This document shows, piece after piece, positions 1 to 64,000 of a stretch of DNA of 64,000 nucleotides (position 1 is the stretch's first letter; each line of letters starts with the position of its first letter). The DNA comes from Eledone cirrhosa (Eukaryota), in contig OZ024740.1 in assembly GCA_964016885.1 (NCBI GenBank), positions 208,878,001 to 208,942,000 on the forward strand. The letters are read 5' to 3'. Position numbers and translations under genes: made by a program. Under the pieces are notes generated by a model, which was given only the letters and a program-made list of their open reading frames with translations, was not told the DNA's origin and made no database searches.

Positions 1-877
1 ACTTTATATAGTGTACTGGGTGCATTTTGTCATGTCAACAACACTAGAGAGGCTGTCATGCTCTTGACAAAACTGAAGATTCCTCTTGGCCCTTTTTTGG
101 CATGGTTTCTATTACCAACCACCTACAAGGTGTACTGGGTGCATTGTTCATGGCACCAGCACTAAAGTAGCTGATGTATCATGTCTGAAGGGTCCTCTCA
201 ACCCTGGGTGTATCTCATTGAGAACCAGCAGTAAGGAGGCTGTTGGTCATTGACTCGACTGAAGCACATACTCATTCCATCTCCTTCCAGCCCACCTAGG
301 TCCTGCAGTTCCCAAAATTGGATATTTGCATGAAAATCATTTATCACTGTAGGAGGTAAGGGGTGTACTTATGATTCTTTTCGTGAGTGGGAGGTTTACT
401 CAAAGCAGAGGCCTGACCCAAATGCTTGCAATTGAGCTAGCTCTGCTAATGGCACCTAAGAGCTAGGTGATCATGTTGAACTGGGCAATCAATTTAAAAA
501 GATAATAAATGTACAAACTTGACAAAATCTATGATAGTGTTTCTAAAGAACTCAAGTTAAAGCAGTGATGTAAAACAATTGCTGGTTCATGCAGAAAAGG
601 ATTTAAATAACTAGTAAACAAGTGTGTAATAGAAGAGAACTCTGGATCAGTGCAGTATAGGCAAACATTGTCATGACTAGAATATCAAGGGGAGGGGTTC
701 AAAGTGTTAAACTTTTCTTGGTGAATATTTTATTTAAAGTGAAATATTTACTGTTCAAAGACATGCATGCAAGTATGCAAATTTTGTGAATTCTAAATAT
801 CTTTTTTTTAATATAATGCACACACAAACACACACATTATCATTTGTAAAATATAATGATGTTTATATATATTTCAG

Positions 878-943
878 AAACAAGTACAGAAACTTATTCC
901 TCCTGTGATAGATGTTGTAAAGAAATTGCTTTCTAAAAATCAA
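878..943 (+). CDS. IPO4: IPO4 exon ([22 protein letters not shown])
   Basis: tttcag|...|gtatgt, 66 nt, phase 0/0. Confidence 0.8.
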
Positions 944-3900
944 GTATGTTTTATTTGATAAATTGTTTTTGTTTGTTTGTAACTGTTCACTCTAATATTA
1001 TCAATTCTCAAATAGATGAACATCATATCCTAATTATTAACCCCTTTGTAACCATATTTCAAATAAAAGATGCTGCCCATAATTTAAAAATAATTTTTGG
1101 AAATAATCAAGAATTTGGAGGTATTTAGTAATATAGCCACAAACAGGTTAAAGCTGTGGTTTGTGTAAGATGAATATAAAATCTTTTGCTTCTGTTTTAT
1201 ATAGTGGCTTAATGTCATCTAATTTAGGTTCAATTCATATTGACGTAACTGGATCATTTAAACCTGATTGTTTTAAAAAAATTGTTACTGTTCAGTTGTC
1301 GAAGGAAGGGCAGAGCCCATGAACATTTTCAGGGTTTTGAGGATTGTTGGGAGGGGGAAAGTATCTGCACATTGAAGACTTGGTCCGAATTCTTCTAACA
1401 GTACGGGTTCCACTAAAGGCCCCCAAAGACTCTCTCTCCTCTCCACATGAGTCTGTTATCTTTTTAATCATGGGGCATTTTCATATAATTAATACAATAT
1501 TTCCTTCTGTTTTTCAATCCTTTTTCTTTATTTTCTAGGAATGGGCATGTGAATGTATGGAATTATTTGACAGCCTGCTTGAATTTGAAGTAGCAATTGT
1601 TGTCCCTTATTTAAAAAATCTTGTACAACTTTGTTTAGAGGTGAGAACAAGAACAGCCAAACAATTTATTCAACTGTTTTCTTTTATTTGGCTAAAAGTG
1701 TAACAGCTTATCTACTTCGTTATGTGTGAAACATTGACTGCTGGATACATAGATTAATGATTAACAATTGGCCCTTTCCATTCTGAGTTCAAATCCCGCC
1801 GAGGTCAACGTTGCCTTTCATCCTTACGGGGTTGATAAAATAAAGTACCAGTAATGTACTGGGTAATTGCTGGCCTTGTGCCAAAAGAGAAACAATTACT
1901 CATAAGGGCAGTGGATTAGCAGTATCAGTAGAGCGTCAGACACTATGCTTTGTTTCACTTATGTTTTGAGTTCAAATAACGTCAAGGTTAGTTTTGCCTT
2001 TCATTTTTACGGGTCAATAAAATAAAGTACCAATAATATACTGGGGTCAATTTAATTAACTTTCCCCATCCCCACAATTGTACCTAAATCAGAAATCATT
2101 AATTACTTATCTCTTCAGTGAAATTAACAATAAAATCACTTAAAGCCAGCCCACTGACTTTATTCAATATATGATGTTGCATACAAAAATTCATTGTTTT
2201 CTTCATCAGTTTTTGGTTAGCACAATCTTTGTATTATTTTCATTGTTCTAATTCATTTGTATTTATTGTGTGTTAAATTTCTGAGCCTGCTGTGTGTGGC
2301 TTACAAATATCTTTATCAGCATAATTAAATAATAGTTTGATTTAGGCACAAGGCCAACAATTTGGGGAGGGGAAAGTCGATTACCTCGACTCCAGTGCAT
2401 TATTGGTACTTTATTTTATCGACGCCTTAAGGATGAAAGACAAAGCTAATCGGTGTGATTTAAACAAACATAAAGGGCCGTAACTCTGTCGCGCAGCATG
2501 GTGTCCCATGTTCTATCAATGTTATGGTATTAAGAAATATTTTCTCTTTTAATTATTCTTTGTATCACAGGTGTAAAACATTTTATTCTATGTTAAATAC
2601 CTATAATGAAAATTATTACAGTAATTAAAAAAACTAATTGGTTTTCATAGCCTTGTATAATAATTAATTTTTTTTTTCTATTCATTTTGGTCTGCCTCTT
2701 ACAACATTGGGGGACTCAATGTACCTATTCTACACTGGATGCACACAGTAAATTTGCTTATATGTGTACATGATGTACAAAGTTAAATCTTCATCTTCTG
2801 GGAGTATTTTTGGTCTTAAATCATCCTCACAATTTTTTTTATAGATAATCCCGAGGAAAGATCTGGAAAATATGATTAGGGTGAAAGCAATGAGCACCAT
2901 TAAGCTCCTTATAACCTTGAAGAAGAAGGTAAGATGCTTACTTTAAAAGTTGGATGTATTTACTTATTCGCAAACCAAAGAGGAAAGAAACTCTACTCCA
3001 CCACTCAATCTACTAGAATTAGTGGCCAAAACATTTTCAAATCGCACTTTATGGTCTTAAAGTAGATTGGTATACACCAATTTTGTTTTTAGTTTTGCCT
3101 GTGACTCATCATATAAATATTTTAAAACATCTTGAAGTCATCACCTGTTGCCAACACTTGATGTAACTATGCCTGAGAATAAAATGGTCTTGGCTGGAAT
3201 ACCTTTGATTATAGGTTTATTCAATTAGAACAGACATAGGGCTAAACATTTATTTAGCTGTTGCAGACAAGAGAAAATTGAGTTTATCAACCAGTTATGT
3301 ATAGCTTCATTCTTGCCTGTTCTTCAATTTGTTACACTTCTCTTCCTTTCCTTTTCTCATGCTGTAACATATCTTTAATAGTCCGTGTTATATGGTTATA
3401 TTGTATCACACAAGAGATATCCAACCTAGATATACATAGTTTTAGCTTAGTGAAATCAGAACTTGATAACATTCAGCCTCAAGTATCTTAATACAGAATT
3501 GAGATGTGTGGAACAAGGAACGCTTCATTCAGACTTATCCAACCCATAGGGATTTTGAAGATATAAGCGAGATGTGGACCCCCAGCTTGTCTGGGAAGTC
3601 AGTAGTCCTGCTTCAGTATTGAGTTTGTAAAGACCGGTCCAAATCTTGCTAGCAAGGAAAGTGGATGCTAAATGATGGTGGTGGTGGTGGTGATGATGAG
3701 GATGATGATGAACCTTTCTTATGAATTTAGGGTATGCATCATTTGATTTCTAGTCGTAGTTACAAAGGTGTACACCTACTTTATATTATTTGTACTGTTT
3801 AGTCAGGCAGGAAAGGGCAATGCTCATGGCGCTTTTCAGAGCCTCTGAGATTGGTTGGAGGGAAAAGAGGTCACCTCAAATTGGAGACCTGCCCGAAATT

Positions 3901-6900
3901 TTTGCACACAGATGGGACTCTGTTATATTTGCCCAAGGACCAGGTGGTGGCGTTAAACTGGGTGAAGGGTCAAGTCAACCACCCAAGTTTACTGGTTTAG
4001 CCCCTTAGCATTTAAACTGGCTGTACCTGGCCAGAATCCTCTCACTTCTTTCTGTTCAAACTGGCCATAACTGGCTGCTCATACTTATGTTCAAGTATTG
4101 TTCTCAAAATAAATATCAAAATCTCATAGATTCAATATTATGTGAGATAATTATGTAAAATAAAGCCTTTACTGTGAAAATAAAATAGTAAATATAGAGT
4201 AATATAAAAGCTAAAGGGTTGAAGGCTGAAGCTAAAGACTAGAACTGCTTCTTTTTCCAGCTGTCTTCAGAATCACTAAAAGATATGAAGTGTATGGGGG
4301 CTATAGCTATTTGTTTAAACCTCTGTTTATTTATTTTAGACTTTATTGGCCATAAAATGTGTGATCATTATATTTCTGTTTTTTAGTAGTTTATTTCATC
4401 AAGTATTACATTGTATGCCTATGTATGCTCATTCACTCTATCTTTATTTTACTGTTTTTTCATTGATACAAATGAATAGATTATCAGTGTACAGGTCCTA
4501 GTTGTTGATTGAAAAGTTCATTAATCATCATTATTTAAGTTTATCTCTGCCTCTATATGCTGGCATTAGTTAAACAAGATTAATTTTATATACTTTTGGC
4601 AATAATCTAACCGAATGACCTTCCTGTTGCTGACCTTATTTGTGTTTTTTTTAAGTAAGGTAACCAACAGGTTGGGGGGGGGGGGACCCTTCAGTTGTGT
4701 CAAGGACATGACAACCTCCCTAGTGTTGGTGATCTACATGATAAACGCACTCAATACACATTGTAAGGTGGTTGGTGATAGAAAGAGTATCCAGTCATAG
4801 AAAGCTTGCCAAACAAAGGATTGGGGGGACCCTTCAGTTGTATCTAAGACATGACCTCTCTTGTGCTGGTGCCACAATAAAATGCACTTGGTAGAACAAG
4901 GAATATATGTAAGCGAGGTGTGGACCCCTGACCTGACTGAGTGGTTAATAGTACTGACTTGGTCTGTGAAGACCTGTCCAACCCTTGCTAGCAGGGAAAG
5001 TGAATGTTAAATGATGATGATGTTACTGATCTTCACATGTAAACAAACATCACTGGTTGCTCAACTGGCATCAATATGAAGTAAAGACACACATGTAGCC
5101 ATGCCTTTGCATAATAACTATTAAAGAGAAATGAAGAAGGGAATATAGCTATATATGTTTAAGCCCCTTTTGTACTATATTGCCTATGGTTTTCAAACTA
5201 TTTTGAAAACATTCAAGAATGTAGAAGGATTTAATAATATAACAAAATTTCTCATTAATAAGCTGGTGTCTGGAACATAACTTAACAAAATTTCTTACAT
5301 AAAATTATGATAGGTTTTTATATAAATATAAACACTTTAAAATATACACTTTTGTGTTGTAGAATCAGGGGCAGTTTTGTATTAAAAGGGTTAAATGGGA
5401 AAATAACTACCATGATGCAATAATATTTCAACAGTTCATCTAAAAACAATTTTTATCTATTTCAGGCTATTCTGAAAAAGAATTTCAATGTATTGATTAT
5501 GAATGTAATATTTGAAGAGGTTTGTTCTGAAACTGATGATGAGTTTGATCTGTCGGAAGAAAATGATGAAGAAGCAGACACACCGACCAGATATGCTGCA
5601 CAGGTTTGTTCATACAGTTTATCCTGTTGTTGTTTACCTACCTATTGAGAAACTGGGGCACTTTATAGGGGTCAGCACATAATGTGTGTAAGATTACTTG
5701 TAAAATTTTCATTCCTTTCTGGTTTTAGAAATCTTATTGTTTATAGAGGAAAGATTAGATGGTTTTAGTTTACTATTTCATTTGTGAGATTTAATTTTTT
5801 AAAGATAATTGATAATTGCTATATGGTTGACTATATTAGGTGTAGTAGAGAAAGACAGTTTAACATTATTTCTATTTATTACTTTCGATTGCAAGGCACA
5901 TGGCTTAGTGGTTAGAGCATTGGCCTTGCAATCGAAAGGTTGCGAGTTCAATTCTCAGACCGGGTGATGTGTTGTTTCCTTGAGCAAGACACTTTATTTC
6001 ACATTGCTCCAGTTTACTCAGCTGTAGAAATGAGATGATAGGACTGGGGTCCCTATCATTCCACTGCAAAGTGGTCGTGGAGGTGCCACGGCAAAAAAGC
6101 CCCCAGCACTCACTGTAAATGAGGTTGGTGTTAGGAAGGGCATCCAGCTGTAGAAATCGAGCCAGAATCGGTTCTCGTCCCACCCTTGCAATCGGGGAAA
6201 AGCGGACGTAAAATTATGATGATGATGATGATGATGATGATCTATGGTTAGGTGGGAAGTTTTTCTCCAGAATACTAAAAAGAATGTTTGGTATGTTCAA
6301 GGCTATCTGAACTCCAAGTGGAGGATTAAACCAAAGGCATTTTTCCTTCTTAATCTTTTATTTTTGTTGTTACTATTTGTATTATTGTTTAAATATTTTA
6401 CTTGTGCAAGTTTTGTTATCAAGTTTGTTTTGGGATTAATGTTTTTAATATTCTTAGCTGGTTTGTACAATATATTATTTTTATTATTGTTTATATCTTT
6501 GTTTGTCATTACAATTATTCTGAGATGTGCATTTATGTGTAAACTTTATTATAGCCCCTCTTTTCTGTAACTTTATACTTTATTTGGTCCTTGTTACCTG
6601 ATCTCTATAGGACCTCATTATAATTTGCATTTTGATTAAAAACTTCCACATTAGCTGATAGTGTAGTTATTCTATTTGAAATATTATTAACTATTGCTTT
6701 CTTAATACTAGCAGAAAAACCACCCTTTGGGTAGTTTTCTGCTAGCATGTGCAGTGTGCATATTGATATTATACGCAAATATATATACATATAGATATGA
6801 TAATCAAATGAAATCGTAATTGACAATATCCACAGAAATAGAAGAGGATCTGTGTTACACTGATTTATGTAATCAGTAAACCATGATACATTAAAAAAAG

Positions 6901-9900
6901 ACAATATTATATAAACTGCATTAAGAAAAAAATTAGTGACGGAAATATATGAATGTTTATATATGCGATCGCTAACCAGAAGTGTTGACATTTGAAAATT
7001 TTAAAGAAGTGAATCTTAAAATAAGCAACAAAATTATTTATATTTAATCAAGAATTATGAAATTTAGCAGCTAAATTATTCATTCATTATTTATTCAAGG
7101 ATTGGCAGTATCAGTAGAGGGTCGGACGCCACGCTTTCCAGCATAGTTACGTCCCTTTACGATCTGAGTTCAAATCCCGCCGAGGTTGACTTTGCCTTTC
7201 ATCCTTACGGGGTCGATAAAATAAAGTACCAGTAATGCACTGGGTAATTGCTGGCCTTGTACCTAAAGTAGAAACAATTATTTATTCAAAGTAATCCAAC
7301 TTATTTTACAAACAGGATAAAAAAAATATATTCTGGATGCTATCCAGCACTCCTTTCCCTATTATAGTTAAAATTACAGTGGTTAGAAAAATGATGTATA
7401 TAGTAAAGATATTCACCAGGTTTATGGTAAGGCTGGAATGTATAGTTTTACCTCTAAAAGTTAATTATACTCTCATTATTTTCAATAGTAATACTTAAGT
7501 CATTCTTTAAAAATATATGCATACTTTTTCTTTCTCTCTCTCTAAAGCTGCGTTACTCTTTTACCTGTTCCAGCCATGCTGGGGCACCGCCCTTGAGTTA
7601 GCATAATTTTCAAATGTGAAGAGAGCGTTGTCTCTAATACCCCTCCTCCTCCATAGCAGGAAAACTAGCTTTTAGTTTAGTAAAAAGAAATAGTCCAACT
7701 AGGTCTGTAACTTGGGCCGAGTCACTGGATCCCATAGTGACATCAAAATTAAGCCTTTTTTTTTAACCTTCCCTTTCTAGTCCATAAGTTTCAATAATAG
7801 TTTGTTTAGCAGCTAAAATAGTCTCAATTTCTATTTGCTTATATTAGTAAGGTCAGTAGCAAAAGACAATATTTTATCTAGAAGGGAAGGAGAGATTGAA
7901 GCCTAATTTGTGAAACTATTCTATCTTATTTTCTTACTAATTTTACCTATATCAGACGTTGATGGACATAATAATCTTATGGTAGGGTTATTTTGAAAGT
8001 CTTTTTTATGGTCTTTAAGATTAAACCTAGGTGTTTTAAGAGTGTAAGGTTCTGTATACTTTTCTAGGCTAAACTGTTTAGCAATAAGTTTATCCTGCCT
8101 ATTGATATCATCTAAGTTAGTTGGGTATATGTAAATGTATGGGTCAATATTTTGTGTTTGTCTTTATATTTATGTATTAATGTAAAATTATCAATATGGT
8201 ATAAATTTATATATAAATCTATATATGTATATAACTATTTGTTGTGTATGTATTTTTTTCTTAGATTTGTGTGTATATATGTATGTATATATATGTTTGT
8301 GTATGTATGACTAGATGGATGTACATATTTGTATGTGTATAGATATATATTTTTTAATATATTTAATTGTAGTTGTGTATGTACATATACATGTTATGTA
8401 TATATGGGTGTATGTATACGTATTTGTGTACTTATCTGTGCAGGTATATCAATTTTTTATATCAAGGCAATGGTCAGCTTAAGTAAAAGAGACCAAGGTG
8501 ATGCACAGCCATGCCTGTGCCTAAATGTATTGGCTTAATTTTTTTTAATATATATATCATCATCATTATCATCGTTTAACGTCTATCTTCCACGCTAGCA
8601 TGGGTTAGACGGGAGTTGTCCCAATTTGAGGCAAAGTTGGCCGGGTGACCGTATCTGGCAGGTTTTCTACGGCTGGATGCCCTTAACACCAACCACATTT
8701 ACAGTGTGGACTGGGAACTTTTTACCATGTTACCTACACATCCACATTAGTGTGGACTGTGTTGTTTTTTTGTTGTTGTGACACCTACACGATCTCGATC
8801 TCATTACCTCATTTATTTGGACTGGATGTTGTGGTACCAACTTTACAGAGAAAGGGTGATGTTGGTGGGAGTGGGAGGATGGAGTAGGGGTAGTGGATTG
8901 GGGTGTATATTTGGTTAAGAGGTGCCTACTGACTGTAGGTTTCGCTTTGTACATAGGTAAGGCGGGTCTTCTGTATTATATATATCAACATCATCATTGT
9001 TTAATGTCTATCTTCCACACTAGCATGGGTTTAGATGGGAATTGTCCCACTTGAGGCAAGATTGGTTGTCTTGCTCTTATAGGACTGTTTGACAGGTTTT
9101 CTACGGCTGGATGCCCTTATATATATATATATATATTTATTAGAATGATCGAGTATCGAAAAATCGGCGCACGAGTTCACGATAAACAAAATTCGAAATG
9201 AGCGGCAGAGGGTTCCTGTTTTTCTTGAGTACATAACTCAACTTTGTAGTAAATTGTGTTCGTATTAAAAATTGACGTTGTATTTATTCAAAATTGACAT
9301 TCTCTAATGTAAACATTTGCCGTTGGGCTAAATCTGAAATCGATATGATTCTAAGAGGTAAAAAGTTCCTTATATTCTCTTTTTATTAATTCTGATGATT
9401 CTGGTCTTTTATTCATATAATTGATTACGTAATAATTAATGTCTGCTTAAGATTTGGAAGAAACTTGTGTTAATTTATTAAAATGTAATATAATTAACCG
9501 TTTTTGTCTTATTTATCTTTATAAAAACTAGCAGAAAAACCACTCTTCGGGTGGTTTTCTGCTAACATGTGTAGTGTGCATATTGATATTATACGCAAGT
9601 ATATATGCATGTAGATATGATATATCAAATAAAATTGTAATTGACAATATACACAGAAATTGAATGAAGACTGTGTTACACTGTCTTATGTAATCAGTAA
9701 CATAATCCATGATACATTAAAAAAAGACGATATTATATATAAATTGCATTAGGAGAAAATTAGTGACAGAAATATCTGAATGTTTATTTAAGCGATTGCT
9801 AATCGGAAGTGTTGACATTAGAAAATTTTAAAGAAGTTAATCTTAAAATAAGCAACAAAATTATTTATATTTAATCAAGAATAACGAAATTTAGTAGATA

Positions 9901-12900
9901 AATTATGTAATATTCATGCATTATTTATTCAAAGTAATCCAACTTATTTTACAAACGGGGTAAAAAAATATATTCTGGACACAGTCCTGCACTCCTTACT
10001 TTATTATAGTTTAGATAAAGTTTACTATTTTTTTTTCCTTCAGGTTATTGATACTTTGGCTTTACATTTGCCACCAGAAAAAGTTATTTCCAAGCTGGTA
10101 AGTTATTTAAATAATATCATAAACTGTTTTTCTCTTTCTTAGCTCTAAAAGACAGTTAATTTTTTTTTTGTCCAGATATCTTTACATAGGAGCAATAATT
10201 GTTGACTGTATGTACTCCCTACTACTAATCACTCAACTGTGATGTAGGAGTGAAACTTGTTTTTATTCATTAATGCAAACTGAAGCAACCACAGTTGTAT
10301 TACCTTGCTCAGGGTCACAGCAAAAATTGTAGTTTCCACCTACCAATTTTACTTCCTTATAAGGAAATGGTCAGCTTTAGTAAAAGAGACCAAGGTGACG
10401 CACAGCCATGCCTGTGCCTAAATGTATTGGTTTAATTGTTTTAATATGTATTTTCAAAACATTCTGTTTTAACAAAAGAAAAATCTTATTTTTTCAGCTT
10501 CCCCTGGTTGAGGATGCTTTGAAAAGCCCAGATAAATTCCGTCGAAGAGCAGCTTATACAAGTCTTGCTATGATTGCCGAAGGTTGCAGCGAATATATTA
10601 TTAACAAGTAAGTTTGCAATTGAAAGGTTGAGAGTTCAATTCTCAGACCGGGTGATGTTGTTTCCTTGAGCAAGACACTTTATTTCACATTGCTCCAGTT
10701 TACTCAGCTGTAGAAATGAGATGATAGGGACTCCATTCCACTGCAAAGTGGACATGTAGGCACCACGGAAAAAAAGCACCCAGCACTCACTGTAAATGAG
10801 GTTGGTGTTAGGAAGGGCATCAAGCTAGAATCAGTTCGTGTCCAACCCTTGCAAGCAGGGAAAAGCGGATGTAAAATGTACTTGAAAGAGTAGTAAAATA
10901 ATTAACTTTCATTATGAAGCTGGTGTTTAGAATGCAGCTTAATAAAAAAAGTTCTCACATAAAATTATGGTAGATTTTAACTTACTGTATATACTTGAAT
11001 ACAAGCTGAGTAATATATGTGACCAAAACATCGGTGGAGGGGGTCAGCTTATATTCAGGGTCAATATTTCAACAATTTTCACCAACTTCTAATTTTACAT
11101 AAATAAGGTTTGGGTTTTGGCCCATTTCTCAGACATAAAATAGTGAGGGTCGACTTATATTTGAGTATATACGGTAAATATGAATGCTTTAAAACTGGCT
11201 GGTTTGTATCAGAGAAGCAGGGCAGTTCCTGGTGGGTTGGTAAAGAAATGTTTAAATGAGGTAATTGATGTAGAGAGAGAATTTATTGAATTTTATTAAG
11301 ATGCCTTATTTCACAGAACACATGCTGGTGTAAAAGAAGGCACACATATACACATATATCTAAATATGACTATTTCTACATTTCTGTATCGGTAATCATT
11401 TGAAAATATGCTCATTTAATCCTATTTGCCTTTTCTACTTTCTCTAGGTTTTCCCAACAATGCACTAAAAATTATTTTTTATTGACTTTTGATAAAACAA
11501 TTTTTGTAAATCAAGCCACATTTCTATTTTTTACAAAATGCATCAAAATAGTCTCTTCTGAAATTGTCTTTAATTTATATTTGTTTTCCATGCTGGTATG
11601 TGTTGAACTAGTTGCTTTGTTCTGAAACTAGACAAATTGGAGAACCATATCTTGCTTGTACATTCCAATTTTAGCATAGCTTCTACAGCTGGATGCCTTT
11701 CCTAACACCCACTGCATTACAGAGTGTACTGGGTGCATTTTATCAGGCTCCTGCTCAGGAAAGATTGTCTGCAATAGAACTAGTCCTCCAAAACCTACGT
11801 ACATACATATCTGAATAATTGCATATGATAGTGTAATGAAAATGATGTTATTGTATACATTGTTGAATCTATAGGGGCCTTCATATGTTACTGCAGACAT
11901 TGTTGGATTTATAGGGAAAATTAAGTGGGCTTCAGATATTTTAATTTTTGTTGTCACATGATAATTTCCAGTTTATTGTTATTCTATTCTTTTGTTTTGT
12001 TTTGTTTTTAGCCATCTTCAGTCATTTGTTAGTTGTGTTTGCCAAGGAATGGAAGATAATGAAGGTTGTGTAAAAAATGCAGCCTTTTTTGCACTTGGGA
12101 GGTTTGCTGAATACCTTCAGGTAAGAAGGATGATCCAAGATTATCATTTTATTTGTCAAAAAACTGAGAAATAGAATTTGAAAATTTATCTTTAAATTTT
12201 CAGATATTAGATTTGTTAGAAGTTAGTCAAATTTGAAATATGTTTCTTGTTGAGATAATTTGAATTGATCTTTCATCATTTAATTGTAGGTTTAGTCAAG
12301 GAGGGGGGAAAACAGTGTCTCTAATCCTTTTCAGAGCTTCCAAAACTGGTGGGAGGGAGGAAAGATGTATCTTCAAACAGGAGACCTGGCCTAAACTCTT
12401 GCAACAGAGTGGGCTCTACTGAAGGTATCCAAATAGGCTGATGTACAAAGAACCAGGACAATAGCTGCAAGGCATCCTATCCAAAGCCATGATTCACAAC
12501 AGTCTGCTGTCCTAAACTGATACTTTATTTTATTGACCCAAGAAGTATGAAAGGCAAAGTTAACCAGGCTTGCTTTTCAGTGTGAACATTGCTCCAATAT
12601 TCTTTTATTATTTTACTAGTTTGTCATTGAACTGCAGCTCTGCTGGGGCATTGCCTTCAAGGGTTTAGTCAATCGAATCAACCCTAGTATTTATTTCAGT
12701 CTGGTGTTTAGGTTATCAATCTCTGTTTGCCAAGCTGCTAAGTTACAAGACAAAGGAGGATAGACATAAACAATTTGGTTTTTTAGATACTCACACACAG
12801 ATATGAGTGTCTGTCTACCAAATTCCACTTACAAGGTAATGGTTTCCCAACCTTTTTTCAGCCAGCGCCCCCTTTAAGTGCAAACTTTTTTGTCAAAATA

Positions 12901-15900
12901 TTTTGTTAAAATTTGAAAGAAAAAGGGATAAATGCCTACTGCCTACCTGAGTATATTCACCGCTCCACAAATGAAATAAAAACTCTCAGCGTCCCCCTTT
13001 CAACACAACAGCGCCCACGTTGGGAAACATTGGTCTAGCCAAACGCAGAAACACCTAGTTCCAAATCAAACTTCTTAACCATGCTGTATGCTTGTAATTT
13101 CCTTATAAATCTTGCTACATTCAACAAGTGCTTATAAATATATGGAAATATATTATATTTTCTGCTGCTAAACATATAGAAAGCATATAATGATCATGTT
13201 TATTTTGTGTGTTGTCATGAATTAGCATAGGGTGTAACAAAACATGTCTGTTAAAAGCTATGGGCAAATTAATATAGTTTATACTGCTATTACAGTACAC
13301 TAACAAGTATTATTATTTATAATCATCATAGTTTTTGTCTGTTTTTCATACCTGTATGGATTGGACAAAATCTTCTATGGCAGGTTTTCTATAGCCAGAT
13401 GCCATTCTTGATGCCAACCCATACTTTATTCTAATCATGGTATATGCTGCTCACATTTGTTGAAGGACATAAACAACTTTCATTGCTGACTTTGTAAAAC
13501 AATGTTGATCTGATGCTTAATGGTGATTGACATACACATACAATGGTCTTCTTTACAATTTTCACATACCAGATTCACTGACATCTGGATATAGTAGAAG
13601 ACACTGTCTCATGATGCCATGCAATTGGACTGAATCCCAAACCATATTGTTCCAAAACAAACTTCTTAACTATACAATCAATTATATTGACCTTAATTTA
13701 CACTTCATTCAATTAAAATTCTACTGTTAAGAATAGTTATCGTTTAAAAAGAGTTTAATCAAGTTTTAATTAATGATGATGTTGCTATTTGTATCATTGT
13801 CTTGTTTTTTAATGCACTTTTTTTTTTTAAATTAAAGCCTGAAATCAACAGTATGGCACCAAATCTTCTCCCTTTGCTTTTTAACAATCTGTTAAAAACA
13901 CTTCAAGAAAACCCTCAAAATATCAACGGTCTCACTAAAACTTACTATGCTCTGGAAAGAATCTGTGAGAATCTTGGTAAGGTTAGCTTTATTATAGTTA
14001 CACATTTATGCTTAGAAACTATACCAGCAACAATAATTTAAGATTTTTCCTGCTACAGCAGTGGTTAGTTTTGTGGGCTTCATGGCAGGCTCAGTACTCA
14101 TCATGGGGTTCTTTTTGAGGCAATATTTTACAACTGGTTGCCCCTTCCTGCTGTCAACCCTTTTAGTTACCTCTTATGACAAGCAACTATATAGTATACG
14201 TATTCTAAACCAGGTACACACATTTCTGCTGACATTATTGCTTTATTTCATTTTCTAATTACACACATGCCAAAGTCAACTTTGTTTTTGATCCTTTCAA
14301 AGTTGATAAAGTACCAGTACTGTATGGTTGATTAGCAGAATTAAGGTATTGAATGTGATACCTTACAGTAACTGTTCTCTCTCACTCTGTTTTTTTTTAG
14401 TTGAAATCTTCTTTTCTGTCACTGGTTAAATGGTGACATGATAGGACTGGACCTCATATCATTAAAACAACCAAGATATCTCCTTTATATCCAGTTTTCC
14501 ATGCTGACATAGGTTGGACATGTCCTTACACACCAAGCCAGGACTTATACCGACATACTGACCTCATCTCGCTTAATACATTCCATTTTTTGCATGGGTT
14601 CTTTCACTGAGTGCCCTCCTTATTCCAAATACTGCGTGCATTTTATCATGGCACCAGCATTAGAGAGGTTATCAAGTCCTCGGTGTGACTGCAAAGTCCT
14701 CTACTCAATGTTATTGTTTGAATGCCAATTACATAACAAGTACATTGTGTAGTGGCACCGACAATAGTGAGGCCACTTTGTTCCAAGGCAAATGTTTTGT
14801 TAATTAACTCTGCTCATCAGATATACATCAGAAGGCTTAGTCGAGTAAAAATTAAAAAATTGTAATTATAATGATCTAAAATAATTGTTTGCAGGGCAAA
14901 GATGATGTGATGTTTTTTTTTTCTTTTATTTCAAGGTGAAGCCATTCTCCCATTTTTACCAGATATAATGGATCATCTGATGAATGTGTTGAAGACTTCA
15001 TCCAGCTTAAAAACCAAAGAAATCGCAGTGAGTGTTATTGGAGCAGTAGGTGAGTTAGTTTTAAACATTCTTGTGAAATTCTTTAAATTTTTGTGCCGAA
15101 TCTAAAAAAAAGGGGGAGGGGTGGAAGATGCCAATTTTCTAGATTGGAAGATAGAAACTGATTTCATTGATCTTTTCCATTGCTGATACTCTCTGTTGGT
15201 CGCAACGTTTGTCTGAAGTGTTTCACTTTCCCAATCACAATAAGCAGGATTTAAGCTCAGAACACAGAGAGCTGGAACAAAATATTCCAAGCCAATCTAC
15301 TGCTCATGAACAGTTACTTTATTTATCAACCCCAAAATGGTGAAAGGTCAAGTTGAGCTTGGTGGGATTTGAACTCGGAGAACAGTTAGAACAAATACAA
15401 AACAATTCTTCCAAAGCTTTGACTACTAATTTGCCGTCCAATCAGTGTGATATATGATATTACCATTTTTTACTGTTCAATTATAAATTCTAGTGGCACG
15501 TCTAGTAAGCACCTCTTAACTACTTAATCCATTATACCCACTTCCATCACCCTTACACTGTAACGTTATGGTATCACAAAAACATGCAGCCCACACTGTA
15601 AAGTGGTCATGCAGGTATCACAACAAAAAGCACTCAGCCTGTAGGTGTCATGATTAAAAGCACCCAACCCACACTGTAAGGTGGTCATGTAGGTGTCATG
15701 ACTAAAAGCACCCAACCCACACTGTAAGGTGGGCTTGTAGGTGTCACAGCAAAAAGCACTCAGCTCACACTGCAAGGTAGTCATGTAAGTGTCATGACTA
15801 AAAGCACTCAGCCCACACTGTAAAGTGGTTATGTAGGTGTCATGACTAAAAGCATTCAGCACACACTATATATGGTTGGTGTTAGGAAGGGCATCCAGCT

Positions 15901-18900
15901 GTAGACATCTAGCCTGAAACAGCCCTATATGAGCAAGACATGGTCATCTGACCTGACTTTCTCTAATGGGACAACCCCTCTAACCCATGCTAGCATGGAA
16001 AATGGACGTTAAATGATGATGATGATGATTATGACACTGAATTATGTTCACCTGTGTGGTGTTTTGTCTAAATAGATTGAATCTATTTTAGTATAACCAT
16101 GTAAATAACTGAAGGCACTTGGCCCAGTGAGAAAACACTTTTTCCATCAGTCTTCCACTTTGGCTTTATTATCAGTTAATTAGCTCATTAGTTATTTGGC
16201 AGTTTTCTTTGATTAATCAATTTGTGTTTTTTCATCACAGCCTGTGAAGGTATTGATATTGATGTGCTGTTTCTGCACTTCTTCCTCAACGGCACTTTGT
16301 TCTGTGTATCAAAGCCTAATGATAAACTGATTAATCAATTATCAAATTATCTAATTGATTGATAATAAAACTGAAGAAAAAGACTGTGTGTGCACTTCTA
16401 TTCCCCTCTCCATAAGGTAGAGAAGTAATTTTAGTTGTGTCTATAGCCAGCAGCCTATCTGCTGCTGGTGCTAGTATAGAACGTACCCTGTACACCCTGT
16501 AGAGTAGTTGGTGTTGGGAAGGGCTTCCAACAATAGAAACCTTGCCAAAAAAGGTTCTGAGGATCCTTCAGTAACATCACATCTTTAGTGTTGATGCCAT
16601 AAAAAATGCTCCCAGTACACCCAGCAAGATGGTTGGTCAGCCAACGGTAAAGACCATGCCAGTCTTTGACACAACAACCACCATAGTGCTGGTGCCATGA
16701 TTAAATGCACCCAGCACACTGTGTAGCATGTCCAAACATGTGTAAACAAAATGCAGCCCTGGTTTGTGACAATCTAACTCTTTCTAGTAAGGAAATCGGA
16801 CATCTATCTCCTTATAATATATAACCAGCAATTTCTCTGTTTGTCTGTCTGTCCGACAGTGGAAACACGTGCGTGCGAATGTTTTTTGCGCACGCGTAGA
16901 GAGAGAGTGAAAGAAAGAGACAGACTACGAGAGGGGGATAGCGGGAGGGAGAGAGTGAATAGACGCTAAAACACGTGCGCGCGTGCGAATGTTTTTTGCG
17001 TAGAGTGAGAGTGAAAGAAAGAGGCAAACTACAAGAGGGGGATAGCGGGAGGGAGAGAGGGGTAATTGAGGAGTGCTACAGAAACATATATACATTTCTG
17101 TGTGTGTGTAATATATATATATACACACACAGAAATATATATACATTTCTGTGTGTAATATATATACTAGCAGAAAACCACGCGGTGGGCGGTTTTCTGC
17201 TAGTCTACCAATATATAATGCTCTTGTGGTTTTGTACGTCACGCAAAGGGAGGTAACTCACCTATGTTTCGGTATGTAAATATAAATACATACACACACA
17301 TCTGTGTGGAAGGAAGGGGGCTATGACAAACTACAGAAAAGGCGTTCGCTACACCTGTGTTACTCATACACACACACAAACACGTGTATTTTCTGAGTTT
17401 GTGTGTTCATAATAATTATTTTAACTAACATTCTTAGATTGGCTACACTTTTGTGAGTGTTTGTGTGTATGTGTTACCCTATGTACTTTTCATGAGTTGT
17501 AGTGCACCTGAGCACTGTACACAATATTTTCATTATTATTATTATTATTATTGAAATAAATTAGAATTATCAAAAATATAAAACGACTGCAGTTGAAAGG
17601 TATATACAAATACACATCTACCATTTAGGTGTCATTTTTGACGGCACGGGGCCAGCTAGTTAAATGATAATGATGCTGATGTTATGACTCTCTCAAACTA
17701 CAATATCGGTTTCAACATAGGATTTTACATCAAGATTCTTGCAAGATAAATATAAATACATCTTTTTTTGTCATATATCTAATGAAAACAACAGTCCACA
17801 TGTTTCAATTAATTTTTAAAATAATAATTTGAATGAAAAGTTACTTATAGAATTATGGAATGTTTTAATATAAATATGAACACTTTTAAACAATCAGTTT
17901 TGTGCCACAGATCCAATAAGTTTCAGGTGGGCTGATTTCAAACATTGATTAATGGAGATATTGAAAGTTTTGGTATGTTGATAATCGTCTTATAAAAATC
18001 TATTAGTGAATTATTTTCTATATTTATGCATGTAATTTATTTTCTAATTTCTCTAGCAAATGCTGCTGGTCAAGGGATGCAGCCTTATTTCCAGACAGTA
18101 CTCAACGATGTTAATGAGATTCTGAATATTGATAATGAAGACTTTCTTACTTTACATGTACAGGCTATAGGTATGTTGTCATAATTATCATAATGGATTT
18201 ATTGATTAACATTTGTCTTTTATGTGTTAAGGGACTGTTTTCTCTTGTAAAGTAAGTAATGTTGGAGTAGATTTTTAGTTTTTCTTTAAATTTCTGTTTG
18301 ATATATATGAGGGTCGACTGAAAAGTGTATAGGCTGACCAAGATATTCTCATGGAATGACCAAAAGAGGTTTATTTTTCAACATAGTCCCTGGAAAGAAA
18401 CAATGCAGTTATTAATAAGAGTTGAAATTAATGCTTGCAAGATTTTACAGTTCTAACATCACTCTTTCATGGTCAGCCTATGAAATTTTCAGCTGCCCTT
18501 TTATGTGTATGAGAGAGAGAAATGTGTGTGTGTGTGTGTGTGTACAGCCAATATTGTGTTAAGTAGTTCACTTTGCAACCACTTGGTTTCCAGTTCAGGT
18601 CTACTGTGTGACACCTTGGGCAAGTGGGTAGACAAATGCCTTGTAAGTGAAATTTGGTAGATGAACACTGGAAGTCTGGTGTGTGTGTCCGTGTCGGATT
18701 ATATCCCATAACTGAGCAGTTCAATAAAAAAAATATTGATAAGATAAATACCAGACTAGAAAAAATAAGTACTGGGATCAATGTGATCAGCTAAACCCCT
18801 TCTAATGACTGATTCCAGTAAAAGAATATCGAATGTGAATGGTCATTATATTGAAAACTCAATTGTGACTGAGTTTGATCTTTTTATTATATTCCATAAT

Positions 18901-19589
18901 TTGTCCTTTGGTTAGTTTGGAACTATAAGGTTCATGTGTCCATCAATGTTTCTAGACTTTCTTAGTCTTATCTTCTGTATGGTGGTAATTTGTGGCATTA
19001 TAGTGTATATACAATGCCACTAATATAGTTCACATGCTGTACCTTTTGGATTTCAATCTAGGCATAATGTGATTTATATTGTAATATGTAAGATGGCTAG
19101 TGATGAAAAGGGCATCCAGCTGTTGAAACCATACCAAGAAAGTGTCATGAGGACTCTTCAGCTGTGTTGTACACATGACATTCTTAGTGCTGGTGCCATG
19201 ATAAAATGCTCCCAGAGCACTCTGTAGAGTTTGGGAACGTATGTAAGCAAGAAGTAGGGCCCTGGCCTGTGTGAGAGGTCAGTAGCTTTGATTAAGTACT
19301 GACGTGGTCTGTAATGAATTGTTTAAACCATGCTAGCAGTGAAAAACATAAGTTAAATGATGGTGAGGATAATGATTTATAGTATAATTTTGTTTGTGTG
19401 TATGTGAAAACTGATTGAAGGGTTTTACTTTGACTTGTCTTTCTAGATACATTAGCTGTCTTGGCTCGTAACATTGATAGCAGTGACTTTCTTCCAATTG
19501 CTGATAATGTAATGCAAATGGGAATTCATCTCATCGAACAGAAAGATGACCCAGACTTGAGGCGATGTGTGTAAGTTGCAGCATTTAAA

Positions 19590-19620
<31 letters not shown>

Positions 19621-21360
19621 CCAGAAATTAATCAGGTTATTCCATTAGATAGATTTATTTATTTATTTATTTAAATCTTAACATCTTGTAATGATTTAAC
19701 AGAAAATATCTAAAAGCTTGTTAATTTAAATGTTTATAGTACTTTTACTAGTGGACAGATTGTTGTGAAATTTGCAATAAACCATAGTAAGAACGTCAAT
19801 TTCTAATGCAATACAGTCATAGTTACTGTTTTGGACATTTCAAGAATGTTTTGTTAATGCGGCTTTGTGTGGTACAGGACGATAGGGTTAATTTATTGTT
19901 TTGTCAGTGAAGGAAAGGCTGTGTCCATAACTCTGTCAAATGCTTGCAAAAGAATGAACTCTGTTAAAGGCAATCAAGAGCCAAGTGACAGATTAAAACT
20001 ACCCCCCAAGTAGAGCCACTGTTGGATTTGAACTCAGAACACACAAAACAAATATAGGGCATCTCAATCAGCACACTTAACATTTCCACTAATCTAGGTC
20101 CTAAACACCTTATTTTATTGACTCCTAAAAACATGAAAGGCAAATTTAACCATAACAGAATTTAAACTGAGAGCCGAAACAGCTGGAGTAAGGGCAATTT
20201 TCCTGCTAAATCTGTGGTTAGCCTTGTTAGCCTCATGACCAGTTTTGTACTCATCATGGTGTCTTTGTTAAAGTAATGTTTTACATCTAAATCTCTTTCC
20301 TAGTGCTAACTTTTCTAAGTCTCCTTTTATGACACCCTGGGATAGGGTGTACTTATTCTAAACCAGATACATACATTTCAAATATAAACAGGCACAAAAT
20401 ATTCGGGTATGTTGCTCACTGATTTCTTTTCCTTTCTGTAATCATTAGATATGGCCTGTTTGCTTCAATGTCGGTTTTGCTGAAAGACGAAATGGCTAAA
20501 TATCTCCCCGAAATCATTCCTGTTATTCTGAGTTCTGTGAAATCTTCAGAGGGTGTACAGGTAAGTAAAACTATTATTATTGTAATCTGGCAAAGGTTTA
20601 GCTTTGTAACCAGATGGTTGTTTTGTTATCTTATGTAATTGTCAAAACTCTTTTGTCACATTCTGTGACCATATCAATGACTATTTGTTTCTCCGCTGTG
20701 CCTCCTCTTCATTCTGGTCTTGTTTTGTCTACTCCAAAGACAAAGCAAGACCAGAGTGAAGAGAAGGTACAGAGGAACAAATAGTCATTGATGTGTTTAG
20801 CTTTGTATTTACCATAAAAGTGTGGAAATGTTTACCTGGGATTGGGAGACACTAGCTTGAAGGTATTCATTTATTAGCACAAAAGTCTGAAATCAGTCTT
20901 CTCCATATTCTGTTTAAAGTTAATAAGCTGGGGGGATTATTCAAGACATGAGAGTATATATGTTGATTATAGTGCATCTCTCTATCTCTCTCTTTCTCTC
21001 TCTCTCTCTCTCTCGCTCTCTCTCTCCCTCTCTCTCGCTCGCGCTCTCTCTCTCTCACTCTCTCTCTCTCTCTCTCTCTCGCTCTCTCGCTCTCTCTCTC
21101 TCTCTCTATATCTATATATATATATATCTATATATATCATATATATATATATATATATAATCTATATATCTATATATATATATATATATATATATATCTA
21201 TATATATCTATATATATATATCTATATATATATATCTATATATATCTATATATATATATCTATATATATATATATCTATATATATATCTATATATATATA
21301 TATATCTATATATATATCTATATATATATATATCTATATATATATATATCTATATATATA

Positions 21361-21425
<65 letters not shown>

Positions 21426-23264
21426 ATATATATATCTATATATATATCTATATATATATATATATCTATATATATATATATATCTATATATATATATATA
21501 TCTATATATATATATATATCTATATATATATATATATCTATATATATATATATATCTATCTATATATATATATCTATATATATATATCTATATATATATA
21601 TCTATCTATATATATATATCTATCTATATATATATATCTATATATATATATATCTATATATATATATATCTATATATATATATATCTATATATATCTATA
21701 TCTATATCTATATATCTATATCTATATATATATATCTATATCTATATATATATATCTATATATATATATCTATATATATCTATATATATATATATCTATA
21801 TATATATATATATCTATATATATCTATATATATCTATATATATATATATCTATATATCTATATATATATATATATCTATATATATCTATATATATCTATA
21901 TATATATATATCTATCTATATATATATATATATATATCTATATATATATATATCTATATATATATATATCTATATATCTATATATATATATATATCTATA
22001 TATATATATCTATATATATATATATCTATATATCTATATATATATATCTATATATCTATATATCTATATATATATATCTATATATATATCTATATATATA
22101 TCTATATATATATCTATCTATATATATATCTATCTATCTATATATCTATCTATCTATCTATATATATATCTATCTATATATATATCTATCTATATATATA
22201 TATATATATATCTATATATCTATATATATATATATCTATATATATATATCTATATATATATATATCTATATATATATATATCTATATATATATATATATC
22301 TATATATATATATATATCTATATATATATATATATCTATATATATATATATATCTATATATATATATATATATCTATATATATATCTATATATATCTATA
22401 TATCTATATATATATCTATATATATATCTATATATCTATATATATATCTATATATATCTATATATCTATATATATATCTATATATATATATATATATATA
22501 TATATCTATCTATATATATATATATATATCTATCTATATATATATATATATATATATCTATATATATATCTATATATATATCTATATATATATATCTATA
22601 TATCTATATATATATATCTATATATATATCTATATATATATCTATATATATATCTATATATATATCTATATATATATCTATATATATATATCTATATATA
22701 TATATCTATATATATATATATATATATCTATATATATATCTATATATATATCTATATATATATCTATATATATCTATATATATCTATATATATATCTATA
22801 TATATATCTATATATATATCTATATATATATCTATATATATATCTATATATATATCTATATATATATATCTATATATATATCTATATATATATATATATA
22901 TCTATATATATATATATATATATATCTATATATATATATATATATCTATATATATATATATATATCTATATATATATATATATATCTATATATATATATA
23001 TATCTATATATATATATATATCTATATATATATATATATCTATATATATATATATATCTATATATATATATATATCTATATATATATATATATCTATATA
23101 TATATATATATCTATATATATATATATATCTATATATATATATATATATATCTATATATATATATCTATATATATATATATATATATCTATATATATATA
23201 TATATATATCTATATATATATATATATATATCTATATATATATATATATATCTATATATATATA

Positions 23265-23301
<37 letters not shown>

Positions 23302-23502
23302 ATATATATATATATATATATCTATATATATATATATATATCTATATATATATATATATATCTATATATATATATATATATCTATATATATATATATATA
23401 TCTATATATATCTATATATATCTATATATATCTATATATATCTATATATATCTATATATATCTATATATATCTATATATATCTATATATATCTATATATA
23501 TC

Positions 23503-23533
<31 letters not shown>

Positions 23534-26500
23534 AATTTAGCGAGAATCGCATTTCGGCGAGTAGAAATTAGCGAAACGCAACTTCCGTAATGTGTAGACA
23601 AGCGCTCCATGGAAATGAAGAAGATACCAGAGCTATAAACATAAGTTAAAAGGTCATACAAAGCTGAGACGATGGTTAAGAAGCCATTAACCACCAGAGC
23701 CAAATAAGCGAACAAGCTAACGGGTCAAAAACAAAATAAGATATGATTGAAATAGTTACCCGGACCCTTGGGGAAGATGGAATACTCCGAATTTGGGTTT
23801 CTGCAACACCTAAATCAATACTGTCTGCTTATAAAGAATAAGCTTTTGGTATAATGATCGAACAAGGCATCGCTTTCTCAACAGGCATTTTGTTCTTCGT
23901 GGTCCAGAATCTCACGGGTTATGAAAGCACATGTGAGGTTTTAAGGGGAGAAAACCCCTATTTTGGCCAGTGAATTCAGTGTGTGTAGTTATTGCAAAAA
24001 TTTGCAAAAATAGCACAAAACGAATAAAGCTCTCTCTCTATATATATATATATTGCAATATATATATATATATATTGACTCTAATAAATTTGTTTCTAAT
24101 TATACATATAGCTTCAATACAAGGAGGATGTTGATGACATTTCCACTGCCAATTTAATTGACATTGATGATGATGAGACTACTGAAGAAAACTTAGGAGA
24201 GGTTGATACTGAGTCTGAAGAAGATGAAGAAAAATTATATGTGTATGTTTTATTAGTAGTTTTCTTATTCACCAATATTTCACATATAAAATGTTTACAT
24301 TTTATTTCAATTAATAAGTCCACCCCATAAAGTGGTGTTACAACAAAAAGCACCCAGTCCACCCTGTGAGGTGGTAGTTTTGGTGCAACAACAAAAAGCA
24401 CCCAATCCATTCTGTAAAGTGGTAGTGCCGGTGTCATGACAAAAAGCACCCAATCAATCCTGTAAAGTAGTAGTACTGAAATCATGTTAAACTTCTTCCC
24501 AAAACTGTATGAACAATATGTGAACACCTGTCTTGTCTAGCCTCCGTACAATGCAACCCATCTAATCTATGCAAGCATGGAAAATAGACATTAAATGGTG
24601 ATGATGAATCAATTAGATTGATTTGAATTCAACTTTTACTTTAAAATATTTGTAAATGAAGTCGTTTGATTAGTTCATTGTCAAATCATGTTTACCTTGG
24701 AACAAGGTGACTTTGCTAGCATTGGTGCACTCCATAAAGTGGTTGCTATTAGAATGGTGAGAACATAGAGTAGAGCAGACTCTTCAGTCATGTCAAGGCT
24801 CTGACAACTTCCCTAATGCTGATACCTTGATAAAATACACCTAGTAAATTCTGTAAAATGGATGGCATTTGGAAGGGCATCCAGCTATAGATATTTGCCA
24901 AAAAGGATAGAGAGGATTTGTCAGACATAACATTTTCTCTAGTGCTGATGCTATGATAAAATGCATCCAGTACACTGTAAAGTTGTTGGCATTAGGAATG
25001 GCATCCAGTCATTAAAACTAAGCTTAAACTGGAACACTTTGAGCAAGATGGGGCCCCTCAACCTGCCTTGGATGATTGTGGCTCTTACTAATCACTGAGT
25101 GGATCAGCAACACTATCCAACCCATGCTAGTATGGATAACTGGACATAATATGAATAATTTATTATCTTAGCTATAAGAAAGGAGTGTGTGATTGCATCC
25201 AGAATATATTTTTTTACCCCGTTTGTAAAATAAGTTGGATTACTTTGAATAAATAAATAATGAATATTACATAATTTATGTACTAAATTTCTTGGCTGTT
25301 GATTAAATATATTTTATAGCTTATTTAAAGATCTTTAAAATTCACTTCTTTAAAATGTTCAAATGTCAACACTTCCGGTTGGTGGCCGTTATATTGTAAC
25401 ACTTATAATCGCATATATTTCTGTCGCTAAGTTTCTCCTAATGCAGTTTATATATAATATCGTCTTTTTTTAATGTATCATGGATTACGTTACTGATTAC
25501 ATAAGACAGTGTAACATAGACTTCGTTCAATTTCTGTGTATATTGTCAATTACGATTTTATTTGATGTATCATATTTACATGTAAATATACTTGCATATA
25601 ATATCAATATGCACACTACACATACTAGCAGAAAACCACCAGTTGGGTGGTTTTCTGCTAGTTTTGTTAATAAGAGAGCATCACTTTATCATTTGTTTTA
25701 GTTTTACATTTTGTAACTTTAAGTTCTGTTATGTCTGGTTGAAGTCTTGCTTTAGACTAATGGTTCCAAAATTTATTTGTATGAGTTTGAAACATTTTTA
25801 CAGTCACCATCACTTTAAGTTAAAAAAAAAAACAATCAATATGAAAAGATATAGATATATAAGTTGCCTTATTTAATGGCACTCCATAACATTTTCATGG
25901 AACCAACTGTGGGAAACACTAGTGTCAACATAATTTAATACTCCAGTGTCTCCATCTTAATTGGATATTAACTTTTAACTACATTGAACTTATTCTAGTT
26001 ATAGGTACTTTTCTAATTCTATTTATATATAAGGGGTTTATTTTCATCTTAATTTCGTAGCAATATTTGTTGATAGATTTTATTTATTAAACATCTGAGA
26101 CATATATTTTATTTTATTTTATTTTTGTATCTAGAATTCAAGTTGAAAATTCATTTGTTGATGAAAAAGCTGATGCCTGTACTGTTTTGGGAGATCTTGC
26201 TATTAATATTGGGTAAGTTTCTCTTTATTTTCCAATCCAATCCCTTCTCACTCCTTTTGAAAGAACCCCTCCCTGGTTGAACACCACTGCTTTCTGTTTG
26301 GTTTTGGTCATGTCAGAGGTATAACCATACTCACCACACTTGACCAATTGCTGGTTGGTGAGACTATTTAACCCATATTTGGGGTTCTCTGGTCCTCTTT
26401 ATTTTAGTAAACAGAAATTGAATATGTCAGTAAAGACATGATATATATTCCAAAGAAAACTGCAATGGCTCTTTATTCTATCTGGGAAGACTAACTCTGT

Positions 26501-29500
26501 ATAAAAACTGACTCAACTTGGGCAACCCTTGGGTCCATTTTCCACGTATAGAAAATGGGTGTGAAATGTTCATGATGATAAAAATATAAAAATTCAACCT
26601 TTTTAGTGAATTTTTTTTTCAATTATGATGTAAATGAGATGTAAATTTTGTCAGTAATCAATTATAGTCTTATGAATAGCCATTGTTCTATAATCTCACA
26701 TTTAACCTGTCTGGTGGTCATTAATAGGTCGATAAAATAAAGTACCAGTAATGAACTGGGTAATTGCTGGCCTTGTGCCTAAAATAGAAACAATTAATGT
26801 GTAGACTTGCAATATAAATTGCATAGATTCTCTTTATATAACAAGATCTAAAATATTATAACTGATATTTACTGCTGATGACAGAGATGGCTTTGATGAT
26901 TTATAACTGATATTTACTGCTGATGGCTGAGAGGGCTTTAATGATTTATTTACTGCTGACAGAGATAGGTTTCTCTCCAGCTCAGTAAGTAGATCAGACA
27001 AAATTGAAAGCTGGCTGGGTAATTGAAATAATTGCAGAAGCAAAATATCAACAGAAATACAACATTGATTTTATTAATTAATGTATTTTCAAAATATTCT
27101 AAACCTCTGCTATAAACTGCTTCACTTCTTACAATGTTTCTGCTATTATCTAGATCAGGGCTTGGCAGCAGACTATGCCTGCAGGTCAAATCCTGTCTGC
27201 AGCTTCATTTCATTCAGCTTACAGGCGTTATTGAATATGACATTGCATGCAAACATTCTTTATTTTCCTTATCAATCTTTGGTTAACACAATCTTTGTAT
27301 TATTTTCACTGTTCTAATTTATTTGTATGTTTTATCTTGTGTTGAATTTCTGAGCCTGCTGTGTGTGACTTAGCAAAAGAAGTATTGTTGTTAATGGAAT
27401 TAAACAATGTTATAGAATTAAGAAAAGCCTACTCTATTGCTTATTCTTTAATCACCAATGTAAAATATTTTAATGAAAAAAATCAATGTAATTAAAAACA
27501 GTGAGTGGCTTCCATAGACTTGTTTGATCATGGTTTCATTTTGTTTTTTTATTTTCTTCTTGGCTTACAAAGCATAAACACATTTCCAGTTTGGCTTGCC
27601 TTTTCCCGCTTTAGATGATTGAGAGTAGAAAGAAATTAGGTTTTTTTATTTTTTTTATGATATTACTGCATTAAATTTCTCTGGTTCTAATTCTGGCCCC
27701 TTTTGTTTTTGTTTTTAAAGCACAGTTTTCATGCCATACCTGCAGAACTCCTACGATGCTGTCACTCAGGTATTAGCCTATCCTTTAGCTCATGTACGTA
27801 AAGCTGTTGTCACAACTCTTGCACAGTTTTGTGTCAGTCTTCATCAAGTTTATCAAAAGACAAATGATATGGAATCACGAGATGGTAAGTTACAGATTTT
27901 AGACTGTATTTGGTCAATTATCTTTATTGCTGTTTTAAAGTCCATTATTTCATACTGATACAAAATGGATACATCAACAGTAGACCCTATGGTCATTCTT
28001 CAAGTCGTGTATCATTATCCTCGTGTTTCTCATCCATAAATCTAACTTTACCACTTGTTTTTTCTGTTGGACTTACTTTCCATTATCAGCATGCAGCAAT
28101 GTTTCACTTATGTGGTGTCCTTGTGTTAAATATTTTTACTGCCACAGCTGTTTCTCCTGCATACACACAACACTAGCTGACACTTTATCTGTCAAGCTGC
28201 CTTTCCATCTTTAATTTACTCTGTGGATAGACTTGGCTTCACAATCATGAAGTTATATTTTCGATTTCTGAACTGGACTGTTGTGTCCTGAGCAAGACAT
28301 TTGATTTCACGTTGCCCCAGTTCACTCAGCTGTAGAAATGAGTTGCGACGTCACTGGTGCTGTATCAGCCTTTGCCTTTCTCTTGGATAACATTGATAAT
28401 GTGGAGAGAGGAGACTGGCCACAAACCTTGCCCAGACTTGTGCCTCTTAGGGGAACTTTCTAAGTGCAAAACCCATGGTCATTCATGACCAAAGGGAGTC
28501 TGTACCTTTCTAACTACAAAGTTAACAATACTATACTTGTGGCATCTGTTAATTCATCTGGTTCAATTTGCTGGTATTCATTTGTCTCAACCATGCTCGC
28601 AATCTTGATCCCACAGAGCAACAAGGGACATCAGAAGAGCAACATTCTATATCTATACAGAGTTAATCAATGAGGGATTTTGTTGGATAGCCAACTCATG
28701 TTATGTTGTCCATAGGAGTATATCACTAATAAGGGTTCTTGTTTAACTCTCCAGCAATATCCTGCAAGATGCAAACATATCTCTCTCTCAGTGATTGCAA
28801 AAGATTACTATACATTTTAATTTTTTTTTACATTCTGAAGTGGGATATCAGTCTTAATTTCTTTTAATTTAATTATTTTATTTATTTATTCCAGTATTAG
28901 TTGGTATGATCAAAATGGTAGTGCCAATGCTTTTAGAACGTATCAAAGAAGATAATGATCGTATGACTGTGACAGCTGCTGTGGACTCATTGGTTGAACT
29001 ACTTAACAAGATAGGTTCACCATTTATGTGTGAAGATGGTATGATTGATTCCATTTTGACCAGAGCCCGAGAAGTTTTTTCCCATCAGGTCAGTATCCGA
29101 AAAGATTTTTTTTTTCAAATATCCATTAGTAAATTTATTTAGAATCCGATACTTTTTGTATCTCTACACTTCATACAGAATGCTCCCCTCAAACATTTTC
29201 GCCTCTACCTTTGGACACATATAATCAGCATATACCATATTGGACGCATAAAAAACAAAATATCAGAAAATCTTCCGTGTCCAATACACCCGTATCACCG
29301 ATGGGAGGCCAAACGGAGGGTGAGGACAATCATGGTTTAAAAAATTTAGTTTGTATTCCTATTAGTATTAGTTCAGTAACACAATGCAATTTATATAAGG
29401 AAATTGATGTCGAATTTATGAGTTTCTAAGAAAATGAAATAATTTATGATGAAATGTGTTAAAATGTTTTTTCTCAATGTCCTTGTAAAACCAGGAGGCA

Positions 29501-31279
29501 TTTTATATGAAGGGGCATCCAATACACTGACAAATACAGTAATTCGACCAAAACATGCTTTTTGCTTTCACTAAGTTGACATAAAAACAAGGTCCACTCC
29601 CACTGCATTGTTTAAAAATAGCAACTGTAATTTCAAGTTTCCCAATGCTTCATAAGTCAACCAAACTTGTTTATAATTTTGTTATTCTTGCATTTTAACT
29701 TTCCCTAGACCACTTGTCAAGATGAAAATGATGATGATGATGATGGTGAAGAAGAAGATCAAGAGGCTGAATATGACGCATTTCTGGTAGAGTCTGCAGG
29801 AGAAATATTGCCTGCTACAGCTAAATTGATTGGTGGGAAAGCCTTTATGCCATATTTTGAGTCTTTCATACCAGATCTACTGAAGAAATTGGTAAGATAT
29901 TTTGAAAAAAATTGCATGTTGTTAATCTGGTCAGTTCTGATCCAACAAACATTATTAAAAGACAGTTCTTTCGTTAGTAGAGTTGTTTGAGTAGGACAAA
30001 ATACCTTGGTATATTTGTTTCAGCTTTCTGTTTGAATTCAAACCCCTCCTGAGGTCAGCTGTATCTTTCAGTCTTTTGGAATTGTTAAAATAAAATATGA
30101 ATCCAACCCTTTAACATTTAGATTACTCTCTATTTACTATTGCATTTTCACAGTAAACATTTTATTTCACATAATTATCTTGTATAATATCGAATCTGAG
30201 ATTTTGATATTACTTATTTTGAGAACAATACCTTAACATCAGTATGAGCAGCTGCTTTGAACAGAAAGAGGGGAGAGAATTCTGGCCGGATTAAATGCTA
30301 AAGGGTTAATGGAATTGTTAGCATTGGATGAGATGCCTTGCAGTATTTGTTCCAACTCTTTGAATTTTCACTTTTAATCTTGCTGTGGCCTACTTGGCTG
30401 ATAGACATAATGCATCACCTGGTCCAACACCACCTGGCCCTTGGGTATCTTTAGCAGTGTCCTCTCAGTTATAAGCATTCAGGTCAGTTTCAACACCACC
30501 ACCTGGCCCTCAGGTAAATTTAGCAATGTCCACTCTGTTGTAAGCATTCAGGCCAGGTCTCCAGTTTGTGATTACCTTCCTTCCATCCTTCCACCAGTCT
30601 CTGACTCCAAAAAGGGTTATGGGCTCTGCCCTACCCTCCTTCACTAAACAAACAAAAGGCTTTTGGAGCAGGTTTTCAACATCTGGATAAATTTCCTGAG
30701 GCACACCTATATTATACTCTGTAAACTGCTATAGCGCAGGACGTTTTATTTATGGGGGACATAAACAGATGTCACTGCTGGTTTTTATGAATAGTGTCAA
30801 TATGATGCTTGTAGTCACTGGCATACACAGATACATGTACACAAACACACACACACACAGCAGACTTCCTTACATTTTCCACCTACTAATTTAATTTGTT
30901 AAACATTAGTGGAACTTGGACTACAAGTGAAGACACTTCCTCAATGTGCCAATAATTAGAAAAAAAAATCTTTAGGTTCATTTTTCCATATAATTAATCA
31001 TCATAATATATAGTTGTGAAAAGCACATGGCCAGATCATAAGGTTATGTGTTCGATTCCTGGACCAAGCAGCACGTGTTGTTGAAGACACTTCATTTTAC
31101 ATTGCTTTTCATTGTATTATTAAAACACCAAGAAACCTCTTATGAAATGCAACCTCATAAGAGGCTAGCTAAACTAGTATAGGTGTGAGCTGTAACTTTC
31201 ATTTTTAGTTTTTTAATACACATCTGATAGAATCCACTTTTTTAATTTTGTTGTTTTAAAAAGATTTTATATATATATA

Positions 31280-31313
<34 letters not shown>

Positions 31314-34300
31314 TCATTCTAGAAGAGTCACAACTCTATTGCTGACCGATCTTTTGCCATTGGTACACTTGCTGAAACTCTTGAAGCTTGTGGGGAGGCA
31401 TCTGCTTGCCTAACGACTCAATTTTACCCAATTTTTATGAAAATCACCCGAGATCCTGATAGTGAGGTGCGAAATAATGCTGTGTTTGCTCTGGGCATCA
31501 TTATTTCAAATGGTGGAAGTGCTCTTCAAAAGTATCCTTTCTTTGTTGTTTTTGCTATTTTATTCACTCTTCATCATTGTCTTTAAGTCTGTTTTATTAT
31601 ACTGGCATGGGTTGGATGAGACTATTTTGAGGCAGAATTCTACAGCCCAATACCCTTCCTGATTGCAACCCTTATTTCAGTAGCAGGACCTCCGTTTATG
31701 CAGAATGTAAACAAATACCAACACCTATGTTGAATGCTAAAAGATACAAACATACTCTCTCACACACACATACAACAGACTTCTCTGTAGGTTGTCTACC
31801 AAATTCACTCACAAGTTATTGGTAAGCCTCAGTCTATAATGGACATTCACCCAACATGCCACATTGTAAGATAGAACTCAATGCCACTCAAATTTACTTA
31901 TTTATTAATGTTCCCTTCTGTTAATCCCTTAATATTATACTAGTCTGTTGGCTTATTGTTTAGAAGTTCATATCTCACGCCAAGTTTTTTAGGTTTCTTG
32001 TAGATGTTCTTATATTTTCATCAGTTGCTGTTTGACCCAGTTGAGCTCTTGAACAAACCCATCATTAAAAACATGTCATAGTCCACCTAGTAAGGTGCTC
32101 ATGCTGGTGACATGACAAAAAGCATTCAGTCCACCCAGTAAGGTGATTGTACTGGTGACATGACAAAAAACGTTCAGTCCACTCTGTCCAAGACATGCAG
32201 TATGTTACTCTAGAGCTCCTGTGACTTCATCATGAGTTACAGGTCCATACATACATATGTATATTTTCTCTTTCCTTAATGAGTAAACCAGTGATTTGCT
32301 GACTATATTGAAGGAGCTATTTGCTCTTCTTCAAAATGAGAACTGTAATTTGGTAAAGGACAACATTTGTGGTACAGTTTGTCGAATTATTAATCAGAAA
32401 CCTGATGGATTACCTCTTGAACAGGTGAGATGAGATTTTTTTTTTTTTTTAATACATACTATCATTATCATCATTGTATGTTGACTTTTCCATGCTGGCA
32501 TAGGTTGGATCAGACCTTTTAAGGCAGTGTTTTACAGCTGGATGTCCTGACTAACCCCAACAATTTGAGTTGCTTCTTACAAGCAGAGATACAGTGAATA
32601 TATTCTAAACCAGATGCACAAATTGTTTATATTAAGATACTCTTAGCGAGTCTACATTTATCATATGGAGGTAGGAGGGGGCAGCTGGGGAGTGGAAAGC
32701 GTTGGTTTTGGGTGGGTGGGTTTATGGTGCACGAGGAAGTGGTTGGCATATGGTGTCAAGCATGCCTACCGGAAGGTGGTGGAGGTGGGGCAGGAGGGTG
32801 GGAAATGGCGATTATATACCTCTACATACATATATATCTACTGAACCTCACTGAGAAGATGACAAAGGACTACAACAAATGGAGAGATGCTGTGCTGAAG
32901 GGGACCCGTCCCACCCTGGCAAGCAGGGAAAAGCTGATGATTATGGTGTGTTTTACACAGTTAACTCTATATATTCTAATGTATGTTGCCTTACATAGTA
33001 TATAATACATGTTTTATATCTTAAAAAGTGGATATAATCTGACATGTTGATTTGTATACTATAAACTGTATATATTTATTATATCAGACAAGCCAGCCTC
33101 TTAAATGCTGGTGTCACAATAAAATGTATTTAGTAGAGCATGAGATTGTCTGTGAGAGGAAGGCCTTGGCTCACCTGAGAAGTCAGTAACACTGTTTAAG
33201 TGATATGGTTTGTAACAGCATATTGAACCCTTGGTAGCGAGGAAAACAGACATTAAATTATGTGTGTGTGTGTGTGTGTACTAAGTGGAAGGACAAGTGT
33301 GATTAAAACAGAAACTCATCATTTAACATATATTTACCCTCATATATCGATATACGGTGGGAGTGTCCATCACGTGTGTGTGTGTGTGTATATATATATA
33401 TAATACAAAATGAAAACCAAGGTTGTTCAAATACCATCTTTAATTTCAACAATTGTTACTATGGTGTTAAATGCAGTGCCAGTACATAGAATTAATCAAT
33501 TAATCAGTCAAACAATTAATAATTAAGATGGCACTCTAGCAAAAATCCCTATATATATACACACACGCACATTCACTCACATGTTTACATGCAGTTTCTG
33601 TCTACCAAATCCACCCACAATGTATTGGTCAGACCCAGGGCTTTAGTAAAAGACAGTTGCCCTAAATGCCAAATAGTTGGATTGAAATCAACATCAATAG
33701 GTTCCTATGTGAACTTCTTAGCCTCACAGCCATATCTGTGTCAGTTATAAACATTTCATATTCATTATGATTCAGTAAGAATTATCTGTGAGAGATTTGT
33801 CTGTGTCTTATGATCTGTTGATTTTGTATCACACTTGCCATAAATTCTATCTTACAACCTCATGATTATTGACACGGGTCACATTTCAATAATTGTCAGT
33901 GCTAAGTAGGAAAGGTTATTGAGTATTTCATGAGATATTGATGTTGCAGAATTTGAATTTGAAAAAATAATCTAATTGCATTTATCTTCATATCTTCCCG
34001 TATGTTTCATTTTCAGGTGTTACCTGTGATTATTCAATGTTTGCCTTTAAAAGAAGATTTTGAAGAGAATAGCACTGTTTTCCAAAGTCTGCTTTCATTG
34101 TTTGCTCAAGGACACCCACAGGTATAGTTACTGTTTTATGTCAGCAGTATCATCATTGCCATCGGTTTTTATGTCCACTTTTCTATGCTTGGATGGGATA
34201 TAAGGCAGTTTTTCTAGTCGTGTACCCTTCCTGACACCAATGTGCACATACATATATATTCTTTTTTCTAATTGCATCCACTTTACCATATTGGCATTGA

Positions 34301-37300
34301 TTAGACAGAATGTTTTGTGACTGTTTTACAGCCTGGTACTGTAACCAATCTTTTTAGCTGCCTTTTACTGCACACAAGGATATCATGTGCCTATTCTAAA
34401 ACCATGACAAACTTTGAGAAACTTTTAAAAAGAGTACCTTTTTCTTTTTAACAAAGTCTCTTTTGATATTTGTTCTGCCCCAAGTTACACACACTCCCAT
34501 ATTCTCTCTTTATCAAAAATACAGTAGTCTAGTGATTAGCGCTTTGAAAACCTATAACCAATGATGCTGTTGTTCATCAATAGTGATATAAAATAAAGTA
34601 TGGAGAGGTAAAACAAATTTTATTCCAGCTGGATGTTAAGTTAGAAGAACAAGGTTTTGTTTTTGTTCTCTATTTGTGTGAATAATTGTTTGTACTTTTG
34701 GCACAAGGCCTGCAATTTAAGGGAAGGAGGGAACTCAACTAAATCATCTCCAGTATGTTACTGGTACTTTATTTTATTGACACCATAACGATGAAAGGCG
34801 AGGCTAACTTCAGCGGGATTTGAACTCAGAATGTAATGGGTTGTAACTATATACCACAAAGCATGTTATCCAATGTGCCACCAATCCACTACCCTTGTTT
34901 TTACAACTTGGCACAAGGCCAGCAATGTGAAGAGAAGGGGAAAAATTGGTTAAATCAATCCCAGTGCGTTACTGGTATTTCATGATATCAACCCCATAAG
35001 GATGAAAAGCAAAGCTAACCTCAGCGAGATTTGAATTCAGAATGTAAAGGGTCAAAACTATGTGAAAAATAATTTTTTCTACATTTGACACAAGACCAGC
35101 AATTTGATGGAAAGAGAGAAAGGGGATAAAATCAACTCAAGTGCATTACTGTTACTTTATTTTATTGACTCTGTAAGGATGAAAGGTAAAGTTAACCTCA
35201 GCGGGATTTGAACTTAAAGCTGTAGCTATATGTGAATAATATATAATTGTTTCTACTTTAGGCACAAGGCCAGCAATTACCCAGTACATTACTGGTACTT
35301 TATTTTATCGAACCCGTAAGGATGAAAGGCAAAGTCAACCTCGGCGGGATTTGAACTCAGATCGTAAAGGGACGTAACTATGCTGGAAAGCATGGCGTCC
35401 GACCCTCTGCCGATACTGCCAATCCACCGCCCTAATAATATATAATAGAATCTAATTTGTGTTGGTTATATTCCTTTCTCTAGAGATTTAACTTAATTTG
35501 TTTATAATCATGTCTCGGGAGCTGCATTATGTCCATTTTAAATGGCCAAGCTCCCTTATTTATTTTTTAAATATGCTACTGATTTTCATTGATCTGCTAA
35601 GTCGTTGGTTGTATGATTTCTAAGGGATGTAAACAAATGTCCCCATATGCATTCAGTGATGTTGGTATGAAGACACAAAGAGAGACAGACATGCACATCT
35701 GCTAAATCCACCTCAATTGACATACTTTCTTACTCCTTTTCTCTCTCACATCACACCGTAAATCCCACCACAATTATGTCATAACACCATACCTGTCATC
35801 CTCCCTTCCCACCTACCTAGTCTCGCTTATCTTCCTCACATGTTATAGAGTAGAGGGCTCTTCAGTTTTGTCAATGACTGAGAACCTCCCTGGCGTTAGT
35901 GCCATGAAAAATGTTGGCATTAGAGAGGTCATCCAACCATAGAAAACTTGTCGAACAAGGGGTTGAGAAAATTTTTCAGTCGTGTCAAGGGCACAATAAC
36001 TTCTAATGCCTGTACCACAACAGAACACACCCAGTGCACTCTGTAAAATGTGGAAATGTATGTAGGCAACGTGCAGCCCCTGATCAGAGAAGTCAGTGGC
36101 ATTGATTAGGTACTGATTTAGTTTGTGATACAATGGGTTGCTCTAGTTTCTATCTACTAAATTAACTCATGACTGTGCAATGGGAACAACCTTGAAACCT
36201 TATGACTGTAAATCAAACTTGTTAACTACACAGCCTTGCCTTCCCTAATGTGTTTCATTGTGATTTACATGTTTAACATGCTGTTTATATAAATATGTTT
36301 AACTAATTTAAAATATCTACTATTTAATTTGCAGTTAATTATAATGTTGCCAGATTTGTTGAAAGTTATAGCAGAAGTACTTGGAACCACACAGATCAAT
36401 AAAGGTAAGTGTATTTAATATCTTTTTGTTTTCCCACCTATTTCTTCATTTTTTAGTGTCTTATATAGTGTTAACTCTTAACATTATAATCATCGTTTAA
36501 CGTCCATTTTCCATGCTAGCATGTTAAATAATTCCACACTGCTTCAGTGAAAAAATTTAAACCTCACAAAATAGCATGAGGTGCCAAAGGATCCCAGTGG
36601 AAGGACGTAATAGGTGATAACCAAGAAAATCCTGGGTTGAAGTGATGATGCTTCCGTTCATTTTAAAAGAAGTAAAGAGCTAAGGGAGAAAACTCTAAAT
36701 GATTAATCTATTGAATTAATAGCTAAGATTATATAACTTTTGGAGATGTTTGTGATGTATTAACTCTGTTACTTAAGTTAACATATATAACGTATTGACT
36801 CTGTCTGTTAGCATACGCAACATTTAAATATTTTTTGTATGTACGTTTTTAATATATAATGGAACAAACATCCATATGTAACTGAAAAAATAATATACTG
36901 GTAATTGTCACAATGATTTGTTAATTAGTAAAGATACTACAAACATTTGAATAAACACCTGTTTTAGACATCTTTTGGTTCCTATTTAGATAATCTTCCA
37001 GCATAATTTGTTAAGAGAGCCTTTTGACCATCTTAATAATGAAATAATTGTTTATAAATGACACAGGATCAAGACTTCTAGTGCCATGCTGTACTGCAGA
37101 AGACCCCATGTGCACAAAGTGAAACGAAACAAACATGCAGGGGATACACTAGCCTGCAGCAATCCTTTGCACACCCCTACCTCAATATCCTACACACCTA
37201 ATTGATGTTGAACTCCCTCACCTGCATGGGAAATGGACATTAAATGGTGGTGATGATAAATCCCTCCAAATTTTTCATTAATTCAAATACAATGTAGTTC

Positions 37301-37489
37301 ATTAGAAATATGGAAATATAATCGCTAAAATCTAAATCATTTTCTTTTTTTTTTCTAGAAACTGAATCATTGCTGGTCCAATTTGTCAAAAATGTCCACT
37401 CTTCTTATCCTGATGCTTTAGAGAAAGCCAAGTTGACCATCTCAGCTGAACTGGGAGCCAAACTAAATACCTGTGGCCTGATGACCTGA
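878..37489 (+). CDS. IPO4: Importin-4 (karyopherin-beta/HEAT repeat), 5'-incomplete; 22 coding exons, 2664 nt including stop
   Basis: All exons are bounded by AG/GT and intron phases are consistent. Recognisable importin-4 segments: [100 protein letters not shown] at 37487-37489. Confidence 0.93.
1539..1640 (+). CDS. IPO4: IPO4 exon ([18 protein letters not shown]...LCLE)
   Basis: ttctag|...|gtgaga, 102 nt. Confidence 0.9.
1770..2102 (+). mobile_element. Two adjacent tRNA-derived SINEs (family A)
   Basis: B-box GAGTTCAAATCC followed by the recurring core GAGGTYRACTTTGCCTTTCATCCTT...GATAAAATAAAGTACCAG. Confidence 0.8.
2845..2928 (+). CDS. IPO4: IPO4 exon ([16 protein letters not shown]...LKKK)
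   Basis: ttatag|...|gtaaga, 84 nt. Confidence 0.88.
5466..5603 (+). CDS. IPO4: IPO4 exon (AILKKNF...acidic loop...TPTRYAAQ)
   Basis: tttcag|...|gtttgt, 138 nt. Confidence 0.9.
5895..6241 (+). mobile_element. tRNA-headed SINE with CORE-like domain and (GAT)n tail (family B)
   Basis: A-box TGGCTTAGTGG, B-box GAGTTCAATTC, CCTTGAGCAAGACACTT core and (GAT)n tail; close copy at 10614-10877. Confidence 0.8.
6708..7373 (-). mobile_element. Non-autonomous Helitron copy 1 (contains a SINE)
   Basis: Homologous to 9528-10015 and 25166-25661; 3' hairpin plus CTAG; A^T insertion without TSD. Confidence 0.8.
7099..7276 (+). mobile_element. Young family A SINE with 13-bp TSD
   Basis: ATTATTTATTCAA at 7086-7098 and 7277-7289; present once in the uninterrupted Helitron copy. 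Confidence 0.85.
9528..10015 (-). mobile_element. Non-autonomous Helitron copy 2
   Basis: Minus strand A|TCTAAACTATAAT...CCACCCGAAGAGTGG-TTTTTCTGCTAG|T. Confidence 0.82.
10044..10097 (+). CDS. IPO4: IPO4 exon ([18 protein letters not shown])
   Basis: cttcag|...|gtaagt, 54 nt. Confidence 0.92.
10498..10607 (+). CDS. IPO4: IPO4 exon ([10 protein letters not shown]...[10 protein letters not shown])
   Basis: tttcag|...|gtaagt, 110 nt, ends phase 2. Confidence 0.92.
10614..10877 (+). mobile_element. 5'-truncated family B SINE a few nt from the exon donor
   Basis: High identity to 5927-6215. Confidence 0.78.
10985..11174. mobile_element. Tc1/mariner-superfamily MITE
   Basis: TA|CTGTATATACTTGAATACAAG...CTTATATTTGAGTATATACGG|TA. 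Confidence 0.75.
12012..12120 (+). CDS. IPO4: IPO4 exon ([12 protein letters not shown]...FAEYLQ)
   Basis: ttttag|...|gtaaga, 109 nt. Confidence 0.92.
12837..13032. mobile_element. hAT-like MITE
   Basis: Imperfect TIRs AATGGTTTCCCAAC / GTTGGGAAACATTG. Confidence 0.6.
13838..13976 (+). CDS. IPO4: IPO4 exon ([15 protein letters not shown]...[11 protein letters not shown])
   Basis: ttaaag|...|gtaagg, 139 nt. Confidence 0.9.
14936..15049 (+). CDS. IPO4: IPO4 exon ([11 protein letters not shown]...[11 protein letters not shown])
   Basis: ttcaag|...|gtgagt, 114 nt. Confidence 0.9.
15568..15870 (+). repeat. ~48-bp minisatellite (about 6 units) within a (GAT)n-tailed element
   Basis: Unit GTGTCATGACTAAAAGCACCCAACCCACACTGTAAGGTGGTCATGTAG; related arrays at about 24325-24480 and 32075-32190. 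Confidence 0.85.
16803..17203 (+). mobile_element. Non-autonomous Helitron A
   Basis: A|TCTATCTCCTTATAATATATAA start; hairpin plus CTAG at 17200-17203; internal duplications. Confidence 0.72.
17204..17659 (+). mobile_element. Non-autonomous Helitron B
   Basis: TCTACCAATATATAAT start; GACGGCACGGGGCCAGCTAG|T end. Confidence 0.7.
18057..18170 (+). CDS. IPO4: IPO4 exon ([11 protein letters not shown]...LHVQAI)
   Basis: ctctag|...|gtatgt, 114 nt. Confidence 0.9.
18307..18390. mobile_element. Mariner terminal fragment
   Basis: TATGAGGGTCGACTGAAAAGT...TTTTCAACATAGTCCC, homologous to 53824-53910. Confidence 0.65.
19447..19570 (+). CDS. IPO4: IPO4 exon (TLAVLARNI...DDPDLRRC)
   Basis: ttctag|...|gtaagt, 124 nt. 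Confidence 0.92.
20449..20560 (+). CDS. IPO4: IPO4 exon (YGLFASMS...SVKSSEGVQ)
   Basis: cattag|...|gtaagt, 112 nt. Confidence 0.92.
20670..20795 (+). other. Long intronic inverted repeat / hairpin
   Basis: Arms 20670-20730 and 20738-20795; 7-nt loop. Confidence 0.85.
20978..23525. repeat. (TC)n followed by a ~2.4-kb (TA)n/(TATC) compound microsatellite
   Basis: Directly visible. Confidence 0.97.
24112..24242 (+). CDS. IPO4: IPO4 exon (acidic loop LQYKEDVDD...EEDEEKLY)
   Basis: atatag|...|gtatgt, 131 nt; phase 2 matches the next exon. Confidence 0.85.
25166..25661 (+). mobile_element. Non-autonomous Helitron copy 3
   Basis: A|TCTTAGCTATAA...CTAGCAGAAAACCACCAGTTGGGTGGTTTTCTGCTAG|T. Confidence 0.82.
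26135..26212 (+). CDS. IPO4: IPO4 exon ([25 protein letters not shown])
   Basis: atctag|...|gtaagt, 78 nt. Confidence 0.92.
27156..27380 (+). mobile_element. hAT-like non-autonomous element fragment
   Basis: CAGGGCTTGGCA-type start; body homologous to 2160-2305. Confidence 0.5.
27721..27884 (+). CDS. IPO4: IPO4 exon (TVFMPYLQ...[12 protein letters not shown]...ESRD)
   Basis: ttaaag|...|gtaagt, 164 nt. Confidence 0.9.
28895..29088 (+). CDS. IPO4: IPO4 exon ([10 protein letters not shown]...REVFSHQ)
   Basis: ttccag|...|gtcagt, 194 nt. Confidence 0.9.
29709..29891 (+). CDS. IPO4: IPO4 exon (TTCQD...[16 protein letters not shown]...LLKKL)
   Basis: ccctag|...|gtaaga, 183 nt. Confidence 0.92.
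30107..30305. mobile_element. piggyBac-like MITE
   Basis: CCCTTTAACATTTA...TAAATGCTAAAGGG|TTAA; close copy at 46537-46723; inverted relative near 4002-4218. Confidence 0.7.
31323..31531 (+). CDS. IPO4: IPO4 exon ([18 protein letters not shown]...[11 protein letters not shown]...ALQ)
   Basis: ttctag|...|gtatccttt, 209 nt. Confidence 0.92.
31532..32291 (+). other. U12-type (minor spliceosome) GT-AG intron
   Basis: 5' splice site GTATCCTTT; branch site TTTCCTTAAT at 32271-32280, 11 nt from the CAG end; no polypyrimidine tract between them; phase 2 restores the frame. Confidence 0.88.
32292..32424 (+). CDS. IPO4: IPO4 exon ([10 protein letters not shown]...[11 protein letters not shown]...LEQ)
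   Basis: aaccag|...|gtgaga, 133 nt. Confidence 0.9.
34017..34121 (+). CDS. IPO4: IPO4 exon ([18 protein letters not shown]...HPQ)
   Basis: tttcag|...|gtatag, 105 nt. Confidence 0.92.
34690..35225 (-). mobile_element. Three head-to-tail family A SINE units
   Basis: Repeated GGCACAAGGCCAGCAAT...GGATGAAAGG...GGGATTTGAACTCAGA. Confidence 0.78.
35248..35433 (-). mobile_element. Full-length young family A SINE with 13-bp TSD
   Basis: AATAATATATAAT at 35235-35247 and 35434-35446; near-identical to 7099-7276. Confidence 0.88.
36335..36404 (+). CDS. IPO4: IPO4 exon ([23 protein letters not shown])
   Basis: ttgcag|...|gtaagt, 70 nt. Confidence 0.88.
37359..37489 (+). CDS. IPO4: IPO4 terminal coding exon (TESLLVQFV...CGLMT*)
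   Basis: ttctag| then 131 nt to an in-frame TGA. Confidence 0.88.
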
Positions 37490-39272
37490 CTCTGTAGTCA
37501 TCCTTCTCTTCTTTGTAAACACCGGGCACCACAACTGCCCTCACTCTCTTATCACAAAATCTGACAAACGTTCCCTTTGCAAGCAGGTTCTTTTTTTTTT
37601 TTTTTTTTTTTTTTTCGTTTTTGTTTGTTTTTTTTAAAAATACATTTGAAGTTTCATAATGTTAAGTTTTTGTTTATTTTTGCATTTTTGTAAAGCTACA
37701 CATAATTCTTTTCTCACAGAAGCAGTATTCCATGTAAAGAAATAACAATTTTTTATATATATATATAAACAAGTTATGTTTACTTAAGACAAAAGAAAAG
37801 AAATCCAAACTTAATATTTTTATTTTGTTGCAAAGATTTTATTTATTTCCATTAGCAGATTCATGTCTATCTAGTCAGATGATCTTGTAATCTTTTCAGA
37901 TTGCAATTGAATGTCATGAATGAGCTAAAAAGACATATATATATATTTTTCTAAGAAACTACTACCTCTCGCTGGCCTCCACGTGCAAGAACATTTTAAG
38001 TGGAACCTTTCAATAGATGATTTCATTGAATTCAGAGGATAATTTTTGAAGTTGTTTCTTTTAGCTGAGTAAACATTGAAGCAGCAGTTAATTACAGAGC
38101 TGCTAACTAAGGATTCACAGCACAATGTGTTTCCAACTCAAAGAAAAAAACCTTTATTTATATCCCTTCAACTTATGGCCTTTGGTGAGTACTTAAAGGT
38201 AAATTGTTTCTTCATGTATGAAGCTTTTGGTTGTGTTTTGTTTCTCTCGGTGGGGGAGTTAAAATTGGAGTATGAGGTTAAGCTTTGTGGCTTTGTAATG
38301 TATTTATTAAGTAATTTTTTACATGATATTTTAAAAACTACAGCAGACTTGCTTTGATGAAAGTTGAACCCCTCCATCCTTTCCCGAAAAACTAGCTTTT
38401 CTTATTGAATCTGTGTTTGGTAGCTTCATCAAACACTGATATGATGTTTTTTAATCCACACAGAAGTTGCTTCATCTAGTGACGGCATGTTGATTTCTTA
38501 ATCACATTTAAATAAGTCTTTGTCTGGGAAAAACTTACATAATTTGACAGAAGTCTATTTACTCCTGCCTCACCAGTCATAGTGGTTGTAGTTAAGTTGT
38601 GATAACAACACCAGCTACTCTGATTAATTTGATGCTATTTATTTACCACTGAGTAATTAAGCAACTGATGAATATTCATTTATCTCGGCAGAAATATTTA
38701 TAGGTTTTCATTTAGATTTTTTTAAAATCCTAAATTCAGTTAATTTATCTGCTAGTAATGGCCCAGGGTGCTGCTGTGTCACAAATATTCCCTTGGTCAA
38801 CGTGTTCAAAGTGTGGGGCTTCTGACACATTTAATTTTGTTTAATTATTGTCATAATTGCTTCAGATATCACTGCAATCAAATGAAAAGTAACTAAGCTA
38901 GTAAGTGGCAAAAAGATATATTTTAACCCTTTTGTTTTCATATTTATAATTGAAAGATTGCCCATGATTTTCAAATAATTTTGAAAATAATCAAGAATTT
39001 GGAAAGATTTGGTAGTCTTGCTAATTTTCTCATTATTTATCTAGTGTTTGGAACCCAACTTGAAGGTTCTTATATAAAAGAAATATCTATGATAGGTTTT
39101 TAGATAAATATAAACACTTTCGTTCTACAATATAAACTGTTAATGTTAACTTAACACTGGCAGTTTGGCAACAAAAGAGTTAAATATTTCAACTTCAGTA
39201 ACCATTACATTTGCTAATCCATCCATACTATTTAATAGGAAATCTATGGCAAAGGTTACTCTAAATTACATT

Positions 39273-39278
39273 AATAAA
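39273..39278 (+). promoter_or_regulatory. Candidate IPO4 poly(A) signal
   Basis: First AATAAA I found after the stop codon; no transcript support. Confidence 0.25.
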
Positions 39279-40309
39279 AGGCTATTGGTATTGTTCTCCT
39301 CCCTTGCTCTACAAATCAATTTGTTTTCGGTGTTGTAACTTGGTTTATCTATATATTTTTTTTTATTATTATTCAAAACTTCACAATGCAGCAGTTAAAA
39401 AAATATATATATATACTGAATATTTTCCAAAATTTGTGTCTATGTATATTGTTTGCTGTAATTCAATTATTCACCTCTCACAATATATAATATGTGTTTC
39501 TTTCAAAATATTCAAATGTACTTTCAAAGAAATGTAAGATGCTAAAACTTTTTTTTTAATCTTAAAAGAAATATTACATTCTTTCACAGCAAGTTAGTGT
39601 TATGCTGTATCACATTTACCAAAATATGTGGACTTTTTTTAAAAAAGAAAATAAAACAAAACGAAATTTTTTTTCACTGTCTGAATGAGATAATGAAATA
39701 TATTTATACTCATATATTTTTCTACAACTTTTAAATCTATATTCAGAGCTAATACATGTCAGTAGGGGTGAAGATATTGATGTTTTAGTTGGCTGCAAGT
39801 GTGTGTGTGTGTGTATATATGTATGTGTGTGTGTGTGTAAATATATATACGAATGTATGTATATATGTATATCATAGTTAGACTTGTTTAATTAAAAATG
39901 CATTTTCTGATAAACGTCTTAAAGAGAAATCACTCAGAATTATTTTGATGATAATATGGCATTCAGCTGCCAAAAGAAGCTATTTTCATTATTTTAGTTA
40001 TCTTTGCTGGTATTAATTTTTTTACTTGAATAATTCCTTAGAAGTTTCTAATTGAAAGAATTTTATCTAAATGAAACAAAACAAAATATTTACTCCTGGC
40101 AAAAGCTGACCATTGTTCCATGAAGTTCCAAAAATTTTTTATTAATTTCTTAACTTTAGCTTTAGTTTGATTGACATGTGTGGTCAGAATAAATTTATTG
40201 GCTTATTTGTTCTACTTTTATAACTTATGACACAACCAACATTACAGCTAAGACTCTCCAGTCATTTATCTTTGAAAGACATGCACCATCTTTTAGTATT
40301 ATTATTATT

Positions 40310-40870
40310 ATGCAGTGGATTGGCAGTCTTTAGAGCATTGGACAAATGCTTAGCAGTATTTATTTTGGCTATTTACATTCTGAGTTTAAATCCTGCTGAG
40401 GTCAACTTGGCCTTTCATCCTTCCAAGGTCGATAAAATGAAGTACTGTCGAATACCAAGGTTGATTCCCCTCCCCCTTTCCTTTCCTCTAAATTGCTGGC
40501 CATATGCCAAAATTAGAAATTATTGTGTGGTAGATTGGCAGAATTGTTCGAGCACTAGAAAAATATAGTATAGTGTTATTTGTGCCAGCCCTTTATGTTC
40601 TGAGTTCAAATCCTGTTGAAGTCAACTGTCTCATCCTTTTGGTGGTTGATGAAATAAAGTACCAATCATGTACTGTAGTCAATGTAACCAACTTTCATCT
40701 CCTCCGAAAATTGCTGGTCTTGTGTCTAAATTAAAAGTAATAATTATTGTTATTATGATGATGATTAGGGCAGTTGATTGACAGTATCGGTAGAACATCA
40801 GACAGCATGCATTGTGCCATATAGTTATGGCCCTTTACGTTTTGAGTTCAAATCCCACCAGGGTTAGCTT
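40310..40870 (+). mobile_element. Cluster of three family A SINEs
   Basis: Repeated head, B-box and core motifs. Confidence 0.72.
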
Positions 40871-43800
40871 CTTCTGTTCAGCAGGTTTATATACCTCATT
40901 ATTAGACTATAGTATAGTAAAAAATATTATGACAAAGCATCTATTTAAATCTATAGTTGTGTTTTTAGATTAGATAATCTCCGTCTGTTGTTTTGGTTAA
41001 ATTCTAAATTGACTTGATACGATCAGCCCATTGATATTTTCTGTCAAATGTTACCAAAAGATAGCATTGTATAAACTAAATTTAAAGTTTGAAATTCAAT
41101 TATAAATCGTATTCATGAAGCATTGAGCAAATTTTTTATATTGAATCCAGGTTTTTTTGTTATGGAAAAATATTCAAATAAATTGGGCATCAATGGTTTT
41201 TTTTATTTCACACAAATAGCAATTAGATATTCTCTTCAAACTCTGTTTGGGTGGGTATAGTAATAGACTCAGAAAAAAATTGTAACCCTGAATAAAGAGC
41301 CAAATCTTTATATATATATATAATATGTAGGAAGTTACTAAACCCATTAAATGAATGACTCATATACTGCATATATAGTCAATATAATATTTGTTATTAG
41401 TAACAAATATTACATATAGCAAGCATTGGCAAACAAATTCTCAGGAAATCTCGGTGCTATGCATATTTTATTTTGTTTAAACCCTATGTCAATAATAAAT
41501 TTGGTAATTTGGATAATTATTAGAGAAAAAAGTTTTGAGGGTGGGGTCATTCTTTATTGGAATATAGGAATTTTGCTTCAGTTTCTGTTTTAATCACAGT
41601 TGTCCTTCCACTTATTACACTAGTACACACACATACACACATATATATATATTGCTGTTTGGATGATAATAATAGCTATAGAATATAGAAATTCTGTTGA
41701 ATTCTTATGTCCTATTTTTCAGAAATATTCCAAAATAAAGGCATGATTGGTAAATATTTAGTAAGGAGTTGACAGTTGGTAGTGTTGGATACATACTCCT
41801 GAGCCTGTCTAGGAGGTCAACAGCCCCAATTCAGTAACTGACTTGGTCTATGTCGACCTGTCAAAACTTGATCCAGCTCACTGCACTCTAAGTTCATATT
41901 CCACCAAGGTCAACTTTGCCTTTCATTCTTTCAAGGTTTAATAAATAAAGTACCATACCAGGAGAAGTAGATTGGCAGAATTGTTAAGAGTCAAGTGGGA
42001 TGCTTTGTGATATCTGATTCAGCTCAACATTCTGAGTTCAAATCCCGCCTCCTTCTGCCAGGAATTGTGACTGCCAAATAGTATCAATGAAAAGATCAAT
42101 AAAGACAATTTTCTTGATCTGTTCTGATGATTGACTCCTTTCCTTTTTTTTTTATTTATTTTTTTTTTTTAGTAGCTAACAACCATAGCTGTTTGCATTT
42201 CTTGCAATTAGTATTTATTGTAGTCATGACAGCAGTAGCAGTGATTGTTATAATAGTAGTTTTTATAAGTAGTTCAGTACCTCAATCTCTTTGATTGAAA
42301 TCCCATTGAATTATAACTTTATATATATATACACATACAGTTATCTAATCTCTATACTACAAAATATTGGCTTTGTGCCAAGTAAAGATATAAATGATGT
42401 ATGCTGACCAATTTTTTTTTTCTAAGGCAGTGGTTGCATAATACTGTCTCACCTTTTGTATTTTATCCTATTTTATATTAAAAAGAAAAACCCTACAGAA
42501 TTTATGACCCTTTGAATCTCATCTGCCAGTGTATTAATTATATTTTGGGCTCATGTTTAACTAGGAACATATACTTGATGAATATAGCGAACGGAGAGAA
42601 AGTCTTGCAGCATTCGTTCTGGTCCTCTGCATTCTAAGTTCAAATCCCACCAATGTCAACTTTGCCTTTCATCCTTTTGGGGTTAATAATGTGCCAGTCC
42701 AGCCCTGGGACTGACTGACTGACTGACTGACTCTCTCTTATATGCACTTACACAAATTAGCTATGTTCAGACCTGGATAGAGTCAGGTTTTGCTAGCTAT
42801 AAAATGCCGAAAACTCACTCTCTCATAACAGCTGGCGGAACCCCTACAACTCTATCTGGCATTAAGTCCCCAAGGAAGGAAAGGCTATTAGTTGATGTTT
42901 TTTGCCATAAATTGTTTCTTTTAGAACTGTTGGAATTCTGCTGAACTTATTTATAATTCTATTTTTTAAATATATTTTCAGTTTTTTTTTTTTTTTTTTT
43001 TTGAAAATTACAAAATTATTTGTGTTGACTTTTTTTTTTTTTTTAATTAAAAAAAATATATACTTATGTGAGAATTTTTTGAAGTTTTATATAGTCTTCA
43101 AATATTTTTCACTCTTAAGCTGTGATATACCTGATTGTATGGCTGCTATCTTTTTTTTTTATTACCAATTCTGCTGTGACCAGCTTGCTTTTGTCTTTTT
43201 AGTGTTAAGTCATCATCATCATCATCACTGTTTAAAATCTATTTTCCATGTTTACATGGGTTAGCTGGGTTATGTTCTCAAGTTAGACAGGTCAGATGAT
43301 CATGTCTTGCTCATACATTCTATTTTTGACTTGGTTTCTACAGAAGGGTGGACATAACTTTTTATTGTGGCCTAACTCTACCACTTTAGGTGATGGACTA
43401 GGTGCAAGTTTGAAGAAAGGTCAGAGTAACAATCATTTTGACTGTCAACACAGATTGTTCCTGCTAATTGTCTTCAGTGTTTAGTATCAGTAACAAACTC
43501 CTGAAATTGTAGATTCAAATAGAAATGAAAAACTGCATAAACCATGTATGCATTGCAGCAACAACACCAATGATATTATATACAGACTAATAACCTTTTA
43601 CTCAGAACCCCAACAGCTTATTTACTGTGAAGGTATACAGCCGAGTGGTTAGCGTGTTGGTCTCAATTGTACTGTCATGGGTTTGATCTCTGAACCAAGC
43701 AGTGTATTGTGTTCCTTGAGCAATGTACTTCATTTCATATTATTTCTGTCTACTTGGCTGAACATGAGTACCAACAGCTGCAGCTGGGGTTAACCTTACA

Positions 43801-44346
43801 ACTGACTGGTGTACTATCTAGGGGGCTGTCTTTTTACACCTATTCACTTAACACCACAGGAAACTAGGATAAGCTCTGGTCTTCATCCTACTCATACAAG
43901 CATGGAGACATGGACATAAAACCAATAATGATGATGATGCTCTTTCCCTGAAAAAAATATTTACAAAACTAATCATTTTGAAATATCATATAAAGTAAGA
44001 AAATCTGTCTGTAATAAACTTACTAGAATGAACAAAATAAAGCAACTTGAACAGAATTATCAATATGGCCTGTCTTGTATCAATACTTGTATCAATACTT
44101 GTATCAATACCGGCAACAACTACTACCTGCTTTTGATGTCACTTGTAAAAAGATATAGTTATATGAACTATAAAAGTCAAATTTGTATTGATATAATGAC
44201 TTTTGGGGTTGTATATTTCCCACTAGGGAAATGAACCCTGACTCAGCATTTTCTGCTGGGGTTTTATAGTTTAAAGCTGATATAAGTTTAGAATCTTTTC
44301 ACAAGCTCTGAAGTTTTTACTTTTATATATATATATATATATAAAT

Positions 44347-44831
44347 AACAAACAAATCGTTTATCGCTCTACATGGCTGAATACAATGAATGTAATCTAA
44401 GTTTTTCAAATATTAATAGTATTTGATTTGTTTGCAATTATGCAAAAAGCCTCTTTTATAAGCCCCTTATTCTCGCTCTTGTGTTGGCATGCAAACAGAA
44501 CTGCAGACACTGTTTCTGGGTGATTACGCTTCATCAGTGCAGTTTACTGCTTACCTGCCAACTGTCAGAGCTAGTGAAAATATATTATTTTCTAGAAATA
44601 TACAGTGAGTGCTGGCCAGATTTGCATATTAGCAGACTGGCTGATCAGTCAGAGCTGCATATTAGCAGACCCACTGATCAGCCAGATTTGCATATCACCT
44701 GATAGGCCAGTCAGTTTCATGTATACTAGCGGTTAATGGCCAGCTTTGCCACATTCAATAAACAAACAAATCGTTTATCGCTCTACATGGCTGAATACAA
44801 TAAATGTAATCGGAGTTTTTCGAATATTAAT
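44347..44831 (-). mobile_element. 414-nt terminally redundant unit (retrozyme or Penelope pLTR-like)
   Basis: 71-bp direct repeats at 44347-44417 and 44761-44831 (4 mismatches), internal hammerhead motif, (TA)n flanks. Confidence 0.6.
44499..44544 (-). ncRNA. Degenerate type I minimal hammerhead ribozyme
   Basis: Minus strand AACTGCA-CTGATGA-agcgtaatcaccca-GAAAC-agt-GTC-TGCAGTT: 7-bp stem I, intact core boxes, GUC cleavage triplet; stem II weakened. Confidence 0.68.
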
Positions 44832-46299
44832 GTATATATATATCTATATAAGCCTGTGCTTCCACCAAGAAGTTGGTGATCTGTAGTTGTTGCATGCTGT
44901 ATGAAGCATGTGTGAAACTCTGTCAATTGACTATTTCTCTGATGTTGATGACATAGAATTTGGTGTTATATGCCCACAGAACCTGCTGGCTAGTTAATTG
45001 GTATTCTAATCAGGAGTCCAACCCATTTTATGCATTGTTGAGCTATGAATTGAAGCACTAAATCATCTGCCTAATGTCTTTATTTTTCTGGGAGTTTCTG
45101 GTTTTACCAGCTGCTCAACAGAGAAATCTTATCTCACAGGTTGTGAGTGTTTTGCTCCAGGCTTTGAGATTCTCAATCTAGCTACTGGTAAGTGAAGTTG
45201 CTGCCAACAACGATTGAAGTGATTAGTCATTGGTCTCCATGTGTATAGTTAGATACTTCAAGAGAGGTGCTAGTTGATAAACTGACAAAGTTTGCCTTCT
45301 GGTCTATAGTTCTGTCAATCTGCCCATTCTCAATAAATATATACACAATAGAAGCTTCAAGTTAGGGAATTTAAAGAAAGTAAAACTGACATAAAAGAAG
45401 GAACTCTAAGGTTGTTAGAAAACCATTATTATTGTTCTCCGGAAATTTTACAAGTTATTTCTAAGATTTTTTTTATTTTTATGTGCTTTGAAAAAAAAAA
45501 ACAGCCAACCAACTAATGTCTAGAAACTGTCCAGGTTCAGCAATATTTTCTGTCTTTATGCATCCTCCTCTAGCCCCACTCCAGTATTACTGCAACAGAA
45601 TTAAAGATACTGTTGATATATCCTTATAAAATATTTGTCTTCGGGAAACATGGAATATCCATAACTAACAATTCACCCAAAATACTGCTTAATGTGTGCG
45701 ATGTTGCTCTCTTCTGAGTTTCTTTTGTTATAAAAAAACAACACATATTGCTGTCTCATAGACTTGTTTCAGATTTTATAATATACTGTATTTTTCAGGT
45801 TATAAGATAATCCCTTAATTTGAAGGTACTTGTATATGTACACACATACAACTCTGCATTAATATTCAGTAAAGTAAGGTGAAAGTTATAACATGATAGC
45901 TAGCTAGCTCATATTTTGGAGGTTATAAAATTCAATAATGTATATGATGCACTGATATTTTGAAGAAAAAAACTTGAGTATTAAATGATTTTTATTACCC
46001 CAAAATTCAGCATGTGGTGTTCTAAATTAAAAAGAACTATTTTTGCTGCATTAGCTAGCAATTATCATATATCTACAAATGCTTTCACCCAGATCAAGTA
46101 AGTCTACCTGTAATTGATCCAATTCTGGGGGGTGGGGGGGGTCATGTAATAAGTAATAATTTAAATAGTTGTGAATTTTAGAAGAAAAATATCAATATTT
46201 GTATTAATTAGACATGAAAAATTAAAATAAAATAAACTATGCGTGCTTATTTAGATATAGCTACATTTATTATTATTATTATTATAGTCCTACATTATA

Positions 46300-46515
46300 G
46301 GGTGAATTGACAATCGGTAGAGCGTAGGATACCATGCTTTGAGCATGGAGTTACGTTCCTTTACTGTCTGAGTTAAAATCCCGCTGAGGTTAGCTTTGCC
46401 TTTCATCCTTACAAGGTCTATAAAATAAAGTACCAGTAATGCACTGGGGTTGATTTAATCGACTTTCCCCTCCCAAAAATTGTTAGCCTTTTGCCTAAAT
46501 CAGAAACTATTATTA
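46300..46515 (+). mobile_element. Family A SINE
   Basis: Head, B-box, core and (TAT) tail. Confidence 0.78.
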
Positions 46516-46536
46516 TAGTCATGCCTTAGGTCTTAA

Positions 46537-46723
46537 CCCTTTAGCATTTACATTACTCTATATATCTTATTGTATTTTTCTGGTAAAGACTTTACATAAT
46601 ATCGAATCTGAGATTTTGATATTATTTATTTTGAGAACAATACCTTAACATCAATATGAGTGACCAGTTTGGACAGAAAGAGGTGAAAATTCTGGCCGAA
46701 TATGGCCAGTTTAAATGCTAGGG
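46537..46723. mobile_element. piggyBac-like MITE with TTAA TSD
   Basis: TTAA|CCCTTTAGCATTTA...TAAATGCTAGGG|TTAA. Confidence 0.75.
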
Positions 46724-49703
46724 TTAAGACACTGCAAGATTTTGCCATCAAATTTAGGAGTAAAAAGGTGTCATATACTGGAAAATACGGTAAAATGTAC
46801 GTCATTTTTATATGATTGAAAGGTCTGTTGGATTTTGTTCAATAATTTGATATATAAAGAGGACTTCTATTCATATATTATGTTCAACTTTGGTGTAAAT
46901 TAATTCACATATTAATCATCCTAATACATACATTTTTGACTTTGATACACATGAAGAGTTATAACATTTTACCATACTTTTGTTATGTGTGGCATTGTAG
47001 TTATTTGTTCTGAATCTGTTCTAAGTTCAAATCCCAGTGAGGTCAACTTTGCCTTTCATCCTTTCAGGGTTGATAAAATAAATTACCAGTCCAGGAGCAG
47101 TGGAGTGATGGAATTGTTTAAGTGTTGGATAAGATGCCTTGTAGTATCTGTTCTATCTCTGTATGTTCCAAGTCCAAATCTTGCCTCTTGTCACTGGAAA
47201 AGTGGTGATTCATATGCCAGAAGTTGTGACCAACAGATAAATGGAAAGACCAATGGAAGGATTGGTCCTTTCCTTAACTTATATTTCAGGATCATCTGTT
47301 GGCTTAGTTTTTATAAATCATTGTCATTTTTCTGTTTATTTAGTTGAATTTACATTTCCTCATCAAAGGTTTTCATGAAAATATTTTTATCGATTTATTT
47401 TAAAAGAAAATTGATACATTTTTTTTAATTTTTATTTTTATGTACGTTTTCGTAACAGCAGGTATTTTGGTGATGTTTTAAACTGGTGATCTCTTTCTCT
47501 CTATCCCTCTCAACCCTTAAACTTTGTCCAAAACACCCAAGGGTGATATTTTTAGTTTTATCTATTTTGGCTTGATCATGCACACACACATATTACGCAG
47601 ACACACACACACAACAAAAAGGTTGTGACAAGCATCATATCTACCTAATTGAATGGCTCACTAGATGTTCTAAATGACTATCATATGCTCTGTCCTTACA
47701 ATGGTATTTGGTTAATTCTTTCATTACTGTATTTCTAATGAAAGACACTGCTTTCAAGTCACTTTGAAAATAATCAAGTATTTTGAGCATTAATTTAACA
47801 AAGGTTCTTATATGGAATAATGATGAAAGATTTTCTGATAAATATAAACACTTTAAAACAGTTTTGTATCATAGAATCAAGGGCAGTTTCAAGCAAATTG
47901 GCATAAAGAGTTAAAGAAAAATATAAACCTAGCAAATAAAATCAACGAGCAATTATATGTGTAAACTCATTGAGATATTTATATGTAATTGATATAACTT
48001 TAAAAGCTAATGTATAAAGATATTTTTTTTTTATTATATAAAAAGCTAAGATATAAAGATTTTATTATTTTATTACATAAAAAGCAACATTAAATTTGTC
48101 TAATTTTCTCATTTTCTAAAGAAATATTGAATCTGAAAGACAATTGTCTTTTTGTATTCTTCTTGGCCTTTTATTTTTGTTTATTTTTCTTGGGTGCTAG
48201 ACTTATCTGTTATCTAGTTTAACAAGACCATCTGGTCCTGTTGCAAACATTTGTATCAGGTCTCTGGTTTGAAGATTCCTTCCTCCTTCTTGCCAGACTC
48301 TCTGAAAAGGGTTATGGGTACTGCCCTTCCCACCATGATTAAACAGTAAAAAGAAGAAAAAAAAGGTAATTTTCGTTTGTTTTTTTTTTGTTTTGTTTTC
48401 TTTTTTTATTATAAAACAACCATAGCTTTTTTTATTCCCAAACAAGAGAAAATAATTCTCAAAATACATTAAACATTCTTTTTTTTTTTTTTCTTTTTTT
48501 ATCCTGTATTTTAAATGTTTTATAAACTATTTAAAAAGCAAAATAACTATTTTCTATGTTCCATGGCTGCTTGACTGTGAATGTAACTGCTGTAATCATA
48601 CAAGGAATACTGCTGCTACTATGTTGTCAATTACTGTTTCATTTTGTGAGCTTTAAATAAATATTTTCTCTTTCTGAATTAACGAGAAACACAAAAGAAA
48701 GGAAGATAAGATTGATTGTATATTTTGCTTAAATAAATGTATTATCTGAACTTTGTGGATTTGGTTTTTCTTCCATCACCACCTATATATTTATCAGTTC
48801 AAATTCGTTTTTTTTTGTTTTTTTTTTAATGAAAATTTCTATCATTATCAGCCTCGTCATTTTGTGAAGAAGAATTGACTTTACTGAACAATAGTTGGAA
48901 TTTTACATAAGGACAATAATAATAACAAAAGCTACGATTAGGAAAGGGTTTCTGAATTTCATTTCTTAGTAAAGTTAGCTCCCTTACCACTCTACAGTTC
49001 TCATAATTCAATGACTTAGATATAGTCAAACTTGTATATTTCGTGTAAAACGTCTGTCGTGCTGGAAAGGAGATGTATAAGATAACGCTTTTCAAATCAC
49101 GCTGTAACAAGTCTATAGAAAAAGTCTGTGGGAGAGAGATAGTTGTGGTGGCGATAACCCCGAAAAAGTTCTTTAGATCTTGGACGATTATATATATATT
49201 CATTTGTTAACATCAGCTATCTTATTTACTTGCCTGGTGAAAAGCATCACCTAGTAAACCATAATAGTACTTTATGGTTACTACAGGGACATGTTTTGAA
49301 ACCTAAGGTAGTGACCAACTGTCGAACAGACATTAATATACACAGTTAAGCATTCAAAATGTTATTGAATTTTTTTTTTTTTTTTTTTTAATAATTGATT
49401 GTTGATTACATTTAAACCGTAGAATTACTACAGAATCAGCTATTTTTTAAATTCTTTTTCTAGTTTCTTATTAGTCTAAGGAACCACAATTGAGGTATTA
49501 AGTCTATATAATCGATCCCAGTATTTATTTTATTGCTATGTATTTGCCAAACCTAACTTACTGTAAACACAATGTACAATGGGATTACGAACTGTTTAAA
49601 CAGAAACCACATGTTCTTATACTTGTGCTTTTAATTACTTTCTCTATATGCTTGACATATGTACTTTTTGTAATAAAGCCCAGACTTTTCTTTACAAAAT
49701 TTC

Positions 49704-51157
49704 ATTATTATTATTATTATAAAGTGCTCAGGTGCACTACAACTCGTCAAAGATGCATGCATGTATAGTACATAGAATAATATACAAGTGAATAGTGTAT
49801 GAGTCATGATATACATGTGTGTATGTCTATGGAGGGGGAACATTAGGTGTAGTGTTGGCGAATCTTGGGAAGCATGGAGGTTTTAAAGGATGCAGTGTCT
49901 TGACAGATAACAACTGATGCAGGTAGTTTGTTCCATGCTTCAGCAACTCTGAGCGCAAAAAAATGTTTCCGAAAGTCATGGGAACTGTGCTGTTGTCTGA
50001 CTTTGTGGGCATGCCCACGTGTGTTAGACACATAGAAAAAAAAAAAAAGGTACTCAGGGTTGTTGTTGGCAAGATGGTTAATAATTTTGTGGGTGTTTAC
50101 CAAGTCAGTTGCCAGGCGTCGGAGCTTCAATGTATCCATGCCCAGGGAAGCAAGGCGTTCAGAGTATGGTAGATGCCTGATGGAGGGTATTCGCTTGGTT
50201 GCACATCTCTGAACAGTTTCCAGGCGGTTCTGCGCAAGATAGGGATTCCAGACTGGTGATGCAAATTCTAAGTGTGGCCGCACCATAGCCATGTACAGCC
50301 TTAAATAGATAGCTGGAGAGCGGCTGACAAAGGTCTTGCTGAGTGATGCTAAGACACCCTCGGCCCTCTTGACAATTTTAGAGACCTGCTTCGTCCAACG
50401 CAAATCGCTGCTGACCGTAATGCCCAGGTCACGTTCACAAGAAGACTTCTTGATATTAGTGCTGTGGAGGGAGTATGTGGACGCTGGTTTTTTACTCCTG
50501 AAATGCATGGTGGTGCACTTGTCCACAGCTAGCTTGAGTTGCCAGTCTGAGATGCATTGTGTCCAGGTCAGACTGCAAGCAAGATCTATAGTATTCAGAA
50601 TCTGTCCTTTTTATCTCAAGGTACAGCTTGATGTCATCTGCGTACTTTTAGTACTGTGGCATTCTTTAAGTTGGCATCTATGTCAATAATATATGCCAAG
50701 AACAGATCCCTGTGGTACACCAGATGACATCTCATATGGTGAGGAATGCTGTCCCAGAACTGACTACCTCTCTTCGACTGAGAATGAAGGACTCCAACCA
50801 GTTAAAAAGATCATCCTTCACACCCATTACAGAGAGTTTTGCCATAAGCCTTTTGTGTGGCACAGAATTGAAAGCTTTCGCAAAGTCAAGGTAAACAACA
50901 ACCACCCATGAGACGCCATCAGTGATCCGGGTGATGTCTTCAAGAAACTCGATAAGTTGATCACAGCAGCTGGAGTTGGGGATAAATCCAAATTGCGAGG
51001 GCCGGATAAGACTGAGAGTTCCAGAAGTTCTAAAGTGTTTCTCTGACACAGGATTCCATCAGTTTGGCTATGCAACTCGTAAGACTGACTGGACGATAGT
51101 TCACAGGTGATGTGCGGCCACCCTTTTTGAACAGAGGAATGACACTGGCAGTTTTTT
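49704..51157 (-). mobile_element. 5'-truncated CR1-group LINE (RT pseudogene plus 3' UTR)
   Basis: VIPLFKKG..NYRPVSLT, YLDFAKAFNSVPH, GVPQGSVLG, YADD, RPHLEFASPVWNP, TRGH; frameshifted; (TAA)n tail. Confidence 0.9.
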
Positions 51158-51346
51158 ATATAACGAAGGGCGAGTGTGTTACCACCAACCTAATTTAATG
51201 AATACAGTTGGAGTATATATTAAGCGCGAAGCAACCGAAATCACGGTAACTGCATATCTGTACATACAGTCTCAGTTAATCCTGTACAATGAATATATTT
51301 CAGCAAGGTCGGCAACTGTAATGCGGGAGTTATTTCCCTTGTGAAA

Positions 51347-51652
51347 TTGCTAATCCCAGACTATATTTTCATTCTAAGATCGTTGTTGCATTTTCACGCC
51401 CTATAGATTCTTTACACCGTGGTTTCATTCTAACCCTTATAGTTTAATTCCTGTCTCCTATACATTCATTCTTAACCTTAACCAAAAACCTTACCCTAAA
51501 CTTATACCAAAACCTAACCCTAACTCTAAGCGTAACCATAAATCCACCCCTAACCTAGTCAGAGCCCAAACCTTTATTCTTACTCCAACCTAAATCCTGT
51601 CTATTTTTCTCTTTAATCGCAAAACTGAAGTATATGCGGTTGGGATTAGTAA
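51347..51652. mobile_element. MITE-like element with internal degenerate (TAACCC)n
   Basis: Inverted ends TTGCTAATCCCA / TGGGATTAGTAA. Confidence 0.5.
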
Positions 51653-52094
51653 CAAATGAACCATTGAGATGTTTTCTGTGGGACATTGAGATTTTTTTTC
51701 AGTAGGCCATTGAGGGGCTTTCTGGAGGGGTCCTGAATGTTTTGTTTGTTTTGTTTTTTTCTTCTGTAGGCCTTTACCGGTTTTCTTCGAGTTTTTTTTT
51801 TTTTTTTTTTTGTAGGCCTTGGGTTTTCTTTGAGTTTTTTTTTTTTTTCTTTTTCTGTGGTCCTTTCAGAGTTTCTCGGTGAACCATTGATCGGTTATCT
51901 GTAGTTGGAAACCAACCCCGACAAAAATTCCAATGACATAAATCCTGGCACCAAATTTAATTGCTTTTGTAAATTCTGCATAATTTTTTTTTTTTTTCAA
52001 GTATACTGTTTATATTATTTATTACGCAACTAACAGGATTATTTTTTTTACTTCCGGAAATGTTATTTGCATAACTTCACTATGAAAGGAAATA

Positions 52095-52385
52095 CCATAC
52101 ATGCATGCATACATACATACATACAATCAACGGAACTGCCTGCTCATGAAATTAATGTGTAAATGGCTGAGTATTTCAAAGATATGTGTACCATTAACAT
52201 AGTTCTCAGGGAGATTCCGTGTGTCTGGTCCCTTGAATTACACGTACAACTCATTTTTGGTTGCTGGGTGGACTGGTGCAACATGAAATAAAGTGTCATG
52301 CTCGAGGACACAACGCGCCACCGAGAATTGAAATCCTGACCTTACGATCGTGAGCCGAACACCCTAACCATTAAACCACGTGTCT
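52095..52385 (-). mobile_element. CORE-like tRNA SINE with (GTAT)n tail
   Basis: Minus-strand tRNA head, GTGTCCTCGAGCATGACACTTTATTTCA core. Confidence 0.7.
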
Positions 52386-53229
52386 TCGCATACATACCGC
52401 GCGTGCACACGCGCACATGATGGCTGAAATTCGATGGGGCCAATCTCATTCTGAATATCGATGCAATGTCCAAAAAGAAGAACTGGTCTAAATTGGATGC
52501 AAACAAAGTGGCAGGTTTTATATGAGAATGACCTCCTAGAGAGATGTTTTAATGAAGACTAGGAGTCTCTCGCTCCACGAAAAAACAAGAAGAATTTATT
52601 TGATGGCTGTTAACTCTCCTGAGTTCCTCCGTCTTTTGATGGTTTTTGTTTTTCATCCCGCGGGATGTCCAAAATCCCCTTCCTCAACAAGCAAGCTTGG
52701 TGGGGTTGACGGTTTAGTCACCGATGACCCGACCATGCACAGGTTGTACTGGGTTACATGTTACCAGTAGCACCCAAGAGTAATCTGACATAAAAATACA
52801 TACATAATGGCTGCATCTCGGATTCGAGAACTGCCATTCCTTGAGCTTTTTCTCATACATGGATGGCACAAACATGACATTTTAGCCCTACCAAGGACTT
52901 AGATTCCTTTCAGCATATGCTGCAGCGAAAGAAAAGAGAAAAGGCCATGCTCACGCAACATCCAGGAAAGTTGTTTAGATCAAGTGATGCCTGTGCTTGA
53001 ATTTTTTTTTTTTTTTTTTTGGTGAAGTTTTGTGGACCAATCCCATTCTCTGAACAACAGTGACAGATATCCAAAAAGAACAGGCCAACATCATTGGCTG
53101 CCATCGAATTACAGGTTTTACATCAGAGTTTTCTTCTGGGATGTTGTCCTAACACATACAAGGAGTCTCTCAATCCCAATGGGCTAATTGCACGCTCGGA
53201 CGCTAAACCGAGTATTTCCATCTCCCTTC

Positions 53230-53367
<138 letters not shown>

Positions 53368-53823
53368 GATGGCTGCAAACTCCTGTTCGAGCATTTCTAT
53401 TGCCCGATAAAATGCTCAAAAATGTGAGGTACGAATGTGGCTCTTTAAACCAGCCAAAGATTTGCACCCTCTGGCACAAATATGGCAACTGTAGGCTCCT
53501 CCGAGAATTTCCATTGCTTTGTTCTGGCTGTGTGTTCTCGTGTGTCTTTTAAGCCCTCCCATGTTAGCACATTCCTTGCCACAATCCTTACACCTTTTCA
53601 GATCATAATCTACATGAGGTCTATATACTTACACTCATACATACATACATACACACACATACATACATATTTCTGCCAAGTTGTTTGGGGCATAAAAGAA
53701 AGATGTTGTACCGCCACAGAGGTCAGCTGTCCTTCTGTGGTGAACATTTCTTCCCAAAGAGAATAATTACTAACAATTGCTTCGAAACATTCAACTTTTG
53801 TACCGAGATTATAAATTCACATT

Positions 53824-54390
53824 TACGATGGTCGGCTGAAATGTTTATAGCCTGACTAAGATACTTTCATGTAATGTAACCAAATAAGGTTTATTTTTCA
53901 ACATAGTCCCCCTTGCAGTCCTTTTTCTATCGGTGTTACAGTGCTTGGATCCCATTGGAGAAGAAGCTTCCATCCTGTTGGTAAAAAAATTGTCGTCAGT
54001 AGCAATGTGTTTTCATGTTGGGGAACAGATGATAGTTAGATGAGGTCAAATCAGGCAAATGGGGGTCGGGCGGTGATCAACCAATTCACAGCCACAGTCA
54101 CGTACAGCAGCCATTGAAACCAAGGGCTTGTGTGCTGGAGCATTGTCCTGATGAAACAAGGGAGTTTAGTCATAATAGTCTTTCATAACTGCCTCAGCAA
54201 GTTGGCATAGTACTCTCCATTGATGGTATGACCCTTTTGAAGATAGTCAATAAACACAGAGTCTTTTGTATCCCAAATCACTGAAGTCATCACCTTCCCA
54301 GCAGATGAAAGGACCTTGACCCTCTTTGGAGTAGAGATTGTTTCCACTGCATGGATTTCTCTATTTGTCTCTGGCTTAAAGTGATGAACC
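53824..54390 (-). mobile_element. Mariner transposase 3' relic with TIR
   Basis: Minus-strand LFHQDNAPAH, degenerate PDLxxSxYHLFP, VHHFxPET; TA|CGATGGTCGGCTGAAA terminus. Confidence 0.82.
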
Positions 54391-54674
54391 GATAATTATT
54401 AGTGCACTGTATTAATAAATAACCAAGTGACAATCTAGAAAAGTTAGGGGCTTCAGACAAGGAAATTAACTAGCTAATACTCACTTCATAAATACAATCT
54501 GTTTGCGGAACAGTAAAAATATACAAGACTTTTCTAAAGTTCAGCATATGACATTCATTATTTTTATTATCCAAATTTCAACGATGGATCTTTTTTTATT
54601 TGTTAGAAACTAGTTTCCTTTCTTATAGGAAGAATTCAAATAATTAAAAAAAGGAAGAGACCAACACACACACA

Positions 54675-57600
54675 CATACATAGATACATACATACATGAT
54701 GGCTGCCCCCTCGTTATCGAGTATGGCCATTGCACGAAAAAAAAAGAAAATAATAATAATAATAATAACAACAATTTTATATATATATATATGCACACAC
54801 ACACACACGATAGCAACTAACAGCGCTGCGATCGTATGTGGCTTTTTTAGCCCAGCCAATGATCTAAAATATCTTTCACGGAGTTGGCAACCAAAACATT
54901 CACTGGCAGTAGCCGGCTGTGGTTGGAGTACATGTACTTTTGCATGTTGTTTGGCAAGCATGATGAGTAGCATCTCCAACAGCAGCCTGGTAGTCAACCA
55001 CTGGTCTCACTTTATGACTGCAAAGATGACTTTCGAATCCAGCTTTGCTGAGGAAGAGTCTCGCACAGATGCTGCTTGTTAGCGCCATAGGAGGACCTTC
55101 GCTGTCTGGAAATGCAACAGTAATGCCTTTCCTCACATCCCTCTTTACTTTCTCGTATGCGATTCGAGATGCCTCAAAGGCAACTTTCCCCTCATATACA
55201 GTCTTTCTCCATTTATTACGATCAGCAGCAACATTTTCCCATGTATCAGCAGAGATGTTAGCGTCTTTCAAAGAGGCTTTCAACGAATCCTTATACCTCT
55301 TTTTTGGTTTATGTGGAGGTCGTTTTCCTTGAACTAACTTTCCATAAAAGAGTTGTTTTGGTATTCTAGAATCCTTCATCCTGGCAAGGTGACCACTCCA
55401 ACGGAGTCTTTGCTTAAGCACAAGAACCTCTATACTGTCACACAGAGAGCTTTTCAAAATCTCGACATCACTGATGTGATCCCTCCAGTCAACGCCATGG
55501 ATCCGTCTGGGACACATCTGATGGAAACGCTCCAATTGTTTAAGGTGGTGTCGATATGTGACACAAGTCTCGTAGGCATAAAGAAGAGAAGAGAGCACAT
55601 ATGCCAGGTACCTTTGTCTTCTTGCATATGTCTCGCCGAACCCAGAGTCGCCTTTCTAGCTTTCCGAAAGCATCATTTCCTAAACCTGAGTGGGATTTCA
55701 TTATCAAGGTTGCTGTATCGATTGACAGTGCTTCCCAGGAAGACAAACTGATCAACCACTCCAAGTCGTTTACCATACTATTAGATATTTGGCTCCCTGT
55801 ACTGCTTACCAGTGGCAGGTTGGTACATGATGACGGTTTTCTTGAGACTGACAGTCAATCCTAGGGCAATGCAAGCATCAGAAAATGTGCTGCATATCAC
55901 TCTCTGTGTGCACTACAAGATCGCAATCATCTGCATACAAGAGGTCTCTTATGATTGATGTAAATACTTTTGTTTTTGCAGCAAAGCGCCTGATGTTAAA
56001 TATGCTGCCTGAGGTTCGATATCGGATGTAAACACCGTGCTCGCAATTCCTGAATGCTATATAGAAAACCATTGCAAAGTATATGGCAAACAGGGTCGGT
56101 GCTGGAATATCCCCCTGTTTTACTCCATTTTTTACTGAGATAGGCTCCGACACCTTACCTCCGACATTAACCCAAGCCTTCATGTCGTCATGGAAAGACC
56201 TAACCAAATCAAGGACCTTATCAGGGCAACCAAGTTTCTGGAAAACCTTCCACAATGCATTTCTGTTAACAGTATCGAACGATTTTGTCAGATCGACAAA
56301 AACCTAATACAGATCCAAACCTTGTTCCATGCACTTCTCCTGGAGCTGTCTAGCTGAGAAGATCATATCAGTAGTGCCGCGTCCAGCATGAAAACAGATT
56401 GACTTTCAGGAAGAACACAATCTGCAATGTGTGTCAGCAGACGGTCCAGAAGCACCCTACATAGAATTTTTCCTACGACAGAAAGCAATGATATACCTCT
56501 GTAGTTTCCACAATCATTATTGTTACCCTTTCCCTTATACAACACCACCATTACTGCATCTCTCCAGTCCTCAGGTACGGATTCACTAGCCCATATCCTG
56601 CCAAACAAAGAGTGAAGATGTTGCAGAAGTTTCTCACTACCATATTGTAGGAACTCTGCATGTATGCCATCCATACCTGGAGACCTTTCACTGTTCAGCT
56701 TCGAGATAGCTACTGCAACCTCCACAAGCGTCGGTGATTCTGCGAGAGGTTTTTCTGGAATGAGATTGAGGAAATCTTCATTGACGACAGACGGCTGATT
56801 CAAAAGTTCATCAAAGTGCTCTCGCCACCTTCGTAGAATTCTTTGTGAGTCACGAAGAAGTTCCTTGCCACCCTTGCTGCGAAGCGGTGTCAACAGAGAA
56901 GAAGACGGTTCATAAACTTCACGCAAGAGACTGTACAACAGCTTTGTGTTATTGGAATCTGATGCAGCTTTTATCTCATCAGCCTTCTCACTCCACCACT
57001 TATCCTTCATCTGAGAAAGATTCCGCCTAACACATGATTTCACATCCTTGGGTACCTTATGCAACATATTCTTCTCCTGTGATTTTGCTGTCAAGTAGCG
57101 TGACAGAGCACGCCTCTTATCAGCCAACAAGTCTTCTATATGTACATCATTCTCATTAAACCAGTCTTAATGTTTTCTCTGCACCAATCCCAGAACACGC
57201 CTGCCTACATCATAAACCGACATTTTAAGGGTCGGCCAATCCTCACCAAGATCTGCAACATGCATCTCTTCTCGCAATGTCCTCTTCACATTTTTATCTC
57301 TAAGATGAGCAGCATTCAATCTTCTGGGCAGGGTGACACCAGGAGCCCGGATTTTACGTTTAGTGATTAGTTTCATTTTTGCGCGTTCCAGAAGGTGGTC
57401 CGTCCAGCACTCAACTCCACGAAGAGCACGAACACACTGCACATCCTGTCTGTCACGCATCCAAACAAGGACGTCGTCCAAAAGTCCAAAAGATGCCATT
57501 TCTTAGATGCAGGATGCATCCATGCGGTCTTAAATTTGTTCTTTTGCTGGAACATGATGTTGGTAACACACAGATCCAGTTCCACACACATCTGCAGCAG

Positions 57601-58215
57601 GAGCATACCATTGTTGTTACACTTTCCCACCCCATGCCTTCCGATTACATTCCATGTGTTAAAATCCCTACCCACTCTAGCATTAAAGTCACCAAGCACG
57701 ATGACCTTGTATGCCTGAGGGATAATTCTTAAAACACATTTCAAGGCATGGTAAAAGGACACTTTTTCTTCATCGACAGAATTCATAGTTGGAGCATACA
57801 CACTCACCAGGGTCGCATATCTTCCTTTGTCCAGAGGAATTCTCATGGACATAAGACGCTCACTAATCCCCACGGGGAATTCTTTTAATTTATCCAAAAG
57901 AGCAGTCTTAACAGCAAATGCTACCCCAGCCTCTCTTCTGGTTCCTTCATCTCTTCATTTCCAGAAGAATGTATATTCTCCACAAAATTCTGTAAGATGA
58001 CCATTTTCAGATAACCTCGTCTCAGATAAAGCTACGATGTTGAGATCGTAACGTCGAAGCTCCTTTGCAACAAGAGCGTTCAGGATGTTCCAAGGAATCC
58101 CTGTCAAGCAGCGTCCGTACGTTCCAGCAGCCAATATTAAATGCCTTGTTTGGTTCTATTACAGTAGCACGATGACGAGCGGGCCCAGGCTGTAATACCC
58201 TGGGGCCCCTGCCCT
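54675..58215 (-). mobile_element. RTE-clade LINE, near-complete but disrupted APE-RT ORF
   Basis: IGCWNVRTL, SVYAPT, LGDFNARVG, NYRGISLLS, GVKQG, LLYADD, QRLRWSGHLARM, RIPKQLFYG; several frameshifts and stops. Confidence 0.92.
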
Positions 58216-58306
58216 TATTGCCAATTATCTCTTTTGTTCCAGAACCCTTATTGCCAGTTATCTCTTTTATATTGTTTTGGAACATCATTGAATTGGAAAA
58301 AAAAAG

Positions 58307-58338
<32 letters not shown>

Positions 58339-61300
58339 TCTTTATTAACCACAAGGGTTTACATAAAGTAGACATTAAGGACAGTACAAGACAATACAGG
58401 ACGGTACAAATGGGTATTTCTGCGTGTAAAAAAACAAAAACAGAGGATGTAACAAAAAAATAACAATGAAAAATTCCCCAATACGGGGGAGACTTCCGAG
58501 GGACATTCGTGGAGAAAGCCCATTAAAAAGCCACAGTGACCCTGACTACCAGGGCAAGTGCCCTCTCCCAGATTTCCACCTTTAATTTACAGACACATAC
58601 TCAGAGTAGGCCCATTCACTCGGGACATTCTTGCTTCTCTCACCCATCTTTCAACAAAATGCTGGGAAGAGAGCACTTCCCTCTCTACCCTGATTTTCCT
58701 TTTCAAATGAAATTTGAAAAAGTCAATCAGGGCATCACCGAAGAGGTAAGTGCTCGTCTTCAGCCCTTTCAAACGTGTCCACCATACTATCTCTTTCGCC
58801 ATGGCCACCAGACAGATAAAAACTTCCTGTCCTTCCCGGCTAAAGGAAGAGGGCGGGGCAATCCTCACGATGAACTCAGCTGATAGCTGGATCCGTCCTA
58901 CACGCGACAGCAGGTGTTAGACATAAACCCACAAGTCAGCAATGCTCGGACACTGGACGAGTGCGTGCAGGACGGTTTCGTCGCCCTGCGCGCATCTCGG
59001 ACATGCTCTATTTTTCTCTATTGCTAAAGCCTTACTAAACCTAATGGACTCTATCCTAATCGCTCTTTTCAGAGCAAACCACCATTTGTTGTTGACGATG
59101 GCCCCCGTCAACGCCCGCTTAACTAGTTCGCTAATCCGGTCTCTGTAGGCCTTGCGCGCTGGTAAGGACGTGTTTAGCTTCCAGTAGCCGGGTCCTCGTC
59201 TATGAAGCCTATCTAAGTCAAGCTACACAGATCACGAATTTGTGGTCCTTGTAGCTGACTATCTTGAATTGTGGACAGCCTATGCTAGACCTATCTATTT
59301 CCCTACAAAATACTCTATCTAGATATGATCTAGATGACTCTATGCGGTTTGTCCAAGTCCATTCGGGAAATCCAATCGGTATCTGTCAGACAGTTGAAAC
59401 CGTTTGAGCAGGTTTGCGAGGCTTTTATGCCCTCCTCCCCTATCGGCTAATCCCACACAGTCCCAGCGTGCATCTAAGATCCCGTTCCAGTCGCCCACTA
59501 ACACTAAAGAGCGGGACGCTCCAAGAAAGGTCTCCAGACGCCGGAAGAAATCAGGCTGCCCTGCTCCTGTCGGGGCATAGACGGCCACTAGCCTGAAAAC
59601 TTGCCCGTCTCCGCTGGTCACGTCCAGCACCACCAACTTACCTTCTGGGTCCAGGAAGATGGCCCGTATGGCGAGATCCAAACATCTCCGAAAAAGCACA
59701 GCAACTCCTCCCCCGATCCAGGACGGCTGGGAGATGCGTACACATCGTAGCCGCCGAAGATCGGTGCGAAGGCCCGTGCTTCGGAGATTCTGGTCTCGCT
59801 GGTGGCCATCACATCTATGTTTAGTGACCTGAAGTCGTTGAGCAGGTGGCCCAGCTTCCATGACGACCCGAGGCCACGCGCATTTATGCTGCCTCTTCTG
59901 AGTGAGGTCATGTTGAAAAGGAGTGGAAAAAGATGGGAAAGACCACTTACCTTACTTCTCGTAGAGGGAGGATGGTTTTTTCCATCCTTCTCACTACTTG
60001 TGGCCTCCTCCGGAAGGATGTCCTTATAAATCCTCCTGGAGATTGTTTGTCGGAAGTCTCCGATGTCCTTGGGGAATTTTTGTTTTAGTGTCGTGTGCGT
60101 TTTATGTCTGATGCGAGTGATTTGTATGTGTGGAGGTGGTGTGAATTTTTGGTGTGTTGTGTAGTCTTTTTCTGTGATGCTGGTGTTGTGTTGGATGGAG
60201 TGTAATAATTGGTTATTGTTCAAATTTAATGCTGTGTAGTGTGGGTATCGTTTTGGTTGTTTTGTTTTGTTTGCGTTTGTTGTGAGTTTGTTTCTGTTTC
60301 GCTTTTTGGTGACTTTTGTGGTATTGGTGATGGTGGTGTTGGGGTTAATGAATGTGATGGTGTTGCTGTTTGTGGTGATGGGGGTTGGTGATGCTGGTGT
60401 GGATGGTGGTATAGCTGTCTTAACATTTTTGTTTGTTTGTTTCCCCTGCGTTTTGTTTTTGGAGGGGGAAGGAAGAGGATTTTTTTCTTTTTGGGGTTCT
60501 TTTTCTTTTTTTCTGATACCATTTCCCACTCCTCGTCGTCACAATCTGCCTCCAGTTGCGATAGATCGGGGAGTGGAAAATCCTCCACAGGCGTTGGTTT
60601 TGGTTGTGGCGTGGTGAATGGTGGAGGCGCTGGTGCTAATTCTGGCGCGGTGGGTGGGGGTGGTGTTGGTTTTGCCACTGATGCTGGGGTTGTTGCTGCT
60701 ACAGTTACTTCTGTTGTTGCTGTCATTTCTGCTGCTGGTGGTGTTGATGGTTGAGTCACTGGGGTGGGTAAGAGAGGTGGCCTCAACTTTTTAGCTTGAG
60801 GGCAGAAAGCCTTTAGGTTGGTTCCTTCACCACAAACGACACACCTAGACCTTCCCTCAACGATTACAGTGAGGTCTATCACCTCTGGAATTTCCTCAAT
60901 GTTTTTTGGTCCGCTTGGATCAGGAGCTTCATCCCAGATCCGGACCAGTTCTCCTGCTTTTCTTTTGTTACTTCAATTATTTTCGTGTTGACCTCGATGC
61001 CGGCGAGGACGGCAGCCATTAGCCAGGGAATTTCGGTGGCCGGTGGAACGTGGGTCACCCTGATCTTCACGAGTCTCTGACCACAATAGCTTGGGACGAG
61101 TGTGAAGTCGTGGAGTGCTCTCTGGCTTCCTGTGGTGTTCCAAAGAACACGTCCACGGTTCCATATTTCTGCCCACGTCTGATGTGAGTTTTTTTCGCCC
61201 ACCCATGTCCCAAAGCTTTTTGTATTTGGGACTCGGATGCCCGTTCCACTCGGCGTGATTTTGTGTTTATCGTCCGATATGACACGGTGCATAGGCGCCG

Positions 61301-62147
61301 ATTCTCCATTTTATTAGGTGTGGGGGTGGGGTGGCGGGGTGAGGCTGACCCTGTACCCATCTTTTTTTACCATTCGCTTGGCTTCATTTAATTCATCCTG
61401 GCTTACCTCGATTGTTTCGCTTTTCTTGGCTGCTTTGGAAAACGACACATTTTTGCGCTGGTGTTGATGTTGTTGTTGTTATTCTCATTGTTGTTGTTGT
61501 TGTTGCTGTTGTTGTTATTGTTATATTTGTTATTGTTATTTTTAGTTTCAGTTGTGGTGGTGGTGGTGGTGGTGTCAGTGGTGTTCGGCGTGGAAGAGTC
61601 GATTCTGGGTGAATCCATTTCGATGTCACGAGATAATAATTTTTTGGGGGGGTTTCTGTTGTCGCTGTTTTGGTGGTGGTGGTGGTGGTATCAGTGGTGT
61701 TCGTTTTTCTTTTTGACATTGTGGTGGTGGGGGTGGCGGCTTTAACACCTGTAGACATTGGTAATGGTGGGAAATCCATGTCTTTATGCGGCAAATCTAA
61801 ATAATTGAGACTGCTATTAATTATATTTTCAGTGTTGGCAACCGTGGCAAGGCTTACAATGGTGTTGTTGGTGGTGGTGGTTGGGAGGCGGAGGGGGAGA
61901 GGTCTTTTAAAAACAGGAGATTTGTCGTCCATGTTTTTTTTTCAAAGAAATATTTTGTTTGATAAGTAAAAGTTTAAATTTTGGGTTCAAGGGCCCAATA
62001 TTTTTTTTGTGTCCTTTTCAGAAAGCAATATATGTGAACTTATAAACACATAACAACAAATATTTTCCATAACATGGCAATTTGAAACAACTGAAAACAA
62101 CAAACCTTTGCGGAGCTCAAGATAATAGGTTTCCTACGTAGGTCGCC
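58307..62147 (-). mobile_element. L1/Tx1-type LINE, internally deleted (ORF1 + endonuclease + C-terminal Zn motif, no RT)
   Basis: Disrupted ORF1 from 61932 with a CxxC knuckle relic; ORF2 from 59911 (SINARGL, VAVYAP, VGDWN, YLDR, DHK, GPGYWKLN) fused near 59005 to CPRC..ETVLHALVQC; AATAAA plus (ATT)n tail. Confidence 0.88.
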
Positions 62148-62188
<41 letters not shown>

Positions 62189-62210
62189 TTTTTTTTATTG
62201 TTTATTTATT

Positions 62211-62212
<2 letters not shown>

Positions 62213-62261
<49 letters not shown>

Positions 62262-64000
62262 TTTTCTTTATTAACCACAAGGGTTTACATAAAGTAGACA
62301 TTAAGGACAGTGCAGGACAATATAGGACGGTACAAATGGGCATTTCTGCGTGTAAAAAAACAAAAACAGAGGATGTAACAAAAAAATAACAATGAAAAAT
62401 TCCCCAATAGGGGGGAGACTTCGGAGGGACATTTGTGAAGAAAGCCCAGTAAAAGGCCACAGTGACCCTGACCACCAGGGCAAGTGCCCTCTCCCAGTTT
62501 TCCACCTGTTGGGAAGTGCTCTCTTCCCAACAAAATGCTGGGAAGAGAGCACTTCCCTCTCTACTCTGATTTTCCTTTTCAAATGAAATTTGAAAAAGTC
62601 AATCAGGGCATCACCGAAGAGGTAAGTGCTCGTCTTCAGCCCTTTCAAACGTGTCCACCATACTATCTCTTTCGCCATGGCCACCAGACAGATAAAAACT
62701 GCCTGCCCTTCCCGGCTAAAGGAAGAGGGCGGGGCAATCCTCACAATGGACTCAGATGATAGCCGGATCCGTCCTGCACGCGACAGCAAGTGTTCGACAT
62801 AAACCCACAAGTCAGCAATTTTCGGACACTGGACGAGTGCGTGCAGGACGGTTTCGTCGCCCTGCGCGCATCTCGGACATGCCCGGCTGACGGCACCTCC
62901 ATTCCTGTAGAGTTTATCCCGAACTGGCAAGGCTCCTCGGTAGCACTGCCAGGCCAGGGATTTCTGGAAGTTGTCCATAGGCCCCGGCCCGAAAGTTCTT
63001 CCGAAGAGAATAGCTAGTTGATTTTCGTCGACGCCTAGAGTTTCCCCAAGTACGTCGTCGCTCTTCCCCTCCACTAATCCTCTATAGAACGCCGAGGTGG
63101 AGTTTCCACCGATCACATTGCCCGATTGGTCGAGGGCTGTGAGCACCTGAAAACATTCCAGTCTCCAAGCGCTCCCTCTCGGTCTTCGCTTGACCCAGGA
63201 CTGCAGCTCCGTCAAGGAAACGAGCTGAGGAAAAACGCGTCTAGCAAACGGCGACCACACCTGATCACCGTTGAGGAAGAGGTGGAGATGTAGCCAGAGC
63301 GCGTGCCTGCGCATCATCAGCCACGGCATGCCCAGCTCTCCACGTAGCGGGTGTTGACAACAGATGGACTGCCTGACCATCGGAGCGCGTCCCTTCCACA
63401 AAAAGCGAAAGAGCAAACGCTCCAGCGCAGTCAGGCGAGGCTTAGGACAAAGTACGACGGTCAGGCGGTAGCAGATGACAGACACGATGTACGCGTTAGC
63501 CACCTCCGCTCGACCTTTCAGGAATAGCTTCCTCTCCGCCCATTTCTGGCTGAGAGAAGCCACCCTGCTCGTTACCTCGTCCCAGTTTTTGTCCGTCTGG
63601 AGGTCCGGACCGAACCAGACCCCTAGCAATTTAACCGGTCCGTCCGTCCAGCGTCCGACGACGCTTTTGGACGGCATGGATCTACCTCTCCAGGTGCCGA
63701 GCTGCAGGCCCACTGACTTTTCCTGGTTGATCATTGCTCCTGTCAACGCTTCGTATTCTCTTAGTGTAGTACCGATCGCCTCGATGTGTTTGGCGTTCGA
63801 CACCACTACGGTGACATCGTCCGCATATGCTGACACGGATCTTCCGCATCCTAGTTCGCGCGGGACGCCCCTCAACGTCTCCAGTTTGTGCAGTAATGGC
63901 TCGAGAGTCAATACGTACAAGAAGGACGAGAGGGAGACATCCTTGGCGGACCGAGCGCATGATGTTGAACGGTTCCGAAAGGTGACCGTTCACTCTCACC
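62213..64000 (-). mobile_element. Second L1/Tx1-type copy, 3' half of ORF2 (RT and C-terminus); continues beyond the window
   Basis: RSVRQGC, AYADDV, LLGVWF, CPRC..ETVLHALVQC; 3' UTR near-identical to 58336-58580. Confidence 0.92.

Follow-up and report, generated by a model that had tools for sequence, protein, structure and literature searches.

Dispersed Hammerhead Repeats without ORFs and Their Penelope-Like Footprint at (TA)n Tracts

Introduction

A stretch of 485 bases in the genome of Eledone cirrhosa raises a simple question: How did a sequence that carries a hammerhead motif and ends by repeating its own beginning come to lie between tracts of TA? The stretch was noticed in a window of 64,000 nt, the whole piece of DNA analysed here, by a first-pass annotation which read it as a candidate retrozyme or Penelope-type element copied from a small circular RNA. 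Elements of this class are already published, and Li et al. (2026, bioRxiv 10.64898/2026.07.22.740005) have argued that those of the retrozyme type derive from Penelope-like elements (PLEs). The footprint that PLEs leave is described as combining internal starts of reverse transcription downstream of the hammerhead, a tail of 30-40 nt and AT-rich nicking (Frangieh et al. 2024, PMC11167929) with 5'-truncated arms in inverted orientation and insertion at (TA)n (Craig et al. 2021, PMC8557442). What we add is the integration footprint of a family of such units and the compensatory evidence from its sister.

Results

The Insertion in the Window

The stretch belongs to a dispersed repeat family without coding capacity, of which it represents 1.16 units (table 1). 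Its 71-nt direct repeats are 94% identical and 414 nt apart, with TA on both sides, and the minus strand holds a type I hammerhead layout with a predicted cut between 44506 and 44505, all as first described; nor does any ORF of at least 150 aa overlap the insertion, in keeping with the earlier statement that none was convincing. The value of 414 nt, proposed as the unit length, holds for the spacing in this copy, while the family unit measures 438 nt, about 24 nt having been lost here.

Table 1. Features of the insertion, in positions of the window
Feature	Position	Strand	Remarks
Complete insertion of 1.16 units (a unit and its tail)	44345..44831	-	sense is the minus strand; 7.7% from the 30-copy majority
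5' copy of the 71-nt repeat, unit start	44761..44831	-	5' end fixed by truncation
71-nt repeat, 3' copy (tail)	44347..44417	-	its end falls at unit positions 59-82, the most distal of the 3'-end clusters in the family
Three repeats of 33 nt, all containing an octamer-type motif	44615..44715	-	ATGCAAAT twice plus one variant
Type I hammerhead: stem I, core, A, stem II, A, GAAAC, stem III, GUC	44499..44544	-	decayed; stem I 5' arm 44544-44538, CUGAUGA 44537-44531, GAAAC 44516-44512, GUC 44508-44506, stem I 3' arm 44505-44499
Extended stem I around the hammerhead	44486..44559	-	44559-44547 pairs with 44498-44486
(TA)n tract, 3' end of insertion	44323..44346	.	probable target site
TA-rich tract, 5' junction	44832..44850	.	

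The single hammerhead core of this copy is damaged by a G>C change at 44528 in stem II, where the majority base was confirmed in DNA contigs from three runs of one sample, and by the loss of 3 nt from stem III, after 44511; a further deletion of 18 nt lies downstream of the hammerhead. The decay postulated in the first-pass annotation is therefore real, as is the stem III deletion, although only one of the two stem II substitutions that it assumed was found. Its guesses for the intact sequence, TGGG-loop-CCCA and a stem III of its own, are replaced by a majority with GGGU/ACCC between two A's and a stem III of ACAUUAGUGU. With one damaged hammerhead, the window copy is likely to be a dead end. 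The motif in the 33-nt repeats we take to be an octamer, and the region may have served as a promoter. A splice-donor-like CAG/GT occurs at 44555/44554 on the minus strand, inside the extended stem I. Elsewhere in the window there are a TA-rich microsatellite of about 2.6 kb (20878-23571) and LINE-like RT fragments (49843-50610, 54900-57954 and 59340-63989).

A Family of Thousands of Copies

When the 3.0-Gb genome of the same species was searched with the window unit, at least 57 matches were obtained from the 40 scored among 4,114 candidates. Exact matches numbered 301 for a 26-mer of the hammerhead core, 1,217 for an 18-mer upstream of the core and 2,514 for a looser pattern running from stem II to GUC, with none for any of the reversed controls; the first and last of these counts show that the hammerhead layout is not due to chance. 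The unit is thus multi-copy, as the genome-wide BLAST and consensus proposed at the outset were meant to establish, with thousands of copies. The 30 best copies yield a 438-nt majority (mean distance 6.1%, GC 0.38) without ORF. In this majority the hammerhead reads stem I ACUGYA/UGCAGU, CUGAUGA, A, stem II GGGU/ACCC with a loop of 3 or 4 nt, A, GAAAC, AUUAGU and GUC, and stem III forms a 10-nt self-complementary sequence. The Rfam search that had been suggested recognized a hammerhead neither in the window copy (E<=10) nor in four intact family copies (E<=5), so alignment was used to judge the motif.

Copy anatomy was studied in 209 distinct loci out of the thousands in the family, namely the 30 best BLAST matches, which are biased to long copies, and pattern matches taken in list order, mostly from two contigs (C1 and C2) and with duplicates removed. 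In 165 of these loci the 3' end lies between positions 20 and 82 of the next unit, a zone of 63 nt or 14% of the unit, where the ends form clusters at 20-36 (78 loci), 48-56 (27) and 59-82 (58, blurred by the alignment of TA); a (TA)n lies within 35 nt of the 3' end in 151 loci. The 5' ends are variable, and 78 loci have an inverted 5' arm. The copies are not randomly permuted, circular permutation being a point that the first-pass annotation had proposed to test, and their terminal redundancy ends at fixed points next to (TA)n. As to tandem copies, named in the same proposal, 72 loci exceed one unit and 7 span two cores (L171, L225 and L246 among them); the longest copy has 1.73 units and a full array of two or more units is present in 0 of 209. 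All 41 copies that extend upstream enter another unit. One locus (L269:1442-1896) contains a minisatellite of about ten copies that arose by expansion of the octamer-bearing block of 33 nt.

Sister Family B and the Conservation of the Hammerhead

Through locus L160 we found a sister family, B, with a 343-nt unit about 70% identical to that of the window's family, A, over 276 nt and with 1,620 candidates (loci L284-L313, for example L295:1528-1613, minus). Family B has the same tail region and one 33-nt octamer block, against three in the window copy, and its hammerhead combines a U3-A8 core with the perfect 10-nt palindromic stem III ACAAUAUUGU. Between the families, changes on both sides of a pair have occurred in three pairs of stem I, in the tertiary pair (C3-G8 to U3-A8) and in one pair of stem III (ACAUUAGUGU to ACAAUAUUGU), amounting to about five events between two families and not to 77 independent counts. 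Of the points named beforehand for checking, stem II is paired in the majority sequence (GGGU/ACCC), and stem I shows compensatory changes. Across 67 sequences (49 of A, 17 of B and the window copy, omitting 15 loci whose mismatches to the anchor exceeded 5 and another 7 because of indels), 92% of the hammerhead cells are paired, versus 83.6% after shuffling and 25-49% in slid controls. Within family A, common variants at the paired positions 279, 281, 288, 292, 341 and 342 are one-sided and keep the pairing. Judged from these alignments, the compensatory changes argue for past selection on dimer cleavage. The swap of C3-G8 for U3-A8 is already on record among natural hammerheads (Cervera & de la Pena 2014, PMC4209133), and action as a dimer through a palindromic helix III has likewise been published (PMC4209133; Weinberg 2019).

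The core has a peculiarity common to both families: an A after A9 and another before G12 flank stem II, so that two A's face each other where helix II, of 3-4 bp, begins, beside a helix I of 6-8 bp plus its extension. A canonical base before G12 was considered as the family state and rejected, for only 7 matches have a base other than A there, against 301 or more with A. An A on both sides of stem II was not found in the portion of the literature on PLE hammerhead variants that was searched; it may already be known. The G10.1-C11.1 pair, from which the A-A opposition departs, is called highly conserved (PMC4209133).

Unrelated repeats of the genome also contain hammerhead-like motifs (L090:700-778, minus; L097:3045-3116; L070, L084 and L047), that of L090 having a U-U mismatch at the base of stem II.

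Predicted Folding of the RNA

In circular folds of the monomer the z score is -17.0 for the majority and -10.4 without its 33-nt repeat block, -7.6 for family B and -6.3 for the window unit; retrozyme RNAs are reported to be strongly self-paired (Cervera & de la Pena 2020, PMC7229834). The local fold of lowest energy pairs the core with stem III and so hides it (-26.7 vs -20.5 kcal/mol), while a stem III homoduplex is predicted at -8.8 kcal/mol, values that would fit a hammerhead switched off in the monomer and on in the dimer. Cleavage may nevertheless be weak, because the A-A opposition departs from G10.1-C11.1 and the core would be buried in the monomer. Among Xenopus retrozyme dimers, eight of nine are reported not to have cleaved (Li et al. 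2026, bioRxiv 10.64898/2026.07.22.740005).

The Search for a Penelope Partner

A tblastn search with PLE proteins, using probes from the same genome, covered 152 + 59 loci. Only 1 of these 211 (L054, the GIY-YIG endonuclease end) was joined at its 5' end to a PLE ORF in sense orientation; the PLE in question has a different pLTR, and 29 further members of its family were examined, of which 0 have the unit. In the loci covered, the unit is therefore not an ordinary pLTR always fixed to a Penelope ORF, the outcome that the first-pass annotation had set against its own proposal. The same annotation had pointed to a Penelope RT relic at 6243-8130 as candidate mobilizing machinery. The relic is real, a degraded PLE RT with tblastn matches at 6422-7902 on the minus strand, and a relative has the CxCx5C linker of the Hydra clade; support for a role as partner was not obtained, the unit being a terminal repeat in 0 of 30 related loci, which yielded one separate copy on the opposite strand. 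No parent PLE sharing the unit was found among the three PLE groups examined, and a covariance model run over 60 sources retrieved only family copies and two unrelated hammerheads.

PLEs that target TA and have hammerheads of their own do occur in this genome. At L189 the tail of a family copy is the insertion point of a near-intact Neptune-like PLE (at about 640-5400 from that copy), which bears two repeats containing hammerheads and ends in (TA)n. Pieces of this Neptune-like family lie beyond the TA tail in L008, L023, L214 and L230, in sense after the tail in the last three; they were considered as the parent and rejected, as the family has its own hammerhead repeat, and we read them as later insertions. 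Fragments of Hydra-like PLE ORFs are found inverted directly at the 5' junction in L167, L252 and L258, with no continuation on the other side; they could reflect a shared insertion event or chance, their frequency being about what their abundance in the flanks predicts. A further PLE family, encountered at L062-L090 (741 candidates), has a GIY-YIG end, its own hammerhead, a splice-donor-like site after it and a TA-flanked 3' end.

A SINE Hotspot and a Possible Intron

At about 29 of the 209 loci (for example L029, L037 and L258) a SINE with an ATT-type 3' end, presumably a tRNA-SINE, occupies one site of the unit junction. The 32 insertions differ in their 5' truncation, each having its own, so that they are independent and mark a strong sequence-specific hotspot; a SINE-chimera subfamily was rejected on the same grounds. 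This SINE is also present at 7100-7280 of the window.

Two loci, L191 (1495-1530) and L198, lack exactly a 57-nt stretch from GT to AG that holds the whole hammerhead, and L191 retains it in its inverted arm. Splicing as the norm was rejected, with 2 intron-less copies against 1,217. For the two losses themselves, splicing and RT slippage or microhomology deletion are equal rivals, since a 4-nt GCAG repeat stands at both ends of the stretch and 8-nt deletions between such repeats were also found.

Discussion

The best explanation of these observations is that the family consists of non-autonomous PLEs, or non-LTR retrozymes, which probably were pasted in trans into (TA)n by a Penelope RT-endonuclease. 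This model is based upon the size of the family, its ORF-less tandem unit, the fixed 3' ends beside (TA)n, the variable and often inverted 5' ends and the compensatory conservation of the hammerhead in two families, and it upholds the earlier view of the window copy as a decayed Penelope-type, hammerhead-bearing element without ORF. The 71-nt redundancy, first taken as a sign of copying from circular RNA, is best read as a Penelope tail and does not prove a circle, because the 3' ends, the (TA)n and the inverted arms match the published footprint of PLEs. A source copy of more than one unit would be transcribed from the octamer-bearing region; two hammerheads might then pair via their self-complementary stem III and cut after GUC; and a helper protein would nick (TA)n and start reverse transcription internally, some 140-190 nt downstream of the cut site, generating the tail (44347..44417 in the window, the putative start region). 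The RT would pass the position of the cut, which implies a template either uncleaved or re-ligated and fits a ligated circle as well as an uncleaved multimer. Among the 41 upstream-reaching copies, 4 have 5' ends at 326-334 and 14 at or upstream of 326, with no pile-up at the cut site or at a start site.

A ligated circle is a plausible template because it would regenerate copies of more than one unit, and we give this step a tentative, less than even, chance. The corresponding account of a true circular retrozyme, in which dimers self-cleave, the 438-nt monomer is ligated and RT runs more than one turn round it, seems to us a serious possibility that falls short of being probable. Circles have been shown for repeats of mussel, coral and axolotl (PMC7229834); here, the 72 loci exceeding one unit, the passage of RT across the cut position and a stem I predicted to hold together the two ends of a cleaved monomer speak for it, as would the renewal of tandem length that successive subfamilies would have needed. 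A linear multimer that was never cleaved accounts just as well, however, for the unbroken junctions and the fixed position of the 3' ends; the longest copy stops short of two full units, and the candidate core has its A-A opposition. Repeats within one copy share 5.5% of rare variants versus 1.3% between random loci, a small excess resting on 12 sites (8 loci left out) and seen likewise in inverted arms (8.8%), so that it is not decisive as a test for circles.

The competing account is of a linear non-autonomous PLE, in which a few tandem master loci produce uncleaved transcripts and the hammerhead, inherited from a parental pLTR, has no role in transposition. We regard it as possible, if somewhat doubtful. 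It agrees with the 5' ends not stopping at the cut site, with the predicted inactive fold of the monomer, with a PLE insertion in vitro that did not need cleavage (Frangieh et al. 2024, PMC11167929) and with the non-autonomous PLEs having head-to-tail pLTRs described by Craig et al. (2021, PMC8557442). Yet compensation of both the tertiary pair and the palindrome in two ORF-less families would imply selection on catalysis, and a master array of at least two full units was seen at none of the 209 loci. That the units are merely solo pLTRs of an autonomous Penelope family, with ORF-bearing copies outside the sample, is largely refuted and very improbable: the anatomy is pLTR-like (putative promoter, donor site, hammerhead, tail) and the 209 loci, mostly from two contigs, stand for thousands, but the 41 upstream-extending loci enter another unit instead of an ORF, and the one sense 5' PLE ORF among 211 loci belongs to a PLE with a different pLTR. 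An unlikely variant would place a dimer-acting hammerhead of new geometry (an A on either side of stem II), kept by two ORF-less families through compensatory change, within a 57-nt spliceosomal intron; splicing and self-cleavage would then compete over the fate of the RNA, and a circle, where one formed, would be copied at its tail sites by a Penelope enzyme targeting (TA)n. If true, this would provide direct genomic evidence that animal retrozyme circles integrate via Penelope internal priming.

For the preferred reading of non-autonomous elements inserted in trans, the significance lies in hundreds of loci at which a hammerhead unit without ORF bears every mark of Penelope integration, and in a sister family whose natural compensatory changes support the catalytic tertiary pair and the dimer pairing. 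Families A and B together constitute a ready test system for retrozyme insertion and for cleavage by Penelope hammerheads in vivo.

In relation to known systems, the family resembles metazoan non-LTR retrozymes (PMC7229834; bioRxiv 10.64898/2026.07.22.740005) in its non-coding unit, within their range of 150-450 nt, with a type I hammerhead, its GC of 38% (below 45-50% in retrozymes), its strong self-pairing and the coexistence of PLEs; a mollusc example of these comprises about 5,000 hammerheads in repeats of 350-390 bp (same sources). It differs from them as they are presented there in that its copies are dispersed, 5'-truncated and shorter than two units, and that they show the tails of PLEs as well as inverted arms. 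Described retrozyme arrays range from dimers to a 62-mer (PMC7229834), against 1.73 units at most here, and the two cores by which Li et al. (bioRxiv 10.64898/2026.07.22.740005) call a copy "active" are present in 7 of 209 loci. The hammerhead shares with PLE variants (PMC4209133) the palindromic helix III, the extra base after A9 and, in family B, the U3-A8 pair; unlike theirs, it has helices of canonical size (6 or more and 3-4 bp) and a second A before G12, and so departs from the minimal PLE form as outlined there, with helix II of 7-8 bp, helix I of 4-5 bp and G10.1-C11.1. Chlamys MRC1 (PMC8557442) is likewise an ORF-less PLE derivative with pLTR-like redundancy and head-to-tail copies, although the Chlamys elements, according to the same account, lack canonical hammerheads and have 3' sequences in common with known autonomous partners; for our family no such partner was found among the three PLE groups. 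An autonomous PLE has an RT and GIY-YIG ORF between pLTRs, an arrangement foreign to the family, in which the single ORF among 211 loci goes with another pLTR; and in contrast to PLEs as described (PMC11167929; PMC8557442), the unit has no RT-endonuclease ORF and repeats head to tail on itself. Its insertions, by comparison, resemble those of PLE pLTRs: 3' ends clustered downstream of the hammerhead with an optional tail of 30-40 nt (PMC11167929; PMC8557442), and an inverted 5'-truncated arm at AT-rich or (TA)n targets, as in the (TA)n-targeting Hydra and Neptune clades (PMC8557442).
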